From an uncultured Pelagibacteraceae bacterium (lineage in GTDB: Bacteria; Pseudomonadota; Alphaproteobacteria; Pelagibacterales; AG-422-B15): a DNA stretch of 64,000 bases. Below are positions 1-64,000 of the stretch, piece by piece. Where the stretch lies: positions 8,394 through 72,393 of the forward strand of contig CABZLP010000003.1 of NCBI GenBank assembly GCA_902526565.1, given 5' to 3'. The position numbers and the translations under genes were made by a program. The notes under the pieces are model-generated. The model saw only the letters and a list, made by a program, of their open reading frames with translations, was not told where the DNA came from and ran no database searches. Positions within the stretch are counted from its first letter, which is position 1, and the number at the start of each line of letters is the position of its first letter.

Positions 1-37
1 CTGTATCCTCAACAGCCTCAGTTTTTTTATCATTCAT
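1..37 (-). CDS. 5' end of an unidentified gene running off the left edge (partial)
   Basis: The reverse complement of 35-37 is ATG and opens a minus-strand frame, MNDKKTEAVEDT..., that stays open to position 1. A second ATG (rc of 31-33) in another frame is also open, so the frame is ambiguous. Confidence 0.2.
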   Translation of the reverse strand, partial: MNDKKTEAVEDT

Positions 38-136
38 AATACTTAATTTAATCTTAAATCTTGAGTTATCAAAGCATGAAAAATAGTGGGAAACAAATGG
101 GGTTTCTGTTATACAGAGAAATAATGCTTCTTACAC

Positions 137-793
137 ATGTCGGTTAAAATATCACCTTCGATACTAGCATCTGATTTTTCATCATTGGGCGAGGAAGTCG
201 TCAACATCACTAAAGCAGGTGCTGACTATATTCATGTTGATGTCATGGATGGACACTTTGTGCCAAACTTAACCATTGGACCTGACATTGTAAAATCAAT
301 CAGAGATAAATCATCACTGCCTTTTGATGTTCATTTAATGATTGATCCTGTTCAACCATACATTGAAAAGTTTGTCGAAGCGGGAGCTGATATTGTATCC
401 GTTCACCCTGAAGCCAATGACGATACGCAAGCCTGTATTGATAAAATAAAATCATTAAACGTGAAAGCGGGACTTGCAATTAATCCTGATACGGAATGGG
501 AAGTAGTGAAACCGTTTATGGATCAGTTGGATCTTATTTTAGTGATGAGTGTGCATCCAGGTTTTGGTGGACAAAAATTTATTCCAACTGCACTTGATAA
601 GCTTGAGAAGCTTCGAAAAGAAATCGATCAATCGGGTAGGGAAATTGATTTAGAAATTGATGGCGGAATCAATTTTGAAAATATTCAATCAGTCATTGAC
701 GCTGGAGCAAACATGATTGTGGCAGGCACCACGACATTCAAAGGTGGTCCAGGTGAATACGCAAATAACATTGAAAAATTAAGAGGCCATTAA
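137..793 (+). CDS. rpe: ribulose-phosphate 3-epimerase
   Basis: 218-aa ORF with the family motifs HVDVMDGHFVPN, MSVHPGFGGQKF and EIDGGI. Confidence 0.95.
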   Translation: MSVKISPSILASDFSSLGEEVVNITKAGADYIHVDVMDGHFVPNLTIGPDIVKSIRDKSSLPFDVHLMIDPVQPYIEKFVEAGADIVSVHPEANDDTQACIDKIKSLNVKAGLAINPDTEWEVVKPFMDQLDLILVMSVHPGFGGQKFIPTALDKLEKLRKEIDQSGREIDLEIDGGINFENIQSVIDAGANMIVAGTTTFKGGPGEYANNIEKLRGH

Positions 794-794
794 A

Positions 795-2360
795 TTGGAC
801 GTCAAAATAAAAACGGCACTGATATCTGTTTCAGATAAATCAGGTTTAGAAAACATTGTTCGCTCACTAGAAGAACATGGAGTGAGAATAATTTCAACCG
901 GTGGTACTGCAAAAGCTATTGCTGAAATGGGTGTGGACGTCATGGATGTCTCCACACTAACAAGTTTTCCAGAAATGATGGACGGACGTGTGAAGACATT
1001 ACATCCCAATGTTCATGGAGGATTACTTGCTAAAAGAGATGATAAAGACCATGTTCAGTCTCAAAAAGAACATGGCATTGAAGATATTGATTTGATCGTT
1101 GTTAATCTTTATCCCTTTGAAGAAACTATAAATACTCAAGAAAATGAGGACATTTGCATCGAAAACATAGACATTGGCGGACCCGCGATGTTGCGCTCGG
1201 CTGCAAAGAATCACAAATTTGTAACAGTGGTTACTGACGTAGACGACTACTCAGATGTGATCAACGAGATGAAGGAAAACAAAGGATCAACAACTTTAGA
1301 CTTTAGAAAAAAGTTAGCTGCTAAGACATTTTCAATGACAGCTTATTATGATTCTATGATCAGCAATTGGTTTCATCGAGATCAAAGTGATCAGGTTAAT
1401 AATTTTTCATCAGCAGGTAAATTGTCATCTAAACTTCGCTACGGTGAAAACCCACACCAATCAGCTGGACTTTACAAATCATCACAACACCAATCAGGTA
1501 TTCCTTATGCAATATTACTGCAAGGAAAAGAACTGAGTTATAATAACATTAATGACTCTGATGCTGCTCTGCAATTAATCAAAGAATTTGATAAAAATAC
1601 TCCAAGTGTAGCTATTATAAAACATGCTAATCCTTGCGGTGTTGCTAGTGGTGCATCGCTGTGTGAAGCGTATACAAAAGCGTTCTCGTGCGACACAACC
1701 AGTGCATTTGGAGGTATCATTGCACTAAATCAAAAAATTGATAAGGATACGGCATCTGAGATTATAAAAATATTCACTGAAGTAATTATTGCGCCAGATG
1801 TTAGCGATGAAGCTAAAGAAATTTTTAGATCAAAAAGTAATTTGAGGATCTTAATTTTGTCGTCTTTACACGAACACAATAATTCTCATAACTATAAAAG
1901 TATTGAAGGTGGAATTCTGGTTCAATCAAATGACAATGAAGATACGTCTGAGTCTGATCTAAAAATAGTTACAGAAAAAAAACCAACTGAAAGTCAAATT
2001 GAAGATATGTTGTTCGCCTTCAAAGTATGTAAGCATGTAAAATCAAACGCAATTATTTATGTCAAAAATAAAAAAACAATTGGTATTGGTGCAGGCCAAA
2101 TGAGTCGTGTGGACAGCGCAAAGATCGCCTCACAAAAAAATAGTGAGATGGAAAATATAGGGGAAAATTCGCTTAAAGACTCCGTTGTGGCCTCTGATGC
2201 TTTCTTTCCATTTTCAGATGGGCTTCTAGTAACAGTTTCTTCTGGAGCAACAGCTGTTATTCAACCGGGTGGGTCTGTTAAGGATGATGAAGTCATTGAG
2301 GCTGCTAATAACGCAGGTATTTCAATGGCATTTACTGGAATTCGACATTTTAGACATTAA
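795..2360 (+). CDS. purH: bifunctional AICAR transformylase / IMP cyclohydrolase
   Basis: 521 aa. N-terminal MGS-like part (ALISVSDKSGL, STGGTAK) and C-terminal AICARFT part (IIKHANPCGVA, QPGGSVKDDEVI). Confidence 0.95.
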   Translation: MDVKIKTALISVSDKSGLENIVRSLEEHGVRIISTGGTAKAIAEMGVDVMDVSTLTSFPEMMDGRVKTLHPNVHGGLLAKRDDKDHVQSQKEHGIEDIDLIVVNLYPFEETINTQENEDICIENIDIGGPAMLRSAAKNHKFVTVVTDVDDYSDVINEMKENKGSTTLDFRKKLAAKTFSMTAYYDSMISNWFHRDQSDQVNNFSSAGKLSSKLRYGENPHQSAGLYKSSQHQSGIPYAILLQGKELSYNNINDSDAALQLIKEFDKNTPSVAIIKHANPCGVASGASLCEAYTKAFSCDTTSAFGGIIALNQKIDKDTASEIIKIFTEVIIAPDVSDEAKEIFRSKSNLRILILSSLHEHNNSHNYKSIEGGILVQSNDNEDTSESDLKIVTEKKPTESQIEDMLFAFKVCKHVKSNAIIYVKNKKTIGIGAGQMSRVDSAKIASQKNSEMENIGENSLKDSVVASDAFFPFSDGLLVTVSSGATAVIQPGGSVKDDEVIEAANNAGISMAFTGIRHFRH

Positions 2361-2854
2361 TATTTCAGTCGTTTTTTTATAATTCCGTAACTCAAGACAA
2401 AGATTGTGATTGTGATTACAATCCACTTAGCTGAAGTGGTCATGCTGGATAGATAAACATGAGTCTCATTAATATTTGGAAAATTCAAATTTAGTCGCGT
2501 AATTTGAAGATTTTCTAAAATATCAAAACTAAAGGCTGTGATAGGTAAAAATAGTAATGTCTTAAAATTCTTAAAGAGCTTGATGTATGCGCCGAGAATT
2601 AATGATGTGTATAGAATAGGATAGAGTGTATCCAGTATAAGCGCAGATAACACATAGACGCTGCGACCATCAGGACCTATTGAGTTAAAATTCTCAATAA
2701 CTTTAGCTTCATTATAAAAAGGTTCAAGATCAAGCATGTTCCAGAAAATATTGTGAGGCAGTAGAAAAAAAATTAGACCGCAAATATTCAGTAAAACGAA
2801 TATTATAATTTGAGATTTGGTTAGAGAAACTAAATTAAGATATCTCCTGATCAT
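2357..2854 (-). CDS. hypothetical small integral membrane protein
   Basis: 165 aa with several hydrophobic segments. Its start overlaps the stop of the upstream MFS gene (ATGA at 2851-2854). I recognise no family. Confidence 0.5.
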   Translation of the reverse strand: MIRRYLNLVSLTKSQIIIFVLLNICGLIFFLLPHNIFWNMLDLEPFYNEAKVIENFNSIGPDGRSVYVLSALILDTLYPILYTSLILGAYIKLFKNFKTLLFLPITAFSFDILENLQITRLNLNFPNINETHVYLSSMTTSAKWIVITITIFVLSYGIIKKRLKY

Positions 2855-4212
2855 TTTTCTGAGACAAAATACATCCCTATAATTCCAACTAAATTAAAAA
2901 ATACAATTGAAATCATCGCATACTGCAGACTTCCTGTAAAAGCTAGAATTATAGACATAAGTCCTGGCACTAACCATGCTGTTGACTTCCCTGCAAATGC
3001 ATAAAGCCCAAAAAATTCTGTCATCTTTTCTTGAGGGGAAAGCTTAACCATTAATGCCCGTGAAGCAGTTTGTGCAGGGCCATAAAAAATTGAGATACCA
3101 ATAACCACAAAAATATAAGTAATCTGACTTGTAGAATTAAATATTCCAAATGTTAGTTCCTCTACGCTTGCTGAATACTCGTTGACAGTAAAGAAATAAA
3201 ATATTGTGTCTTTATCAATTGATAGACCTAAAACTCCAGAAACGAGTAACCCCCAAAGTGATAAATTGATCACATTTTTCGAACCAATTGCATCATTCAG
3301 GTAGCCTCCATAAATTGAACTAGGTCCTGACAATACGTTTAAAATAATACCAAGTATTAAGACCTGCGTTAGTGACATTCCAACAACAAGACTTGCATAA
3401 ACACCGCCAACAACAAACAAAGCATTAAGAGCGTCCTGGTAAAACATGCGTGTGATCAAGAAAGTAAAAATATTTTTATATTTTCTTGCTTCTTTAAATG
3501 TATTGATAAAATTATTTAGTCCAATTTTAATTGAATTAATTGTGGTGATCTGATTTTTTTTACTATCCGGTGTAAATATAAAAAGAGGAATAATAAAAAC
3601 CGCATACCATATTGCACAAAGAGGTCCTACAATTCTAATATGTTCATATTCACTGGTATTCAAGCCGTATAAATTTTCAGTTTCACCGCCTGGCCAAACA
3701 AATACTAATAAGAATAAAATTAATGCAATTAAACCCGCTATATAGCCAACTCCATAGCCCATCCCGCTTAACCAGCCAGAGTTTTCAGGTGTTTCAATTG
3801 TTGCTAATGCAGAGTTATTAAAAACCTCAGAAAAACCAACCATTGCAGACGCAAGGATTAAGCCAAACATTACAATCCAAATTCCATCTGGAGCGCCAGG
3901 AGGAGAATACCATAGCAATGCCATCCCAAGCACAAAGAATGCTGATGTTATTCCCATTAATATTTTTCGGCCACCTTTTATATCTGTTATGGATCCAAGA
4001 ATAGGACTTAATAAAGCAATCGCTATACCAGAAATAGTTTGTGTGAGAGTTAATTTTTGAGCACCATCTTCTCCAACAATAAAAACATCTGTAAAGTAAA
4101 CTGAAAAAACAAATGTCATGATCAATGTATAAAAAGGTTGATTTGCCCAATCGAACATAGTCCATGAATATCGACCTAATCGAGATGCTCTCATAATCGA
4201 TACTCTACACAA
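2851..4212 (-). CDS. MFS transporter (UMF1/Atg22-like)
   Basis: 453 aa with about 12 hydrophobic helices. The N-terminal WTMFDWANQPFYTLI resembles the conserved start of UMF1-family MFS permeases. Confidence 0.7.
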   Translation of the reverse strand: MCRVSIMRASRLGRYSWTMFDWANQPFYTLIMTFVFSVYFTDVFIVGEDGAQKLTLTQTISGIAIALLSPILGSITDIKGGRKILMGITSAFFVLGMALLWYSPPGAPDGIWIVMFGLILASAMVGFSEVFNNSALATIETPENSGWLSGMGYGVGYIAGLIALILFLLVFVWPGGETENLYGLNTSEYEHIRIVGPLCAIWYAVFIIPLFIFTPDSKKNQITTINSIKIGLNNFINTFKEARKYKNIFTFLITRMFYQDALNALFVVGGVYASLVVGMSLTQVLILGIILNVLSGPSSIYGGYLNDAIGSKNVINLSLWGLLVSGVLGLSIDKDTIFYFFTVNEYSASVEELTFGIFNSTSQITYIFVVIGISIFYGPAQTASRALMVKLSPQEKMTEFFGLYAFAGKSTAWLVPGLMSIILAFTGSLQYAMISIVFFNLVGIIGMYFVSEK

Positions 4213-4238
4213 TTAAAATGACTATGTATGTGAAATTA

Positions 4239-5000
4239 TTATTTGGGCAAAAAAATAAAATTATTATTTTTTATAGAAAGGGCATCAACTAGAGGTTTTA
4301 TCTCATATCCTTCATTTACGTAAAAGCAATCATACCCTAAGTCTTTTATTTCCGAGATAATTGAGCTTGGATTCATTCCGGTGTACTGTTCTTCAATCTC
4401 AATTAGTAAAACAGGCTTATTACTTTTTAAAAAGTTATTTGCTCCACGAATTACATCTAATTCATGACCCTCAACATCAATTTTAACGAAACCAACCTTA
4501 TGATTAAAATTATATTCATCTAAAGTTATTTTTTTTATATTTTTAATTTTATGAAATTTATGTTTTCTTAAATCATTTTTATTATGAATCGTAGCAGTAC
4601 CCAGTTGGTATTTTTGCTCGACATCATAATCAGCTTCAACATCTCTAATGGGAATTCTAAGATCTGTATAACCACTGGAAGAAGAGATTGCTAAATTTTC
4701 AATTTTAACATTTTTTTTATTTTTAAATGCTAAAAGAAGTCTGGAATACAATAATGAATTGGCCTCAAAAGCATACACAAATTGGGATAAATTAGCTAAA
4801 TGAAATGCGTAAACTCCTCTATAAACTCCAATATCTATTGAAGCTTTGGATTTATCTACTAAATCTTTAAGGACACTTATTTCTCTCTCACCTTTTTTTA
4901 AATACCTCATCGCTCTTCGCTTAAGTAAGAATGAATCCGAGAGCCTAATTAGTTTTTTTAGAAAGAATTCAGTTTTTTTTGGATTAAAAAATTTTGGCAT
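4239..5000 (-). CDS. FkbM-family SAM-dependent methyltransferase
   Basis: 253 aa. Has the glycine-rich motif I, SIDIGVYRGVYAF, and the FkbM-type motif FVKIDVEGHELDVIRGA...LLIEIE. The annotated ATG is only 8 nt downstream of the tRNA-Gly 3' end. A later start at M31 is possible. Confidence 0.8.
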   Translation of the reverse strand: MPKFFNPKKTEFFLKKLIRLSDSFLLKRRAMRYLKKGEREISVLKDLVDKSKASIDIGVYRGVYAFHLANLSQFVYAFEANSLLYSRLLLAFKNKKNVKIENLAISSSSGYTDLRIPIRDVEADYDVEQKYQLGTATIHNKNDLRKHKFHKIKNIKKITLDEYNFNHKVGFVKIDVEGHELDVIRGANNFLKSNKPVLLIEIEEQYTGMNPSSIISEIKDLGYDCFYVNEGYEIKPLVDALSIKNNNFIFLPK

Positions 5001-5008
5001 TTCATCGT

Positions 5009-5083
5009 TGGAGCGAGTGAAGGGAGTCGAACCCTCGACCTAAACGTTGGCAACGTTTCGCTCTACCACTGAGCTACACTCGC
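5009..5083 (-). tRNA. tRNA-Gly (anticodon GCC), CCA encoded
   Basis: The reverse complement folds by hand into a cloverleaf: acceptor GCGAGTG/CACTCGC, D arm GCTC-AGTGGTA-GAGC, anticodon stem AAACG/CGTTT with loop TTGCCAA, variable AGGTC, T arm GAGGG-TTCGACT-CCCTT, discriminator T, CCA. Length 75 nt. Confidence 0.9.
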
Positions 5084-5218
5084 ATGTTAAAAACTGCCAA
5101 GAACTTTTTGGCAACTGTTAAACTAAAAGGTTTACAGTAAAACATATCGAATAACATTAAAATTTTAAGCAATTTTTGTAAATTACGTTTTAGACTAAAA
5201 ATGCTTATTTTGGTACAT

Positions 5219-6084
5219 TTATATTAATTTAATTTGTGTATTTAGTTCAAAAATATAATTAATTGATTGACCCTCTTCATACACTTTTTTCTTTGATACT
5301 ATTTGGTAATTAAATTTGTGAAGAAGATCGATGCATTCCTTCTCAATTTCAGTGCCACTCTCTATTTCAATAAGTAATGAATGACATATTTTATTTTTTA
5401 AAGTTTCTTTCATTCCACTAAGAACTAGTAATTCATTACCATCAACATCAATTTTTATATATCTAGGTTTAAAATTTAAATCATTTATAAAATTATCTAC
5501 CGTAGCACCAAAAGAACCTTGTTTAATAAAATTAGATTTTTTTAAAATCTCATTTTGATTTTGAAAGTTATGTCCTGACTTACCCCAATTTAGCTCAGAA
5601 AGTTGTAGAACATCAAATTTATTTTGATCATTAAAACATATTGGGAAAGCAATAACGTTATCATTAAATAAATTGTCTGAAATATTTAAATTTAATAAAG
5701 CAAAGTTTAAAGACTCTGGCTCAACAGCTATTACGTTATGACCAAGTCTGCCAGCATAAAGTGAAAATATTCCAACATTTGCTCCAATGTCTAAAAAAAT
5801 GAGTTGGGTTCAAAATTAGAAATCCACTCAACAGTGTCGGGTTCTTTTGTATAAAAATTTAATCCTCTTGATTTTGTATTTCCACCAAAGCTTCTCAATG
5901 AAAATAATTTTTTCTTTTCACTGTCTGTTACACTATATCTTGAGTATTTCAGAAATAATTCAGTAATGCCTCTTTTTTTAGGATCGTAAAATAACCTAAA
6001 AATAAGCAATATTAAGAAGTGTAATTTTCCTTTTGGTTTATTATCCAATGTTAGATAATTACGAAAAAATTTATATAGCTTCAT
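5219..6084 (-). pseudogene. FkbM-family methyltransferase interrupted by a 1-nt frameshift in a T7 run
   Basis: ORF 5791..6084 ends ...EWISNFEPNSFF*. A second frame, open from 5809 down to 5219, continues LDIGANVGIFSLYAGRLGHNVIAVEPE...KIDVDGNELLVLSGMKETL...LLIEIE. Adding one T to the T7 run (A7 at 5793-5799 on the + strand) fuses both parts into a roughly 288-aa FkbM-type protein. Confidence 0.75.
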
Positions 6085-6331
6085 GATTTAAATATATACA
6101 AAAAGCCGTGAGTTAGTACTCAATTTTAAAAGAATTTTGTATTACTATTTAATTTTATTTTAACTTATTTTTTATAAATTTAAATTAACACTTCTTTCAC
6201 TGTTTATTTTTTTATATGCACATACACACAATAAAACTTGTGTAAATGATACAAATAAAAAATGGCTTAAAAAATTGACGGTGAGATTAACAGTTGTTTA
6301 ATATATGGCAGTTTGTATTTACAACTTAATT

Positions 6332-6370
6332 TTGTCAACGTTTCGCTCTACCACTGAGGTACACTCGCAT
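6332..6370 (-). repeat. degenerate copy of the 5' half of tRNA-Gly(GCC) (direct repeat of 5047-5085)
   Basis: 39 nt match 5047-5085 with 2 mismatches. The match covers tRNA nt 1-37 (acceptor 5' strand, D arm, anticodon stem 5' strand and the whole anticodon loop) plus 2 upstream nt. The mismatches fall in the D stem (G10 to C) and the anticodon (GCC to GAC). Similarity stops exactly after the anticodon loop. Confidence 0.8.
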
Positions 6371-6458
6371 TATTTATTGCTTTTAAAGGAAAAAGCCTTG
6401 TTTTTCTTGATAAGCAGATTATTTATATATTCAATAATATAGTATATCATTAATACAA

Positions 6459-7106
6459 ATGAACAGAATTTCAGATATTGAACTTTTACCAAAGAAAGTG
6501 CCAATTTTTCCTTTAACTGGTGCAGTATTATTTCCAAGCACCCAATTACCACTTAATATTTTTGAGCCTAGGTATGTACAGATGATTGATGATGCTTTGG
6601 CATCGCCAGGACGTTCAATAGGAATGATACAGCCTAATAAACCTGGTGAGAAATCACTTAAAAAAGTTGGATGCTTGGGAAGAATATCAACATTTAATGA
6701 AGCTGAAGATAACCGATATTTGATAACTCTTTCAGGAACAGTAAGATTTGAAGTTGCTGAGGAGTTAAATACAACAACTCCTTATCGACAAATAATACCT
6801 AGTTATAAAAACTTTGAATCGGACCTTGCACCTCAAGTTGTCGACTCAATTGATCGGTCGAAACTTTTAGCGCTTGTAAAAAGGTACCTTGAAAATAGAA
6901 AAATAATGGCTGACTGGGAAATCATAAAAGACACTCCTACGGAACAACTCATAAACTATTCTGGAATACTTGTACCTTTTACTTCAGAAGAGAAACAGCT
7001 ACTTCTTGAGTCTAAAACAATTATCACGAGAAGTCATGTCTTAGAGGCTCTTTATCAATCATATATATTTGACTCAGCTAGCGAGAAAAGTGATCAGCTA
7101 CACTAA
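6459..7106 (+). CDS. LON peptidase N-terminal (substrate-binding) domain protein
   Basis: 215 aa. Has the characteristic start of the Lon N domain, VPIFPLTGAVLFPSTQLPLNIFEPRY. No ATPase or protease part. Confidence 0.8.
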   Translation: MNRISDIELLPKKVPIFPLTGAVLFPSTQLPLNIFEPRYVQMIDDALASPGRSIGMIQPNKPGEKSLKKVGCLGRISTFNEAEDNRYLITLSGTVRFEVAEELNTTTPYRQIIPSYKNFESDLAPQVVDSIDRSKLLALVKRYLENRKIMADWEIIKDTPTEQLINYSGILVPFTSEEKQLLLESKTIITRSHVLEALYQSYIFDSASEKSDQLH

Positions 7107-8260
7107 AGCGAATTAAAATGATCACCTCCTGTTGCACTTTTAACTATTTTCTTTTTCACAAATTTACTATTTTCTAAAATTTTGATACCTAAACTAACCA
7201 CTCCAGAAACTAGATTGTTCTCTGCAGATAAAAGTTTATCCAATGTTAATGTGCCAAAAGAATAAGCGGCATTATCTATTTTTCTAATTTGATCGTATTC
7301 TTTGAAAGCCATAACATTGTTTATTTCATAACCTAAAGATTTATATTTTAAGATAACCTCTACAAACAGAGAAATATCTTTGATACTCAAATTCAACCCT
7401 TGTCCTGCTATTGGATGTATATTATGAGCGATATTCCCCATAATAATGGTATTTCTATTAAATAGTTTTTTTGCAAATTTAAAATTCAGTTTATGACTTT
7501 CGATATCTTCAATTTTAAAATGACCAATGTCAGAATTCAGATATTCATTTACTTTATTTACCAATCTCGTTTGCTCGATAAGCTCCTTTGAGTCATTTTT
7601 TAATGACCAAACTAAAGATGCTCGATTTTTTGTATATGGTAAAAAAGCTAGGGGACCACTGGGAGTAAAAAACTGAAACGCATGATTTTGTTTTTTAAAA
7701 TCACCAGTTACATTCATTGAAAGAGCTGTTTGGTGGAAATTATGGGAAATAAATTTGATTTTTGTATCTTCTAGTAAATTTAGGTCATCTTGAGTTAAAA
7801 TTAAGGCTTTTGAGAATATTAGTTTTTTTTGATCTATCTCTATACACACTTTATTAGAATCAATTTTATTTCTTTTTAATTGAGTTATATTTATGATTTC
7901 AATATTCTTATTATTTTTAATATTTAGGTCTAATAGATTATGAATAATTTTATTAGGCACAATTTTTCCCAATAAATGGTTTAAATCATTATCAAATGTA
8001 ATACTTGATCGTTTATCAGCCCTCACTAATTTACATGTAATTTTTTTTATATCAGAAAATTCATTTAGTGCTGTCGGATCATTTAAAATACTACATAAAT
8101 AGTTTACTGATCCTGTAGAGAGGAATGTGACTAAATTTGAAACACTCCGTTGATTTGGCCTGTTTTTAATAAAACAGACCTTAATGTCATTCCTAGCAAG
8201 CGCTATAGCTGCGATTTCTGCAGACATACCCCCACCGTATATGACAAAATCATAATTCAT
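7103..8260 (-). CDS. UbiH/UbiF/COQ6-family FAD-dependent monooxygenase
   Basis: 385 aa. N-terminal dinucleotide fold DFVIYGGGMSAEIAAIALA and the family motif GNIAHNIHPIAGQGLNLSIKD. Confidence 0.85.
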   Translation of the reverse strand: MNYDFVIYGGGMSAEIAAIALARNDIKVCFIKNRPNQRSVSNLVTFLSTGSVNYLCSILNDPTALNEFSDIKKITCKLVRADKRSSITFDNDLNHLLGKIVPNKIIHNLLDLNIKNNKNIEIINITQLKRNKIDSNKVCIEIDQKKLIFSKALILTQDDLNLLEDTKIKFISHNFHQTALSMNVTGDFKKQNHAFQFFTPSGPLAFLPYTKNRASLVWSLKNDSKELIEQTRLVNKVNEYLNSDIGHFKIEDIESHKLNFKFAKKLFNRNTIIMGNIAHNIHPIAGQGLNLSIKDISLFVEVILKYKSLGYEINNVMAFKEYDQIRKIDNAAYSFGTLTLDKLLSAENNLVSGVVSLGIKILENSKFVKKKIVKSATGGDHFNSL

Positions 8261-8367
8261 TTTTTTAAAGAAATTATTTTATCCTTATATTATTTAAGAA
8301 GTTATATAATGACTACATGAATCAATTGCCAACAGAAAATATTAATTATTTTTAAAGGATGTAAAGT

Positions 8368-10647
8368 ATGAAACTTTTGCCAGATTCGTTAAGAATATTT
8401 GCTATAAATCGCGCATTAGAATTATCTGGATTGTTAATTGCTCTACTCAGTGTTTTTGTTTTTACGTCCGTTATCAGCCACTCACCGTTTGACCCAAATA
8501 TAAATAACTTAAATAACACTAAAGTAACAAATTTTGGTGGCCTTATAGGAGCAAATGTTTCAAATATTTTACTGCAGATGTTTGGATATTTCAGTTTATT
8601 AATTTGCCCTGTTCTTATTAGCTGGTCTTATAAAGTTTTCTTTACTAAGAAACTTAAATTTTTTGCACTTAATTTATTTCTTTTACCATTGATGATCACT
8701 GCACTCGCAATTTTTTCAGAGATCATTGAATTATCAAGTTCTAATGGGTTTATTGCTCACCAGTTTGTAACTTATTTAGAGAGTTCAAATATTTTTGAGA
8801 ATAATTACATTTTTTATTTATTTGTATCAGTTTTTTTCTTTTTATTTGTAATATTTTTTTACGGAGCAATGGGGCTAAGTAAAAATGAATGGAGTAATAT
8901 ATATCTTTTTTTAAGTACTGTTTTTAAATTATTAATCAGGCCAACTAATAAATTAAGTTTTTTAAAAAAATATTTTACTTTTAACGTACCATTCAAAAGA
9001 AATTATCAACAGAAAGAAAAAAGTAATCAAAAACTTGAACCTAAAATTAATTTTGATGAAATAAAAGATCAGCCTGTGAGTGATTTTTTCAGTCAACCAA
9101 AAAAGGACCATCTTGTTGAAGAACAGGATGAAATATTTTTGAATGATCTTAATTATAGAGCGCCTGGGATTGATATTCTCACTCGTCCTGATTCAAATCT
9201 AGAGAGTTCTACTAATCAAGAAGAATTAAAAAACAATGCAGAAAAACTGAAAGGAGTACTAATAGATTTCAAAATTGAAGGAGAAATTATTAACGTTTCT
9301 CCTGGTCCAATAGTAACCATGTATGAGTTACAACCTGCTCCAGGGATTAAGGCTTCTAAAATAATTTCATTGTCTGATGACATTGCAAGGAATATGAGCG
9401 CAATGTCTGCAAGGGTTGCGATTATTCCTGGTAAGAATGTTATTGGTATTGAAATACCAAATTCAGTTAAAAATCCAGTTTACCTAAGTGCATTATTCAA
9501 AAACGAAAAGTTTGTTTCTAATGAAAAGAATTTAATATTGGCTTTAGGCAAAGATATCAGTGGAAACGCAGTATTTGCAAATCTCGAAAATATGCCCCAC
9601 TTACTCATAGCTGGTACAACAGGTTCGGGTAAGTCAGTTGGTATTAATGTTATGATAACTTCAATTTTATACAAACATTCTCCGGATGATTGTAAATTCA
9701 TATTAATTGATCCAAAGATGTTAGAGTTATCTGTTTATGAAGGTGTCCCGCATTTAATCACGCCAGTCGTAACAGATCCCAAAAAAGCAATTACTGCTCT
9801 TAAGTGGGTGGTAAGAGAGATGGAGGCTAGATACAAAAAAATGTCACTTCTTGGTGTTAGAAATATTGAAAATTACAATGTTCGCATTGCGGATGCTATT
9901 CATAAGTCAGAAAAAATAATACGATCGATTCAATCAGGAATTAATCCTGAAACCGGCCAGCCAGAAACGAGAAATATTGAAATAGAAAATAAAAAAATGC
10001 CTTTTATTGTAGTTGTGGTTGATGAAATGGCAGATTTAATGATGGTCGCTGGGAAAGAAATTGAACATACAATTCAAAGGTTGTCTCAAATGGCACGTGC
10101 GGCTGGAATTCATTTAATCATGGCAACACAAAGACCAAGTGTTGATGTAATCACAGGTACTATTAAAGCTAATTTTCCAAGTAGAATTAGTTTTCAAGTG
10201 AGTTCTAAATTTGACAGCCGAACAATTCTTGGAGAAGAAGGTGCAGAGAGATTATTAGGAAAGGGTGATATGTTGATGATGACTGCAGGTGGCCAGACAA
10301 CAAGAATTCATGGGCCTTTCATTTCTGACAACGAAATTGAAAATATTGTTAAGTCACTTCAGAAACAAGGGCAACCTGAATATGATGATGAAATAACAAA
10401 AGAAGAGGAAGAGGAAGATAGAATTGATAATGATTTATCAGAAAACAATAAGGATGAACTCTTTAAAGACTCGATAGATATTATTTCTAAAGAAGGCAAG
10501 GCATCTACAAGCTTGCTCCAACGTAAACTTCAAATAGGTTATAATCGTGCAGCAAGAATAATAGACCAATTAGAAGATCAAGGATACATCAGTTCTGCTA
10601 ATCATGCAGGAAAAAGAGAAATCAATTATGATAAGTTTACGAATTAA
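8368..10647 (+). CDS. ftsK: DNA translocase FtsK
   Basis: 759 aa. Hydrophobic N-terminal domain, Walker A GTTGSGKS, Walker B VVVVDEMADLMM, ATQRPSVDVITG, and a C-terminal gamma domain TSLLQRKLQIGYNRAARIIDQLE. Confidence 0.95.
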   Translation: MKLLPDSLRIFAINRALELSGLLIALLSVFVFTSVISHSPFDPNINNLNNTKVTNFGGLIGANVSNILLQMFGYFSLLICPVLISWSYKVFFTKKLKFFALNLFLLPLMITALAIFSEIIELSSSNGFIAHQFVTYLESSNIFENNYIFYLFVSVFFFLFVIFFYGAMGLSKNEWSNIYLFLSTVFKLLIRPTNKLSFLKKYFTFNVPFKRNYQQKEKSNQKLEPKINFDEIKDQPVSDFFSQPKKDHLVEEQDEIFLNDLNYRAPGIDILTRPDSNLESSTNQEELKNNAEKLKGVLIDFKIEGEIINVSPGPIVTMYELQPAPGIKASKIISLSDDIARNMSAMSARVAIIPGKNVIGIEIPNSVKNPVYLSALFKNEKFVSNEKNLILALGKDISGNAVFANLENMPHLLIAGTTGSGKSVGINVMITSILYKHSPDDCKFILIDPKMLELSVYEGVPHLITPVVTDPKKAITALKWVVREMEARYKKMSLLGVRNIENYNVRIADAIHKSEKIIRSIQSGINPETGQPETRNIEIENKKMPFIVVVVDEMADLMMVAGKEIEHTIQRLSQMARAAGIHLIMATQRPSVDVITGTIKANFPSRISFQVSSKFDSRTILGEEGAERLLGKGDMLMMTAGGQTTRIHGPFISDNEIENIVKSLQKQGQPEYDDEITKEEEEEDRIDNDLSENNKDELFKDSIDIISKEGKASTSLLQRKLQIGYNRAARIIDQLEDQGYISSANHAGKREINYDKFTN

Positions 10648-11219
10648 TGATCAGGTTTATTATTATTCTAATAATAACTTTTTTTTCGTTGAATACATCA
10701 AATGCAAGTAATGACTCAATTATTATAAAAATTCAAAACGGCTGGAACGAAATACAGACAATGTCAGGTGAGTTTTCACAGTTAGATACTAACGGCAACA
10801 TAGAGAGAGGTAATTTTTACTTTTCAAAACCGTACAAATCTAAGTTTGTTTATAAAAATAAAAATGAGGATATTGTTACAAATGAAAGCTTATTACGCAT
10901 TGTAGATAAAGAGGGTTTTCAGATTGATAGCTATGCAATTGGGGGGAATGTTCTCAAAAAACTTCTTTCTGTTAATCTAGACATTCAGAAAGAATTTGAT
11001 ATCGATTATATTAGAGAAGATGATGAGAATTTTGAAATAGGAGCAGTTATAGAGAATTATAATAATTTGAATAAATTTATTCTCACTTTTGATAAAAATA
11101 CTATAGAGCTTGAAAAGTGGGAGATTTCAGATGAAATAGGTAATAAAACTGTTTTAGAGTTTACAAAGATAAAAAAAAATATATTTATAAGCCAAAATTT
11201 ATTCGTAGTCCGTTATTAA
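10647..11219 (+). CDS. lolA: outer-membrane lipoprotein carrier protein LolA
   Basis: 190 aa with a signal peptide and a LolA-like core, SGEFSQLDTNGNIERGNFYFSKPYKSKFVY. It sits in the conserved position immediately after ftsK, with a shared stop/start nucleotide. Confidence 0.8.
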   Translation: MIRFIIILIITFFSLNTSNASNDSIIIKIQNGWNEIQTMSGEFSQLDTNGNIERGNFYFSKPYKSKFVYKNKNEDIVTNESLLRIVDKEGFQIDSYAIGGNVLKKLLSVNLDIQKEFDIDYIREDDENFEIGAVIENYNNLNKFILTFDKNTIELEKWEISDEIGNKTVLEFTKIKKNIFISQNLFVVRY

Positions 11220-11267
11220 AATAATTAGGCTACAGGCAGGTTATAAAATAAAAAATTTTCACTATTT

Positions 11268-12626
11268 ATGACGGTTAGTTCTATTATTGAACTTAAGCAA
11301 TGGCTTGGGTCAAATAAAATTTCAGAGGTAGAGTGTATTTTCCCAGACATGGCAGGGTCTTCAAAAGGTAAGATTTTACCTGTAGAAAGATTTGTTAAAA
11401 CCTTAGAAGATCAGAGTCTTAAGCTTGCTGATTCAGTTTTTGGCCAAACTGTCTCAGGTAAGTGGGTTTATGATAGTGAGGTTATTGATTATGTAGAGGA
11501 AGATCTTTTTATGACCCCTGACCTCTCGACTATTAGAAAAATCCCATGGAATAAAGAACCTACAGCTCAGATAATCTGTGACCTCGACTATAGCTCTCAT
11601 GAACCATCTAAATTGGCTCCGAGACAAGTATTAAAAAATATCATCCAGCAATTAAGTGACGAGAATGTTCAAGCAATCGTAGCTCCAGAACTAGAATTTT
11701 ATCTTTGTGAACAAAATTTAGATCCTGATCTACCTTTAAAAACACCAATTGGAAAATCTGGACGAAGAGAAACAGGAAGCAGGGTATTTGGAATTGACGC
11801 AGTTAATGAGTTCGATGCATTGACTGATGATATTTATGACTACTGTGAATTAATGAAAATTGGAGTAGATACATTAGTTCACGAGTCTGGACCCTCGCAA
11901 ATTGAAATAAATTTAAATCATGGAGATCCTCTTGCTCTTGCTGACCAAGCCTTTATGTTTAAAAGAGCTGTTAGGCAAGTGGCTTTAAAACACAATATTT
12001 ACGCAACTTTTATGGCTAAACCATACCAAGGGCAGCCAGGAAGCTCCATGCATATCCACCAAAATTTAGTTTCAACAAAATCGGGTAAAAATTTGTTTTC
12101 AGATAATAAAGGTAATAACTCAAAAGAGTTTTTTCATTTTATTGGTGGTTTACAAACATACTTACCTGATGCCATGCTATTATTTGCACCTTACGTTAAT
12201 TCATATAGAAGATTCGTTATAGATGCTTCTGCACCAATAAATACCCATTGGGGATTTGAAAATAGAACTGTTGCTTTCAGGGTTCCAACTTCCCATAATA
12301 TGTCACGACGAGTAGAAAATAGAATTCCTGGAGCTGATACCAATCCTTATCTTGCAATTGCTGCTTCTTTAGCTTGTGGTTTACTAGGTCTCAGAGAAAG
12401 AATCGAGCCAGCAAAACCTATTTCGGGAGACGCTTTTGAAAGAAGGCACAATATACCAAAATATCTTCCTGATGCTTTGAAAAGGCTAAAAGTAAGTAAA
12501 GAATTGTCTGAAAGCCTTGGTAAAGAATTTGTTACTTTATACACAGAGATTAAACAAACTGAGCATGACGCGTACCAAAACGTAATTAGTGCTTGGGAAA
12601 GAGAACATCTCCTATTGAATGTATAA
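11268..12626 (+). CDS. glutamine synthetase-family gamma-glutamyl ligase (GlnA/PuuA/GmaS-like; substrate not resolvable)
   Basis: 452 aa. GS catalytic motifs FMAKPYQGQPGSSMHIHQNL, NRTVAFRVP and ENRIPGADTNPYLAIA. Confidence 0.85.
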   Translation: MTVSSIIELKQWLGSNKISEVECIFPDMAGSSKGKILPVERFVKTLEDQSLKLADSVFGQTVSGKWVYDSEVIDYVEEDLFMTPDLSTIRKIPWNKEPTAQIICDLDYSSHEPSKLAPRQVLKNIIQQLSDENVQAIVAPELEFYLCEQNLDPDLPLKTPIGKSGRRETGSRVFGIDAVNEFDALTDDIYDYCELMKIGVDTLVHESGPSQIEINLNHGDPLALADQAFMFKRAVRQVALKHNIYATFMAKPYQGQPGSSMHIHQNLVSTKSGKNLFSDNKGNNSKEFFHFIGGLQTYLPDAMLLFAPYVNSYRRFVIDASAPINTHWGFENRTVAFRVPTSHNMSRRVENRIPGADTNPYLAIAASLACGLLGLRERIEPAKPISGDAFERRHNIPKYLPDALKRLKVSKELSESLGKEFVTLYTEIKQTEHDAYQNVISAWEREHLLLNV

Positions 12627-12629
12627 AAA

Positions 12630-13289
12630 CTATAAAATTGATCGATTAAGATAATAGCCTTTTTTTTCTTTAAACATAATTAAGTCTTTTAATTTAAGTT
12701 TAGTTTCAATTTTTTTCCTTAATGCGTATACATGTGTTTCTAAAGTATGTGTATCAATTTCCTCTCCATAACTCCAAACTTTATGCAAGAGACTTTTTTT
12801 TGAAATATATGTATTGGTATTTTGAAGTAAGTAAACAAAAATCTGACTCTCTTTTTCTGTAAATCTAAGAGAAGAAGATCTATTTGATAACTTTCTTGTA
12901 GAAGGGTCGTAAGTAAAATATTTATATCTGAGTAGCCTTTCACTGTAAATGTTTTCTTGAATAAGATTGTTTTCAATTCTTTGGCAAATATCGTTCATTC
13001 TAAATGGTACATTTAATTTTATTACTTCCAGATTAGTTTTGAAGTCCCTATTTATTAAACCTGAATCATTTATTAAAAATATTTTATTTAATACGGTCTC
13101 ACATTTTAAAATTTTATTAAAAACTTCGGTATCTACTACCACAGTTTTATATTTACTAGTTTTTAGATCTTCAATGTTTATGTTCTGAAAATAAAATGCT
13201 TTAGATATGTTTTTACTTCTTTCTACTTCAATAAAAACGCTGCTGAGACAGCGATTTTCAAAAATAAAAGGAATAATACTTTTGCCCAT
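12630..13289 (-). CDS. OmpR/PhoB-type winged-helix regulator with a degenerate receiver-like N-terminus
   Basis: 219 aa. C-terminal Trans_reg_C-like segment LRFTEKESQIFVYLLQN...LLHKVWSYGEEIDTHTLETHVYALRKKIE...KKGYYL. The N-terminal ~110 aa resembles a receiver, but the acidic pair reads FENR and the K-P-F position reads NVPF. Confidence 0.7.
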   Translation of the reverse strand: MGKSIIPFIFENRCLSSVFIEVERSKNISKAFYFQNINIEDLKTSKYKTVVVDTEVFNKILKCETVLNKIFLINDSGLINRDFKTNLEVIKLNVPFRMNDICQRIENNLIQENIYSERLLRYKYFTYDPSTRKLSNRSSSLRFTEKESQIFVYLLQNTNTYISKKSLLHKVWSYGEEIDTHTLETHVYALRKKIETKLKLKDLIMFKEKKGYYLNRSIL

Positions 13290-13809
13290 ATTAATAGTAT
13301 TTATAATACCATCAATGAACTTATTGGTAAAAAATAATCATTTATTTGTAAATGATGTGAAATTACAATGCGCAATAGGTAGTGGTGGGCTTGTAAAGAA
13401 TAAAATAGAAGGGGATTTATCGACACCAACGGGGACCTTTCGATTTAACAAAATTTATTACAGAGCAGATAGAATAAAAGAAACTAATTTTATCATTGAC
13501 TCTTCTATCATTAGAGAAAATGACGGCTGGTGCGATGATGTAAGGAGCAAATATTATAACCAATATGTCCAGTTTCCTTTTAATGAAAGTGCTGAGCGTT
13601 TATACAGAGATGATCATGTTTACGATTTGATTTGTGTATTAGACTATAATACCTCACCAATCATACCTGGGCGAGGAAGTGCAATTTTTCTTCATGTTTC
13701 AAAACCTAGTTTTGAAGGAACTGAAGGTTGCATAGCAATAGAAAGAAAGGAATTGCTCAAGATCGCTAATAAGTTAACAATTAAATCAAAAATTCATATC
13801 GAAAATTAA
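13207..13809 (+). CDS. L,D-transpeptidase (YkuD) catalytic-domain protein
   Basis: YkuD active-site motif IFLHVSKPSFEGTEGCIAI (His ... Gly-Cys). The long form (start 13207) supplies a hydrophobic signal anchor, GIILLPILIVFIIPS, but overlaps the divergent regulator by 83 nt. An alternative start at ATG 13315 lacks any export signal. Confidence 0.7.
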   Translation: MFLLLSTSIKTLLRQRFSKIKGIILLPILIVFIIPSMNLLVKNNHLFVNDVKLQCAIGSGGLVKNKIEGDLSTPTGTFRFNKIYYRADRIKETNFIIDSSIIRENDGWCDDVRSKYYNQYVQFPFNESAERLYRDDHVYDLICVLDYNTSPIIPGRGSAIFLHVSKPSFEGTEGCIAIERKELLKIANKLTIKSKIHIEN

Positions 13810-14459
13810 CTACGTTCTCCAAAGATTTTTGTGCCGATACGAATATGAGTAGCGCCACATTTTAAAGCAACCTCAAAATCGTTTGACATACCCATGCTAA
13901 GATATGGTAAATTAAAATTCTTAGCAAGGTCAGCAAGTTTCAAAAAATGTTTTTTGGGTTCTTCATTTAATGGAGGAATACACATTAACCCAACTACATT
14001 TATATTAAAATTGTTAATACATGACGAAATAAATTGTTCTGACTCAGAGAGAGCAACGCCAGACTTTTGCGGCTCATCTCCGGTATTAATTTGAATGAAA
14101 TATTCTTTGAAAATACCTTGATTATTTTCACATTCACTGAACATTTTTACAATTTTCATTCGATCCAATGAATGAATGACGTCACAACAACTATAGATAG
14201 ACTTAACTTTTCTACTCTGTATTCCACCAATGAAATGTACTTTTAGATGCGGAAAACTAGTTTTCAAATCAATCCATTTTTTCTCAACTTCTTGAATCTG
14301 GTTTTCACCAAAAGAAACATGGTTTAGTTCAATAACTTTTTTAATTTCATCAGCTGATTTTCTTTTGCTTACCGCTATCAGTTCAACATCCTTGATATTT
14401 CTATTAGCAGAAGCAACTGCATCGTGAAATTGACTAACAAATTTATTATATAAACTCAT
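13806..14459 (-). CDS. yggS: YggS-family pyridoxal-phosphate homeostasis protein
   Basis: 217 aa. Motifs LIAVSKRK (PLP lysine), FGENQIQE, HFIGGIQSRK, LSMGMSNDFEVAL and IRIGTKIFG. Confidence 0.9.
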   Translation of the reverse strand: MSLYNKFVSQFHDAVASANRNIKDVELIAVSKRKSADEIKKVIELNHVSFGENQIQEVEKKWIDLKTSFPHLKVHFIGGIQSRKVKSIYSCCDVIHSLDRMKIVKMFSECENNQGIFKEYFIQINTGDEPQKSGVALSESEQFISSCINNFNINVVGLMCIPPLNEEPKKHFLKLADLAKNFNLPYLSMGMSNDFEVALKCGATHIRIGTKIFGERS

Positions 14460-14463
14460 AAAA

Positions 14464-14501
14464 TAAAAAAAACACCTCGCAAATTAATGCGAGGTGTTTT
14501 T
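14464..14501 (-). terminator. rho-independent terminator after the porin gene (hairpin flanked by A/T runs on both sides)
   Basis: Stem CACCTCGC (14473-14480), loop AAATTAAT, stem GCGAGGTG (14489-14496). The A9 run at 14464-14472 gives a T-tail on the minus strand, and T5 follows on the plus strand. It lies between the porin stop (14528) and the yggS start (14459). Confidence 0.65.
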
Positions 14502-14527
14502 CTATAGATTATCTAATTAATTGTAAA

Positions 14528-15538
14528 TTAGAAACCTACTACATACATGAAGTTCCACACATCTGTGTCACTAGCATCACCACCAGCTACATCAGTTTCA
14601 GTGTAATCTAAACCAAATGATGCTGCGCCCATTCCTTTACTTAATGATACTCTCATATAGTCAGTATCAGTAGTATAGTCTTTGGTCGCGAATGTTACAC
14701 CGGCGTTCATACCCATAACAGATGTACCTACACCCATTTGAGTTTCTTCCATCCCGTTGTCACTGTCGTACAATGCGTAACCTAAGTTAAGGCCTGCAAC
14801 TGAATAACCAACAGTTACGAATGAAGGATCAACGTCAGCGGTCGAGCCATTGTAGTCAATCTGAGATACTCCAGCCGCGACTGTTGCACCCATGATTGAT
14901 GTTTTAGCGGCATAGGACATAACTGCTGCATGTCCTTCTGTAGCATCTGAACCAGATAATCTAGTGTATCCAGTTGGAACATCTGCTCCAGCATTAACTT
15001 TAACAATCTGATTTGGATCATCAGTGTTAATTGCTGTACCAGTAGCACCATTAGTTGACTGTACTTTCATACCTCTAGTTACTGCGAAAGATATTCCGCC
15101 CATACTATTTGAGTATTTGATAGAGTTACCAGATTTTGTATCACCATCATCATAGATACCGGCACCACCTGTTTTACCACTTAGTGCAGATCCACATGCG
15201 TTTAGAGAGAAACATGCTGGAGATCCGTCCATCGAGTCAACGGCTGAGTCTTGACCGGTACCTAAACCGATTGAACCCATACCTGTATCAATGTTAACGT
15301 CTGTTGTTATGGACGCAGATGTTACGGACATTGTAAGTCCAATACCCATACCGTTATCCATTGAGTCACTGTACGAAACATAGATTGAGTTAGTAGAAAA
15401 ACTTGATGTCATTCCACCGCCATCACTATCACCTAACGTACCAGCGAAATAACCACTAATTGACATTTCAGCGTTAGCTGCACTTGCAGCCATAACTGAA
15501 GCCAATGCGGTTGCTCCGATTAGTTTTGATCTATTCAT
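14528..15538 (-). CDS. outer-membrane porin (beta-barrel, C-terminal Phe)
   Basis: 336 aa. Signal peptide MNRSKLIGATALASVMAASAANA, alternating G/S/T/D/Y-rich strands, terminal ...FMYVVGF. A good Shine-Dalgarno (AAAGGAAATTATTATG) is unusual for this window. Confidence 0.75.
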   Translation of the reverse strand: MNRSKLIGATALASVMAASAANAEMSISGYFAGTLGDSDGGGMTSSFSTNSIYVSYSDSMDNGMGIGLTMSVTSASITTDVNIDTGMGSIGLGTGQDSAVDSMDGSPACFSLNACGSALSGKTGGAGIYDDGDTKSGNSIKYSNSMGGISFAVTRGMKVQSTNGATGTAINTDDPNQIVKVNAGADVPTGYTRLSGSDATEGHAAVMSYAAKTSIMGATVAAGVSQIDYNGSTADVDPSFVTVGYSVAGLNLGYALYDSDNGMEETQMGVGTSVMGMNAGVTFATKDYTTDTDYMRVSLSKGMGAASFGLDYTETDVAGGDASDTDVWNFMYVVGF

Positions 15539-15654
15539 AATAATTTCCTTTCATATTAGAGTTGATCATAGTTAAATTTAACTGAGACTCTTTTATCAAA
15601 AAAATTGACTATTTTTAAAGGTATTTTCATAAATGCCACATTTTTATTTTTATA

Positions 15655-15672
15655 TGTGATATAAATATCACA
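15655..15672. promoter_or_regulatory. perfect 18-bp palindrome TGTGATATAAATATCACA (candidate operator)
   Basis: 8-bp arms TGTGATAT/ATATCACA separated by AA. It sits in the 228-bp divergent intergenic region between the porin and the lipoprotein gene. Confidence 0.3.
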
Positions 15673-15766
15673 ATTAGATTTTATTGAAAAAATAAGAAAA
15701 ATGAGTTATTTCAATTACTTTGGAGATAAGTTTGGTTAATATTTATTTAATAGATCTCAAAAAATT

Positions 15767-16306
15767 ATGAAAAAATCCCTTTTTTTAGCTATTTTACTTA
15801 CTCTTACAGTATCTTGTGCCCAGTTACAGAATATTCAAGATGAACCGGAAACATACCAGTCTGAAAAACAGAGGGTTTTGTCTAAGAAAGCAGAAGATCT
15901 TGATATGAATTTGCCTGATGGCAGCACTGTATTAGATGAGAACTCTGGCTTTAACCTTCTGGGTGCTTTGGGATTAAATTCTTCCTCTGATTATAAATTG
16001 GAGTCGTTAACCTTTGAAGTTGCGTTAGACAAAATAAGCTTCATGCCTTTATTATCTGTTGACTCAATGTCAGGTGTCATCGTTACTGATTGGTATAGTT
16101 TAGATAGTGGCCAAAGTAGAATAAAGATTAATGTTCGCGTTATCGACCAAGAAATGACGAGCAAAAGTCTTGAAGTGTCATTATTTACTCAAACATTAGA
16201 CGACGATAGATGGATTGATCAAGGAATTAACTCCGAGCAAAGCTTGAAAATAAAAGAAAGTATTTTATCTACAGCGAGATCATTAAAAATCGCATCAGGA
16301 CTTTAA
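15767..16306 (+). CDS. lipoprotein of unknown function (possibly DUF3576-like)
   Basis: 179 aa with a lipobox, LTLTVSC. The position directly upstream of leuS and the motif VIVTDWY recall, from memory, the alphaproteobacterial DUF3576 family. This is unverified. Confidence 0.55.
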
Positions 16307-16323
16307 GACATCAATATTCTGTA

Positions 16324-18894
16324 ATGTCTGAAAAATATAATTCAAAAGTAATTGAAAAAAAATGGCAATCCTTTTGGGCTGAACAGAAGCTATTTGAAAG
16401 CAAAATAATAGAAGGAAAGAAAAAATATTATATTCTTGAAATGTTTCCTTACCCATCAGGAAAGATACATATGGGGCACGTACGCAATTATACATTAGGT
16501 GATGTGATTGCAAGATACAAAAGAGCTCAAGGATACAATGTAATGCATCCTATGGGCTGGGATGCTTTTGGCTTACCTGCAGAAAATGCAGCGATAGAAA
16601 ATAAAACTTCACCAAAAAAATGGACATATGAAAATATTTCCACCATGAAGAAACAGCTAAAACAAATGGGTCTTTCTATTGATTGGTCTAGAGAAATTGC
16701 AACATGCGACAGACTTTACTATCAAAATCAGCAAAAACTTTTCTTAAAATTTTATCGCAAGAATCTGATTTACAAAAAAGAATCTCTCGTAAATTGGGAT
16801 CCAGTGGAAAATACGGTGCTTGCAAATGAACAAGTGATTGATGGAAAAGGATGGCGATCAGGCGCAGACGTTGAGCAGAAAAAACTCTCTCAATGGTTTT
16901 TTAAAATCACAGATTATGCGGACCATCTCCTTAGCGCATTAGAAAAAATGAATGGATGGCCTGATAAAGTCAAGGCAATGCAAAAGAACTGGATAGGAAA
17001 ATCTTTTGGCTGTGAAATTGATTTTGAAATATCAACTGAATTAGATGAATTTAAATCAGAGAAGATAAGGATTTTTACGACTCGTCCGGATACTATTTTT
17101 GGAGCTACTTTTTGTGCTCTGTCTCCTTTTCACCCATTCGTAGATAAGTTAATACAAAATGATGAAACATTAAAATCACAGGTAAACGATTTGAGATCGC
17201 AAAAAATCAGTGAAGAGTCAATCGCAAGAAATGAAAAAGTTGGTATACAAACAAAGTTATTTATTAAGCACCCATTTATTAAAAATAAATGTTTACCAGT
17301 TTTTATCGCAAACTTTATTCTTATGGATTACGGGTCTGGGGCTATTTACGGCTGCCCAGCACACGATCAAAGAGATTTAGATTTTGCTAATAAATATAAT
17401 CTTGAAGTCATACAAGTTATAAAACCCTCTGACGGTTCAAAGTTTGATCGAATAAACGCGTATACTGGAAATGGTATGATCATGAATTCTGAATTTTTAA
17501 ATAATCTCTCAATTGAACATGCAAAAGAAATGATTATAAAAAAGATAGAGGAATTAAATTTTGGAAAGAAAACAACTAACTTTAGATTAAGAGATTGGGG
17601 TATTTCAAGGCAAAGATATTGGGGTTGTCCGATACCTATTATGTATAGAGAGGATGGTAAAGTCATTGAGGTGCCTGAAGACCAATTACCTCTAGAACTC
17701 CCAGAAGACATTGACCTCAACGCATCAGGAAATCCACTTGATAATCATCCTTCTTGGAAGTATACAAAATGTCCCTCTACGGGAATGAAAGCAATAAGGG
17801 AAACTGATACACTTGATACTTTCGTGGACTCTGCATGGTATTTCCTAAGATTTTGCTCTCCGAGTGAAACAAATAATCCCTTCAATATAAACGAGATTAA
17901 TTATTGGATGCCAGTTGACCAGTATGTTGGTGGTGTTGAACATGCTATCTTACATTTATTGTACTCTAGGTTCTTTACAAAAGCGCTTGGTATAAAGGGC
18001 ATTGAAGAACCTTTTGAAAGTCTTTTTACTCAAGGAATGGTTTGCCATAATACTTTTCAAGATGATTCAAAAGCATGGGTCTTTCCAGATGATGTAGAAA
18101 AAAAAGATTCACAATACATACAAATATCTACTGGTAAACCAGTTACAATGGGTGAGATAGAGTCAATGTCAAAGTCTAAAAAAAATGTAATAGACCCTGA
18201 GTCTATCATTGACTCGTATGGAGCTGATTCAGCGAGGTGGTTTATGTTATCAGATAGTCCACCTGAGAAAGATATAAATTGGACCGACTCAGGAATTAAT
18301 GGTGCGTGGAAGATTTGTCAAAAAATTTGGAAGATAGCGATAGAAAATCAAGAAAACCTAAATCAAAACTTTAAATTAAATACACCAGTTTATGAGGGGG
18401 CTTCTCTTAATTTATTAAAAATTATTCACGAAAATCTCAACTCAATAACTCATAGCATTGAAAGATTTCAGATGAATGTAGCAATAGCTAAGGTTTATGA
18501 AATGGTTAATGCAATTTCTAAATTTGAACCTAAAAATAATAATGGTAAACAAGCCATTAGCGAGTCTTTGTATATATTATTTCGAGTAATTGAACCAATG
18601 GTGCCTCATTTGGCTGAGGAATGTTGGTCACTAACAAAGAAAACCAATTCTCTAATTAGTGAGCCATGGCCAAAGGTAAATAAAAAATATTTAGAAAATA
18701 AAAATGTAAATATAGTCATCCAGATTAATGGGAAGAGGAGGGGAGAGGTGATTGTTTTGAAAAATACACCAGAAAATGAAGTCCATAAAGAAATACAAAA
18801 TATTAAAAATATAAAGGATGCATTATCCGGAAAAAATATAATAAAATCAATTTATGTTCCCAATAAAATACTAAATATTGTTATAGAAACATGA
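16324..18894 (+). CDS. leuS: leucine--tRNA ligase
   Basis: 856 aa. Class I signatures [11 protein letters not shown] (HIGH) and SMSKSKKN (KMSKS), plus a CP1 editing domain. Confidence 0.97.
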
Positions 18895-20597
18895 ATAGAC
18901 ACGAACGCAGGAGACAAAAAAAAACCAATAAACTTAGCCAAGGGGTAAACAGCGATTTGGCTGAAGGTATAAGTTTACACATCAATAAGAATTTTAAACA
19001 GGCAGAGAAATTGTATTACAAAGTCCTCTCTTATGAACCAACTAACTATGAGGCATTGAGGCACTTAGGAATTCTCAACCAGGACTTGAAAGATTATGAG
19101 AAGGCTTATAATTTTTTTATGAAAGCTATTCAATTAAATCCCAATGGTTTTCAAGCTCTAAGCAACTTGGCAACAATACATATGCAAAATAAGAACTATG
19201 ATCTTGCATATAAATGCTTACATAAATCTTTTAAAATTAATTCAAATTATGTACCTACAATAAATAATTTGGCTGGGTATTATCATAAAATCAACGATGC
19301 AAGTAATGCAATAAAGTTTTCTCTTAAATCACTTGATATACAACCAAGCAGTCCTCTGGCACGCAACCAATACGCGAAAGCTCTTATGATAAATAACCAA
19401 CCTGAAATAGCAATTAATCTACTTGAAATATTGAATAGAGAATTCCCAGATAATGATGATTTTAAAGTAAACTTATCTTCAGCATATCGAGAAATGGGAG
19501 AGTTTGAAAAAGCTAACAGAATTGCGTCTGAAGGTTTTAAAAAAGATTATAAAAATGTTTCATATTTATTGGGTTATACAAAAGATAAAAAAAACAAGCT
19601 TACAGATAAACATATAAGTTATTACGAGAATCTTATTGAAAATGACAGAATAAATTACGACGATAAAGCAGTAATTTGCCATTCATTTTTTGAATATTTT
19701 AAAAATGAAAAAAATTTTGAAAAAGCAGGGTCATATCTTGTAAAGGGAAATAATGCGCAATATGCATTTAGATCGTTTGATATGAAACATGAGACAAAGT
19801 TTTTTGACAAAATCAAGAAACTTTTTTCTAAAAAAAGGGAATTTATTATAAAAAAAAGGATTCAAAACAAAATACCCATTTTTATTTGTGGCATGCCACG
19901 CTCAGGTACAACATTATGTGAGCAAATACTATCTTCTCATTCAAAAGTTACAGGAGCCGGAGAACTTAACTACTTAGCTGAAGTATCGAATATTAATCGA
20001 GTTTTGCAACCTAGCGGTGAACAAATAAAAAGTTTTGAAACAACCTTAAATGACAATCGAAACCTTGCGGAAGCAAGAACAAAATACCTCGAAAAACTTG
20101 CTTTAAAAGACAAAAATGACTCCACTTATATTTGTGATAAGATGCCTCACAATTTTGTTTTTATTGGGCTAATTAAACTTATTCTGCCTGAAGCTAAAAT
20201 TATATACTGCAAAAGAGACCCTATAGATAACTGCTTCTCATTGTATTCTCATAAGTTTATTGAACTTTCCCATCAATATTCTTATGATCAAAAGGTATTA
20301 GTGCAATATTATAAACTTCACGAGGAGCTAATGAAATTCTGGTTAAAGCAATTTAAAAAAGATATTTTTATATTAGATAATGAAAAGTTGGTTAATAACC
20401 AAGAAAAAATCTCAAGAGATTTAATTGATTTTTGCGAAATAAATTGGGAAAGCAATTGTCTTGAGTTCCATAAGACAAAGAGACAGGTAAGAACAGCAAG
20501 TATTGAACAGGTAAGAACCCCTATCAATAATAGATCGATAGGTGCATGGAAAAAATATGAGAGTTACCTTCAAGAATTAATATCTAATATCAAATGA
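18891..20597 (+). CDS. TPR-repeat / sulfotransferase fusion protein
   Basis: 568 aa. The N-terminal ~200 aa consists of TPR-like repeats ([23 protein letters not shown]..., [15 protein letters not shown]...). The C-terminal domain has the sulfotransferase 5'-PSB motif [15 protein letters not shown] and a 3'-PB-like [19 protein letters not shown] overlaps join it to leuS (18891-18894) and lptE (20594-20597). Confidence 0.8.
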
Positions 20598-21094
20598 TAA
20601 AAAGTATTATTAAATTTAACTTAATAATATTTTTAATCTTTTCTTTAAATGCTTGTGGTTTTAAACCAATGTATAAACTTTCTGAAAATAGTATTGATTT
20701 TAGAAGTTATTCAGTTGCAATAATAAATGAAGATAAAATTTCAAGAGAAATTAAAGAGGAATTTGAGAAATCTTTTCCTGCAAATGATCTTGGGAACAGT
20801 TATGTTATCGAAGTTAATGTCACTGAACATTTAGATCCACTCATCATAAACACTGATGGCACTATTTCCAAGTATAGAATTGAAATTATTATAAATTTCA
20901 AAGTAAATAATAAAGATGGAAAGACATCTCTAATGGAAGATAGAGTTAGAGGATTCGCACAATACAGTGTTGAAACATCTGAAATTGAAAGTGAAGACAA
21001 AAAGAAAAGGATGATAAGAACCGCAACAAATAGTGCGATACAGATGATGATTTCAAGAATCCAAAGTGATACTTCAACAACTAATGATAATTAA
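20594..21094 (+). CDS. lptE: LPS-assembly lipoprotein LptE
   Basis: 166 aa with lipobox LNACGFKP. Size and position in the leuS-lptE-holA arrangement conserved across Proteobacteria. Confidence 0.7.
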   Translation: MIKSIIKFNLIIFLIFSLNACGFKPMYKLSENSIDFRSYSVAIINEDKISREIKEEFEKSFPANDLGNSYVIEVNVTEHLDPLIINTDGTISKYRIEIIINFKVNNKDGKTSLMEDRVRGFAQYSVETSEIESEDKKKRMIRTATNSAIQMMISRIQSDTSTTNDN

Positions 21095-22109
21095 AGATTT
21101 TCAAATTGAAAAAATAATAAATGAAAACAAGGGCTTTTTACCCTTTTTAATCTATGGACCGAACGAGGGGTTAATAAGGGATCACATCAAAAAAATTAAA
21201 AGTGAATATTTAAATGATGTTGATTTTGAAGAAATTTCGATATCCAGTAAAAGTCTAGATCTAAACCCTGATATTCTTCAGACCTCGGCAAATTCAATTT
21301 CAATGTTTAATAGTTATAAACTTATTATTCTAGAGTCATTTAAAGATAAGCATATGAGAGAGCTTGAGAGTGTCATTAATGCAGCCCCAGCTCAAACAAT
21401 GCTGATCGTCAAAGCTGATAACATCAAAAAAACTTCCAAACTCAGAAAACTATTTGAGAATAATGCGCTGTGTTATGCATTGGCGTGTTATGAAGATGAT
21501 GCAAAATCAATGATGAGATTAATTGATAATTTCTGCAAAGAAAATAATATCTCAGTTGATCGGGATATAAAAAACTATCTCATGCAAACATTGAGCACTG
21601 ATCGAATGATCAGCTTTAACGAACTCCAAAAGATCAGTTTATTTTATACTAATGCAAATACTACTCCAAATCTTGAAGAAATAAAAAATTTACTCAATGA
21701 TACTAGCTCAAATAATTTTCAAAAAATGAATGAGTCAGTGATGTATGGAAATACTGCTAAATGTTCTGGTATCATAAGTAAACTCTTGTCAGAGGGAAAT
21801 AATCCAATTTCTATTCTACGCAGCCTCATCAATTACCTAAAGAGGATACAAAAAGTAAAAGTGGAAATAAAAAAAGGAAGTAATTTTGATTCTGCTATAA
21901 AATTTTTGAGACCTCCCTTATTTTGGAAAGATAAGGATAATTTTCAACAGCATTGCATTCGTTGGCCTTTGAATGTAATTGAGAAAAATCTATCTCAACT
22001 TCTTGATGCTGAAATTGATTGTAAAACCAATAGTAAATTATCCAGCATTCTTTGTGAGCGTTCGATACTAGCGATTTGTCACGAAGGTAAACAACACTTT
22101 CAAAATTAA
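21066..22109 (+). CDS. holA: DNA polymerase III delta subunit
   Basis: 347 aa. Position after lptE, with an N-terminal FLIYGPNEGLI clamp-loader-like fold start. The true start may be M7 (21084). Confidence 0.7.
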   Translation: MILQQLMIIKDFQIEKIINENKGFLPFLIYGPNEGLIRDHIKKIKSEYLNDVDFEEISISSKSLDLNPDILQTSANSISMFNSYKLIILESFKDKHMRELESVINAAPAQTMLIVKADNIKKTSKLRKLFENNALCYALACYEDDAKSMMRLIDNFCKENNISVDRDIKNYLMQTLSTDRMISFNELQKISLFYTNANTTPNLEEIKNLLNDTSSNNFQKMNESVMYGNTAKCSGIISKLLSEGNNPISILRSLINYLKRIQKVKVEIKKGSNFDSAIKFLRPPLFWKDKDNFQQHCIRWPLNVIEKNLSQLLDAEIDCKTNSKLSSILCERSILAICHEGKQHFQN

Positions 22110-22966
22110 TTTTGTAGCTTTTGAGTAATCATTTCTAATTGATCAAGTGTTTTGTAGTCAATTTTTATACTGCCACCTTTTTTACCATTGTGATTAATAT
22201 TGATGGTCAAACCAAGTTTTTCCGAAATTTTATTTTCAAGATCGATTGTATCAGGGTCTTTTAATTTTAATTTTTTAATAATGCCTTTTTTATCTTTTGC
22301 TAAATTTTCTGCCTCCCTTACGCTTAAATTTTCATTAATAATTTTTTCTGCTAATTGTTCTGGAAATGCACTGTTCATAATTGCGCGCGCATGACCTGAT
22401 GATATTTTTCCTTCAGTTATCATGTCTTGTATCGATTGTGGTAAGGATAATAAACGAATGATATTAGCTATATGACTCCTGCTTTTTCCGACGATTCCCG
22501 ACAAATCTTCTTGTGTATGACCATGATTTTCAATTAATCTTTTATAACCTGCGGCTTCTTCAATTGGTGAAAGATCTGATCGTTGAACATTTTCAATGAT
22601 GGCAATTTCAAGTGCTTCAGTATCATTAAAGTTTCTTATAACAACTGGCACCTCATGCAATTGTGCAATTTGTGCTGCACGCCATCTTCTTTCCCCAGCA
22701 ATAATTTCATAATTGTTGGCATCAGATGGTGATGGCCTAACGACTAATGGTTGCACTAACCCTTTTGCTTTAATGGAGTCAGCCAATTCATTAATACTAT
22801 TTTTATTAAACAATCTTCTTGGTTGAGAAGGACTTGGTTTTAAATTAGCAATTAGTATTTTAGTTTCCTGACCAACGTTATTATTTTTTGTTTGTAAAGT
22901 TTCTGTATCTCCCATTAGAGATGAAAGACCACGACCTAAACCTTTTTTTGTTGTGTTTGTAACCAC
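22106..22966 (-). CDS. parB: chromosome partitioning protein ParB
   Basis: 286 aa. Motifs GLGRGLSSL, LVQPLVVRP, IIAGERRWRAAQ and an HTH segment. Confidence 0.95.
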   Translation of the reverse strand: MVTNTTKKGLGRGLSSLMGDTETLQTKNNNVGQETKILIANLKPSPSQPRRLFNKNSINELADSIKAKGLVQPLVVRPSPSDANNYEIIAGERRWRAAQIAQLHEVPVVIRNFNDTEALEIAIIENVQRSDLSPIEEAAGYKRLIENHGHTQEDLSGIVGKSRSHIANIIRLLSLPQSIQDMITEGKISSGHARAIMNSAFPEQLAEKIINENLSVREAENLAKDKKGIIKKLKLKDPDTIDLENKISEKLGLTININHNGKKGGSIKIDYKTLDQLEMITQKLQN

Positions 22967-23754
22967 TATGCTGCTTCTTGTTTTTTATTTTGTTTAATGA
23001 CTTCGTTTGCAAGACTTAAGTAAGCCTGACTGCCTGATGCTCTTTGATCATAGATTAAAGCAGGCATACCGAATGACGGAGCTTCTGAAACTCTTACGTT
23101 ACGAGGTATAATGGTTTCATAAACTTGTTCCCTTAAATGATTTCTGACATCCGTTGCAACTTGAGAGGACAATTTATTTCTGCTGTCGTACATCGTCAAC
23201 ACAATCCCATCAATAGATAAACCAGGATTTAGATTCTGTCTTACACGTTCAATTGTTTTAATTAACTGACTGAGGCCTTCGAGTGCGAAGAATTCACATT
23301 GCAACGGAACAATAATTGCATTGGCTGTCGTCATTGCCATGACAGTCAATAAACTTAACGCGGGTGGGCAATCAATAAAAATAAAATCAAACTCATTTAA
23401 TTTTTCATTTGCGTTAAAAATATTTTTTAATGTAAAAGCTCGATCATTAACGTCAGCAAGTTCAGGTTCAATGCCAGACAAATCAACTGTTGAAGGAATT
23501 AAAAAAAGATTATCAATTTCGGTTTTTCGAATGGAATCTGCAATGTTTGCTTGTCCCGCTAATACTTCGTAAATAGAATTTTCTCTCTGACCATAATCGA
23601 CCCCCAAACCTGTGCTTGCATTACCCTGAGGATCTAGATCAATGATTAATACCTTTTGGCCTGTCGCCGCGAGGGCTGTGGATAAGTTTATAGCTGTGGT
23701 CGTCTTTCCGACCCCTCCTTTTTGATTAGAAATAGCAATTATTTTCCTTTTCAT
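22966..23754 (-). CDS. parA: chromosome partitioning ATPase ParA
   Basis: 262 aa. Deviant Walker A NQKGGVGKTTTAINL, and IIDLDPQGNAS. Confidence 0.95.
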   Translation of the reverse strand: MKRKIIAISNQKGGVGKTTTAINLSTALAATGQKVLIIDLDPQGNASTGLGVDYGQRENSIYEVLAGQANIADSIRKTEIDNLFLIPSTVDLSGIEPELADVNDRAFTLKNIFNANEKLNEFDFIFIDCPPALSLLTVMAMTTANAIIVPLQCEFFALEGLSQLIKTIERVRQNLNPGLSIDGIVLTMYDSRNKLSSQVATDVRNHLREQVYETIIPRNVRVSEAPSFGMPALIYDQRASGSQAYLSLANEVIKQNKKQEAA

Positions 23755-23755
23755 G

Positions 23756-24379
23756 CTAAGTACTTGATTTTATTACATTATTTAGTTCCAAAATATAAGA
23801 TCCCTTTTCAGCACTGTTTTCATGCAATTTATGATCAAAAATCCAATATTTAGTTGCTTCAGCAATCTCATCATCTATATGTATACCTTTATGAAAAAGG
23901 AATGTAGTATTTTTTTTCGATATATTATAACTTATTGATAATAGATCATTTAATCGTCCAACTGCTCTAGCTAAAACAACATCAAATTTTTGATTTGTTG
24001 CTTTCTCAACTTTATAAGGAATCACATAGGTATTCTTCAGTTTTAGAGTATCTATACAGTACTCTAGAAACTCCGCTCTTTTCCTTCGATTTTCGCACAA
24101 AAATATTGAATTTTCGCCATTATAAAACAATGATAATGGAATTCCTGGAAGACCTGATCCACTGCCAATATCGATTATGTTTTGTTTTTTTTCACGAATC
24201 AAATCACTTATTCTCAACGAGTCATAAAAATGCCTTATCCAAAGAAGGTTTTTGTCCTTTTTTGATATAAGGCTTTGCTTTTCAGCTAGTATTAATGATC
24301 TGTAAACATCGAGTTTATTGATTGTTTCACGTGAAACATTACTTTTTAGCTCCATAAGAGCTTCTGGCGAATCCTCCAT
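23756..24379 (-). CDS. rsmG: 16S rRNA (guanine527-N7)-methyltransferase RsmG (GidB)
   Basis: 207 aa. SAM motif IIDIGSGSGLPGIPL, and position between mnmG and parA. Confidence 0.9.
   Translation of the reverse strand: MEDSPEALMELKSNVSRETINKLDVYRSLILAEKQSLISKKDKNLLWIRHFYDSLRISDLIREKKQNIIDIGSGSGLPGIPLSLFYNGENSIFLCENRRKRAEFLEYCIDTLKLKNTYVIPYKVEKATNQKFDVVLARAVGRLNDLLSISYNISKKNTTFLFHKGIHIDDEIAEATKYWIFDHKLHENSAEKGSYILELNNVIKSST
24323..24338. promoter_or_regulatory. parS centromere-like site, perfect consensus TGTTTCACGTGAAACA
   Basis: Exact 16-bp palindrome read directly at 24323-24338. It lies inside rsmG codons N-V-S-R-E-T, 569 nt upstream of the parA start. It is the only copy I found in the window. 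Confidence 0.85.
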
Positions 24380-24389
24380 AATGAGGATA

Positions 24390-26258
24390 TTAAGCCAGTT
24401 TTTTTAATTTTGCTTGAGTTTTTATATGGGCCAATATTACCCCTAAAGCTGCAGGAGTGACACCGTCAATTCTTGAAGCCTGGGCAATGTTTTTTGGCTT
24501 AATTTTTGATAGTTTTTCCTTAATTTCATTGGATAAACTTGACAAATCATCATAGTTAATTGCTTCAGGTATCTTTATTTTTTCCTCTTTATTTATTGAA
24601 ATAATCTCACTTTCTTGCTTTTTAAGATAACCTTTATAGTGAGCTTCAATTGAGACTTGTTCTAATATTTCTTCTGAAAAATCATTTAAATTTATCTCAA
24701 ACATGCCACCTACAGTATTAATATCAATATCTGGGTAAGCCAATAAATCAAATGCAGACCTCTTTTTGCCATCCTTATTAATTTTGACACCCATTTTTTC
24801 AGCTTTATTTGGTGTAACATATTGATTTTTAACAATATTTAATAACACATTCATTTTAATTTGTTTATTTGTAAAATGCTCATATCTATTTTTTGAAACC
24901 AGTCCTAATGTGTTAGCGGTTTCAGTAAGTCTTAAATCAGCATTATCAGCTCTTAATAATAGACGGTATTCTGCCCTTGATGTGAACATTCTATAAGGCT
25001 CTGTCACTCCTTTAAGAGTCAAATCATCAATCATCACTCCAATATAAGAGTCATTTCTAGAAAAAATGTGTTCCTTATTTTCAAGAGAAATCGCAGCATT
25101 TAAGCCCGCAACCAATCCTTGAGCTGCAGCCTCCTCATATCCTGTTGTACCATTAATTTGTCCTGCAAGATAAAGGCCCTTTATTCTTTTAGTCTCTAAA
25201 GTTTGATAAAGTTCTTGTGGATCAATAAAATCATATTCGATCGCATAACCATGTCTTATAATCTTTGCCTCCTCTAAACCATTGATTTTACTAATAAAAT
25301 CGTCTTGAACGTATGCAGGTAATGAGGTTGATATGCCATTTGGATATATCAAATCGCTATCTAAACCTTCTGGCTCAAGGAAAATCTGGTGTCTTAATTT
25401 ATTAGCAAACTTTACAACTTTATCTTCAACAGAAGGACAATATCGAGGTCCTGTACCACTGATTTGACCTGAGTAAATAGCTGATTTTGCTATATTTTTT
25501 TGAATAATGTCATGAACTAATTCATTCGTATAAGTAATATGACAAGGCAGTTGCTCGTTATAAGTTTTGTTCGTTAAAAATGAGAAATATGAATGCTTTT
25601 CATCTGCATCCTGTTTTTCAAGCCTATCAAAATCAATAGTATTTTTATCAATTCTTGCAGGTGTACCAGTCTTCAATCTTCCAATACTAAAGCCTGTCCT
25701 ATATAGAGATTTTGCTAAGCCAATTGATGGGGCGTCACCGTGTCTACCAGCGGGTATTGTTTTATCACCCAAGTGGATAAGCCCATTTAAAAATGTGCCT
25801 GTTGTGATAATTACTTTTTTTGTTGAGATCTTTTTACCACTTTCGCATAAAACACCAGATATTTGATTATCTTGATCGAAAATTAAATCTTCGACGGGAT
25901 CAAATAAACACTCAAGATTTTCAGTTTGAAGGATCTCCTCTTTCATAAATTTTTTATACAATTTCCGATCCGATTGAGCGCGAGGCCCTCGCACAGCAGG
26001 ACCTTTTGTGCGGTTTAAAAGACGATATTGAATGCTTGAGAGATCTGCAATTCTTCCCATGATGCCGTCTAAAGCATCAATTTCTCTAACTAAATGACCT
26101 TTACCTAATCCACCAATAGCCGGGTTACACGACATTTCGCCAATTGTCTCAAATTTATGGCTGACTAAAAGGGTTTTAGCACCTACTCTTGCGGCAGTTG
26201 TTGCTGCTTCACAACCCGCGTGACCACCACCAATGACGACTACATCAAAACTAGACAT
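24390..26258 (-). CDS. mnmG: tRNA uridine-5-carboxymethylaminomethyl modification enzyme MnmG (GidA)
   Basis: 622 aa. [56 protein letters not shown]. Confidence 0.97.
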
Positions 26259-26307
26259 GTCTAAGTTAAATAAATTAACTCAGCTTAATTGCAATCAATA
26301 ATTTTTG

Positions 26308-27609
26308 TTATTTGCCGATGCAAAAATCTTTAAAAATGACTTCAAGATACTCTTCTACATCAACGTGACCTGTTATTTTGCCAATTTCCTGAATTGCTAA
26401 TCTCAGTTCTTCAACCATGAGCTCAGAATTATTTTTCAAATCAATTGTTTTCGCATTCAACAGGCTCTGGATAGAATTTTGAACACCTAAAATATATCTT
26501 GTCTTCATTGGTATAGTATCTGAGTAACTTCCAAAATTACCTGAGACTTTATCAGAAATTAGTTTGATCAGGTGATCGATACCACTCCCTGTTGAAACGG
26601 AAATGTTGATGGCTTTATCGTATATTTTATTATCTTTATTATGCAGATCACATTTGTTTAATATGGTTAAGCGTTCATCATGAAAATTTAATTTGTTTGG
26701 GTCGTCAAATAATTCAACAACCAAATTTGCTTCATCAATTTTCTTCTTTGTAATTTCTATTCCTTTTTTTTCAATCTCATCACTTGTCTGCCTCAACCCT
26801 GCTGTGTCTGTAAAAACTACTGGAAATCCTGCAATATTTAGCCTTACTTCAATAGCATCACGCGTCGTTCCTTCTCTGTCAGATACGATTGCGACGTCTC
26901 TGTTTGCTAATAAATTTATGAGACTTGATTTCCCAACATTCGGTGTGCCTACAATAGCCACACGATATCCATCTCGCAAAATCTCTCCTTGATTGCGTCG
27001 ATTGATATGCTCATGCATCTCAGCTAAAAGTTTTTCAATTTTTTCATTTATATTTTTTAAAACATCATCAGGAATATCTTCTTCTGAAAAATCAATATCA
27101 GCTTCAAGATAAGCAACCAGTTCAATCAGAGATTTTCTCCAAGATAAGTAAAGCTTATTCAATGAGCCGTCCATCTGACTCAAAGCCTGATTGTGTTGCA
27201 GTTCTGTTTGAGCATTGATTAAATCTCCCATTGCTTCGATAGCTGTAAGATCCATCTTATTATTTATAAATGCTCTTTTTGAAAACTCTCCAGGTTCCGC
27301 AAGTTGCAGCTGGTTAATTCCTGACAAAGTTTTTAAGAGAAGGTCAACTGTTGCTTTTCCACCATGTATGTGAAACTCAACTACGTCTTCTCCAGTGAAA
27401 CTTTTTGGCTTAGCAAAGTAAACAGCTAATCCACGATCGATTAAGTTTCCATTTTCGGAATCATAAAAACTAGTCCTTGTTAATACATTGGGATCAAAGT
27501 GACTCTTGCGAGAGATGGTTTTAAGTGCAGTCAGCGCTAAGTGACCGGATACACGAACTACAGCCAGACCTGCAATTCCGCTTGCTGTTGATAGTGCAAA
27601 TATTGTCAT
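26308..27609 (-). CDS. mnmE: tRNA modification GTPase MnmE (TrmE)
   Basis: 433 aa. G domain GTPNVGKSSLIN, DTAGLR, and the C-terminal FCIGK. Confidence 0.95.
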   Translation of the reverse strand: MTIFALSTASGIAGLAVVRVSGHLALTALKTISRKSHFDPNVLTRTSFYDSENGNLIDRGLAVYFAKPKSFTGEDVVEFHIHGGKATVDLLLKTLSGINQLQLAEPGEFSKRAFINNKMDLTAIEAMGDLINAQTELQHNQALSQMDGSLNKLYLSWRKSLIELVAYLEADIDFSEEDIPDDVLKNINEKIEKLLAEMHEHINRRNQGEILRDGYRVAIVGTPNVGKSSLINLLANRDVAIVSDREGTTRDAIEVRLNIAGFPVVFTDTAGLRQTSDEIEKKGIEITKKKIDEANLVVELFDDPNKLNFHDERLTILNKCDLHNKDNKIYDKAINISVSTGSGIDHLIKLISDKVSGNFGSYSDTIPMKTRYILGVQNSIQSLLNAKTIDLKNNSELMVEELRLAIQEIGKITGHVDVEEYLEVIFKDFCIGK

Positions 27610-27643
27610 AATAAACTATGTGATTGCTGTTTAATCTAAACGA

Positions 27644-28201
27644 TTAATCCCATTTAGTCACAAAGTCACTTAATTCTAATTCGGGTATTCTTTTTTCAGA
27701 TCCTTCTGGCGTCCCGACGTATAAATAACCAAGGACTTTTTCATTTTCTTGAAGGCCTAAGTAAGAGGAAATTTTTTCATCGAGAGCTAAAGCGCCCGTT
27801 CTCCACATTCCTCCGAACTTAAGAGCGCTGAGTGCCAATAGAATATTTTGTGCTGCAGCTGCTGTTGACATAATTTGTTCTATCTCAGGAACCTTTGGAT
27901 GTTCTGTTATATGAGATATTAAGATGATTATCATTGGTGCTCGGAAAGGCGCGTTTTTATACTTTTCAACTTTTTGTTGATCGCCTCCTGCAATATGGTC
28001 ATTAGCAAATTGAGAGAATATTTCAGACAATTTTCTAATTCCATCACCTTTAACCTCTATAAACCTCGACGGCCTCAACCAAGCGTGATCTGGCGCTCGT
28101 AAGGCTGCTTTGTATACAAGCCGCATCTGTTCATCTGATGGAACAGGCTCTGAGAGCACTCTGGGTGAATTTCTTGAAATAATATTTTCTAATGCATCCA
28201 T
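27644..28201 (-). CDS. ydjA: YdjA-type NAD(P)H nitroreductase-family protein
   Basis: 185 aa, collinear with E. coli YdjA as I remember it: MDALE..., RAPDH...RP.RF, NAPFRAPMII, GGMWRTGAL, LGYLYVGTP. Confidence 0.8.
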   Translation of the reverse strand: MDALENIISRNSPRVLSEPVPSDEQMRLVYKAALRAPDHAWLRPSRFIEVKGDGIRKLSEIFSQFANDHIAGGDQQKVEKYKNAPFRAPMIIILISHITEHPKVPEIEQIMSTAAAAQNILLALSALKFGGMWRTGALALDEKISSYLGLQENEKVLGYLYVGTPEGSEKRIPELELSDFVTKWD

Positions 28202-28222
28202 ATAATATATCTTAATGTATAC

Positions 28223-28675
28223 ATGAGTTCTTATGTTTTCAAATCATTGATTGGCAATATGAAGGTTATCTCAAGTAATAATAAAATTACTGGCATTAGC
28301 CGAACTCGAAAAGCCGTTACCAACACTAAAGATAAACTATTACTTCGAGCAGCTTTTCAAATTAACGCCTATCTAGCACGCAAGCGACGGTCACTATCTT
28401 TTCCTACAAGACAGATGGGAACTCATTTCCAAAATCGGGTTTGGAACCACTTGAAAGGTGTTCCTTACGGTCACACTATAAGCTACGGTCAGATAGCGAA
28501 AAAGTTGAGGACATCTCCACGAGCAGTTGGTGGAGCACTAGGACGAAATAATTTGATAATGACAGTTCCTTGTCATAGGGTAATTGGCAAAAATGGCAAA
28601 TTAACTGGATTTACATCAGTTGGTGGCATAAGTACGAAAAAAAGGTTATTGCGTCTTGAAAAAAATAATAAGTAA
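28223..28675 (+). CDS. ogt: methylated-DNA--protein-cysteine methyltransferase
   Basis: 150 aa. Active-site motif VPCHRVIGKNG and an HTH-like ISYGQIAKKL. Confidence 0.85.
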   Translation: MSSYVFKSLIGNMKVISSNNKITGISRTRKAVTNTKDKLLLRAAFQINAYLARKRRSLSFPTRQMGTHFQNRVWNHLKGVPYGHTISYGQIAKKLRTSPRAVGGALGRNNLIMTVPCHRVIGKNGKLTGFTSVGGISTKKRLLRLEKNNK

Positions 28676-29207
28676 AAAAATAAAAAATTCTATAAATACT
28701 GTTCCCGACTTTCCTAAAAAGGGAATCATGTTCAGAGATATAACATCCTTAATAAAAAATACGAAAGTATTTAAGACGGTTGTTGACGAAATTGTTAAAA
28801 TAGCAAAAGAAAAAAAAATTAATAAAATAGTAGGCATAGACTCGAGAGGTTTTATTTTTGCAGCACCTATAGCCTATAAGATGAATATACCTCTTATTTT
28901 AGTTAGAAAAAAAGGAAAGTTACCAAGTATTTCATATAAAGTTAAATACGCTCTAGAGTATGGTTTCGATGTTCTAGAAATTAATAAAGACTCAATTAAT
29001 AAAACAGATAGAATTATGGTAATTGATGATTTAATTGCTACTGGCGGTACAGCTCTAGCAACTTCGAAACTTATCTCTAAATCTAGCTCAAAAAAAATTA
29101 ATTTTGTTTTTGTTATAGAGTTAGAAGACTTGCCTGGAGTAGCAAAGATTAAAAAATTAGGGCATACAGTAAAAACATTGTGTAGTTTTAAGGAAGAAGA
29201 AAAATGA
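28656..29207 (+). CDS. apt: adenine phosphoribosyltransferase
   Basis: 183 aa. DFPKKGIMFRDIT and the PRPP motif IMVIDDLIATGGTA. Confidence 0.93.
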   Translation: MKKIISKKIKNSINTVPDFPKKGIMFRDITSLIKNTKVFKTVVDEIVKIAKEKKINKIVGIDSRGFIFAAPIAYKMNIPLILVRKKGKLPSISYKVKYALEYGFDVLEINKDSINKTDRIMVIDDLIATGGTALATSKLISKSSSKKINFVFVIELEDLPGVAKIKKLGHTVKTLCSFKEEEK

Positions 29208-30088
29208 CCATTAAACTTGGAATCATAGGAGGTAGTGGTTTATATAACTTCGCAGAAATGAATGAAAAAAAGTGGCTACCTCGTAATGAAGGGCCATTTG
29301 GTTTTCCATCTGATGAGATATTATTTGGAAAAATAAATGAAACTGAAGTATTTTTCTTACCACGACATGGGAGAAATCATGTTTATTCTCCAACTACAGT
29401 CCCTTATAAAGCCAATATTGATGCTCTAAAAAGACTGGGATGCAATGTACTTATTTCAATTTCTGCAGTTGGATCGCTTCGTGAAGATCTTGCTCCAGGA
29501 ATGTTTGTGATCGTTGATCAATTTATAGACCGTACATTCGCAAGAGAGAAAACTTTTTTTGACAAAGAGGTAGTAGCACATGTATCTATGGCTCAGCCTA
29601 TTTGCACAAGCACCGCAAAAATAGTTATGAAAGCTGCTAGGAGTTTATCAATTAAAACTGTTTTTGGTGGAACTTATCTTGCGATGGAAGGTCCTCAATT
29701 TTCTTCATATGCTGAATCGCAATTATATCGTAGTTGGGGATGTGATGTCATTGGAATGACAAATATGCCTGAAGCAAAATTAGCAAGAGAAGCTGAAATG
29801 AGATATACATCTATTGCTATGGTGACAGATTTTGATTGTTGGCATGAAGCTGAGGGAAATGTAGAAGTAACTGATATAATTAAAGTATTACATGAAAACG
29901 CATCCAACGCTAAGCTTCTCATAAAAGCATTTGTAGAAAATTACAAAAAAGATTACTCACAAGAGATAATAGATGGAATTGACAATGTTCTTGATACCGC
30001 AATTATAACTCAAAATTTTTCAGAAGAAACTCTTATAAGATGTGGGTTAGATGCAATAGCAAGTCGGATAATTAATGCGGGTAAATAA
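29204..30088 (+). CDS. mtnP: S-methyl-5'-thioadenosine phosphorylase
   Basis: 294 aa. GIIGGSGLY, FLPRHGRNH, CDVIGMTNMPEAKLAREAE. ATGA overlap with apt. Confidence 0.9.
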   Translation: MTIKLGIIGGSGLYNFAEMNEKKWLPRNEGPFGFPSDEILFGKINETEVFFLPRHGRNHVYSPTTVPYKANIDALKRLGCNVLISISAVGSLREDLAPGMFVIVDQFIDRTFAREKTFFDKEVVAHVSMAQPICTSTAKIVMKAARSLSIKTVFGGTYLAMEGPQFSSYAESQLYRSWGCDVIGMTNMPEAKLAREAEMRYTSIAMVTDFDCWHEAEGNVEVTDIIKVLHENASNAKLLIKAFVENYKKDYSQEIIDGIDNVLDTAIITQNFSEETLIRCGLDAIASRIINAGK

Positions 30089-31151
30089 TAAAAGTTATAA
30101 ATCAATATGGATTGATGATGATACAAGAATATTCATTATTGATCAAACGTTGCTTCCTTTTACTTTCAAAATAATAGAATTAAAAACACTTGAAGATGTG
30201 ATAAACGCTATTGACAATATGCAAGTTAGGGGAGCGCCCCTGATTGGAGTAACTGCTGCGTTTGGAATGTATTTAGCCATGCAACAAAGCAATTCTAAAA
30301 TAGATCTAGATAATGCTAAAAAGCAGCTGATCGCAACAAGACCTACTGCTATAAATTTAAAATGGGCCATAAATCAAATTGAAACAGAATTATTAAGTAT
30401 TGATCCTAATCAAAGGGCGGCAGCCGCATTAGAAATAGCGAAAAAGATGAGTCTTGATGACGAGAAAGTTAATATGAAGATTGGAGAATTTGGATACAAA
30501 TTAATTGAAAATATTTACAAAAAGAAGAAGGGAACGATCAACATTTTAACTCACTGTAATGCTGGTTGGCTAGCTACAGTGGACTGGGGAACAGCTACTG
30601 CGCCTATATATAAGGCTAGAGACAACAATATACCGGTTCATGTCTGGGTCGATGAAACAAGACCCAGAAATCAGGGCTCACAATTAACTGCTTGGGAACT
30701 TCAGCACGAAGGAATTAATCATACAATAATTCCAGACAATACTGGCGGCCATTTGATGCAAAAAGGAATGGTTGACATTGTAATTGTAGGGAGCGATAGA
30801 ACAACTTTTAAAGGAGATGTTTGCAACAAAATCGGTACATATCTTAAAGCATTGGCAGCCAAAGATAACAATGTGCCTTTTTATGTTGCTCTTCCATCAT
30901 CTACAATTGATTGGGAAACTGAAAATAGTGAAAAAATTGTTATTGAAGAGAGAAGTGAAGATGAAATTCATTATATTCGAGGTAAAGACTTAAATGAAAA
31001 TATTGTCAATATTCGAATTACGCCTGATAAAAGTAGAGGATCTAACTTCGCATTCGATACTACACCATCAAAATATATATCGGGACTAATTACCGAAAAT
31101 GGCATTTGTTTAGCTAGCGAGAATGATATAAGGGATAAGAATGCGAAATAA
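30075..31151 (+). CDS. mtnA: methylthioribose-1-phosphate isomerase
   Basis: 358 aa, eIF-2B alpha/beta/delta-like. MQVRGAPLIGVTAAFG, THCNAG, ETRPRNQGSQLTAWEL, VIVGSDR. Confidence 0.9.
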   Translation: MRVNNKSYKSIWIDDDTRIFIIDQTLLPFTFKIIELKTLEDVINAIDNMQVRGAPLIGVTAAFGMYLAMQQSNSKIDLDNAKKQLIATRPTAINLKWAINQIETELLSIDPNQRAAAALEIAKKMSLDDEKVNMKIGEFGYKLIENIYKKKKGTINILTHCNAGWLATVDWGTATAPIYKARDNNIPVHVWVDETRPRNQGSQLTAWELQHEGINHTIIPDNTGGHLMQKGMVDIVIVGSDRTTFKGDVCNKIGTYLKALAAKDNNVPFYVALPSSTIDWETENSEKIVIEERSEDEIHYIRGKDLNENIVNIRITPDKSRGSNFAFDTTPSKYISGLITENGICLASENDIRDKNAK

Positions 31152-33165
31152 TTTTTCAGACAAGCTGTTGAACATGACAAAAAAGAAATCTTTGAACACT
31201 AGTATTTCTGACGATTTAATGGATCGCATGTATACGTCAAGACTGCTAGGACAAAACCCTAATTTAGTACTTCATGGGGGTGGCAATACATCTGTAAAAA
31301 GTAAGAAAAGAGATTTAGATGGAATCCTTCACAATGTTATCTTTGTAAAAGGGAGTGGCTCAGACCTATCGACAATCCAGGAAAAAGATTTCCCAGCAGT
31401 TAAATTGGATCCATTATATAAAATTATCAAAAGAAAATCTCTATCAGATGAACAAATGGTTAATTACCTGAGAAAAAATTTGATTGATGTAACGTCACCT
31501 AATCCCTCTGTGGAAACTTTAGTACATGTATCAATCGACAAAAAGTTTGTAGATCATACTCATTCGAATGCAATTTTAGAAATCACGAATCGTAAAAATG
31601 GTTTGTCTCTATGTAAAAAAATTTTTGGAGACGAGATTTCTGTAGTTCCATACGTAATGCCTGGGTTTGTTCTTGCAAAAAAAGTTGATGAAATTTACAA
31701 ACAAAATTCAAGTGTGAAAGGTCTGATACTTTATAGACATGGCATTTTTACATTTGGGGATACGGCCAAAGAATCATATTCAAGAATGATAAGTTTAGTA
31801 ACTAAAGCAGAAAAATTCTTAAAAAGCGAAAAGCAAAAAAATTTAAAAATATTAAGGCCCACTAAAAAACCATTTAAACCTCATCTTTTATCACCAATAG
31901 TACGTGGATTGGTTTCAACAGAGACAAGCTATATAGTGAAATTTAGAAGTAATAAAAAAATTCTTGATGTTATTAATTCGAAAAACGCTAAGAGTTTTCT
32001 TTCAAGGGGGGTGATAACACCTGACCACGTTCTGAGAATTAAACCAAAATTTTTGGTCATTAACGTTGATGACTGCAGAAATTTATTATCGATAAAAGAG
32101 AGAATTTCTAAAAAAATTACTGAGTTTAAAAATGACTACAAAAAGTATTTTAAAAAATACAACAATCCAAAACTTAAAAACCAAATGCTAGACCCCGTAC
32201 CCCAAATCATTGTTATTCAAAATGTAGGTGTGTTTTCTGTCGGAAAAAGCTCAAAAAATGCATTAATTAATGGTGATGTCGCTGAAATGGCGATCAAAAC
32301 AATTGGTAATTTAGAAAAGAAAACTTCATTCGAAAGTATATCACTTAAAGATATTTTTGATGTTGAATATTGGAGTCTTGAACAGGCAAAATTAAACAAA
32401 ACTTCATTACCACTATCAGGCAAAGTATCATTAATTACAGGTGGAACAGGTACTCTTGGTCTAGCTATTGCAGAAAAATTTAGGAGTATGGGTTCTGAGG
32501 TGATCTTACTTGATGTTAACAAAAAACAACTCGAAGACCAAAATCTTAGGAAAAAATTTAGCTTGTACTTATGTGATGTTACGAGAAGAGAAAGTTTTAA
32601 AAAAGTCTTAGATCGTATTTGCTTAGAGTATGGTGGACTTGATTTTGTTATCTCTAATGCTGGAAGCGCTCATCAAAGTGAAATTGCAAAACTAAATGAC
32701 TCAGACCTAAAGAAGAGTTTTGAATTAAATTTTTTTGCACACCAAATTGTTGCTTCTGAGAGTGTTGAACTAATGAAAACGCAAAATATTGGTGGTTGTC
32801 TCTTATTCAATATTTCAAAGCAAGCAATTAATCCTGGAAAAGATTTTGGGGCATATGGCACATCCAAGGCAGCATTGTTAGCTTTGTGCAAACAATATGC
32901 CTTAGAGTATGGAAGTATCAACATACGATCTAACGGGGTAAATGCTGATAGAATAGAAAGTGGGCTATTAACAAAAACTATGATTAACAAAAGATCTAAA
33001 TCAAGAAAAATCACATCAGATGAATATTTAAAAAGCAATTTGCTCAAAAAGAAGGTTCTGGCAGAAGATGTAGCAGAAGCTTTTTATAATTTGTCGATTT
33101 CAAAAAAAACAACTGCCGCTGTTTTAACAGTTGATGGTGGCAATATTGAAGCTTCTCTGAGATAA
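31141..33165 (+). CDS. bifunctional class II aldolase/adducin-domain + short-chain dehydrogenase fusion (YuxG/RhaEW-type architecture)
   Basis: 674 aa. N-terminal LVLHGGGNTSVK and zinc-ligand-like VDHTHSNAI. The C-terminal SDR has TGGTGTLGLAIA (TGxxxGxG), SNAGSA and YGTSKAAL (YxxxK). An alternative start at M12 (31174) removes the 11-nt overlap with mtnA. Confidence 0.8.
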   Translation: MRNNFSDKLLNMTKKKSLNTSISDDLMDRMYTSRLLGQNPNLVLHGGGNTSVKSKKRDLDGILHNVIFVKGSGSDLSTIQEKDFPAVKLDPLYKIIKRKSLSDEQMVNYLRKNLIDVTSPNPSVETLVHVSIDKKFVDHTHSNAILEITNRKNGLSLCKKIFGDEISVVPYVMPGFVLAKKVDEIYKQNSSVKGLILYRHGIFTFGDTAKESYSRMISLVTKAEKFLKSEKQKNLKILRPTKKPFKPHLLSPIVRGLVSTETSYIVKFRSNKKILDVINSKNAKSFLSRGVITPDHVLRIKPKFLVINVDDCRNLLSIKERISKKITEFKNDYKKYFKKYNNPKLKNQMLDPVPQIIVIQNVGVFSVGKSSKNALINGDVAEMAIKTIGNLEKKTSFESISLKDIFDVEYWSLEQAKLNKTSLPLSGKVSLITGGTGTLGLAIAEKFRSMGSEVILLDVNKKQLEDQNLRKKFSLYLCDVTRRESFKKVLDRICLEYGGLDFVISNAGSAHQSEIAKLNDSDLKKSFELNFFAHQIVASESVELMKTQNIGGCLLFNISKQAINPGKDFGAYGTSKAALLALCKQYALEYGSINIRSNGVNADRIESGLLTKTMINKRSKSRKITSDEYLKSNLLKKKVLAEDVAEAFYNLSISKKTTAAVLTVDGGNIEASLR

Positions 33166-33214
33166 CTAATTGTTATTGATTTTGTATAAAGATGAAGAGT
33201 AATTATTGGTTTGG

Positions 33215-34474
33215 TTACTTATTCATTGATTGAAAGAAATCAGAGTTATCTTTAGTTTCTTTCAATTTTCCAAGCAAGAATTCAATGGAGTCCATAGTTC
33301 CCATTGGGTTAAGAATACGTCTCAGAACATACATTTTTTGCAGTTCATCTTTATCCAGTAGTATTTCTTCTTTTCGAGTACCAGACTTGGTTATATCAAT
33401 CGCAGGATAAATTCTCTTATCAGCAACTTTTCTGTCCAATATGATTTCTGAGTTACCTGTTCCTTTAAATTCTTCAAAAATAACTTCATCCATTCTACTG
33501 CCTGTATCAATGAGGGCAGTAGATATAATCGTTAAAGAACCTCCATCTTCAATATTTCTTGCGGCACCAAAGAACCTCTTTGGTCTTTGCAATGCATTAG
33601 CATCAACACCACCAGTTAAAACTTTTCCTGAACTTGGAACAACTGTGTTGTATGCACGACCTAGTCTCGTAATTGAATCGAGCAGGATCACAACATCCTT
33701 TTTGTGTTCTACTAATCTTTTTGCTTTGTTAATAACCATTTCAGCAACTTGTACGTGACGCGATGCTGGTTCATCAAATGTTGAACTGACTACTTCACCC
33801 TTTACGGAACGTTGCATGTCTGTCACTTCCTCAGGTCGTTCATCAATTAACAATACCATCAAATAACATTCAGGGTGGTTATCTGTAATGGAGTGTGCAA
33901 TGTTTTGTAGTAGTACTGTTTTGCCCGTTCTTGGGGGTGAAACTATAAGGGCTCTTTGACCCTTACCAATTGGTGAAACCAAATCTATAACTCTCGCGCT
34001 TTGATCTTTGTCGGGCTTTTCTGTTTCTAGCTTAATTTGTTCATCAGGATATAGAGGTGTTAAGTTATCAAAGTTAATTTTATTTCTACTTTTGTCAGTA
34101 GCCTCATAATTGATAGTATCAATCTTTAATAAAGCAAAATATCGTTCACCTTCTTTAGGAGCTCTAATAGGACCTTCAACTGTATCCCCTGATCTTAATC
34201 CAAATCTCTTGATCTGACTGGGACTAACATAAATATCATCTGGACCAGGCAAATAATTTGCTTCCATTGATCTAAGAAAACCAAAACCATCTTGTAGGAC
34301 CTCTAAAACACCTTCTCCGTCTATATCCTTTTTGTTTGCTGCAAGAGATCGTAATATCTCAAACAGCATATCTTGAGTACGCATAGAACTGGCGTTTTCA
34401 ACACCCGTTTCTTCAGCATATTTTAGAAGTTCTTGTGGAGTTTTTTTCTTAAGTTCTCTTAATTTTAAGCTCAT
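33215..34474 (-). CDS. rho: transcription termination factor Rho
   Basis: 419 aa. Rho N domain, cold-shock-like RNA-binding GFGFLR, Walker [18 protein letters not shown]. Confidence 0.97.
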
Positions 34475-34654
34475 ACTTTTTTGGATATAGAATTAATTTT
34501 TTTTTTTTGGAAAGTGTAAAAGAGATTGCCTTCTAACTTTAATTTTTTATTATAGCAAGGAATAAATCTGTTAAATAAGATAGATATATTGGTACAATTA
34601 ACTTAAATTATTGAAATTATTAAATAAAGTATTACTATATTTAAATTCTAACTA

Positions 34655-35179
34655 TCAAATTTCTGATATCTTTTTAGCAAATTGCTCTACTTTTTTCCAA
34701 TTTGTGAAGTCATATGTATTAGACAAGTCGGTAGGGCCTGAAGTAAGCCACATAATAAAACGAATTATATGCTTATCAAAAAAACCGTATCTTGGATAAT
34801 CGATTTTCCCAGCAAACACTGATATTTCCTTTGGGTTCCATTGAGAAAGTTCTAAAAATTTTTTTGTGTAGGGGTTTGTCAATGGTGAACCCTTCTCTGA
34901 ATTTCTTGCTACAGCGTTCACGCTGAAGAAGGCATTCTTTTTAGCTTCAAGTACTGAAATATTTTTTTTTATAAATTTGTATAGTTCCTTCTTATGTTTT
35001 CCGTATCTAATGCTCGCACCTATAACTATCCTATCAAACATCATGAGATTTTCATCAAATGCCTGATTTAAACTTATGAGTTTTGTATGAGATGAGTTAT
35101 TTAAGATGCTGGCAATATGGTCACAAATTTTTTTTGTATGACCGTCTGTTGTTGAATATATAACTAAACACTTTTCCAT
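34655..35179 (-). CDS. hemG: protoporphyrinogen IX dehydrogenase, flavodoxin-like HemG type
   Basis: 174 aa, collinear with E. coli HemG as I remember it: LVIYSTTDGHT, DRIVIGASIRYGKH, FFSVNAVAR, the HemG-specific insert, IDYPRYGFFDK. Confidence 0.85.
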   Translation of the reverse strand: MEKCLVIYSTTDGHTKKICDHIASILNNSSHTKLISLNQAFDENLMMFDRIVIGASIRYGKHKKELYKFIKKNISVLEAKKNAFFSVNAVARNSEKGSPLTNPYTKKFLELSQWNPKEISVFAGKIDYPRYGFFDKHIIRFIMWLTSGPTDLSNTYDFTNWKKVEQFAKKISEI

Positions 35180-35185
35180 GGTATT

Positions 35186-36190
35186 TTACATAACTGAGAT
35201 ATGTTCGTGCAACAGTGTATTAATAAAATTAATTTGCTCATCCGAGTCATTTAGACATGGTATATAGTGAAATTTATTACCACCTGCTTTTAAAAATATT
35301 TCTTTATTTTCCTCGTCAATTTCTTCAATTGTTTCTAGGCAATCAACACTAAAGGCGGGAGCAATTACCATGATATCCTTTATGCCTTCAGAAGGAAGTC
35401 GTTCCATAGTCTCACTTGTGTAAGGCTTCAGCCACTCTGCTGGCCCAAAACGAGATTGAAAAGTTGTGATGTATTCTTCTTCTTTCAAGTTTAATTTTTC
35501 AGCAACTAGGCGAGTAGTTTTTTGACAAAAGCATTGGTAGGGATCGCCTAATGTAAAATTTCTCTTGGGTATACCGTGGTACGTAAAAATTATTTTTTGT
35601 GGCATGTGATCAGAGATTTTATTTTTTATAGTTGCGACCAAGCCAGATATGTAACTATCATGATCGTGGTAGCTGTTTATGAAATTAAGAGCAGGAACCC
35701 ATCTCCACTTGGAAAGAACTCGGGTTACCTCGTCAAAAACACTACCTGTTGTTGTCCCTGAATACTGAGGAAACAACGGGAGAATTATAAGACTTTGACA
35801 ATTCTTACCCTTAAGTGAAAGAAGTGCTTTTTCCATATTAGGCTTCCCGTAGCGCATAGCTAGTTCAATTTCTATATTTTCTGGAATTGTTCTTTTTAGT
35901 TTTTCTAATATTCTCTCGGAGTAAACAAGAAGTGGTGATCCCTTGTCTGTCCATACTGATTTATAAAGCTTTGCTGATTTTGCTGGACGAAAAGTAAGGA
36001 TTATTCCATATAAAATAAACCACCAAATAAATTTTGGAATTTCAATGACTCTACCATCTGATAAAAATTCTTTTAAGAAAATTCGAACGTCGCGAGTTTT
36101 ATAACTTTCTGGTGTCCCTAAGTTACAAATAAGAACTCCAATTTTTTTTTGTCTTCCATGTTCATACTCTTGTGTACCAATAAATTTCAT
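35186..36190 (-). CDS. hemH: ferrochelatase
   Basis: 334 aa. GVLICNLGTP, LPLFPQYSGTTTGS, FTYHGIP, IAPAFSVDCLETIEEI. Confidence 0.93.
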   Translation of the reverse strand: MKFIGTQEYEHGRQKKIGVLICNLGTPESYKTRDVRIFLKEFLSDGRVIEIPKFIWWFILYGIILTFRPAKSAKLYKSVWTDKGSPLLVYSERILEKLKRTIPENIEIELAMRYGKPNMEKALLSLKGKNCQSLIILPLFPQYSGTTTGSVFDEVTRVLSKWRWVPALNFINSYHDHDSYISGLVATIKNKISDHMPQKIIFTYHGIPKRNFTLGDPYQCFCQKTTRLVAEKLNLKEEEYITTFQSRFGPAEWLKPYTSETMERLPSEGIKDIMVIAPAFSVDCLETIEEIDEENKEIFLKAGGNKFHYIPCLNDSDEQINFINTLLHEHISVM

Positions 36191-36199
36191 TTTTTTCTT

Positions 36200-37183
36200 T
36201 TAGTTATTTCTTACCTTTTGTACAAGTCTCTCCACATTTTTTATTGGCGTCTCAGGAAGAACACCATGACCTAGGTTAAAAATATGCGGGTAATCACGAA
36301 AGGCAAGTAAAATTTCTTCTAGGCCTTTATCCATTTCATCACCCCCTTTTAAGAGAAGCTTTGGATTTAGATTGCCTTGATATGAAATGTTTGGATTTAA
36401 TAAGCTGAGTTGTTGTAGATTAAAATTATAATCTAAACAAACACAATCGAGTTGGTTTATAAATGAGTAATTTTTATAGCCGCTTGTGCTAGCGTTTCTG
36501 GGGAATCCAATTATTGGTATATCGGATTTACTTTTGATTTCTTTTACTATTTTCAGGGTTGGATTTACAACCCATTTTTCAAAGAGGTAATCGTCAAGAT
36601 CACCAGCAGCAGATTCGAATATTTGAAACGCATCTATGCCGGCGTTTACTTGTTGCATTGTATAATTAGAAATTATGGCGGTGAGATCATTAATGTAATT
36701 GTCTATTCTTTTTTCATTTTTATAAATGAGATCTTTGTTCATCTGAGATCTTTCCTCTTTATCAAACAAACAATATGATAAAGTTGTCCAAGGTCCACCT
36801 ACAAAGCCTATTAGAGGAATTTTTGATATATTTTTTATGTTTTCTATACCCTTTGTAACTGGATCTAGTTTATGTGATTCAAATTTAAATTTCTCATTGA
36901 ATTTAACTAGAGGCCCCATTCCCTCTTTAAAACCTACATCACATCCAGACGCATAGGGAACCATTAGTATATCAGAAAACACTATACAGGCATCTAATCT
37001 ATATCTTTTAACTGGTTGAAGAGAAATCTCTGTTATCAATTCAGGATCAAGGAACATTTCTATAAGGTCTTTATATTTTTGTCTTATTTTAATATATTCC
37101 GGCAAGTGCCTTCCCGCTTGTCTCATTAACCAAATGGGGGTCTTTGTTTTTTTGCCTTTTAATGTTTCTATAAAAATACTCAT
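36200..37183 (-). CDS. hemE: uroporphyrinogen decarboxylase
   Basis: 327 aa. N-terminal TPIWLMRQAGRHLPEY, and the C-terminal FNLGHGV. Confidence 0.93.
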   Translation of the reverse strand: MSIFIETLKGKKTKTPIWLMRQAGRHLPEYIKIRQKYKDLIEMFLDPELITEISLQPVKRYRLDACIVFSDILMVPYASGCDVGFKEGMGPLVKFNEKFKFESHKLDPVTKGIENIKNISKIPLIGFVGGPWTTLSYCLFDKEERSQMNKDLIYKNEKRIDNYINDLTAIISNYTMQQVNAGIDAFQIFESAAGDLDDYLFEKWVVNPTLKIVKEIKSKSDIPIIGFPRNASTSGYKNYSFINQLDCVCLDYNFNLQQLSLLNPNISYQGNLNPKLLLKGGDEMDKGLEEILLAFRDYPHIFNLGHGVLPETPIKNVERLVQKVRNN

Positions 37184-37458
37184 ATAATATATATATAAGG
37201 TAGTATTAGTTTATGTACCTGTGATGATGTGTATATATAAAAACCCCTTACTTGCCCACAAATCAATACATGGCTTTAACAGGGATATTTAGGGCATTTG
37301 TGATACTGCCCACAAGGTAGAATAATAGTTGAGGCATTATCCACAGGTGGATGAAAAGTAAGAAAATATGGGATAAAAAGGCCAAAATATTGTAAATATT
37401 TAAAAATAGTAAGCATATAATATATATCCACACTGATTACTCAGGTTGTTAATAACTT
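37184..37458. other. putative chromosomal replication origin (oriC)
   Basis: 275-bp gap between divergent hemE and maf. Four same-orientation DnaA-box-like 9-mers: TTGCCCACA 37252-37260, CTGCCCACA 37306-37314, TTATCCACA 37337-37345 and ATATCCACA 37424-37432. An inverted TCATCCACC on the minus strand lies at 37346-37354. TA-repeat stretches (37183-37200, 37229-37244) could serve as unwinding elements. The hemE-ori-maf/aroE/coaE/dnaQ neighbourhood is the one described around Caulobacter and Rickettsia origins. Confidence 0.7.
37337..37345 (+). promoter_or_regulatory. perfect consensus DnaA box TTATCCACA
   Basis: Read directly. It abuts the inverted near-box at 37346-37354, forming the palindromic core CCACAGGTGG. 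Confidence 0.75.
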
Positions 37459-38061
37459 ATGAACACACAAATAATACTAGCGTCTAAAAGTCAAACACGC
37501 TCAAGATTGCTAACAAATGCAAAAATAAAATTCAAAACAGTTGATCACGGTATTGATGAAGATGAAGTTAAACTATCTATGTCTGAAAGCTCGCCTGAAG
37601 AGATTGTTACAAAACTAGCCGAGATGAAGGCTTTAAAGGCACCCATATCAAATGAAGGTTTAGTTATAGGATCCGATCAAGGATTGGACTTAAATGGGAA
37701 GCTGGTTAATAAAGCAAAAAACTTTGATGAAGCTTATGAACAACTAAAGAGCATGAGTGGAAAGGAACACACCCTTATAACAACCACGGTAGTAGCTAAA
37801 GAAAAAAATATAATTTGGAAATATGTTGATAGAGGAAAAATGAAAATGAGAACACTTGATGAAAAAGTCATCAGAGAATACTTAGAGAATGTAGATGAAA
37901 AGATACTTGGCTTAGTCGGGGTTTATGCAATTGAAGAGGAAGGAATAAAACTATTTGAGTACATCGGCAGTGATTTGTTCTCAATACAAGGAATATCAAT
38001 GATACCATTAACTCAATTTTTATGGGACAACGGTCTGTTGTTTGAAAATAATGGCCATTGA
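37459..38061 (+). CDS. maf: Maf-like nucleoside-triphosphate pyrophosphatase
   Basis: 200 aa. IILASKSQTRSRLL start and the GAYAIE-like GVYAIEEEG. Confidence 0.85.
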   Translation: MNTQIILASKSQTRSRLLTNAKIKFKTVDHGIDEDEVKLSMSESSPEEIVTKLAEMKALKAPISNEGLVIGSDQGLDLNGKLVNKAKNFDEAYEQLKSMSGKEHTLITTTVVAKEKNIIWKYVDRGKMKMRTLDEKVIREYLENVDEKILGLVGVYAIEEEGIKLFEYIGSDLFSIQGISMIPLTQFLWDNGLLFENNGH

Positions 38062-38878
38062 TAAAACGGCAGTTATAGGATTTCCGGTCGATCATAGTCT
38101 TTCACCAACAATTCACAACCACTGGATTAAAGAACTAGCGCTGGACATAAAGCCATATGAAAAACTGAATGTAGATCCAAATATATTTGAAGAGCAGATG
38201 AAAAGCCTAAAGGCCGAAGGCTTTGGAGGAATTAATGTTACAGTTCCACTTAAAGAGCTTGCGTTCAATATAAGTGATGAAACATCTAATGTTTCAAAAA
38301 AACTACGGTCAGCCAATACCCTTACCCTAAGCTCTGGCAAAATAAATGCTGACAATACTGACGTCGTTGGCTTCATTAATTCTTTGGACAAGAAAACAAT
38401 AGAAGAAAACATTACTAACAAAAAGACACTTGTTCTTGGTGCCGGGGGCTCCGCCAGGTCTGTCGTTCATGCATTAAATGAATTGGGAAGCCAGGTGAGA
38501 TTATTTAACAGAACACCAGAAAAAGCAGCAATTTTACTTAATGATTTATCAATAAGCTCAAGTCCTGTTAGCACAGAAGAGCTGGATGATTATGCTAACT
38601 CTTCATCGTTCATTGTTAACACAACCAGCCTTGGGCAAAAGGCTGGAGAGCATAATAATATTTTGAGTTTTGAAAATATAGAAACAGAAACATTTATTTA
38701 TGATTTAATTTATAACCCTAAGCGATCCAGCTTTTTAGAACAAGCTGAAGCAAAAGGTTTGAAAGTTCAAAATGGATTACGCATGTTAATCGAGCAAGCA
38801 GCTTGCTCTTTTCAAATATGGCATGAAATTAAAGTGGGTGTTAGTGAGGAATTAATGTCACTTTTGGAGAGAGCATAA
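38042..38878 (+). CDS. aroE: shikimate dehydrogenase
   Basis: 278 aa. GFPVDHSLSPTIHN, GINVTVPLK, NTD, LGAGGSARSV. Confidence 0.9.
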   Translation: MKIMAIDKTAVIGFPVDHSLSPTIHNHWIKELALDIKPYEKLNVDPNIFEEQMKSLKAEGFGGINVTVPLKELAFNISDETSNVSKKLRSANTLTLSSGKINADNTDVVGFINSLDKKTIEENITNKKTLVLGAGGSARSVVHALNELGSQVRLFNRTPEKAAILLNDLSISSSPVSTEELDDYANSSSFIVNTTSLGQKAGEHNNILSFENIETETFIYDLIYNPKRSSFLEQAEAKGLKVQNGLRMLIEQAACSFQIWHEIKVGVSEELMSLLERA

Positions 38879-39501
38879 TGTTATTGATAGGTGTAACAGG
38901 ATCTATCGGCATGGGAAAGTCTACAGTAGCTAAGATGTTTACCGAATATGGTTTTGGCCTCTACAATGCAGATGATACCGTTCACTATATTTATGAAAAC
39001 GATGAAGAAGTAATTAATAAAATTGAAGAATCTTTTCCTGGAACCAAATCAGAGGGAAAAGTAAATCGAATAGCGCTTAGAGATATACTCAATAGAGAAC
39101 CTGAGAAATTTAGAGATCTTGAAAAAATTGTCCATCCAGCGACTAGACGTTATCAAATTGTATATATTGAGAAATTAATAAGCGAAGATAGCCCAGGATG
39201 TATTCTGGATATTCCTTTATTATTCGAAACAGGTGGAGAAAAGTATATCGATGTTTCCGTTGTTGTGACAGCATCAGAAGACAAGCAAAAAGAAAGAGTG
39301 GTCGAAGAAAGAAAGGTGCCTTTAGAAATTTTTGATTCGATAAAGAATCAACAAATGCCAGACCGAGAAAAATTAAAGAAAGCAGACTATATAATCTCAA
39401 CAGATCAAACCTTAGATGAGACAAAACTCGAAGTAAAAGATGTTGTATCTAAAATAAAATTGATTAATCCTAAGGCATGGAAAGCCTTTTACAAGAAGTG
39501 A
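38878..39501 (+). CDS. coaE: dephospho-CoA kinase
   Basis: 207 aa. P-loop IGVTGSIGMGKST, and IPLLFETGGEKY. Confidence 0.9.
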   Translation: MLLIGVTGSIGMGKSTVAKMFTEYGFGLYNADDTVHYIYENDEEVINKIEESFPGTKSEGKVNRIALRDILNREPEKFRDLEKIVHPATRRYQIVYIEKLISEDSPGCILDIPLLFETGGEKYIDVSVVVTASEDKQKERVVEERKVPLEIFDSIKNQQMPDREKLKKADYIISTDQTLDETKLEVKDVVSKIKLINPKAWKAFYKK

Positions 39502-40196
39502 GAGAAATCGTTCTAGATACAGAAACTACAGGTTTGAGACCTTCTGAGGGTCATAGAGTGATCGAAATTGCTGCTATCGAATTGGTTGACTTTCTGCCGA
39601 CAGGCAAGGTTTATCAGCAATACATTAACCCAATGAGGGAAGTTCCAGAGGCTTCTTTTAAGGTTCACGGACTGAGTTATGACTTTTTAAAAGATAAGCC
39701 TTTGTTTGAAAAAATTGCTGACGATTTTCTCAACTTTGTTGGACAAGATACGATCATTGCTCACAATGTTGATTTTGATATCGGTTTTTTAAATCATGAA
39801 CTTAGCGCATGTGGGAAAGAGAGTATCAAAAATAAAAAAGTGGACACCGTTACTATTGCAAGAGAAAAGTTTCCTGGTCAAAGCGTGTCGCTAGACGCTT
39901 TATGTAAGAGATTTTCCATCGACACTAAAGAGAGAGAAATACACTCAGCTACAATTGATACTGAACTTCTTGCAAAAGTTTACATAGAACTTATGGATGC
40001 ACGTGAGCTGAGTCTTGAACTAAACGTTAACAATCAAAATGCTAGTTCTGAGTCAATTTTTGATATCCAAAAGATTCAAAATAGAGAACTCGCAACAAGG
40101 CTAACAGACAATGACAAAGAGATGCACAAAGCTTTTGTTGAGACGCTTGGGGAAAACGCTATCTGGAAGAAGAAAGAGCAATTTAATAATGAATGA
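39477..40196 (+). CDS. dnaQ: DNA polymerase III epsilon (proofreading exonuclease) subunit
   Basis: 239 aa. Exo I VLDTETTGL, Exo II IAHNVDFDIGFLN, Exo III HSATIDTELLAKVY. Confidence 0.9.
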   Translation: MESLLQEVREIVLDTETTGLRPSEGHRVIEIAAIELVDFLPTGKVYQQYINPMREVPEASFKVHGLSYDFLKDKPLFEKIADDFLNFVGQDTIIAHNVDFDIGFLNHELSACGKESIKNKKVDTVTIAREKFPGQSVSLDALCKRFSIDTKEREIHSATIDTELLAKVYIELMDARELSLELNVNNQNASSESIFDIQKIQNRELATRLTDNDKEMHKAFVETLGENAIWKKKEQFNNE

Positions 40197-41013
40197 ATAT
40201 CAAAACTATCAAATCAATCATACATTATCAAATGCGAATGACAGTAATCAACCATTAATACCAGCAGCAACTGTTTTATTGGTTAGAGATCATAATTCTA
40301 AAATAGAAGTTTTTATGATCAAGCGTGCTATGAAAACAAACTTTGGGGGAGCATGGGTATTTCCTGGAGGAAAAGTTGATAGCAACGATGATATTAAAAA
40401 TATAAATAAGTATAGCCCATCATTAAATGATGAAGAGGCCTCTAGAAGACTTGGTACAAAATCTGGTGGATTAATTTATTGGATTGCTTGCATTCGAGAA
40501 TGTTTCGAAGAGAGTGGTATACTTCTCGCTGACAACAAACAAAGAAAAATAAACCTAGGCAGTCTTGCTGACTCTGAATTAGAAATTATTAATCAATACA
40601 AAAAGAAATTGCTCGAAGGCAAAGATGTTTTCTTGGAATTAATCGACAAATTTGATCTAACATTATCAACCAGTGAAATAGCCTATATCTCCCATTGGAT
40701 TACACCAAAGATTGAAAAAAGAAGATACAGCACAAGATTTTTTATTGCTCGTTGTCCTAAACAATTAGCTACACATGATGGTTTAGAAGGGGTTGAAAGT
40801 CGTTGGCTGGAGCCCAAAGTTGCACTTGATTTATATAAGTCCGGAGAGTTTCCCATGATTATGCCAACAATAAAAAATCTTGAATTGATTAAAGACTTTC
40901 AAGATACTCAAACATTACTACTTTCAATGAACGATAAGTTAATCACTGACATCCCAAAAGTTGAACCTGTGTTTGATGTTGTGGACGGCAAACCAAAACT
41001 TATTAGTTATTAA
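40189..41013 (+). CDS. NUDIX hydrolase
   Basis: Nudix box WVFPGGKVDSNDD...ACIRECFEESGILL. I prefer the start at ATG 40189 (MNEYQNYQ), which overlaps the dnaQ stop by 8 nt. The ORF-track start at 40111 would add 26 basic residues encoded inside dnaQ. Confidence 0.75.
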   Translation: MNEYQNYQINHTLSNANDSNQPLIPAATVLLVRDHNSKIEVFMIKRAMKTNFGGAWVFPGGKVDSNDDIKNINKYSPSLNDEEASRRLGTKSGGLIYWIACIRECFEESGILLADNKQRKINLGSLADSELEIINQYKKKLLEGKDVFLELIDKFDLTLSTSEIAYISHWITPKIEKRRYSTRFFIARCPKQLATHDGLEGVESRWLEPKVALDLYKSGEFPMIMPTIKNLELIKDFQDTQTLLLSMNDKLITDIPKVEPVFDVVDGKPKLISY

Positions 41014-41432
41014 TTTGTCTTTTTTCTTTTTTCATAAAGATCAGCAAAATTAACAGGGTCAAGCATTAGAGGAGGCAAAGATCCATCTGCATGCATATCG
41101 TACACAATGCGTCTTGCAAAAGGAAATAATTGCCTTGGGCATTCAACCAATAAATAAGCTTCCTTTATATCTTCTGTAAGATTTTTAATTTCAAATAAAC
41201 CCACGTATTTTAAATCTATAATATAAACATTTTTATCTTCACGCTTAGCACTTATATTAATGTTTAACTCAACTTCATAAATATCAGTATCTTTTCTATT
41301 AGCAGCTTTCACATCTACATTTGCATTGATGGCAGGCCTTTCACTTCCTTTTTGAAATGCACCAGGTCCCATGGGATTTTCAAATGATAAGTCTTTTACA
41401 AATTGTGTTATTATTTTTGCAGATACATCCAT
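41010..41432 (-). CDS. secB: protein-export chaperone SecB
   Basis: 140 aa. IITQFVKDLSFENP start and LLVECPRQLFPFARRIV. Confidence 0.85.
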   Translation of the reverse strand: MDVSAKIITQFVKDLSFENPMGPGAFQKGSERPAINANVDVKAANRKDTDIYEVELNINISAKREDKNVYIIDLKYVGLFEIKNLTEDIKEAYLLVECPRQLFPFARRIVYDMHADGSLPPLMLDPVNFADLYEKRKKTN

Positions 41433-41875
41433 TATATTATTTTATCCTCATCGTCATTAATTTCTTCAAAGTCTCCTTCGATGGATCCATCATCTGAACT
41501 TTGATTTTTCATACCATATCTAGAAAGAACAGAGTTCGCTACTACCTTTATGAAAATTACTCTTGTTAGAGGGATGAGTCCAAGAAACCCTAATGCGTCT
41601 GTGAAAAAGCCTGGAGTGATTAGCAAAATTCCAGATATTAATATCACCAACCCTTCAAACATAGTTTGAATTGGGGCCTCTTGATTCTGGAGTTGATTAT
41701 ATAACTTAGAATAGGTACTGATTCCTTGTTGTCTTACAAAATAAACTCCGATCAATGCAGTTGTAAAAATTAGCAATATTGTGTTAAATGAACCAATAAA
41801 ACTGCCGATTTCAATAAAAATACTAATCTCTATGACTGGGATTATGATAAATATAATGAGTAATAATAGAAACAA
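41432..41875 (-). CDS. fxsA: FxsA-family membrane protein
   Basis: 147 aa. PVIEISIFIEIGSFIG...FTTALIGVYFVRQQG and LITPGFFTDALGF are typical of FxsA/UPF0716. Confidence 0.8.
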   Translation of the reverse strand: MFLLLLIIFIIIPVIEISIFIEIGSFIGSFNTILLIFTTALIGVYFVRQQGISTYSKLYNQLQNQEAPIQTMFEGLVILISGILLITPGFFTDALGFLGLIPLTRVIFIKVVANSVLSRYGMKNQSSDDGSIEGDFEEINDDEDKII

Positions 41876-41940
41876 AATAGTTATAAATGTTGAAACTTTA
41901 GTTTAAATACCTAAATAAGGATCTTATAATATTTGTACTA

Positions 41941-42555
41941 ATGAGTGAAGCATTTCAATATTTAGATATATTAATACTAGCAATCATAGCTGGCATAGTC
42001 TTATTGCGTTTAAGAAGCGTTTTGGGAAGACGAACAGGTCATGAAAAAACAGACAAGTCTTCATTCAACTACGAAACCCCGCAACAAACTCAACCCGAGA
42101 AGGTCATAGAAATCAAACCTGAAAATGACACACCAATCAGAGAAGACGGCTGGTTTGATAAGGATGACTTTCTTAAAGGTGCATCAAATGCTTATGAGAC
42201 AATTGTAACTAATTTTGAAAACGGTAATAAGGAAGCTTTAAAGCCTCTCTTATCAAGTGATGTAATGAAAAGCTTTTCATCTGTCATTGATGAACGTAAT
42301 AGCAAAAGTGAATTCGTAGAATTTAATTTTATCGGTATTGAAAAGTCTGAAATTGTTCATAAAGATTTAAAGAAAAATCCTATGGAGGTTAGCGTAAGAT
42401 TTATTTCTGAAATGATTACATGTATAAAGAACAGTAAAGATGAAGTTATTTCAGGAAGCCTGAATCAAGTCCAAAAAATAACTGATGTCTGGACTTTTGA
42501 AAAAAATCAAAAATCAAAAGGTTCTAACTGGCTTTTAGCAGCCACGACTGACTAA
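41941..42555 (+). CDS. Tim44-like domain protein
   Basis: 204 aa. N-terminal membrane anchor, then a C-terminal Tim44-like domain (FLKGASNAYETIV...VWTFEKN...NWLLAAT). It sits in the usual alphaproteobacterial position next to secB. Confidence 0.75.
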   Translation: MSEAFQYLDILILAIIAGIVLLRLRSVLGRRTGHEKTDKSSFNYETPQQTQPEKVIEIKPENDTPIREDGWFDKDDFLKGASNAYETIVTNFENGNKEALKPLLSSDVMKSFSSVIDERNSKSEFVEFNFIGIEKSEIVHKDLKKNPMEVSVRFISEMITCIKNSKDEVISGSLNQVQKITDVWTFEKNQKSKGSNWLLAATTD

Positions 42556-42980
42556 TTTAATAAATATTTACTAAACTTATTTTTTAAATCCTCTGGAATT
42601 GATGCTGGCTTCATTTCATCTTGATTAGTATTAACCCAGATAATTTCAGCTTCATTTATCAATTCATCAGACCCATCTCTATATATTTCTTGCGCAAACG
42701 TAATACTTGAATTTCCAATTTTTTTAATTGCAGTATAAATGCTTATTTTATCATTTAGTCTTGCTGGATTTTTAAAATTTAATTGAGCAGCAACTGTATG
42801 AAATTCATTATTGGTTTCTTTAATATATTCTTCTTGGTGAAATAAACTATCAAGCATCTCACTTAAGGAGATGTCATAATAAGTTAAGTAGTGAGAGTTA
42901 TAAACAATATTTTGTCTATCAACTTCGGAATAGCGTATTTTCAATTTACTAATATATGTTTTTTTTCCTTTTAAAGACAT
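42552..42980 (-). CDS. acyl-CoA thioesterase, 4HBT/YbgC-type hotdog fold
   Basis: 142 aa. IRYSEVDRQNIVYNSHYLTYYD matches the YbgC-type catalytic-Asp region. Confidence 0.7.
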   Translation of the reverse strand: MSLKGKKTYISKLKIRYSEVDRQNIVYNSHYLTYYDISLSEMLDSLFHQEEYIKETNNEFHTVAAQLNFKNPARLNDKISIYTAIKKIGNSSITFAQEIYRDGSDELINEAEIIWVNTNQDEMKPASIPEDLKNKFSKYLLN

Positions 42981-42983
42981 CGC

Positions 42984-44288
42984 CTAAAGAATGAATTTAG
43001 ATAAATCTGTATCTTTAGATAGTTCGCTAACATTACTTTTCACATACTCTGCATCTATTGTTATATTTTCTCCACCTTTATCAGCCGCAGAAAAGCTAAT
43101 ATCCTCTAAAACTCGCTCAAGAATTGTATGTAGTCTTCGTGCTCCAATATTTTCAATTGTTGAATTTATATCAACAGCAAGAGTTGCAATGGCGTCAATT
43201 CCATCCTTACTGAAGTTGATTTTAACATTCTCAGTTCCCATCAAAGCTTCGTACTGTTTAATCAAACTATACTTCGGTTCAGTGAGTATGCGTTTAAAGT
43301 CCTCTTGCGTTAATGCTTTTAAGTTTACTCTTATGGGTAATCTTCCTTGCAGTTCAGGCAATAAATCTGATGGTTTTGATAGTTGAAAAGCCCCTGAAGC
43401 GATAAACAGTATATGATCTGTTTTTATAGTTCCGTGTTTTGTATTCACGGTTGTGCCTTCAATTAGTGGAAGAAGATCTCTCTGAACACCTTCTCGAGAT
43501 ACATCACCTCCCACTCTCTCACTGCGCGCGCAGACTTTATCTATTTCATCAATAAAAACGATACCATTATCTTCTACTGCTTTTTTTGCCTCATTCACGA
43601 TTTGATCTGTATCAATAAGTTTATCCGATTCTTCATTTACAAGTGTCTCGTATGAATCTCCTACAGTCATTTTCTTCTTTTTTGTTTTTGGACCCATCGC
43701 CTTGCCTAGCATGTCGTTGAGGTTAATCATGCCAACACCGGCTCCCTGTCCTCCTTGCAAATCAATTGTTGGAAAGGATCCAGTATCCTGAACTGACACT
43801 TCTATTTCTTTTTCTTCAAGTTCACCGTTCCTTAATTTTTTTCTAAAACTTTCACGTGTAGTAGGTCCAGCACCAGGACCAACTAATGAGTCCAACACTC
43901 GTTCCTCAGCTGCTAGTTGTGCTTTAGCCTTAACTTCTTTTCTTTTAATTTCGCGTACCATAGTGATTGCAATTTCAATCAAATCGCGCACAATAGACTC
44001 TACATCTCTTCCAACGTAACCAACTTCTGTAAACTTTGTTGCTTCAACTTTCATAAAAGGTGCTTGAGCCAGTTTTGAAAGTCTCCTAGAGATTTCAGTT
44101 TTACCAATGCCAGTTGGACCAATCATTAAAATATTTTTTGGAAGAACTTCCTCTCTCATGTCTTCAGGAAGTTGTTGTCTTCTCCATCGGTTTCTTAGTG
44201 CAATAGCAACTGACTTCTTGGCATCATCTTGACCAATAATATACCTATCCAATTCAGAAACTATTTCTCGAGGTGAAAACGCTTGCAT
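42984..44288 (-). CDS. hslU: ATP-dependent protease ATPase subunit HslU
   Basis: 434 aa. [15 protein letters not shown], Walker [21 protein letters not shown]. Confidence 0.97.
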
Positions 44289-44290
44289 GA

Positions 44291-44854
44291 TTAATATTCT
44301 ATTTTTTCTAGAGTAATATTGTTATTAGTGAAAACACAAATTTCTCCTGCAATCTTAAGTGACTTCAGAGCAATCTCTTCAGCAGTTAAATCACTATCGA
44401 TAAGCGCTTTTGCTGCAGACAATGCATAGTTGCCACCACTGCCAATACCAATGACAGACTCTTCAGGGTCCAATACGTCACCCATACCAGTAATGAGCAA
44501 TGAAGTTGATGAGTCAGCAACGGTCAGAAGTGCTTCCAACCTTCTAAGATACTTGTCAGTTCTCCAATCTTTTGCAAGTTCAACACAAGCTCTTGTTAAT
44601 TGCCTTGGATGCTTTTCTAGTTTTGCTTCTAGTCTTTCAAACAGAGTAAATGCATCGGCAGTTGCTCCTGCAAATCCGGCAATAACACTTCCGTCCCCAA
44701 TCTTTCTTACCTTTTGTGCTGTGCCTTTAATAACAGTGTTACCTAAACTGACCTGTCCATCTCCAGCAACAACTACCTGATTGCCTTTACGAACACTAAG
44801 GATAGTAGTCCCATGCCAAGATATATTTTGTTGATTTTCCACTATATAAGACAT
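44291..44854 (-). CDS. hslV: ATP-dependent protease subunit HslV
   Basis: 187 aa. [32 protein letters not shown]. Confidence 0.95.
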
Positions 44855-44955
44855 GTGGCTATTTATTTAATAACTTCAAGGCTATTTATCGACCAAATAT
44901 CATATTTTTTATAGATAAATCAGTAATTTATTGATAAAAACCGATTGGATTTGAT

Positions 44956-45555
44956 ATGAGAACTGCAAATTATAAAAGAGAGACAAAAGAAACTTCCATT
45001 AACGTTGAGATCAACATTGACGGTACAGGTTTGTATGACGTGAAAACTGGAATAGGTTTCCTTGATCACATGTTGGAACAACTTTCAAAGCACTCATTAA
45101 TCGACATGAAGATTAAAGCTACAGGTGACACACATATTGATTACCACCACACAACAGAAGACACTGGCATTGCAATAGGTGAATGCTTATCAAAAGCCTT
45201 AGGCAATAGACAAGGTATTAATCGTTACGCTCATTCTTACATACCAATGGATGAAACACTCTCAAGAGTTGCTCTTGATCTTTCCAATCGTCCTTACTTA
45301 ATATGGAATGTAAAATTTAGTGTTCCTAAAATTACTTCGTCACAAGGTGACTTTGATACAGAGCTTTTTAAAGAATGGTTTCAGGCATTTGCGCAAGCAA
45401 GTGGAACAACTCTACATGTTGAAAATATTTATGGAGAAAACAATCACCACATTATTGAATCATGCTTTAAAGCCCTTGCACGAAGTTTAAGACTAGCAGT
45501 CCAAGTAAATGAACGTGAAGGTAACATAGTACCATCTACAAAAGGCCAACTATAA
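44956..45555 (+). CDS. hisB: imidazoleglycerol-phosphate dehydratase
   Basis: 199 aa. [35 protein letters not shown]. Confidence 0.95.
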
Positions 45556-45557
45556 TC

Positions 45558-46019
45558 ATGCTAAAAGAAGGTCAAAAACTTCCATCCTTTAGGCTTAATA
45601 ACCAAGAAGGTGTCTCAGTTAAATTTCCAACTAAAGAAATGACTATTATTTATTTTTATCCAAAAGCGGATACTCCAGGGTGCACAAAGGAGTCTTGTGA
45701 ATTCCAAAGTAATTTAAAAAAATTCAATAAGCTCGAGACCTCAGTCTTTGGAATTTCAAAAGACTCAGTTAACCGTCAAAGCAAATTCGCTGAAAAATAT
45801 AAATTAAAATTTAATCTTCTTTCTGATGAGAGTGAAAAAATTTGTGAAAAATTTGGAGTTTGGGTTAATAAAAGTATGTACGGAAAAATTTACAAAGGAA
45901 TTGAAAGATCAACTTTTCTTGTGAACAGAAATGGCAAGATCTTAAAAATATGGAGAAAAGTAAAAGTTAATAATCATGTTGAGGAAGTCTTAGATACTAT
46001 TAAAGAATTTAGTAAATGA
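45558..46019 (+). CDS. bcp: thioredoxin-dependent peroxiredoxin Bcp
   Basis: 153 aa. YFYPKADTPGCTKESC with the peroxidatic Cys context. Confidence 0.85.
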   Translation: MLKEGQKLPSFRLNNQEGVSVKFPTKEMTIIYFYPKADTPGCTKESCEFQSNLKKFNKLETSVFGISKDSVNRQSKFAEKYKLKFNLLSDESEKICEKFGVWVNKSMYGKIYKGIERSTFLVNRNGKILKIWRKVKVNNHVEEVLDTIKEFSK

Positions 46020-46651
46020 ATTTAGCTATAATAAACTTCGGTTCAGGAAATTTACATTCTGTTCATAAGGCTTTTGAAAACGTAAACTCAGAATTAAGCA
46101 ATCCTTACAATATTGTTGTGACCAATGATCCTAAAGAGATCCAGTCAGCTGATAAGATTGTCTTACCTGGAGTAGGTGCCTTCGGCGATTGTAAAAATGC
46201 AATTTTAAACATTGAAGGTTTGCATGCATCACTTGAAGTTTCAGTTTTAAAAAACAAGGTCCCTTTTATAGGAATATGTGTGGGCATGCAGTTATTGGCT
46301 GATCTTTCATATGAGTTTGGTACACACTCGGGTTTTGGCTGGATACCAGGTGAAGTAAGGAGGATTGCATCTCCTCAAGAATACAAAATTCCTCACATGG
46401 GATGGAATGAGATAAGTTTCTCGGACCATAAGTTATTTGATGGTTGCGAGCAAGGGTCAGATTTTTATTTTGTTCACAGTTTTTATTTTCAGAATCAAAA
46501 AAGTGAACATTCTATCGCTACAACGAAATACCCTGATCAAATTACAGCGGCAGTTTGCAAAGAAAATATATGTGGTACGCAATTCCACCCAGAAAAAAGC
46601 CATATAAATGGGAAAAGAATAATTCACAACTTTTTAGAGTGGAAACCATAA
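46016..46651 (+). CDS. hisH: imidazole glycerol phosphate synthase, glutaminase subunit HisH
   Basis: 211 aa. LPGVGAFG, GICVGMQLL, QFHPEKS. Confidence 0.93.
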   Translation: MNLAIINFGSGNLHSVHKAFENVNSELSNPYNIVVTNDPKEIQSADKIVLPGVGAFGDCKNAILNIEGLHASLEVSVLKNKVPFIGICVGMQLLADLSYEFGTHSGFGWIPGEVRRIASPQEYKIPHMGWNEISFSDHKLFDGCEQGSDFYFVHSFYFQNQKSEHSIATTKYPDQITAAVCKENICGTQFHPEKSHINGKRIIHNFLEWKP

Positions 46652-47376
46652 TGATCTTATTTCCTGCTATCGATATGAAAGATGGTAAATGTGTACGCCT
46701 TATTCAGGGCGATTTTAATAAATCCACTACTTATAATAATTCACCCTTAGATCAGGCTAAGTTATTTGAAGATCTAGGAATAACCTGGCTTCATTGTGTA
46801 GATTTGGATGGAGCTCTAGCAGGTCAATCAGAAAATGTAAAGTCAATTGAAGAGATCGCATTAAAAACAAAATTGAAATTGCAATTTGGTGGAGGTATTC
46901 GAAATATAAATTCAGTTGAAACTTTAGTCAATATTGGAATACAAAATGTAATACTTGGAACAGCAGCGTTTGAAGATTATGAATTATTTCAAACTGCTGT
47001 TTATAAATATCCAAACAAAATATCTATTGCTTTAGATATTAAAAATGAGCAAATTGCGCTTCGTGGTTGGAGCGAAGTTAAGTCAATCAATCTTGAAAAA
47101 TTTTTATTATCGATTGAAGGTTTGCAAATAAATTCAATTATATGTACAGACGTGATGAGAGATGGAATGAAAAAAGGAATTAATTTTGATATGCTGGAGA
47201 ATGTTATGAAAATGACGAGTTTTTTATGTGTTGCCTCAGGTGGCGTATCCTCAATCAATGACATAAAAAATATCAAAGGTAAAAACTACTCTCAAATGAA
47301 AGGTGTTATTGTTGGTAAAGCAATTTATGATAAAAACATTGATATTAAAGACGCATTAAAAATATTAAGTAAATAA
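46651..47376 (+). CDS. hisA: ProFAR isomerase HisA
   Basis: Begins [17 protein letters not shown] at ATG 46651, sharing one nt with the hisH stop. The ORF-track start at 46555 lies inside hisH and adds non-homologous residues. Confidence 0.9.
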
Positions 47377-48134
47377 TGTTAAAAAAAAGAATTATACCCT
47401 GTTTAGATGTCGATAATGGCAGAGTTGTTAAAGGGGTTAATTTCATCGATTTAGTTGATGCAGGAGACCCAGTTGAACAAGCTATAATCTATAATGCTGA
47501 AGGAGCAGATGAGCTTTGTTTTTTAGATATTACTGCTTCAAGTGATAATAGAGACACCTTGCTAGAGGTGGTAAAAAAAACAGCTGAGAATTGTTTCATA
47601 CCACTTACTGTAGGTGGAGGTGTCAGAAATTTGGATGACATCTCACGTTTACTTCATTTTGGAGCAGATAAAGTGTCAATAAATACTGCAGCAGTGGATA
47701 ATACTGATTTGGTAGCTGAGGCTGCAAACAAGTATGGTTCATCAACAATCGTAATAGCTGTAGACGCTAAGCAAACCGATGAAAATCAATGGAAAGTATT
47801 CACTCATGGTGGGAGGAAAGAGACCGACATTGATGTTGTTACCTACTGTAATGAAGTAGCAAAATTAGGCGCTGGAGAAATATTGCTTACATCAATGGAT
47901 AGAGATGGAACAAAAAGTGGGTTTGACAACAAACTATTAAAAGCTGTTACTTCAAAAGTTAATATACCAGTCGTCGCGTCAGGTGGAGTTGGTAACTTGA
48001 ACCATCTTCTTGATGGTATTCTTGAGGGGGAGGCAAGTGCATTACTTGCTGCTTCTATTTTTCACTTTGGTGAATACAGCATAGGTGAAGTTAAAAGATA
48101 TCTTGCTGATAATAATATTCCAGTTAGGATCTAA
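47376..48134 (+). CDS. hisF: imidazole glycerol phosphate synthase, cyclase subunit HisF
   Basis: 252 aa. [31 protein letters not shown]. Confidence 0.95.
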
Positions 48135-48136
48135 TC

Positions 48137-48424
48137 ATGAAAGGTTATTGGATCGCAAAGGTAAATGTACTTCATCCCGATAAACAAAATATGTATGCTG
48201 AACTAGCTTCTAAGGCAGTGAAAAAATATGATGGGAAGTTCTTAGTGCGTGGAGGAAGTCAAGTTATTACTGAAGGAAAAGAGTACGAACGAAATGTCGT
48301 AGTAGAATACTCCTCATTTGATAATGCAAAAAAAGCCTATAACAGCAAAGAATATCAAGAGGCAAAAAAATTACTTGGTGAGGATAAGGATCGACTTTTT
48401 GCTATTGTTGAAGGTTACGAATAA
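48137..48424 (+). CDS. DUF1330-family protein
   Basis: 95 aa. The pattern KYDGKFLVRGG...VVVEYSSFDNAKKAYNSKEYQEA matches my recollection of DUF1330. Confidence 0.6.
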   Translation: MKGYWIAKVNVLHPDKQNMYAELASKAVKKYDGKFLVRGGSQVITEGKEYERNVVVEYSSFDNAKKAYNSKEYQEAKKLLGEDKDRLFAIVEGYE

Positions 48425-48732
48425 TGGTTAATAAAGTTGATGTTCTCGTTCGTTTATTTGAGACTATTGAAAAACGTTCAAGAGAAGATCCCTCTAAATC
48501 ATACACAGCAAAGCTTTTGTCTGAAGGTAAAATCAAATGCATTGAAAAATTAAAAGAAGAGTCTCTTGAAACCGTTGAAGCTGCAGAGCAAGATAACGCG
48601 AAACAAATAATATATGAATCTGCTGATCTCATATATCATTTACTTGTACTTTGGAAAAAATTTGATATTACAGCGGACCAAATATATGCCGAGCTAGAAA
48701 GTAGGGAAGGTAATACAGGTTTACGTAAATAA
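48424..48732 (+). CDS. hisE: phosphoribosyl-ATP pyrophosphatase
   Basis: 102 aa. SYTAKLL...EEAAE-like EESLETVEAA...ESADLIYHLLVL. Confidence 0.85.
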   Translation: MVNKVDVLVRLFETIEKRSREDPSKSYTAKLLSEGKIKCIEKLKEESLETVEAAEQDNAKQIIYESADLIYHLLVLWKKFDITADQIYAELESREGNTGLRK

Positions 48733-49115
48733 TGAGTTACGACAAAGATAATATATTTGCTAAAATAATAAGAGGAGAGATTCCCTGTGATAAAATTTAT
48801 GAAGATGAATTTGTACTTTCGTTTAAAGATATAAGGCCTCAAGCGCCCTCTCACGCATTAATTATTCCCAAGGGAAACTATCTAGACATTAATGACTTTA
48901 GTTTAAACGCTAGTGACAATGAAATTATAGGGTTTAATCGCGCCATTGCGAAAGTTGCAGATATGTTGGGTATTAGTGAAAATTCTGGAGGAAATGGTTA
49001 TAGAGTTATAGCGAATGCTGGAAATGATGCACATCAAGAAGTGCCTCATCTTCACTTCCATCTACTAGCTGGTAGACCTTTAGGTCCAATGGTTTTTCCA
49101 GAAAAATCTAATTAA
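48732..49115 (+). CDS. HIT-family (histidine triad) nucleotide-binding protein
   Basis: 127 aa. IFAKIIRGEIP, and the histidine triad EVPHLHFHLL. Confidence 0.9.
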   Translation: MSYDKDNIFAKIIRGEIPCDKIYEDEFVLSFKDIRPQAPSHALIIPKGNYLDINDFSLNASDNEIIGFNRAIAKVADMLGISENSGGNGYRVIANAGNDAHQEVPHLHFHLLAGRPLGPMVFPEKSN

Positions 49116-49127
49116 GAGTAACTTATA

Positions 49128-49583
49128 ATGACAAGTAAGATTTCAGATGAAGAACTGGTAAAATTATTTAATAAAAATAAATTATTTAATTTATTCAACA
49201 TGACAGTTCTTGAAGTGAATACTGATGATGGAAGTATTAAAATGGAATTTGAAGTCGGGCAAAAATATTGTAATCCTGCAGGCGATGTTCAAGGAGGAAT
49301 TGTAAGTGGGATGGTTGATGACGCTACTGCTCTTGCCTTTATCTTTCAAAACCATTTCAAGAAAAGACCACCAACTATAGAACTAAAAACTAATTTTTTA
49401 TATCCTACAAAACCAGGAAAAGTAATAGGATATGGCCGAGTAGTTAAATCAGGAAAAAATATTGCTTTTCTAGAAGGAAGACTTGAACAAAACAATAGAA
49501 CTGTAGTTACAGCTACATCTACTTGTGTAATTGTAGATATGCCTCAAGTAAATTTAAAAAAAATGATGGGGGAAAAAACATGA
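49128..49583 (+). CDS. PaaI-family hotdog thioesterase
   Basis: 151 aa. NPAGDVQGGIVSGMVDDA and a late GKNIAFLEG segment, typical of PaaI/YigI-type thioesterases. Confidence 0.7.
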   Translation: MTSKISDEELVKLFNKNKLFNLFNMTVLEVNTDDGSIKMEFEVGQKYCNPAGDVQGGIVSGMVDDATALAFIFQNHFKKRPPTIELKTNFLYPTKPGKVIGYGRVVKSGKNIAFLEGRLEQNNRTVVTATSTCVIVDMPQVNLKKMMGEKT

Positions 49584-50596
49584 TTAATAAACAATGGATA
49601 CTAAAAAATTTTCCAGTGGGAGATATCAAAGAGGGTGATTTAGTAATGGAAGAAACTTCTGTTCCTGAATTAAATGAAAACGAGCTTTTGATTAGAAATA
49701 TTTATTTATCACTAGATCCAGCTAATAGAGGATGGATGAGTGGACGCTCTTCCTATGTTGATGCAATGCAAACAGGTGATGTTATGAGGGGTGGAACAAT
49801 AGGTATAGTTGAGAAATCAAAAAATCAGAAATTTAAAGAAGGTGAAATTGTTAATTGTATGGGTGGATGGCAAGAATATTTTATCACTAACGGTAAGGGT
49901 GTTAGACAAATACCACAAGGTACCGGGTTCCCACTAGATAGCTATATGAGTATTTTGGGAATGACAGGCATGACTGCTTATTTTGGTTTACTAGATATTA
50001 CAAAACCTCAAATAGGCGAAACATTAGTCGTTTCAGCTGCAGCGGGCGCTGTGGGTTCTATAGTCTGCCAAATTGGAAAAATAAAGGGATGTAAAGTTAT
50101 AGGTATTGCTGGTTCTGATGAGAAATGTCAGTGGTTAGTAAATGATCTTGGTATAGATGGAGCAATAAACTACAAAACAGAAAATGTTAGAAAAAGACTT
50201 AAAGATCTTTGCTCTGATGGAGTCGATATTTATTTTGAAAATGTTGGAGGACCCATTACAGATGCTGTTCTAACAAGAATGAATATAAATGGAAGAATAA
50301 GTTTATGTGGCTTAATATCTGGTTATAACGCTGAGTCATTAGTTCCTGGACCGGCATGGGGAAACTTATTGATTAAAAGAATAAAGCTCAAAGGTTTCAT
50401 CGTTTTTGACTATTTTAAAAGATACATAGAAGCGTACCAAGATATTACAACCTGGATTAAAGAGGGAAAAATTAAATATAAAAATCATATAGTTCCTGGA
50501 TTAGAAAATGCAGAAAATTCTATTAAAAAGTTATTTTCAGGAGAAAATGAGGGGAAACTAATAATAAAAGTTTCAGAAGATATGACTCAAAATTGA
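49580..50596 (+). CDS. NADP-dependent oxidoreductase, medium-chain (YncB/PTGR1-like)
   Basis: Starts MINKQWILKNFP at ATG 49580, with an ATGA overlap on the previous stop. Cofactor motif SAAAGAVGSIVCQIGKIKGCKVIGIAGS. The ORF-track start at 49523 lies inside the thioesterase gene. Confidence 0.8.
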   Translation: MINKQWILKNFPVGDIKEGDLVMEETSVPELNENELLIRNIYLSLDPANRGWMSGRSSYVDAMQTGDVMRGGTIGIVEKSKNQKFKEGEIVNCMGGWQEYFITNGKGVRQIPQGTGFPLDSYMSILGMTGMTAYFGLLDITKPQIGETLVVSAAAGAVGSIVCQIGKIKGCKVIGIAGSDEKCQWLVNDLGIDGAINYKTENVRKRLKDLCSDGVDIYFENVGGPITDAVLTRMNINGRISLCGLISGYNAESLVPGPAWGNLLIKRIKLKGFIVFDYFKRYIEAYQDITTWIKEGKIKYKNHIVPGLENAENSIKKLFSGENEGKLIIKVSEDMTQN

Positions 50597-50600
50597 ACCA

Positions 50601-51581
50601 ATGAAAAAAGTTTTAATCTTCAGCAATGGAGAGCAAATTGGAGATGGCATTTTAAAATTGCCGATAGTTTATCAACTTAAAGATAGATTTCCAAATCATG
50701 AAATTCATTGGATGACTGATACAATCTATACGGAGTATAATCAAAGACTAAAAAAGTTTACTTCAAACCACATAGATAAAATATGGGAAAAAGCAAAACT
50801 AAGCCCTTTCTTTTGGAAAAAAATTTCAAATAATTATAATTTAAAAAACGAAGAATTTGATATTATTATTGATACGCAAAAAGCAGTATCTAGAACTGTT
50901 GCTTTAAAAAGACTAAGAACGAAAATTTTTATTTCATCTACGGCTAATTGGTTTTTTTCTAATCTTAAACCCAAAGAATTAAATAAAGAAAGAAAATTTT
51001 ACATAAAAAGTATAATAGAAATGCTCGATCTGGTTTCAAATTATGAAACTGAAAAAGAATTCGAAATAGATACCCCACAAGCAATAACAGAGACCCTGGA
51101 TAAATTATTTGACCCGAGTAAAAAGTATATTGGTATTGCGCCTGGTTCAAATACTCCTAAACGAATTTGGTCATTAAATAAATACATAGAAGTGGCTAAG
51201 TTTTATGAAAAAAAAAATTTCAATATTGTTTTTTTCCTTGGCCCTGAAGAACAAAATCTTCGCAAAAAAATAATTGATATTATTAATGAACCCCTTTTTC
51301 CAGAAGAAGAAGTCAAAAATTATCCTGGCATTGAAGTGGTAATGGCATCAACAAACTATTTAGATATTGCCATAACTAATGACAGTGGAACAGGTCAAAT
51401 GCTCTCAACTAATATGTGTCCATTGTTAAAAATCTGTGGTCCAACAAGTGCGGTTAAATTTTTGAATGATCAGTTCACAAACATTAATTTTATCACATCA
51501 CAGAGTTTTGGTGGCGATGATATAAATTTAATAACTACTCATGCAGTTATTAATGAAATTGATAAAATTTTATATGGCTAA
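50601..51581 (+). CDS. glycosyltransferase family 9 (heptosyltransferase-like)
   Basis: 326 aa. GDGILKLPIVYQLKDRFPNHEIHWMT, IGIAPGSNTPKRIWSLNKY, ITNDSGTGQML. Confidence 0.7.
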   Translation: MKKVLIFSNGEQIGDGILKLPIVYQLKDRFPNHEIHWMTDTIYTEYNQRLKKFTSNHIDKIWEKAKLSPFFWKKISNNYNLKNEEFDIIIDTQKAVSRTVALKRLRTKIFISSTANWFFSNLKPKELNKERKFYIKSIIEMLDLVSNYETEKEFEIDTPQAITETLDKLFDPSKKYIGIAPGSNTPKRIWSLNKYIEVAKFYEKKNFNIVFFLGPEEQNLRKKIIDIINEPLFPEEEVKNYPGIEVVMASTNYLDIAITNDSGTGQMLSTNMCPLLKICGPTSAVKFLNDQFTNINFITSQSFGGDDINLITTHAVINEIDKILYG

Positions 51582-51584
51582 ACT

Positions 51585-52550
51585 CTATAATCTAGCCCCA
51601 TAGATTTGTATTATCTCTGAAGCAAACCTAACTCCTTCTTCTCCGCATTTTTCAAGGGGTTGTCCCTGAATATATTTTAGTAAAAATCCTGCAGCAAATA
51701 GATCGCCAGCTCCCGTTGTATCAACAAGATTATCTATTTTTTGGGGTTCAATTTTAATCACTTCTGCATTATTTACGATCATTGCTCCTTTTTCACCGAG
51801 TGTAATTGCAAAAATTTTATTCTTATCTTTAATAATATTTATACTATCGTTCAAGTCTGATGTACCTAATAGAGATTTAATTTCCTCTTCATTCGCAAAA
51901 ACAATATCTGCATCTTTATCAATTAAACTTAAAAAGCTTTCTTTAAAACGTTCAATGCAAAATACGTCAGATACACTAAAGGCTACAATTTTATTATTCT
52001 CTTTAGCTACCTTTGTCGCCTTTTTGATCGCTACTTGAGCATCGTCTAGGTCCCAAAGGTACCCTTCTAGATAAGTGATTTTTGATTGAGAAATAACATC
52101 TTCATTAACATCATCAGAATTAAGCTTTTGGGATATTCCTAAATAGGTACTCATTGTCCTTTGAGCATCAGGGGTTACCATAACTAAGCATCGCCCTGTT
52201 TCACTCTCATCAGATTGAGGGATATTCGCAAAAAATACATTTTCTCTATTTAAGCCATCAACAAATGCGTTACCGACCTCATCCATTCCGACTTTTCCAA
52301 TAAAAGCTGTTTTTATATTATTTTGAGCCAGAGCAACTATGGAGTTTGCAACTGATCCACCAGAAACAGTTTTCTTAATATCAATTTTTCCTGAGATATC
52401 TTTAATACCATCTAGGTCCACTAAAGACATGAGGCCTTTCCTTAATTCGTGATCATCCAAGAATTGATCTTCTACGTCTGTAATTACATCGACAATAGAA
52501 TTACCAATTCCTACAATATCATATTTGTTATCTACCATGTTTCCACCCAA
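51585..52550 (-). CDS. PfkB-family carbohydrate/adenosine kinase
   Basis: 321 aa. GGSVANS, and the C-terminal DTTGAGDLFAAGFL. The start may be M5 (52538). Confidence 0.8.
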   Translation of the reverse strand: MGGNMVDNKYDIVGIGNSIVDVITDVEDQFLDDHELRKGLMSLVDLDGIKDISGKIDIKKTVSGGSVANSIVALAQNNIKTAFIGKVGMDEVGNAFVDGLNRENVFFANIPQSDESETGRCLVMVTPDAQRTMSTYLGISQKLNSDDVNEDVISQSKITYLEGYLWDLDDAQVAIKKATKVAKENNKIVAFSVSDVFCIERFKESFLSLIDKDADIVFANEEEIKSLLGTSDLNDSINIIKDKNKIFAITLGEKGAMIVNNAEVIKIEPQKIDNLVDTTGAGDLFAAGFLLKYIQGQPLEKCGEEGVRFASEIIQIYGARL

Positions 52551-53260
52551 GGACGCAGATCTATTTCATAAGTCCACGCATTTTTCGGTTGATTATGTAT
52601 CATTAAGTAGTTCTGTGCAATATCATCTGGATTCATTAGTCCATCAATTTTCTTTTTTTCTTTCACATAGTCGGGAAACAATTCATTGACCCATGGGGTA
52701 TCAATCGCTCCATCAATAATAACATGCGCAACATGAATTCCTTTAGGCCCTAACTCTCTTGCCATACTCTGTGAAAGAGCTCGTTTTGCATGCTTTGCAC
52801 CCGCAAAAGCAGCAAAACCCTCTTTACCCCTAACACTCGCTGATGCACCAGTAAAAATTATTGTTCCTTTTTTTCTAGGAACCATTTTTTTCGCGACTTC
52901 TCTACCCATGAGGAATGCGCCGAATGCAGCCATTTCCCAAACTTTATAATATTTTCTGGATGTTGTTTCTAATATGCCATATCTAATATTTGCTCCTATG
53001 TTGTATACGGCAACTAAAATCTCTCCGATTTCGTTTTCAATTTTATTAATTAAGTTTATGACATCATCTTCTTTTCTTGCATCAAGGGAATAAAAGAAAC
53101 ATTGACCATCATTTTGTTTAATTTCTTCAGCTAACCCTGATAACTTATCACCATTTCTTCTTGCAACTACAACAGTGAATCCATCATCTGCAAAAACTCT
53201 TGCTATTGATGAACCTAAACTATCACCAGCTCCAATTATCAATGCTACTTTATTTTTCAT
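52532..53260 (-). CDS. short-chain dehydrogenase/reductase family oxidoreductase
   Basis: 242 aa. LIIGAGDSLGSSIA, a NIGAN segment, FAGAKHAKRAL (YxxxK-like region). Confidence 0.75.
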   Translation of the reverse strand: MKNKVALIIGAGDSLGSSIARVFADDGFTVVVARRNGDKLSGLAEEIKQNDGQCFFYSLDARKEDDVINLINKIENEIGEILVAVYNIGANIRYGILETTSRKYYKVWEMAAFGAFLMGREVAKKMVPRKKGTIIFTGASASVRGKEGFAAFAGAKHAKRALSQSMARELGPKGIHVAHVIIDGAIDTPWVNELFPDYVKEKKKIDGLMNPDDIAQNYLMIHNQPKNAWTYEIDLRPWVETW

Positions 53261-53319
53261 TTTGAAAGAACTCTAGCAGTTACCGTCAAACTATCAACTC
53301 TCTATTATAAAAATATCTA

Positions 53320-53973
53320 TTATGGTTTTTTTGTTTTTATTGGCTTTTTTCTATTAGGAAAACAGGTTTTGCAAATTTTACAATCTAAGCCAAAACATTT
53401 TCTAGCTTCACAATACTCTCTTCCGTAAAAAATAATTTGCAAATGAAGTTTATTCCAACTATTCATTGGAAAGATTTTTTTTAAATCATTTTCTGTTTGC
53501 GTTACATTCTTTCCATTAGTTAACCCCCATCTTTGGGCTAATCTATGAATATGTGTATCAACAGGAAAAGCTGGATGACCAAAGCCTTGCGACATTACTA
53601 CACTAGCTGTTTTATGACCAACACCAGGAAGCTTCTCAAGTTCGTTAAAACTTTCCGGTACCTTGCCATTAAAATTTTTAACTAATATTTTAGACAACCT
53701 ATAGATCGCACTGGACTTTTGGGGGGCTAGGCCACATGGTCTTATAATCTTGTATATTTTATTTTGAGATAATTTTTGCATTTTTTTTGCATTATTTGCT
53801 TCTTTAAAAAGCAAGGGTGTAATTTCATTCACTCTTTTATCAGTACATTGTGCACTTAAAAGAACAGAAATTAAAAGTTCAAACTTGTTCCTATGATTTA
53901 GAGGTATAGGTGTTTTAGGATATATTTTATTTAACATATCCATTATTTTTGTTGCACGTTCGGCTCTTTGCAT
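53320..53973 (-). CDS. nth: endonuclease III
   Basis: 217 aa. HhH-GPD LPGVGHKTASVV, DTHIHR, and a C-terminal Cys cluster CEARKCFGLDCKICKTC. Confidence 0.92.
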   Translation of the reverse strand: MQRAERATKIMDMLNKIYPKTPIPLNHRNKFELLISVLLSAQCTDKRVNEITPLLFKEANNAKKMQKLSQNKIYKIIRPCGLAPQKSSAIYRLSKILVKNFNGKVPESFNELEKLPGVGHKTASVVMSQGFGHPAFPVDTHIHRLAQRWGLTNGKNVTQTENDLKKIFPMNSWNKLHLQIIFYGREYCEARKCFGLDCKICKTCFPNRKKPIKTKKP

Positions 53974-53991
53974 CAGCTATCTATTATTGTT

Positions 53992-54798
53992 CTAAATATT
54001 CAAAACGTCGGCCATTGAATAAAGGCCTGGCTCTTTATCCATTCCCCATTTTACAGCTTGAAGAGCGCCATTGGCAAAAATACCTCTATTTTTTGCTAAA
54101 TGCTGAATTTTAATCGTTTCATCATTTGATGAGAATATTATCTCATGGTTACCAATGGTTTCGCCTTTTCTAAAGGATGACATTACAATTTTATCCTTTA
54201 AATACTTACCAATTGTATTGACTCGATTAATTTTCATTATATTTTCCAATTTTTTATTTTTTCCATCAGCAGCAGCTTTGCCAAGCATTATTGCCGTTCC
54301 TGAAGGTGCATCAATTTTATGTTTATGATGAGTTTCATTTATTTTTATATCAAAAGAGCTATCTAATTTGGAGGAAGCAATTCTTACAATACTTTCTGAT
54401 AAATTTATACCTAAACTCATGTTTCCAGATTTAATAATTGTGGCGTGCTGCGCAGCAAAATCTATTTTATTTAACTGACTTTTGCTGAACCCGGTTGTTC
54501 CAATTACATGAACAATTCTTGCTTGCGCCGAATATTTTGCATACTCTAATGTTGCTGTTGGAACTGTAAAATCAATAACCGCATCAGCTTTTGCAAATAG
54601 TTCAATAATATTATCTGTTATTAAAACGCCGGTTTTTTTTGTTTTTAAAATTTGACCTATATCTTTTCCTAAAGAAGGATGGCCAACGCTCTCAGTTGCT
54701 CCAAATAATAAAAAAGATTTATCTTGAATAATCTTTTTTAGAATTTGTGTGCCCATGCGGCCTGAAGCACCTGTTACGATTACTTTAATTTTTCTCAT
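53992..54798 (-). CDS. dapB: 4-hydroxy-tetrahydrodipicolinate reductase
   Basis: 268 aa. VIVTGASGRMG, ETHHKHKIDAPSGTA. Confidence 0.88.
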   Translation of the reverse strand: MRKIKVIVTGASGRMGTQILKKIIQDKSFLLFGATESVGHPSLGKDIGQILKTKKTGVLITDNIIELFAKADAVIDFTVPTATLEYAKYSAQARIVHVIGTTGFSKSQLNKIDFAAQHATIIKSGNMSLGINLSESIVRIASSKLDSSFDIKINETHHKHKIDAPSGTAIMLGKAAADGKNKKLENIMKINRVNTIGKYLKDKIVMSSFRKGETIGNHEIIFSSNDETIKIQHLAKNRGIFANGALQAVKWGMDKEPGLYSMADVLNI

Positions 54799-54840
54799 TT
54801 TTTTAAATGATAATTCAAATAAAGAAAAAAGTAATGGTAT

Positions 54841-55980
54841 TTAATTTTTTGTTTTCCAGAAATCTCTGGCTTTTTTAAAAAAAGCCGAGCTAAGAGGATT
54901 TTCTTCATTATTACTGACCTCTTGAAAGGACTTTAGAATATCAATTTGTTTTTTGTTTAAATTTACAGGAGTTTCAACTTTGGTTTGTATGTATAAGTCA
55001 CCAAGATATCCACTTCTTACGTTAGGCATCCCTTTTGATTTAAGTCTAAATTGATCTCCCGTTTGAGTTCCCGGAGGTATTTTTAATCTTGCTTTACCAC
55101 CATCTATAATTGGTACATCAATAGACCCACCAACAGCAGCATTAATCATTGAAATAGGTACCTCAGCAAAAAGATTTTCATCTTCCCTGGCAAATATACT
55201 ATGTTCGTTGACATTAACAAAAATATACAAATCACCTTGTTGACCCCCATTTGCGCCAGCCTCGCCCTCGCCACTCAGCCTTATTCTTGACCCATCATCA
55301 ACTCCTTTTGGTATTTTAACCATTAGACTTTTTGTTTTTTGAGTTCGGCCAGAACCACGACATGGATTACAAGGATCAGATATTGTTGAACCCGTTCCCT
55401 GGCAGGTGGGACAAGTCTGTTGAATAGAAAAGAAGCCTTGTTGTGATCTAATTTGGCCTCTTCCACCACACGACTGACATGTTACAGGCTGACTTCCTTT
55501 AGATGCTCCTGAACCAGAACATATCTCACATTGTACCTGTGTAGGTATTTTTACTTTAAATTTTTTTCCATTATAGGCTTCTTCAAGTGAAACTGTAATA
55601 TCATATCTTAGATCAGATCCACGATTGTTTGACCTTCTCCTTCTGTTACCACCTCCTCCAAAAAAAGATGAGTCACCGCCAAAAAAATCCTCGAAAATAT
55701 CTTGAAAAGCTGATGAAGAGAAATCAAATCCACCACCACCCTGTCCAGAGCTTCCGTCGACAGCTGCATGACCAAACTGATCATAAGCAGACCTTTTTTC
55801 TTTGTCTTGAAGAACTGCGTATGCCTCACTAGCTTCTTTGAATTTTATTTCAGCTTCTGCATCTCCCTGATTTCGATCAGGGTGATATTTCATCGCAAGT
55901 TTTCTATAGGATTTTTTTATTTCGGAGTCGTCAGCAGTCTTGGCTACACCAAGAACTTCATAATAGTCTCTTTTTGACAT
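54841..55980 (-). CDS. dnaJ: molecular chaperone DnaJ
   Basis: 379 aa. J domain with HPD (KYHPDRN), a G/F region and four CxxCxGxG zinc-finger repeats. Confidence 0.97.
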
Positions 55981-55992
55981 AAGCTTACCTGC

Positions 55993-57921
55993 TTACGATT
56001 CTTTATTGTCTTCTTTTACTTCTTCAAATTCTGCATCAACAACTTTTTCATTGTTTTCTTTTGCATCATTAGGTTCACCACTTGTTGGCCCACCTTCTGG
56101 TGAAGGAGCATCTTGTTGTTGAGCTTTATACATTGCTTCACCTAATTTCATGGAAGATTGAGTTAATGCTTCCAGGCCACTTTTAATTTTTTCAATATCA
56201 TCAGAAGCAATTGCTTCTTTCAAAGTCTTAATATCGTTTTCGATCGCATTTTTTTCTTGATCTGAAACCTTGTTACCAAATTCTTTAAGATTCTTTTCTG
56301 CTGAATGTACCATCGTATCAGCTTGATTTTTCACATCTACAGTTTCTCTTTTCTTCTTATCAGACTCAGCATTTGCCTCAGCTTCTTTGACCATCTTTTC
56401 AATCTCTTCTTCGCTTAGGCCGCCAGACGCCTGAATTTTAATCTGTTGTTCTTTTCCAGTTCCTTTATCTTTAGCTGATACGTTTACAATACCATTAGCA
56501 TCGATATCAAAAGTTACTTCAACCTGAGGAACCCCTCTCGGTGCTGGTGGAATTCCAACAAGATCAAAATTGCCTAGAAGCTTATTATCTGATGCCATCT
56601 CTCTTTCTCCTTGGCATACACGTATTGTCACAGCTGTTTGATTATCATCGGCTGTAGAAAAAACCTGACTTTTCTTTGTAGGTATTGTCGTATTTTTATC
56701 AATGAGTTTTGTGAACACTCCTCCTAAAGTTTCAATACCGAGTGAGAGAGGAGTAACATCTAACAATAAAACGTCTTTAACATCACCTTGAAGAATACCC
56801 GCTTGGATAGCAGCACCTTGAGCTACTACTTCGTCAGGATTAACTCCTTTATTTGGTTCCTTACCAAAGAAGTTTTTAACCGTCTCAATTACTTTGGGCA
56901 TTCTTGTCATGCCACCAACAAGCACAACTTCATCAATTTCACCTGCGCTCAGACCCGCGTCCTTTAATGCAGCGTCACATGGTTTGATTGTTTTTTCGAT
57001 TAAATCATCGACTAATGTTTCAAGTTTAGCTCTTGTAACCTTAATGTTTAAATGCTTTGGGCCGGATTGATCTGCAGTAATAAACGGAAGATTGATTTCT
57101 GTTTGAGAAGTAGATGATAATTCTATTTTAGCTTTCTCTGCTGACTCTTTAAGTCTCTGTAAAGCCAATTTATCTTGGGTCAGATCAATATTATTTTCTT
57201 TTTTAAATTCATCAGCTAAATAACTTAGTAGTCTTGAGTCAAAATCTTCTCCACCAAGGAATGTATCGCCATTAGTTGATTTAACCTCAAATACTCCATC
57301 ACCAATTTCTAATATTGAAATATCAAAAGTTCCTCCACCTAAATCATAGACAGCAATTGTTTTGCCATCTTTTTTGTCTAGACCATATGCTAGTGCTGCC
57401 GCTGTAGGCTCATTAACAATTCTCTCAACTTCTAGTCCAGCTATCTTACCTGCGTCTTTGGTGGCCTGTCTTTGCGCATCATTAAAATAAGCTGGCACGG
57501 TAATCACTGCTTTTTCAACAGTTTCTCCTAAATATCTTTCTGCATCTTCTTTTAGTTTTTGCAATACAAACGCAGAAATCTGTGAAGGCGAATATTTTTC
57601 ATTTCCAGACTCAACCCATGCGTCACCGTTTTCAGATTTTATAATTTTAAATGGTACCATGTCTGAGTCTTTTTTAACCATTGGGTCTTCAAAAGAACGT
57701 CCCATGAGTCTTTTAATGGCAAAAAAAGTATTTTCTGGGTTTGTTACACCTTGCCTTTTAGCAGGCTGTCCAACCAGTTTTTCACTTTCGGCACCAAAGC
57801 TTATGATGGAAGGTGTAGTACGTGAACCCTCAGCATTTTCTATTACCTTAGGATCTTTACCATCCATTATTGAGATACAACTGTTAGTTGTTCCTAGATC
57901 TATGCCAATCACTTTTCCCAT
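55993..57921 (-). CDS. dnaK: molecular chaperone DnaK
   Basis: 642 aa. [28 protein letters not shown]. Confidence 0.98.
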
Positions 57922-57947
57922 AAAATTCTCTTTGTTTAATTTGACTT

Positions 57948-57977
57948 ATATATAGGTAGTCCATTTTTCTGTGCAAC
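57948..57977 (-). promoter_or_regulatory. candidate sigma-32 (RpoH)-type heat-shock promoter of dnaK
   Basis: The minus strand reads GTTG-N17-CCTATATAT. The -35 part lies at 57971-57977 and the -10 part at 57948-57956. The alphaproteobacterial heat-shock consensus, as I recall it, is CTTG-N17/18-CYTATNT. It ends 27 nt upstream of the dnaK ATG. Confidence 0.3.
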
Positions 57978-58042
57978 CCCCAAAGTAGAAAGTATTTTTG
58001 CTTCGTAAAATGAACTTATATTGATTTATGGTATTGATATTA

Positions 58043-58594
58043 TTAGTCTTTTTTCTTTACAACACCTACCATAGCAGGTCTTAAAAGCCTATCCCCAATA
58101 CGGTATCCCTCTTGTACTACCTCCGTAATAATACCCGACTGCTTATCAGGATTTTCCACTTCAAACATTGCTTGATGCAAGTTTGGATCAAAATTTTGGT
58201 CTAAAGAATTAATTTTTTCAATTTTGAACTTCTCAAAAATTGTTATTATTTGTTTTTCCGTTAATTCAATACCTTCAATAAACTGTGAAATATTTTGATC
58301 TGATTTTTTTAGTTCATCTAGATCTATAGATTTTAACGCTCTCTCTAAATTATCCAATACAGATAAGATTTCTTTGGCGAAACTAGAAATAACATAGTTA
58401 CTGAGATCCTCTTTTTCTCTGTCAAATCTTTTTCTTAGATTATCGTTATCTGCGAGAGATAGTAAAACTTGATTTTCTGCCTCTTTTAACTTTTCTTCAA
58501 GTTGTGAATGGTCAATATTTTCCTCTACTTGAACTTCCTCAGTATTCTCTTTCGTTTTCTTTTCAGAAATATTCTTTTTTTTGTTCTTTGTCAT
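58043..58594 (-). CDS. grpE: nucleotide exchange factor GrpE
   Basis: 183 aa. Coiled-coil N-terminus, LRKRFDREKE, and the C-terminal GYRIGDRLLRPAMV. Confidence 0.9.
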   Translation of the reverse strand: MTKNKKKNISEKKTKENTEEVQVEENIDHSQLEEKLKEAENQVLLSLADNDNLRKRFDREKEDLSNYVISSFAKEILSVLDNLERALKSIDLDELKKSDQNISQFIEGIELTEKQIITIFEKFKIEKINSLDQNFDPNLHQAMFEVENPDKQSGIITEVVQEGYRIGDRLLRPAMVGVVKKKD

Positions 58595-58661
58595 ATCTTT
58601 TTTTGAATATGTAATGATCTATATTATTTTCGTCAATACATAGTATAGTGAATTTATTAAT

Positions 58662-59378
58662 ATGAGAAATACAAGAGAAATTGGCGATCTTCGTGAATTT
58701 GAAATTATCCCAAATTTCTCTTCATATCCGGAAGGTTCTTGTATGATAAAATTTGGTGAAACTCATGTATTATGTAACGCTTCTCTTGATCAAAATGTTC
58801 CAAGGTGGCTTAAGAATTCTCAGCAAGGCTGGGTAACTGCTGAATATGGAATGCTTCCAAGATCAACATCTGAAAGAATGTCCCGAGAAGCTGTCAGAGG
58901 CAAACAATCAGGAAGAACTCAAGAAATACAACGTTTGATTGGCAGATCGTTGAGAGCGGTAACAGATCTTAGTTTGTTAAAAGATATGCAAATTTTAATT
59001 GATTGCGATGTTATCCAAGCTGATGGTGGAACACGAACCGCTTCAATTTCAGGTGCCTTTGTAGCATTGCAGTTATGTATTGAGAGCATGATTGAGAAAA
59101 AGATTATAAAAACTAATCCAATAAAGGAAAATCTTGCAGCTATAAGTTGTGGCATAGTTGATAATGTTCCATTGCTTGACCTAGATTTTATTGAGGATCA
59201 AAATGCTGAGGTTGATGCTAATTTTGTAATTACAGAAACAAATAAAATAGTCGAGATACAAATGACATCTGAAAAAAAACTTTGCACAGAAAACGAATTT
59301 AACTCGATGTTTGAACTGGCAAAATCAGGTATTGGTAAAATAATTCAGTCTCAAAAAATACTTTTTGATGGTAATTAA
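58662..59378 (+). CDS. rph: ribonuclease PH
   Basis: 238 aa. GWVTAEYGMLPRST, GRTQEIQRLIGRSLR, CDVIQADGGTRTASI. Confidence 0.93.
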   Translation: MRNTREIGDLREFEIIPNFSSYPEGSCMIKFGETHVLCNASLDQNVPRWLKNSQQGWVTAEYGMLPRSTSERMSREAVRGKQSGRTQEIQRLIGRSLRAVTDLSLLKDMQILIDCDVIQADGGTRTASISGAFVALQLCIESMIEKKIIKTNPIKENLAAISCGIVDNVPLLDLDFIEDQNAEVDANFVITETNKIVEIQMTSEKKLCTENEFNSMFELAKSGIGKIIQSQKILFDGN

Positions 59379-59985
59379 GCTGTTAAAGGATATTGTAATA
59401 GCAAGTCACAATTCCGGAAAAGTTTCGGAAATAAAATCTTTATTAAAACCATTGGGTTATAATGTTATTTCTGCCAAAAAACTTAAAATTAACGAACCGA
59501 TTGAAAACGGCCTCACATTTAGTGAAAACTCCCTTATCAAATCAAAAAATGCTGCATTAAAATCTAAATTGCCAGCTATAGCTGATGATAGTGGCCTTTG
59601 TATTTCATCATTAAATAACGAACCTGGTATTTATTCTGCAAGATGGGCGGGTAAGGATAAAGATTTCAACCTTGCCATGGAAAAAATAGAAAAGAAAATG
59701 GAAAAAAATAATTATTTCAATAAATCAAGCAGAAATGCCTTTTTTTGTTGTGCTTTATCAATCTACTTTCCAAACAATGTATGTAGAGTCTTTGAAGGTA
59801 GGATTTATGGACATGTTCAATTTCCACCGAAAGGTAAGAATGGGTTTGGGTATGATCCAATTTTTGTTCCTAAAGGTTATAAAAAAACATTTGGTGAAAT
59901 GAATTTTAACTATAAAGAAAGAATAAGTCACAGAGCAATTGCTTTTAAAAAACTGTCAAATTTTTTACACAAAATAAAAAATTAA
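59365..59985 (+). CDS. rdgB: dITP/XTP pyrophosphatase (RdgB/HAM1 family)
   Basis: 206 aa. IASHNSGKVSE, ADDSGLCI, GFGYDPIF, SHRA. Confidence 0.88.
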   Translation: MMVIKLLKDIVIASHNSGKVSEIKSLLKPLGYNVISAKKLKINEPIENGLTFSENSLIKSKNAALKSKLPAIADDSGLCISSLNNEPGIYSARWAGKDKDFNLAMEKIEKKMEKNNYFNKSSRNAFFCCALSIYFPNNVCRVFEGRIYGHVQFPPKGKNGFGYDPIFVPKGYKKTFGEMNFNYKERISHRAIAFKKLSNFLHKIKN

Positions 59986-61268
59986 TTTTTAATTATAAAC
60001 TTATCACTGCCTACGTGGAATATTAAAGGTCTACGTTCTACTCTTCCACTTTCATCAAAACGAAACCACCCATTTATACCTATATACCCTAAATCAGAGT
60101 GAAGAATTTCCTTTGTTATATTCTTATGTTCTATATTTAAACTGCTAATTAAACCTACTAAATCGTAAGCTAAAGTAGCTAATGAGTGAGGATTGTTTTT
60201 AAATATATTTCTATATTCCTTTTTAAACCTACTTTGACCATTTAAGTCCAAGGAAGAAAAATATGAATTTTTCATTGAAGGCTCTTTAAGTATTAATTCT
60301 TTGCCCCAAGTAGAATTTCCCATGAATTGTATTTTCTTGGGGTCAACATCGTAATAAGGTAATATTGAAATAAAATTTGTTAACTCACTAAATGAGCGAG
60401 CAATAACCAAAACGGCTTCAAAGTCCAATTCACCCAAGGTATCTTTTTTTTTTAAAAGTTTAAGTTCTTTTAAGGAAGACTCAGTTTTCAATTCTTTTAG
60501 AAATTTAACTCGATTATCTAAATCTAATTTTCTTTTGTCATAATTCGATACTTCTCGAGCTATTTTATAATAGTCAGGATTCTCTGTTGGGTAAAAAATA
60601 AATTCTGACGATGAATTATTGTTTTTATTATGAATTTTGTTTATTTCATTCTTCAATTTTTTTCCAAATTGATTGTCAGGAGCTACAACTGCAAATTTAT
60701 TAATACCCCTCTCATTTGAATACTCGTATATTCTATTTAATTCGTCTTCTATAGTTAACCCAAAAACATAAATATTGCGCTCACCTACTTCAGAATTATT
60801 TGAAAATGTAATGATTGGAATTTCTTCATCACTGAAGTATTCTTTCACCTTCATCACATTATTTGTAAAAACGGGACCAAGAACTAAATCAATTTCATTA
60901 CTAATTAAATACGAAATATTTTGATATAATTGACCTTCATTTTCAGTATCAACCAAGTAAAATTTTAAATTTTCATTTTTAGTTTTTTCTAATGCTAATT
61001 GTGCAGAATTGAGTAAAGATTTACCTATCTGATAAAATTCTCCAGATAAAGGCAAAAGTAATCCAACCTTGAAAATCTTTTTATTTTTTTCTTCTAAATT
61101 ACTTCCTTGAGTATCTGGATCTTCATCCTTCTCAATAGTTTCTAGCAATTGAGTCTGATTGTATGTTAGTGTTTTCTTAGACGGTAATTGGTTTGTCTCG
61201 CAGTTATTCAAAAATAGACTAAAAAAAAGAATCGATAAAATTATAGACTTATTTCTAAAATAAAACAT
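59982..61268 (-). CDS. periplasmic-binding-protein-fold lipoprotein, LpoA-like (penicillin-binding protein activator candidate)
   Basis: 428 aa with lipobox LFLNNC. Type 1 PBP-like core (KVGLLLPLSGEF...). It is divergent from rsmI, like E. coli lpoA(yraM)/rsmI(yraL). Confidence 0.55.
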   Translation of the reverse strand: MFYFRNKSIILSILFFSLFLNNCETNQLPSKKTLTYNQTQLLETIEKDEDPDTQGSNLEEKNKKIFKVGLLLPLSGEFYQIGKSLLNSAQLALEKTKNENLKFYLVDTENEGQLYQNISYLISNEIDLVLGPVFTNNVMKVKEYFSDEEIPIITFSNNSEVGERNIYVFGLTIEDELNRIYEYSNERGINKFAVVAPDNQFGKKLKNEINKIHNKNNNSSSEFIFYPTENPDYYKIAREVSNYDKRKLDLDNRVKFLKELKTESSLKELKLLKKKDTLGELDFEAVLVIARSFSELTNFISILPYYDVDPKKIQFMGNSTWGKELILKEPSMKNSYFSSLDLNGQSRFKKEYRNIFKNNPHSLATLAYDLVGLISSLNIEHKNITKEILHSDLGYIGINGWFRFDESGRVERRPLIFHVGSDKFIIKN

Positions 61269-62154
61269 GCTAACTAATTTAAATTTATCATATATTACAA
61301 AGTTATTGGACTATGAGAAACCTCAAAGTGGTCTTTATATTGTTCCGACGCCATTAGGAAACTTATCTGATATAACAATAAGATCATTAAAAATACTGTC
61401 GTCTGCTGATCTTGTGATAAGTGAGGATACAAGGGTTACAAAAAAACTTACTACAAAATACGGAATAAAATGTAAGATTCAGTCATTTCATAAATTCAAT
61501 TCCAAAAATAAAATTCCAAGAATAATAAAAAAAATAAGATCCAATGTTTCCATCGCACTTACAACAGACTCAGGAACTCCTCTTATTTCAGATCCTGGAG
61601 CTGATCTTGTGAAAGAATGCTTTAATAATAACCTAAGTGTATTTTCTCTACCAGGTCCATCAGCTCCAATAGCTAGTTTTGTTCTATCAGTTTTTCAATC
61701 TGAAAATTTTACCTTTAGAGGTTTTTTCCCAAGGCAAAATAAGCAAATAGAAAATCAACTAGAAAGATTTAATAAAAGTGACTGTCCTGAAATATATTTT
61801 GAGTCACCTAAGAGAATTATTAAAACATTAAATGCAATTTTAAATTTAAGTGGCAATTGTAAAATAACTTTTGTAAGGGAGTTAAGTAAGAAACATGAGG
61901 AAATTATTAATACCAATATTTCTGATCTTATTAAGATAATGAGCTTGAAAGAAAAAATATTAGGTGAAATTACCTTCATTATTGAACCTATACTGAATAA
62001 AACAAATAAAATTACAGAAAAGGAAATTGTTGAATTTGGCAATAATTTGCTCAATAAAGGTTTGAGTATTTCTGATGTATCTCGTGTTATATCTAAAGAT
62101 TTAAGTATATCAAAAAGGGATATTTATCAGTTATTAATAAAAAATAGGAAATAA
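61267..62154 (+). CDS. rsmI: 16S rRNA (cytidine1402-2'-O)-methyltransferase RsmI
   Basis: 295 aa. LYIVPTPLGNLSDITIRSLKIL...ISEDTR, SDPG. Confidence 0.85.
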   Translation: MLTNLNLSYITKLLDYEKPQSGLYIVPTPLGNLSDITIRSLKILSSADLVISEDTRVTKKLTTKYGIKCKIQSFHKFNSKNKIPRIIKKIRSNVSIALTTDSGTPLISDPGADLVKECFNNNLSVFSLPGPSAPIASFVLSVFQSENFTFRGFFPRQNKQIENQLERFNKSDCPEIYFESPKRIIKTLNAILNLSGNCKITFVRELSKKHEEIINTNISDLIKIMSLKEKILGEITFIIEPILNKTNKITEKEIVEFGNNLLNKGLSISDVSRVISKDLSISKRDIYQLLIKNRK

Positions 62155-62179
62155 GTTAAATTTAATATAATTTTGAAAT

Positions 62180-62767
62180 ATGAAACTTTATAAATCGAAT
62201 TTTTCTCCAATTTTATTAATATTAATATTCTTGCTATCAAATTGTACTATTCCTGTAGCTACAGGAGTGGCAACTAAGGCAGTAACTGTTTCGAAGTCTG
62301 ATCGAAGTATTGGCGAATATGTAGACGATGCTCTAATAAAAGTATTCTTGAAGAATGCTTATTTTGATAATAGTGAAAATATATTTTTTAATGTTGATGT
62401 AGAAGTCTCTCAAGGAAGAGTATTATTAACAGGTACAGTAGAAAATATTGATTTAAGAATAGAAGCTAATCGAATTGCATGGGGAGTAAAAGGTGTTCAA
62501 ACAGTCATCAATGAAATTCAAATAAGCAATAGTGATAGTATATTAAATTTCGCCGATGATTTAGTTATAAGTACCAAAGTTCTTGCAAAAATAACACTTA
62601 ACGAAAATGTAAATTCTCTAAATTACAACATTGAGACCGTAAATAAAATTGTTTATGTAATAGGAATAGCAAGTTCGAATGACGAAAAACAATTAGTCAT
62701 AGATCTCTCAAGAGAAGTATTCGGAGTTGAGCAAGTAGTTGACTACATAACTGTTAAATCTGAATAG
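62180..62767 (+). CDS. BON-domain lipoprotein (DolP/YraP/OsmY-like)
   Basis: 195 aa with lipobox LLSNC. Two BON-like repeats (VEVSQGRVLLTGTV..., VNKIVYVIGIAS...). Confidence 0.7.
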   Translation: MKLYKSNFSPILLILIFLLSNCTIPVATGVATKAVTVSKSDRSIGEYVDDALIKVFLKNAYFDNSENIFFNVDVEVSQGRVLLTGTVENIDLRIEANRIAWGVKGVQTVINEIQISNSDSILNFADDLVISTKVLAKITLNENVNSLNYNIETVNKIVYVIGIASSNDEKQLVIDLSREVFGVEQVVDYITVKSE

Positions 62768-62778
62768 GAGTTTGATTT

Positions 62779-63702
62779 ATGAAATTTGGATTTCAAATGG
62801 ATCCAGTCCAGACACTAAACTTAGATACAGACAGCACTTTGCCATTGATCTTTGAATCTCAAAAGAGGAAAAATCAAAATTATATTTTTTCCCCTAGTTC
62901 TCTTACATTTAAAGAAAACTCTATATTTGTAACAGCAAGGGAAATTAAATTCAAAACCAAGAAATTAAGCAGCTATATTACTAATAAAGAAAAAATATTA
63001 AATTTAAATTCGTTAAGCTATATATTTATACGACAAGACCCCCCATATAACATGGAGTATATATCTTCAATGCATTTACTTGAGCAATTAAATTCAAAAA
63101 TTAAATTCATTAATGACCCAGCTGGTATCAGAAATGCACCAGAAAAAATACTAATGCTAAAATTTAAAGACATTATTCCGCCAACATTAATCACTAGATC
63201 CAAAAATGAAATAGATTATTTTATGGGTAAATATAATAGATCTGTTATTAAGCCACTATATGGCAACGGAGGTCAAGGTATCTACTTGTTAGACAAAAGG
63301 GACAAAAATTATAATCAAATTATTGAAAAGTTTGTTGATGAAGAAAATGTTCCTTTTATAGTTCAAAAGTTCCTCCCAGAAATAACTAAAGGTGACAAGA
63401 GAATAATTATTATTAACGGTGATCCAGTAGCAGCACTTAAGAGAATTCCAAAAAAAAATGAGTTTAGATCAAATATTCATGTTGGGGGAAATTGCGTGGC
63501 TGTTGGTTTGTCACGAAATGATAGAAAAATCTGCAGTATAATTAAAGAAACATTAATGAGAGAAAAACTCTTCTTTGTAGGTATAGATATAATAGGAAAT
63601 TATCTGACAGAAATTAATGTTACTTCACCAACTTGTATTCAAGAGATAAAAAAAGTTCATAAGATTGATGTTGCAAAAATTATCTTTGATAAATTAGACT
63701 AA
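62779..63702 (+). CDS. gshB: glutathione synthetase
   Basis: 307 aa, collinear with E. coli GshB as I remember it: FQMDP, IRQDPPYNMEYI, IKPLYGNGGQGI, KGDKRIIIINGDPV, FVGIDIIGNYLTEINVTSPTCI. Confidence 0.9.
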   Translation: MKFGFQMDPVQTLNLDTDSTLPLIFESQKRKNQNYIFSPSSLTFKENSIFVTAREIKFKTKKLSSYITNKEKILNLNSLSYIFIRQDPPYNMEYISSMHLLEQLNSKIKFINDPAGIRNAPEKILMLKFKDIIPPTLITRSKNEIDYFMGKYNRSVIKPLYGNGGQGIYLLDKRDKNYNQIIEKFVDEENVPFIVQKFLPEITKGDKRIIIINGDPVAALKRIPKKNEFRSNIHVGGNCVAVGLSRNDRKICSIIKETLMREKLFFVGIDIIGNYLTEINVTSPTCIQEIKKVHKIDVAKIIFDKLD

Positions 63703-63723
63703 TAATTTTTAATTATTTTTTGT

Positions 63724-64000
63724 ATGAGTATTAGAGCACAATTATTAAATTACGTATTAAAAAAGTTTGTAAAGAAAGTCCAACCATCAGTGGAAGATCG
63801 TTCATATCTTGAAGCAAGAAAGATGATGAATCAAAAGGGTTATGAAGATAAATCGAGTTCAATTATAAATAAAAGTTTGCAAAAATTGATATTTGTTAAA
63901 AAGAATTCGAAAATTCATGTCAAAGAAATTTATTTGGATAACATCAGAACACTTTCTTTTGAATACAATGACTCTAATGATGAAAAATGTATACTTTATT
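63724..64000 (+). CDS. 5' part of an ORF running off the right edge (possibly an alpha/beta-hydrolase-type esterase)
   Basis: ATG at 63724 opens a stop-free frame to the window end (MSIRAQLLNYVLKKFVKK...DEKCILY). The N-terminal pattern and the ...ILY just before where an HGGG box would be expected resemble esterase/lipase N-termini. This is weak. Confidence 0.35.
   Translation, partial: MSIRAQLLNYVLKKFVKKVQPSVEDRSYLEARKMMNQKGYEDKSSSIINKSLQKLIFVKKNSKIHVKEIYLDNIRTLSFEYNDSNDEKCILY

Follow-up and report, generated by a model that had tools for sequence, protein, structure and literature searches.

A candidate TPR-guided protein sulfotransferase encoded at a fixed position between leuS and lptE in a family of SAR11 bacteria

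Protein-tyrosine sulfotransferases (TPSTs) of known structure include human TPST1 and TPST2 and a tick TPST (5wri, 5wrj, 3ap1-3, 8w5z); the eukaryotic enzymes are type II membrane proteins of the Golgi lumen. TPST-like sulfotransferases of bacteria have been predicted to act on proteins (Iyer et al. 2010, PMC2938197), and RaxST of Xanthomonas oryzae is described as a cytoplasmic, PAPS-dependent, TPST-like enzyme that sulfates the RaxX peptide prior to export (PMC6637879). A different architecture is found in OGT and SPINDLY, where an N-terminal TPR superhelix directly precedes a GT41 catalytic domain. Glycans are also sulfated in the Alphaproteobacteria: NodH, NoeE and LpsS, which have no TPR arm, use PAPS to sulfate envelope or signal glycans, and the rhizobial cysD-cysNC (nodPQ-like) genes are a private PAPS source in the absence of assimilation.

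Proteins that combine TPRs with a PF13469 domain have already received an automatic database name, 'tetratricopeptide repeat-containing sulfotransferase family protein', and the protein analysed here is one of them. The fusion is not new. It belongs to a huge annotated family, in which cluster representatives number 68,605 at E<=1e-3 and 9,924 at E<=1e-30 and full-length matches come from proteins of 500-700 aa in many phyla. A previous reading made from the sequence alone had called such fusions uncharacterised. Literature searches agreed, in that no title or opening of an abstract among the papers listed, all from outside subscription journals, pointed to a characterised TPR-sulfotransferase or to the acceptor of any member. 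The fusions are not rare, however.

The gene lies in the window, that is, the whole 64,000-nucleotide stretch of DNA that was analysed, within the following string of genes.

16324..18894, + strand: leuS, leucyl-tRNA synthetase, 856 aa (tRNA-synt_1_2 at 5.4e-60, tRNA-synt_1 and Anticodon_1)
18891..20597, + strand: TPR-sulfotransferase (TPR-ST) gene, 568 aa, ATG start (open reading frame and Pfam matches)
20594..21094, + strand: lptE-like lipoprotein gene, 166 aa (lipobox LNAC/GF, cleavage mark after the C; weak LptE match)
21066..22109, + strand: holA, DNA polymerase III delta (TIGR01128, 179.8 bits, cut-off 80)

The open reading frame coordinates and the profiles of the flanking genes agreed with the earlier description of a 568-aa protein wedged into leuS-lptE-holA by ATGA overlaps. 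The ATGA at 18891-18894 is common to the TGA stop of leuS and the TPR-ST start, and that at 20594-20597 to the TPR-ST stop and the start of the lptE-like frame, the product of which matched the LptE profile PF04390 weakly (25.2 bits, cut-off 23). Tight overlaps are commonplace in this genome and the TPR-ST junctions are not unusual there; when the genes of the window (GC content 32.9%) were called crudely, 19 of the 48 same-strand neighbour pairs overlapped (4 by 4 nt, 7 by 1 nt and 8 otherwise) and the median gap was 2.5 nt. TPR-ST interrupts an otherwise universal housekeeping string, leuS-lptE-holA, with which it would probably be expressed. A scan of positions 15400-22400 was uninformative: it gave 32 promoter-like sites where 33.5 would be expected and 5 terminator-like ones where the expectation was 2.7, none of which fell on the + strand between leuS, TPR-ST and lptE. 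An RNA run (5% of sampled words; 85% likeness) gave three short contigs, one of them identical over 169 nt at 19564-19729, within the TPR-ST gene; none spanned a junction and the run is mute on transcript structure and on habitat. An acid-Tyr-rich porin is encoded 3.3 kb upstream of the TPR-ST gene.

Close homologues were annotated as 'sulfotransferase [Pelagibacteraceae bacterium]', and the related records were Pelagibacteraceae single-cell genomes; these, together with the GC content, mark the organism as SAR11-like. In the window's own SAR11 family the order leuS-ST-lptE-holA was found in 39/39 complete loci, all with a homologue of the lptE-like lipoprotein frame, and the junctions around TPR-ST stayed tight. 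All 13 high-quality genomes of the family carried the gene. It was apparently missing from 11 of 60 family genomes; in the five of these that were examined the 3' end of leuS was also unassembled, and gene loss was therefore rejected there in favour of assembly gaps. The orthologues, which diverge to as little as 38% identity in genomes of about 1.2-1.3 Mb, formed one clade (SH-aLRT 100) in a quick LG+G4 tree of 91 rows, many of odd composition. Inherited vertically, TPR-ST belongs to the core genome of this family and keeps a fixed place between leuS and lptE. Occurrence at unrelated loci in relatives, which the sequence-only reading had said would count against an envelope link, was observed in the sister family and not in the window's own: none of 26 sister-family loci had a TPR-ST at the leuS-lptE junction, and the paralogues were located either between rho and mnmE or next to a porin and yggS. 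The two SAR11 clades may or may not have a single origin, since in the tree the non-SAR11 rows lay to one side of an unstarred branch with an SH-aLRT of 75. What sets this clade apart in the wider TPR-ST family is that its gene is single-copy, belongs to the core genome and is locked in a housekeeping operon.

The TPR-ST gene encodes the following parts.

18891..18950, + strand: basic N-terminal tail, residues 1-20 (conserved in family orthologues; pLDDT 50-53)
18951..19829, + strand: helical repeat arm, residues 21-313, 18 helices (TPR profiles, model, OGT TPR)
19872..20594, + strand: sulfotransferase domain, residues 328-568, P-loop alpha/beta fold (Pfam, model, TPST1 5wri_A)
19890..19913, + strand: 5'-phosphosulfate-binding (5'-PSB) loop GMPRSGTT, residues 334-341 (G334-G339 invariant in 50 sequences)
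19962..19964, + strand: Glu358, predicted catalytic base (Glu99 of TPST2; invariant in 50)
20139..20141, + strand: Lys417 in CDKMP (Lys158, in CNKDP, of TPST2; invariant in 50)
20214..20240, + strand: 3'-phosphate-binding (3'-PB) segment RDPIDNCFS, R442 to S450 (R442, C448 and S450 invariant in 50), within a 10-residue stretch at 20211-20240

Profile searches, an alignment of 50 sequences and structure alignments upheld both the TPR-sulfotransferase architecture and the PSB and PB motifs. Sulfotransfer_3 (PF13469) matched residues 329-520 over profile positions 1-215 of 216 (E 1.7e-37, 130.2 bits, cut-off 27), and Sulfotransfer_1 also matched (E 2.5e-15). The motifs given as diagnostic of PAPS-dependent sulfotransferases (PMC6637879) are present: GMPRSGTT with R337, E358, R442 and S450 are invariant and aligned to TPST1/2. 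Together with K417, these four residues did not vary among the 50 relatives, in an alignment that reached down to 29% identity. In the PDB sequence alignment, R337, E358 and K417 fall opposite Arg78, Glu99 and Lys158 of human TPST2, residues whose roles are described in PMC10951654. Across the 39 orthologues, 61 of 248 domain residues were invariant. The possibility of an inactive enzyme was rejected, since all of the catalytic residues are invariant.

By sequence and by fold, the closest solved relatives of the catalytic domain are the protein-tyrosine sulfotransferases. Seven of the nine PDB sequence matches at E<=0.1 were TPSTs (TPST1 best, 3e-13), followed by the CurM sulfotransferase (E 0.01), and every sulfotransferase among the matches listed by Foldseek and VIA was a TPST (TMt 0.57-0.67; Z 22.1-22.4, rmsd 2.5-2.9 Å over 231-235 residues), including TPST1 5wri_A (Z 22.4, rmsd 2.7 Å, 233 residues). 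This likeness may only reflect the scarcity of solved bacterial PF13469 enzymes of other specificity, CurM excepted. TPR-ST and the TPSTs have in common the fold, the GxPRSGTT loop of the 5'-PSB motif, the Glu that serves as base, the Lys, and the Arg and Ser of the 3'-PB motif. In contrast to the TPSTs, to which it is only 20-22% identical, TPR-ST is predicted to be cytoplasmic, has no membrane anchor and carries an N-terminal TPR arm of about 310 residues; its family also has its own invariant cysteines (C448, C515 and C523 in 50 sequences). RaxST, likened here by description, likewise lacks the arm, and its gene belongs to a raxX-raxSTAB cluster that also encodes its substrate and its exporter, whereas the TPR-ST locus shows neither. 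The peptide cleft of the TPSTs is formed by a functional homodimer; for TPR-ST, a homodimer prediction with two copies of residues 318-568 scored 0.00 in a run without controls and bears neither way.

Many Pfam TPR families matched residues ~30-210, and the single-chain model (pLDDT 91.3, pTM 0.86) placed 18 helices ahead of the domain, an arm of about nine TPR-like helix pairs. Fifteen arm residues were invariant in the 39 orthologues (H30, Y42, R57, H58, G60, I61, D65, N92, Y120, N126, L165, L195, G203, L283 and N287), 13 of them within positions 21-218; RHxGIxxxD, N92 and N126 make up a conserved patch. The best matches of the arm, by sequence and fold, were the TPRs of OGT and SPINDLY (OGT TPR at Z 22.6). 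The likeness to OGT and SPINDLY is an analogy of architecture and not family membership, since the catalytic domain is a P-loop PF13469 domain and gave no GT41 match. Neither a signal peptide nor a hydrophobic stretch was found in the N-terminal tail, and no hydrophobic segment in the whole chain, which was modelled as soluble helices followed by an alpha/beta domain; a Tat or Sec signal was rejected because no hydrophobic core follows the basic N-terminus.

From these comparisons we infer, at a probability of about one in two, that TPR-ST is a soluble, cytoplasmic, PAPS-dependent, TPR-guided protein sulfotransferase, supplied with PAPS by cysD-cysNC or by AprBA and an APS kinase. Arg337 would hold the 5'-phosphosulfate of PAPS and Arg442 and Ser450 the 3'-phosphate, with Glu358 as the predicted base and Lys417 expected to stabilise the transition state. 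The TPR superhelix would recruit the acceptor, much as the arm in OGT or SPINDLY delivers a protein chain to the catalytic domain. Because the domain is TPST-like and the arm OGT/SPINDLY-like, the acceptor would most likely be a protein or peptide hydroxyl group; an exported or outer-membrane protein could be sulfated in this way as a precursor, ahead of export. The second and sixth residues past the catalytic Glu are Arg in TPST2 (RIIPR) but Asn and Glu in TPR-ST, which counts against this reading; those two Arg of TPST2 bind acidic residues of the substrate.

Sulfation of an envelope glycan or lipid at the cytoplasmic face (an LPS core sugar, lipid A or another glycoconjugate), with the arm docking on biosynthetic or Lpt machinery, is an unlikely if serious alternative. 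The sequence-only reading had proposed an envelope substrate (LPS core, lipid A or an outer-membrane protein) from gene context, and that proposal, which was drawn from adjacency, was overstated. Start and stop coupling next to lptE does occur in all 39 complete family loci and favours this alternative; nevertheless, the link to the envelope is weak, since tight overlaps are common throughout the genome and the sister-family paralogues lie beside rho and mnmE or a porin rather than LPS genes, and adjacency to lptE says little because the leuS-lptE-holA string is functionally mixed. Sulfotransferases have been reported among the surface-polysaccharide genes of a Pelagibacter hypervariable region (bioRxiv 10.64898/2026.04.03.716430), but the polysaccharide-type enzymes of SAR11 islands have no TPRs and lie near a canonical cysC. 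No carbohydrate sulfotransferase was among the sequence and fold matches listed, and NoeE scored only 17.4 bits on TPR-ST against an equivalog cut-off of 500. The wider family gave a mixed picture. In a survey of 123 ORFs beside TPR-STs at 70 diverse loci, based on crude ORF calls and with no background rate computed, a few flanking genes were glycan genes (a Polysacc_synt flippase, a NodZ-like gene and a pyruvyl transferase), as would suit a glycan substrate. Outer-membrane beta-barrel proteins flanked 8/70 loci (3 autotransporters, 4 porins or OMPs and 1 TonB-dependent receptor), OGT-family GT41 TPR proteins 5/70 and 2OG/JmjC-type oxygenases 3/70, in keeping with a protein substrate. When 505 ORFs from 79 loci were clustered, no one gene recurred as a partner throughout the wide family; the flank clusters held only TPR/ST paralogues (108 ORFs, 78 loci) and the SAR11 synteny.

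It is improbable that the acceptor of TPR-ST is a small molecule or a metabolite bound to a carrier (for example an osmolyte, the precursor of a lipid or, as for CurM, a hydroxyacyl group on an ACP), the TPRs serving oligomerisation or carrier docking. Apart from the TPSTs, CurM was the one sulfotransferase among the PDB sequence matches, and a single-copy core gene would suit a heterotroph that is streamlined yet has a rich organosulfur metabolism (aprA in 101/121 genomes of the order; the dmdA neighbourhood). However, the TPST matches surpassed that to CurM by about 10 orders of magnitude, a small acceptor needs no long arm with 13 invariant residues, and no PKS, ACP or metabolic partner is present at the locus.

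A PAPS-dependent protein sulfotransferase needs a donor, and the puzzle raised on this point for SAR11 proved to be real. Sat was found in only 5/121 genomes of the order, and no ATP sulfurylase was found in the window's own genome (69% complete) or in five near-complete relatives. The puzzle is partly answered, since family members have either cysD-cysNC or aprA with an APS-kinase-like gene. The latter lay within ~1.3 kb of aprA in 20/20 aprA-positive family genomes, and 4/8 aprA-negative ones carried cysD-cysNC; cysH was not found in the two cysD-cysNC genomes checked (G057 and G010), since PF01507 matched only cysD. Neither route was found in the other four aprA-negative genomes (81-92% complete), and two TPR-ST-bearing sister-family genomes (G114 and G130; 97-98% complete) gave no PF01583 match. 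The window's own genome has aprA and CysQ (255.9 bits, cut-off 228.8). Where cysD-cysNC is present, the cassette would be the source of PAPS; elsewhere, AprBA may oxidise sulfite, with AMP, to APS, which the small APS-kinase-like product of the gene near aprA may then phosphorylate, with CysQ presumably removing the product PAP. The kinase-like protein (164 aa; G000:C2, L003:1258-1752) matched PF01583 at 33.4-33.5 bits (cut-off 21.1) over only profile positions 3-91 of 152, scored 18-30 bits on the NCBIfam APS-kinase models, far under their cut-offs of 127-715, and had APS kinases as 7/8 of its PDB matches (best 2yvu, 6.4e-7). Its gene is always paired with that of an NMNAT-like (HxGH) nucleotidyltransferase, and the pair, near-universal in SAR11, adjoins aprA or dmdA; because of the partial match and this constant partner, the protein could be something else.

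It is highly improbable that TPR-ST transfers a non-sulfate group from a PAPS-like 3'-phosphonucleotide (for example phosphoramidate, as in Campylobacter MeOPN) supplied by this pair, for although few genomes of the order have canonical sulfate activation and the truncated CysC-like kinase and HxGH nucleotidyltransferase presumably resemble Cj1415/Cj1416 in composition, no glutamine-kinase-like or amidotransferase-like gene lay beside the pair at seven loci inspected, the pair adjoins sulfur genes, the PSB/PB motifs and TPST catalytic residues are intact, and the presence of genuine cysD-cysNC in place of aprA points to PAPS as the donor.

For a TPR-guided protein sulfotransferase, a more far-reaching version is that protein sulfation is housekeeping in a major SAR11 lineage, a core, OGT-like, TPR-guided Tyr (or Ser/Thr) enzyme acting on envelope-protein precursors in the cytoplasm, for example the upstream porin, with PAPS made in the absence of sulfate activation by AprBA and a truncated APS kinase; taken whole, this is rather improbable. 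If the route from AprBA to PAPS is true, it would account for the fate of APS in SAR11 bacteria that have AprBA and no ATP sulfurylase. The distribution of aprA and Sat, together with the near-universal kinase and nucleotidyltransferase pair, bears on how SAR11 bacteria dispose of sulfite.

A 1.7-kb sulfotransferase gene has been kept at one fixed place in every family member examined, despite genome streamlining, and one of two possible donor routes has generally been kept with it, although SAR11 bacteria cannot assimilate sulfate. The retention of both in such pared genomes argues for an important sulfated product in cells that rank among the most abundant in the ocean. The wider TPR-ST family comprises thousands of clusters, and a member that is single-copy and core to a small genome would be a good starting point in the search for the acceptor. 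If that acceptor is a protein, bacterial tyrosine sulfation would reach far past the single example of RaxST.

Analysis of the window confirmed the gene call of the sequence-only reading, which had described a protein joined to both of its neighbours by ATGA overlaps:

18891-20597, plus strand: TPR-sulfotransferase gene (ORF call), ATG start, 568 aa.

The ATGA at 18891-18894 is common to the stop codon of leuS, identified upstream by Pfam, and the start codon of the sulfotransferase gene; that at 20594-20597 is common to the stop codon of the latter and the start codon of the next gene. This downstream ORF encodes a 166-aa protein with a lipoprotein signal (LNAC/GF) and a marginal Pfam match to the LptE profile (25.2 bits, cut-off 23), and is followed by holA (TIGR01128, 179.8 bits). 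The window (contig C3, 8394-72393) has a GC content of 32.9%, its assembly comprises 1.04 Mb in 46 contigs (68.9% complete), and its near relatives carry the name Pelagibacteraceae. Since overlaps were frequent throughout the window (19/48 same-strand neighbour pairs in a crude gene call, median gap 2.5 nt), the ATGA coupling is not special by itself; co-transcription of leuS, the sulfotransferase gene and lptE is likely because of the gene geometry. A scan for promoter and terminator consensus sequences gave chance-level results, and the single RNA run with any of the stretch yielded one identical 169-nt contig inside the sulfotransferase gene and none bridging the junctions. A DUF3576 lipoprotein gene (15767-16306, plus strand; PF12100, 6.5e-26) ends 17 nt before leuS and may lie in the same transcription unit; a homologous ORF was found at eight related loci.

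The window's own family, f1, comprises four genera; of 60 f1 genomes, 49 carried the gene, among them all 13 of high quality. The order leuS-sulfotransferase-lptE-holA was conserved in all 39 complete loci (30 plus nine further), and two additional loci are truncated by contig ends after leuS and the sulfotransferase gene. Across the 39 loci, the junction with leuS was a 4-nt overlap in 23, lay between -8 and +5 nt in 13, was a 33-nt gap in one and was cut in two. At the junction with lptE, 22 of the 39 loci overlap by 4 nt and the remainder lie between -17 and +2 nt, apart from three values of -52 to -58 nt that are an artefact of the start-codon rule used. In five of the f1 genomes that had no match to the sulfotransferase, the 3' end of leuS likewise was not found, so that these five absences are assembly gaps. 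The f1 orthologues formed one clade (SH-aLRT 100), with an inner branching that follows the genera. The gene belongs to the single-copy core of f1, is inherited vertically and is locked in its place between leuS and lptE in the whole family. In a separate observation, the LptE and HolA identities to the window fell into two classes at the f1 loci L005-L043 (82-87% versus 40-56% for HolA); because the LeuS and sulfotransferase identities at the same loci do not follow this division, recombination with a breakpoint near the sulfotransferase/lptE boundary is suggested.

The sister family (f2) was represented by mostly complete genomes of 1.2-1.5 Mb. Here leuS was followed by approximately 450 bp and then holA in 24 of 26 loci, the other two being cut short; a weak LptE match lay between them in 12 of the 24 (13/26 including one cut locus), and none of the 26 carried a sulfotransferase gene at this junction. 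PF13469 genes were present in 47/93 f2 genomes, and the TPR-bearing proteins among them, which were 30-37% identical to the window's enzyme, formed a separate clade (SH-aLRT 99). Their genes lay away from the leuS-holA junction: some were located between rho and mnmE (L046, L047, L107, L130, L163), and others had a porin-like gene on one side and a thiE-like gene with yggS on the other (L045, L125, L153, L161). Of 26 f2 genomes with hits at E≤1e-40, 14 had theirs within 10 kb of leuS, so that the three insertion points lie in one origin-proximal housekeeping neighbourhood with different adjoining genes. Occurrence at unrelated loci in relatives, which the sequence-only reading had regarded as evidence against an envelope link, was observed in f2 but not in f1.

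Pfam profiles bore out both parts of the proposed fusion: Sulfotransfer_3 (PF13469) matched residues 329-520 (E 1.7e-37, 130.2 bits, cut-off 27), Sulfotransfer_1 matched at 2.5e-15, and TPR families were stacked over residues ~30-210. In an alignment of 50 sequences with 29-79% identity to the query, the invariant residues were G334 M335 P336 R337 S338 G339, E344, H350, G357 E358, Y399, K417, N421 F422, P433, R442, C448, S450, C515, C523, T535 and S537. Comparison of the domain with PDB sequences gave nine matches, mostly to tyrosylprotein sulfotransferases (TPSTs), one of which, TPST2, was reportedly the subject of a study by Teramoto in 2013.

Matches of the sulfotransferase domain to PDB sequences (E≤0.1)
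TPST1, three matches: 3e-13
TPST2, three matches: 7e-9
Tick TPST: 6e-6
CurM sulfotransferase: 0.01
One uncharacterised protein: 0.096

These alignments paired GMPRSGTT with GVPRSGTT, GAGE with CGEE, CDKMP with CNKDP and the segment [10 protein letters not shown] with VRDGRASVHS. The aligned TPST2 positions are Arg78, Glu99 and Lys158 (numbering counted from Arg78), residues that an excerpt of the published TPST2 work describes as catalytic, with inactive alanine mutants (PMC10951654). The catalytic motifs are thus supported by profile and structure alignment, contrary to the first ground for refutation named in the sequence-only reading; the gene is intact and the enzyme looks active. The AlphaFold model was confident (pLDDT 91.3, pTM 0.86) and comprised a basic N-terminal helix of low confidence, 18 helices over residues 21-313 and an alpha/beta domain at 328-568. 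By Foldseek and VIA-align, the arm resembled the TPRs of SPINDLY and OGT (Z up to 22.6) and the domain resembled TPST1, TPST2 and tick TPST (Z 22.1-22.4, rmsd 2.5-2.9 Å over 231-235 residues); no sulfotransferases other than TPSTs were among the fold matches listed. Since neither a signal peptide nor a membrane segment was found, the protein is predicted to be cytoplasmic; users of PAPS, the sulfuryl donor, must be cytoplasmic. The basic tail MNRHERRKQKK (18891-18950) was near-constant across f1 orthologues which elsewhere share only 38-50% identity, and was missing from the f2 paralogues; candidate roles are membrane or nucleic-acid contact, or translation start context.

TPR-sulfotransferase fusions are very common. 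An exhaustive HMMER search gave 68,605 cluster representatives with E-values up to 1e-3, 9,924 of them with E≤1e-30; many of the matches are full-length in 500-700-aa proteins, and giant multi-domain fusions also occur. Existing ESM Atlas clusters are named 'tetratricopeptide repeat-containing sulfotransferase family protein'. Of the 638 pattern matches listed from species-representative genomes, at least 623 encode relatives; the taxa listed include Pelagibacteraceae, Desulfobacteraceae, Sedimenticolaceae, Micavibrio, Mesorhizobium, Paraburkholderia, Pseudomonas putida, Verrucomicrobia, Planctomycetota, Nitrospinota and others. The titles and abstract openings listed by full-text literature searches indicated no characterised TPR-sulfotransferase, in agreement with the sequence-only reading, and the window's enzyme belongs to this very large, annotated but uncharacterised family. 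The nearest published statement found is that of Iyer et al. 2010, who predict, in an excerpt of their article (PMC2938197), that TPST-like bacterial sulfotransferases modify proteins and are often encoded beside peptide hydroxylases.

The best-supported mechanism is that of a TPR-guided protein sulfotransferase, to which we assign a probability of about 0.5. A protein acceptor is favoured by the catalytic domain, for which protein sulfotransferases are the only close relatives of known structure, and, by analogy, by an architecture that copies OGT/SPINDLY, where the protein substrate binds to the TPR superhelix. It is also favoured by a patch on the arm that is invariant in 39 orthologues (R57 H58 G60 I61 D65, N92 and N126). 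The flanking genes provide a fourth, weaker line, which is only a lead because the counts are raw: among 123 ORFs next to TPR-sulfotransferase genes at 70 diverse loci, GT41 (OGT-family) TPR proteins were found at 5/70 loci, 2OG/JmjC-type oxygenases at 3/70, TPRs fused to a radical-SAM or methyltransferase domain at 2/70, and outer-membrane beta-barrel proteins at 8/70 (three autotransporters, four porins or other outer-membrane proteins and one TonB-dependent receptor). In the window, a porin-like outer-membrane protein gene (14528-15538, minus strand, 336 aa) lies 3.3 kb upstream of the sulfotransferase gene. Its product is rich in acid-flanked tyrosines (IYDDGD, LYDSDNG, KDYTTDTDY, LDYTETD) and a homologue directly adjoins the TPR-sulfotransferase gene in some f2 genomes; that it is the acceptor is speculation.

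The sequence-only reading had proposed sulfation of an envelope component (LPS core, lipid A or an outer-membrane protein). Sulfation of an envelope glycan is possible, and keeps some of the odds because the coupling to lptE is so constant in f1; it is not favoured, since the f2 TPR-sulfotransferases at other loci weaken a functional reading of lptE adjacency and the catalytic domain resembles TPSTs, and we consider it rather unlikely. Sulfotransferases of other kinds also were observed. The window's own genome encodes a second one without TPRs on contig C27 (L002:540-1532; 330 aa, PF13469 90 bits), flanked on one side by a contig-end fragment of 182 aa and on the other by an ORF of 409 aa, neither with a Pfam match; it may be of a polysaccharide-island type. 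A glycan-island module at 5043-8860 of locus L188 (G008:C2:151500-162000) adjoins sialic-acid-type genes and comprises:

APS-kinase-like gene, 153 aa
Divergent sulfate adenylyltransferase gene, 335 aa (170 bits versus a cut-off of 387)
Pyruvate-kinase-like gene, 449 aa
Sulfotransferase-like gene, 345 aa

The sulfur metabolism of SAR11 was reportedly studied by Tripp in 2008. The source of PAPS, noted as a puzzle from the sequence, proved to be a real one. ATP sulfurylase (PF01747) was not found in the window's own genome (68.9% complete) or in five near-complete f1 genomes. Across the order, Sat-type ATP sulfurylase was present in only 5/121 genomes and aprA in 101/121; the usual partner converting APS to sulfate and ATP is not seen. 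The aprA tally and other order-level tallies include one unpublished genome, G115, on which no claim rests. An excerpt of a preprint reports assimilatory sulfate reduction in none of 135 complete Pelagibacter genomes (bioRxiv 10.64898/2026.04.03.716430).

Two putative routes to PAPS were identified. Four f1 genomes (G057, G010, G032, G008) carry cysD and a fused cysN-APS-kinase gene (231-235 bits); no cysH was found in G057 or G010, where PF01507 matches cysD only, and cysD-cysNC would serve as a PAPS source reserved for sulfation. The cysD of this cassette (L087:853-2325, L088:1360-2853) encodes 490-497 aa; CysD usually has about 300 aa, which presumably leaves an N-terminal extension of ~190 residues. 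Eight f1 genomes lack aprA, including these four. In all 19 other aprA-positive f1 genomes, and in the window's own genome, an APS-kinase-like gene (164 aa) lies within ~1.3 kb of aprA and overlaps a gene for a 130-aa HxGH nucleotidyltransferase:

G000 (own genome), contig C2, ~106.9-110.2 kb (L003:873-1752), minus strand: kinase/nucleotidyltransferase pair; further loci L081, L082, L083, L183, L184, L186.

Across loci, the pair consists of a truncated APS-kinase-like P-loop kinase of 135-164 aa, then an NMNAT-like HxGH nucleotidyltransferase of 130-135 aa. The kinase matched Pfam APS_kinase with 33.5 bits (cut-off 21.1), the alignment being confined to the first ~90 of 152 profile positions, seven of its eight PDB hits were APS kinases (best 6.4e-7), and JGI annotates the gene as adenylylsulfate kinase. 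The PDB alignment covered the P-loop, a D..R segment and an F-V-x-P segment, which we take to bind APS. The pair also was present in 74/80 genomes of the main f2 genus, where it adjoins a DMSP demethylase gene, not aprA. It could alternatively be a split NadR-like riboside kinase/NMNAT, as a 21-bit match to TIGR01526 would allow, or it could belong to a Cj1415/Cj1416-like pathway, of the Campylobacter MeOPN kind, for another 3'-phosphonucleotide donor, against which no glutamine-kinase-like or amidotransferase-like neighbour was found at seven loci with the pair.

The complementary pattern, in which genomes have either aprA with the kinase or cysD-cysNC, suggests that a PAPS-making route is kept by every f1 member, and also that APS made by AprBA can be a PAPS precursor. 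Four aprA-negative f1 genomes (81-92% complete) had neither route, and two f2 genomes had a TPR-sulfotransferase and no PF01583 match. CysQ in the window's own genome (255.9 bits, equivalog cut-off 228.8) would remove PAP, the product of PAPS, which is also produced by phosphopantetheinyl transfer. What is particular to the window's sulfotransferase is its core status, locked between leuS and lptE throughout f1 and missing at the f2 junction, and its co-occurrence in f1 with a donor supply kept up by bacteria that lack sulfate assimilation.

What the first reader, a model, noticed from the sequence alone, without database searches (positions are those of the whole stretch)
28656..33165. apt-mtnP-mtnA-(aldolase/SDR fusion): candidate fused DHAP-shunt module for methylthioadenosine disposal
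Four genes are chained by overlaps: apt/mtnP by ATGA, mtnP/mtnA by 14 nt, and mtnA/fusion by 11 nt. MtnP splits MTA into adenine and methylthioribose-1-P. Apt can recycle the adenine, and MtnA makes methylthioribulose-1-P. None of the canonical next enzymes (MtnB dehydratase, MtnC, MtnD, or a RuBisCO-like protein) is present in this window. The operon ends instead in a 674-aa protein. It joins a class II aldolase domain (HGGGNTS, HTH zinc ligands) to an SDR (TGxxxGxG, YxxxK). This is the architecture of Bacillus RhaEW/YuxG, which cleaves rhamnulose-1-P and oxidises the resulting aldehyde. In the described DHAP shunt, a stand-alone class II aldolase cleaves methylthioribulose-1-P to DHAP plus 2-(methylthio)acetaldehyde, and a separate dehydrogenase then converts the aldehyde. 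A single fusion doing both steps within an mtn operon would be a compact, apparently undescribed variant. In an organism dependent on reduced sulfur it would set the fate of the MTA sulfur, as methylthioethanol or methylthioacetate rather than methionine.
Basis: partly seen in the sequence, partly recalled or inferred. Interest (0 to 1): 0.7.

Follow-up and report, generated by a model that had tools for sequence, protein, structure and literature searches.

The report
Fused aldolase-dehydrogenase ends SAR11 methylthioadenosine operon
A marine SAR11-type bacterium chains the genes that break down the waste nucleoside methylthioadenosine to one two-domain enzyme that most likely cleaves the resulting sugar phosphate and oxidises the aldehyde released, an undescribed version of a known disposal route that would decide where that sulfur goes.

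Summary
Four + strand genes (apt, mtnP, mtnA and a 674-aa class II aldolase/SDR fusion) are chained by 4-, 14- and 11-nt overlaps, and every quoted motif is present.

The fusion is not the rhamnose enzyme RhaEW. It is about 29% identical to a rhamnose-locus enzyme and fails both curated rhamnulose models. It passes a separate, functionally unnamed NCBIfam model (NF006192).

Gene context is the main evidence:
- Of 80 species-level genomes carrying a relative, 39 have mtnA and/or mtnP within 7 kb.
- In 16 of these, mtnA or mtnP sits directly upstream on the same strand.
- All 23 Pelagibacteraceae loci have a fused speD-speE gene, which makes MTA, directly upstream on the opposite strand.
- At least 19 Rhizobiaceae/Brucellaceae replicons place the fusion beside a sugar ABC transporter and mtnK-mtnA.

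All catalytic residues of both domains are invariant.

Best reading: a fused DHAP shunt. MtnP and MtnA make methylthioribulose-1-P or 5-deoxyribulose-1-P. The fusion cleaves it to DHAP and, by analogy with RhaEW, oxidises the aldehyde with NAD+.

Three things remain open. There is no biochemistry. I could not check whole genomes for mtnB/C/D. Some branches of the family sit in sugar or polyol clusters.

I found no prior description. This is a new variant of a known pathway.

The parts
28223..28675 (+). ogt (methylated-DNA-protein-cysteine methyltransferase). It overlaps the apt start by 20 nt. It is physically chained to the module but is not a conserved member of it.
   Evidence: Pfam DNA_binding_1 E 7.4e-30 and TIGR00589 98.6 bits. 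Sequence read. No ogt was found next to apt in any of 86 related loci.
28656..29207 (+). apt, adenine phosphoribosyltransferase. It recycles the adenine released by MtnP. The start is TTG; the next ATG would remove conserved N-terminal residues.
   Evidence: TIGR01090 205.1 bits (cut-off 185.85) and NF002634 209.4 bits (cut-off 170). Start region read. apt is adjacent to mtnP in L001-L006 and in most Pelagibacteraceae loci.
29204..30088 (+). mtnP, 5'-methylthioadenosine phosphorylase (MTA + Pi -> adenine + methylthioribose-1-P). It probably also accepts 5'-deoxyadenosine; that is an inference.
   Evidence: TIGR01694 287.4 bits (cut-off 274.85); Pfam PNP_UDP_1 E 1.2e-42. ATGA overlap with apt.
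30075..31151 (+). mtnA, methylthioribose-1-P isomerase (-> methylthioribulose-1-P).
   Evidence: TIGR00512 405.3 bits (cut-off 279); Pfam IF-2B E 2.1e-67. 14-nt overlap with mtnP and 11-nt overlap with the fusion.
31141..33165 (+). The 674-aa bifunctional class II aldolase / short-chain dehydrogenase. Proposed function: methylthioribulose-1-P / 5-deoxyribulose-1-P aldolase plus aldehyde dehydrogenase.
   Evidence: NF006192 800.9 bits (cut-off 639). It fails TIGR02632 (453.9 < 567.75), NF006189 (431.2 < 634) and NF006195 (741.2 < 931). AlphaFold model: pLDDT 85.5, pTM 0.83.
31231..31812 (+). Class II aldolase domain (residues 31-224). Contains the HGGGNTS loop (45-51), KGSG (70-73), E125, and His139/His141/His200 as the metal ligands.
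   Evidence: Pfam Aldolase_II E 2.7e-23. PDB 3m4r: E 2.1e-54 by sequence, TM 0.94 by structure. hhalign places H139/H141/H200 on E. coli RhaD H141/H143/H212. These residues are invariant in 90 family members, with two E125->D exceptions.
31828..32400 (+). Family-specific middle domain (residues ~230-420). It carries the invariant motifs TPDHVxRxK (293-301) and EYWxLEQAK (409-417). No solved structure matches it.
   Evidence: Invariant columns in A1/A2 and in 85-90 of 90 sequences. Foldseek matches of the 420-aa model cover only about 215-265 alignment columns against targets of about 190-330 residues, consistent with the aldolase domain alone.
32422..33141 (+). Classical SDR domain (residues 428-667). 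Contains TGxxxGxG 433-440, Asp458 (an NAD(H)-preference signature), NAG 506-508, and the catalytic residues Asn530, Ser559, Tyr572 and Lys576.
   Evidence: Pfam adh_short E 1.4e-30 and adh_short_C2 E 2.4e-30. Foldseek matches NAD-dependent SDRs with TM about 0.8. Residues are invariant in 89-90 of 90 sequences.

Best explanation
This is an operon for disposing of the S-adenosylmethionine by-product 5'-methylthioadenosine (MTA), and probably 5'-deoxyadenosine too, by a fused version of the DHAP shunt.

Proposed steps:
1. MtnP phosphorolyses MTA to adenine and methylthioribose-1-P.
2. Apt converts the adenine to AMP.
3. MtnA isomerises the sugar phosphate to methylthioribulose-1-P.
4. The N-terminal, zinc-dependent class II aldolase domain of the 674-aa protein cleaves it to DHAP and 2-(methylthio)acetaldehyde. 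From 5-deoxyribulose-1-P the aldehyde would be acetaldehyde.
5. The C-terminal NAD-type SDR domain converts the aldehyde at once. By analogy with the only characterised relatives (RhaEW), this is most likely NAD+-dependent oxidation to 2-(methylthio)acetate, or to acetate. That step pulls the aldol cleavage forward and yields NADH.

What is shown: gene identities, the overlaps, intact catalytic residues, and conserved genomic linkage to mtnP/mtnA/mtnK and to speDE.

What is inferred: the substrate of the aldolase domain, the direction and cofactor of the SDR step, and the fate of the sulfur.
For: 1. Translationally coupled operon. The same gene order with 4/14/4-nt overlaps occurs in relatives that are about 60% identical and have three different sets of flanking genes.

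2. Linkage across 80 species genomes: 39 have mtnA and/or mtnP within 7 kb. In 16 one of them is directly upstream on the same strand, and in 12 mtnA is directly downstream and convergent. Chance expectation for a single-copy gene in a 14-kb window of a 1.3-5 Mb genome is 1% or less (inference).

3. All 23 Pelagibacteraceae loci have a fused AdoMet-decarboxylase/spermidine-synthase gene, the MTA source, 86-100 bp upstream and divergent.

4. Independent MtnK variant. In Shinella, Ensifer adhaerens, Brucella anthropi ATCC 49188 and others, at least 19 replicons carry a SorC regulator, the fusion, a sugar ABC transporter and mtnK-mtnA within about 6 kb. In the two clusters I inspected (Shinella p1 and B. 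anthropi pOANT04) the fusion is the only aldolase annotated.

5. mtn-linked members are spread over the whole NF006192-type clade.

6. The Zn ligands H139/H141/H200, E125, the SDR residues N530/S559/Y572/K576 and the NAD-type D458 are invariant.

7. The RhaEW precedent: aldolase plus NAD+-dependent aldehyde dehydrogenase, no activity with NADH, and no DHAP formed without NAD+ (PMC3870299).

8. The aldehyde-handling enzyme of the known DHAP shunt is still unidentified (PMC13474568).

9. No alternative consumer of methylthioribulose-1-P is in the window.
Against: - No enzyme of the NF006192 clade has been assayed. The assignment rests on guilt by association.
- The nearest characterised enzyme is only about 29% identical and acts on L-rhamnulose-1-P. 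That substrate has the opposite C4 configuration to D-ribulose-type substrates (my own knowledge of class II aldolase stereochemistry).
- The family is not monofunctional. Relatives 46-48% identical in uncultured marine Alphaproteobacteria, and 41-42% identical in Rhizobium and Ensifer, lie in clusters with a sugar-binding protein, an FGGY or PfkB kinase, an Fe-ADH/G1PDH-like gene, UgpC and GlpD.
- 41 of the 80 loci show no mtn gene within 7 kb. Several of these are cut by contig ends.
- In organisms studied so far, the in-vivo product of the shunt is 2-(methylthio)ethanol, a reduced product, not the acid.
- Whole-genome absence of MtnB/C/D, RuBisCO-like protein and stand-alone Ald2 in this organism was not tested.
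- A 2026 preprint states that 'methionine salvage' is at least 98% complete in Pelagibacter, without saying which steps were scored.
- Two key DHAP-shunt papers could not be read.
Confidence: 0.62

Rival explanations
1. The pathway and the aldolase step are as above, but the SDR domain works as a reductase. It converts 2-(methylthio)acetaldehyde to 2-(methylthio)ethanol (or acetaldehyde to ethanol) with NAD(P)H. This would be the fused equivalent of the missing 'ADH' of the classical DHAP shunt.
For: 2-(Methylthio)ethanol is the product seen in vivo in R. rubrum, R. palustris and E. coli. Most classical SDRs are alcohol/ketone oxidoreductases, and the best structural matches are such enzymes. 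In R. palustris the alcohol can be turned into methanethiol, which would allow sulfur salvage in a sulfur-dependent cell.
Against: The characterised homologues (RhaEW) showed no activity with NADH and needed NAD+ even for DHAP formation. Asp458 is invariant and fits NAD(H) rather than NADPH (the SDR cofactor rule is from general knowledge). An aerobic heterotroph gains NADH from oxidation.
Confidence: 0.17
2. The fusion is a catabolic enzyme for some other deoxy- or keto-sugar 1-phosphate (of the rhamnulose, fuculose or polyol-derived type). Its position after mtnA reflects operon packing in a streamlined genome, not shared function.
For: Relatives of the same NCBIfam family lie in sugar or polyol clusters with FGGY or PfkB kinases and sugar ABC transporters. 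Public annotations call homologues 'rhamnose utilization protein RhaD'. Active-site residues do not distinguish mtn-linked from sugar-linked members.
Against: The window holds no sugar kinase, isomerase or transporter for such a pathway next to the gene. Linkage to mtnP/mtnA/mtnK/speDE recurs in several bacterial orders and in three different architectures, which operon packing does not explain. The protein fails the curated rhamnulose models. The sugar-linked members form two derived long branches, and the rhizobial ones pass a different equivalog model, NF006195, which mtn-linked members fail.
Confidence: 0.08
3. The class II aldolase-fold domain does not act as an aldolase. It acts as an MtnB-like dehydratase (or as an epimerase or isomerase) on methylthioribulose-1-P, and the SDR domain carries out a redox step on the product. 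That would be a new route that still regenerates methionine.
For: MtnB dehydratases, epimerases and decarboxylases share this fold and the same His triad (fold matches include L-ribulose-5-P 4-epimerase and decarboxylases). A sulfur-dependent cell would benefit from keeping the sulfur. The preprint claims that methionine salvage is retained in Pelagibacter.
Against: The only assayed members of this two-domain architecture are aldolase/aldehyde dehydrogenases. No downstream enolase-phosphatase, dioxygenase or RuBisCO-like gene was seen in the window (annotation only). In the related loci none was found among the recurrent neighbour families or the about 40 neighbouring ORFs I annotated; most single-copy neighbours were not annotated. 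The exception is B. anthropi, where a RuBisCO-like gene lies in the same cluster. No known chemistry links an SDR to the diketone product.
Confidence: 0.07

Closest known systems
DHAP shunt, MtnP variant (MtnP-MtnA-Ald2 plus an unidentified alcohol dehydrogenase) of Rhodospirillum rubrum and Rhodopseudomonas palustris
   Same: The first two enzymes are the same (MtnP, MtnA). In R. rubrum the aldolase gene is likewise clustered with mtnA and mtnP. The predicted cleavage of methylthioribulose-1-P to DHAP plus 2-(methylthio)acetaldehyde is the same, followed by immediate conversion of the aldehyde.
   Different: The aldolase here is not an Ald2 orthologue. Stand-alone class II aldolases match its N-domain only weakly: sequence E >= 0.003, 13-20% identity, TM about 0.5-0.65. 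It is covalently fused to the aldehyde-converting enzyme through a 190-residue family-specific domain. apt is part of the operon. The product is probably the acid rather than the alcohol. No MarBHDK-type route from methylthioethanol to methionine is implied.
DHAP shunt, MtnN/MtnK variant (E. coli ExPEC mtnK-mtnA-ald2; Bacillus thuringiensis drdK-drdI-drdA)
   Same: The pathway logic is the same and it probably serves both MTA and 5'-deoxyadenosine-derived sugars. The Shinella, Ensifer and Brucella anthropi clusters (ABC transporter, mtnK, mtnA, fusion) look like the E. coli arrangement for using external 5-deoxypentoses.
   Different: The window uses the phosphorylase MtnP, not a nucleosidase plus kinase. 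The fusion takes the place of stand-alone Ald2/DrdA.
RhaEW (YuxG of Bacillus subtilis, Caur_2283 of Chloroflexus aurantiacus; 'RhaD' of the Rhizobium rhamnose locus)
   Same: Same three-part architecture: class II aldolase, linker domain, SDR. Same metal and SDR catalytic residues. The biochemical precedent is ketose-1-P aldolase plus NAD+-dependent oxidation of the released aldehyde.
   Different: About 29% identity to the rhizobial rhamnose-locus enzyme. The window protein fails TIGR02632 and NF006189, which that enzyme passes. It never sits in a rha locus. It differs at H45/Y, E125/D, T140/M, Y171/W, M173/R, T293/C, N530/L and R604/A. The predicted substrate has D-erythro rather than L-threo stereochemistry (own knowledge).
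Other enzyme fusions on the methylthioribulose-1-P branch point (Tetrahymena MtnBD, Arabidopsis DEP1 dehydratase-enolase-phosphatase)
   Same: A class II aldolase-fold domain acting on methylthioribulose-1-P is fused to the enzyme for the following step.
   Different: Those fusions keep the sulfur and lead to methionine. Their partner domain is a dioxygenase or a HAD phosphatase, not an SDR.
PDB 3m4r, N-terminal class II aldolase domain of a conserved Thermoplasma acidophilum protein (function unassigned)
   Same: It is the only solved structure close to the aldolase domain: E 2.1e-54, 40-41% identity, TM 0.93-0.94.
   Different: It covers the domain only, and no function or ligand was reported in the entry title. 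No full-length structure of the family exists.

Membership tests
Bifunctional class II aldolase / SDR family (NCBIfam PRK08324 group; model NF006192) | Whole-protein score above the curated cut-off of the model | tested here: met
   NF006192 800.9 bits against a cut-off of 639, aligned end to end (1-674 on 1-685). mtn-linked relatives score 820-1162.
Bifunctional class II aldolase / SDR family (NCBIfam PRK08324 group; model NF006192) | N-terminal class II aldolase fold with a His-His-His metal site and an acidic catalytic residue | tested here: met
   Pfam PF00596. Structural match to 3m4r, TM 0.94. H139/H141/H200 align with RhaD H141/H143/H212. These residues and E125 are invariant.
Bifunctional class II aldolase / SDR family (NCBIfam PRK08324 group; model NF006192) | C-terminal classical SDR with a glycine-rich NAD site and the Asn-Ser-Tyr-Lys catalytic residues | tested here: met
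   PF00106 and PF13561. TGxxxGxG 433-440, D458, N530, S559, Y572 and K576 are conserved in 89-90 of 90 sequences.
RhaEW in the strict sense (rhamnulose-1-P aldolase / L-lactaldehyde dehydrogenase; TIGR02632, NF006189) | Score above the curated equivalog cut-offs | tested here: not met
   TIGR02632 453.9 < 567.75; NF006189 431.2 < 634. The positive control, R. johnstonii pRL11, scores 1194.8 and 1291.5.
RhaEW in the strict sense (rhamnulose-1-P aldolase / L-lactaldehyde dehydrogenase; TIGR02632, NF006189) | [quoted passage not shown] | tested here: not met
   The window has no rhaI/rhaA homologue and no FGGY-kinase homologue by tblastn; rhaB and rhaM were not queried, and none was seen when the ORFs were read by eye. 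The neighbours are apt, mtnP, mtnA and rho. The rhizobial rha locus is shown for contrast.
RhaEW in the strict sense (rhamnulose-1-P aldolase / L-lactaldehyde dehydrogenase; TIGR02632, NF006189) | Activity on L-rhamnulose-1-P giving DHAP and L-lactate | not testable with these tools
   This needs an enzyme assay.
DHAP shunt for MTA / 5'-deoxyadenosine | MTA phosphorylase (or nucleosidase plus kinase) and the isomerase MtnA are present | tested here: met
   TIGR01694 and TIGR00512 pass their cut-offs.
DHAP shunt for MTA / 5'-deoxyadenosine | An Ald2/DrdA-type stand-alone methylthioribulose-1-P aldolase (EC 4.1.2.62) | tested here: not met
   There is no stand-alone class II aldolase in the window. 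The fusion's aldolase domain is only a remote homologue of stand-alone class II aldolases: phmmer against PDB gives E >= 0.003 apart from 3m4r, and identity is 13-20%. The step would be done by a non-orthologous, fused enzyme. The module therefore works like the shunt but is not a canonical instance of it.
DHAP shunt for MTA / 5'-deoxyadenosine | The aldolase gene is clustered with mtnA and mtnP/mtnK | tested here: met
   Overlapping genes here. 39 of 80 species loci. At least 19 replicons with mtnK-mtnA.
DHAP shunt for MTA / 5'-deoxyadenosine | Formation of DHAP plus 2-(methylthio)acetaldehyde or acetaldehyde | not testable with these tools
   This needs an enzyme assay or labelled-MTA feeding.
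Canonical methionine salvage pathway (MtnB, MtnC or MtnW/X, MtnD) | Dehydratase, enolase-phosphatase and acireductone dioxygenase genes are present | tested here: inconclusive
   None was recognised in the 64-kb window (and ORFs read by eye). No profile search for these families was run. The rest of the genome could not be searched. The preprint's statement that 'methionine salvage' is complete in Pelagibacter does not define its steps.

The most novel reading that the evidence does not exclude
SAR11 and many other Alphaproteobacteria run an undescribed 'oxidative, fused' DHAP shunt. One polypeptide cleaves methylthioribulose-1-P (and 5-deoxyribulose-1-P) and oxidises the aldehyde, so MTA yields adenine, DHAP, NADH and 2-(methylthio)acetate.

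The ocean's most abundant heterotroph cannot reduce sulfate. On this reading it would still discard the MTA sulfur as a small organosulfur acid rather than rebuild methionine. That would add an unrecognised compound to the marine dissolved organic sulfur pool. It would also let SAR11 use dissolved MTA released by other plankton as a source of carbon, energy and purine.
Probability: 0.4. Interest if true: 0.8.

Novelty: new variant of a known kind. Interest (0 to 1): 0.66.

Why it matters
- **A gap in a very abundant organism.** MTA and 5'-deoxyadenosine are made by every cell and inhibit SAM enzymes, so each organism needs an exit route. I found no route described for SAR11, among the most abundant bacteria in the sea, in the literature I could search. 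Standard Ald2- or MtnB-based searches would miss this one, because the aldolase domain is only remotely related to those enzymes.
- **A candidate for a missing enzyme.** A 2026 review still calls the aldehyde-converting enzyme of the DHAP shunt 'unknown'. A covalently attached dehydrogenase is a concrete candidate for that step.
- **A sulfur question.** SAR11 needs reduced sulfur, so whether it keeps or throws away the MTA sulfur bears on its sulfur budget. It also bears on which organosulfur compounds it releases.
- **A route to experiment.** The same clade occurs in culturable, genetically tractable bacteria (Ensifer adhaerens, Brucella anthropi ATCC 49188, Shinella). The prediction can be tested without growing SAR11.
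- **An annotation fix.** It would give a function to NCBIfam family NF006192, which is now named only 'bifunctional aldolase/short-chain dehydrogenase' or mislabelled as a rhamnose enzyme.

Tried and rejected
- **Promoter and terminator scan of 27500-34600.** Hits were no more frequent than in shuffled sequence, so it says nothing about the transcription unit.
- **Rfam and tRNA scan of the window.** Only tRNA-Gly at 5009-5083 was found. There is no SAM or other riboswitch near the operon.
- **Transcript evidence.**
  - No RNA run holds this exact sequence.
  - Three metatranscriptome runs give short contigs at 90-95% identity over parts of apt, mtnP, the mtnA-fusion junction and the fusion.
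  - That shows at most that related populations express these genes. No contig spans a whole junction.
- **Whole-genome check for mtnB/C/D, RuBisCO-like protein, Ald2 and MtnN in Pelagibacterales.**
  - Not possible. The single genome-collection scan went on the fusion itself, and I had no tool-derived seed sequences for those families.
  - A search for 'SAR11' plus 'acireductone' found no paper.
- **The 'Pelagibacter, resolved' preprint.** It says methionine salvage is at least 98% complete, but the text does not list the KOs scored. I treat it as unresolved, not as refutation.
- **North et al. 2017 (PNAS) and 2020 (Mol Microbiol).** Neither is held, so I cannot exclude that they mention aldolase-SDR fusions.
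- **Profile comparison of the aldolase domain with E. coli FucA.** It gave no meaningful alignment. The comparison with RhaD gave a weak but register-consistent one.
- **Specificity-determining residues.** At the roughly 50 conserved sites checked, mtn-linked and sugar-linked members do not differ. Only the distant rhamnose enzyme does. Sequence alone therefore does not predict the substrate.
- **Genes between mtn genes and the fusion in other genomes.** Annotation found DUF1330, an aquaporin, a glyoxalase-like protein, an SDR and unknowns, with no MtnB/C/D.

Full report
**1. What is in the sequence**

The region carries five co-directional ORFs on the + strand:
- ogt, 28223-28675
- apt, 28656-29207 (TTG start)
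- mtnP, 29204-30088
- mtnA, 30075-31151
- a 674-aa ORF, 31141-33165

I read the junctions directly. apt/mtnP share ATGA, mtnP/mtnA overlap by 14 nt, and mtnA/fusion overlap by 11 nt. ogt/apt overlap by 20 nt.

Curated models confirm the names:

| Gene | Model | Score (bits) | Cut-off |
|---|---|---|---|
| apt | TIGR01090 | 205.1 | 185.85 |
| mtnP | TIGR01694 | 287.4 | 274.85 |
| mtnA | TIGR00512 | 405.3 | 279 |

The last protein has Pfam Aldolase_II at residues 31-224 and adh_short at 428-611. G+C content (0.33-0.34) matches the surroundings. The closest database protein (94% identity) comes from a Candidatus Pelagibacterales MAG. The organism is therefore a SAR11-type alphaproteobacterium.

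Nothing in the 64-kb window resembles MtnK, a second class II aldolase or SpeDE. Ten small ORFs I could not name by eye hit unrelated Pfam families or none. I recognised no MtnB, MtnC, MtnD, MtnN or RuBisCO-like protein among the window's ORFs. This rests on annotation by eye and Pfam, not on a dedicated search for those families.

**2. Anatomy of the fusion**

An AlphaFold model built from 44 homologues is confident (pLDDT 85.5, pTM 0.83). It has three parts.

- *Residues about 17-230: class II aldolase fold.*
  - It superposes on PDB 3m4r, an unassigned Thermoplasma aldolase domain (TM 0.94).
  - A profile alignment with E. coli RhaD puts His139, His141 and His200 on RhaD His141, His143 and His212. 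I know these from the RhaD literature as the zinc ligands.
- *Residues about 230-420: family-specific domain.*
  - It has no solved counterpart.
  - It carries the invariant motifs TPDHVxRxK and EYWxLEQAK.
- *Residues 428-667: classical SDR.*
  - It has TGxxxGxG, Asn530, Ser559, Tyr572 and Lys576.
  - It has an invariant Asp458 at the end of the second strand, the usual mark of NAD(H) rather than NADP(H) use (the rule is general SDR knowledge).

Across 90 family members these residues are essentially invariant. Both domains are therefore under selection as enzymes.

**3. Relationship to known enzymes**

The architecture is that of RhaEW. Rodionova et al. showed that the Chloroflexus and Bacillus proteins cleave L-rhamnulose-1-P and oxidise L-lactaldehyde to lactate with NAD+. 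They saw no activity with NADH and no DHAP without NAD+ (PMC3870299).

The window protein is not a RhaEW orthologue:
- It fails TIGR02632 (453.9 < 567.75) and NF006189 (431.2 < 634).
- It passes NF006192 (800.9 > 639), a model named only 'bifunctional aldolase/short-chain dehydrogenase'.
- The enzyme of the Rhizobium johnstonii pRL11 rhamnose locus lies next to rhaI, rhaM, rhaS and an FGGY kinase. It is 29% identical and passes the rhamnulose models as a positive control. It is a long-branch outgroup in a neighbour-joining tree.

Against stand-alone class II aldolases (FucA-like, RhaD, AraD and others) the domain is a remote relative. Sequence E-values are 0.003 or worse. Identity is 13-20% and TM is 0.5-0.65. 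It is therefore not an orthologue of the Ald2/DrdA aldolase of the described DHAP shunt.

**4. Gene context in relatives, the main evidence**

*Close relatives.* Homologues about 60% identical sit in the same order, apt-mtnP-mtnA-fusion, with 4/14/4-nt overlaps. Their flanking genes fall into three unrelated sets.

*Species-level genomes.* A scan of one genome per species returned 80 loci from Pelagibacteraceae, Rhodospirillales, Reyranella, Defluviicoccus, Magnetovibrio, Nitrospinota, Gemmatimonadota, Rhizobiaceae and others.
- tblastn with the window's own proteins finds mtnA and/or mtnP within 7 kb in 39 of the 80.
- In 16, one of them is directly upstream on the same strand.
- In 12, mtnA is directly downstream and convergent.
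- For a single-copy gene, chance would give about 1% or less (inference).

*Pelagibacteraceae.* In all 23 single-cell or MAG loci of the main 677-aa type, the gene directly upstream and divergent (86-100 bp) encodes a fused S-adenosylmethionine decarboxylase/spermidine synthase. That enzyme pair generates MTA.

*MtnK variant.*
- On Shinella plasmid p1 the order is SorC-type regulator, fusion, sugar ABC transporter, mtnK, mtnA.
- Cross-matching two plasmid searches shows the same fusion type within 3.9-6.2 kb of mtnK in at least 19 replicons of Shinella, Ensifer adhaerens, Rhizobium, Agrobacterium and Brucella anthropi ATCC 49188.
- This mirrors the E. coli mtnK-mtnA-ald2 cluster used to grow on external 5-deoxypentoses (PMC10986504), with the fusion in the place of Ald2.

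*Tree.* The mtn-linked members are spread over the whole NF006192-type clade.

**5. What weakens the case**

- The family is not monofunctional.
  - A marine group (L046, L063, L080, L082; 46-48% identity) carries the gene in a cluster with a sugar-binding protein, an SDR, an FGGY kinase, an Fe-ADH/G1PDH-like protein and UgpC.
  - Rhizobium leguminosarum carries it in a similar cluster with a sugar-binding protein, an SDR, a G1P dehydrogenase, UgpC and GlpD.
  - Ensifer and Sinorhizobium carry it with a PfkB kinase.
  - These members form two derived long branches.
  - The rhizobial ones pass a separate equivalog model, NF006195, which the window protein and all tested mtn-linked members fail.
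  - They show, however, that this scaffold can serve other ketose-1-phosphates.
- Conserved active-site positions do not separate the groups.
- 41 of the 80 loci show no mtn gene within 7 kb, some because the contig ends.
- I could not search whole genomes for mtnB/C/D.
- A 2026 preprint says 'methionine salvage' is at least 98% complete in 135 Pelagibacter genomes but does not say which steps were scored.
- No member of this clade has been assayed.

**6. Most likely mechanism**

1. MtnP splits MTA into adenine and methylthioribose-1-P.
2. Apt recovers the adenine.
3. MtnA makes methylthioribulose-1-P.
4. The zinc aldolase domain cleaves it into DHAP, which enters glycolysis, and 2-(methylthio)acetaldehyde.
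5. The SDR domain removes the reactive aldehyde. Following the RhaEW precedent and the NAD-type Asp458, I expect NAD+-dependent oxidation to 2-(methylthio)acetate, which also pulls the reversible aldol cleavage forward.

In every DHAP shunt studied, the enzymes also take the 5'-deoxyadenosine series. The same operon would then turn 5'-deoxyadenosine from radical-SAM enzymes into adenine, DHAP and acetate.

Steps 1-3 rest on curated family membership. The substrate of step 4 rests on gene context. The direction of step 5 rests on analogy.

I put about 0.6 on this reading. The alternatives are:

| Alternative | Probability |
|---|---|
| Reductase version (product methylthioethanol) | about 0.17 |
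| Unrelated sugar enzyme | about 0.08 |
| Non-aldolase chemistry leading back to methionine | about 0.07 |

**7. Novelty**

The literature I could search describes two DHAP-shunt variants, one starting with MtnP and one with MtnN/MtnK. Both have a stand-alone Ald2 and an unidentified alcohol dehydrogenase. No paper links SAR11 or Pelagibacter to the DHAP shunt, or an aldolase-SDR fusion to mtn genes. Public annotation calls these proteins 'bifunctional aldolase/short-chain dehydrogenase' or 'rhamnose utilization protein RhaD'.

I therefore rate this as a new variant of a known pathway. It arises by non-orthologous displacement plus fusion. It is present in one of the most abundant bacterial groups and widely in Alphaproteobacteria.

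**8. Verdict**

Interest: 0.66.

Noticed in passing
window 28223-28675 (+): An ogt (O6-methylguanine-DNA methyltransferase) gene overlaps the TTG start of apt by 20 nt, so it is probably co-transcribed with the MTA operon. No relative has ogt at this position.
   Followed up: partly
L091 (Brucella anthropi ATCC 49188 plasmid pOANT04) 1707-14186: The cluster reads: SorC regulator, fusion, sugar ABC transporter, mtnK, mtnA, a split transketolase (two genes) and a RuBisCO-like protein. Two possible routes for methylthioribulose-1-P (aldolase fusion, or RuBisCO-like protein plus transketolase) lie side by side. The role of the transketolase is unexplained.
   Followed up: no
L090 (Sinorhizobium meliloti plasmid pMl9) 4186-11363; hits H12 and H13: S. 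meliloti has the same SorC / ABC transporter / mtnK-mtnA cluster but without the fusion between the regulator and the binding-protein gene. Elsewhere on pSymB-like replicons there is a hit to residues 23-424 only (aldolase plus middle domain, no SDR, 37% identity).
   Followed up: no
L003 4850-5899 (-), and the same position in L008-L031, L062, L070: In Pelagibacteraceae, S-adenosylmethionine decarboxylase and spermidine synthase are fused into one protein of about 346 aa (Pfam AdoMet_dc + Spermine_synt_N + Spermine_synth). It is always divergent from the aldolase/SDR gene, with an intergenic space of only 86-100 bp. That suggests a shared control region.
   Followed up: partly
L008-L031 about 9030-14000 (between the fusion and mtnA): In Pelagibacteraceae the spot between the fusion and mtnA is a variable insertion site. 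Different genomes hold a CoA-binding protein plus crotonase, a PLP enzyme plus DUF1015, an SMR transporter, asparaginase II, or a block with BKACE, an FAD monooxygenase, an extradiol dioxygenase and a TRAP binding protein.
   Followed up: partly
L003 10087-11523 (-); also L062: A 478-aa protein with a hydrophobic N-terminus and no Pfam match lies between mtnA and mtnP in some Pelagibacteraceae genomes.
   Followed up: no
L046, L063, L080, L082 (1-9030); L088 1-11135: A sister branch of the fusion in uncultured marine Alphaproteobacteria closes a cluster of a sugar-binding protein, an SDR, an FGGY (xylulokinase-like) kinase, an Fe-ADH/G1P-dehydrogenase-like protein and UgpC. Rhizobium leguminosarum has a similar cluster without the FGGY kinase. 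The substrate of this presumed polyol or deoxysugar pathway is unknown.
   Followed up: partly
L032, L033, L040, L043, L045, L049, L050, L054, L058, L074, L076 (upstream of the fusion): In Reyranella, Enhydrobacter and related genomes the fusion has no mtn neighbour within 7 kb. A 167-aa phosphoribosyltransferase (gpt-like) lies nearby upstream: directly upstream in several loci (e.g. L040, L049), with a zinc-type alcohol dehydrogenase/quinone oxidoreductase gene in between in L050. It is a purine-salvage neighbour, like apt here.
   Followed up: partly
window 31828-32400 (residues 230-420 of the fusion): The middle domain has no structural counterpart in the PDB, yet it contains some of the most conserved motifs of the family (TPDHVxRxK, EYWxLEQAK). 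The first motif is modelled with low confidence in the full-length model (pLDDT < 50 at residues 293-300). It may be a mobile loop that serves one of the active sites.
   Followed up: partly
window 33110-33133 (-): A terminator-like hairpin with a T-run on the minus strand lies inside the 3' end of the fusion ORF, just downstream of the convergent rho gene (33215-34474, -). The two convergent transcription units may overlap.
   Followed up: no
L059 4928-5566 (+); window 48137-48424 (+): In the Magnetovibrio MAG a tandem DUF1330 protein lies between mtnP and mtnA. The window also has a small ORF that looks DUF1330-like by eye, 15 kb from the operon.
   Followed up: no
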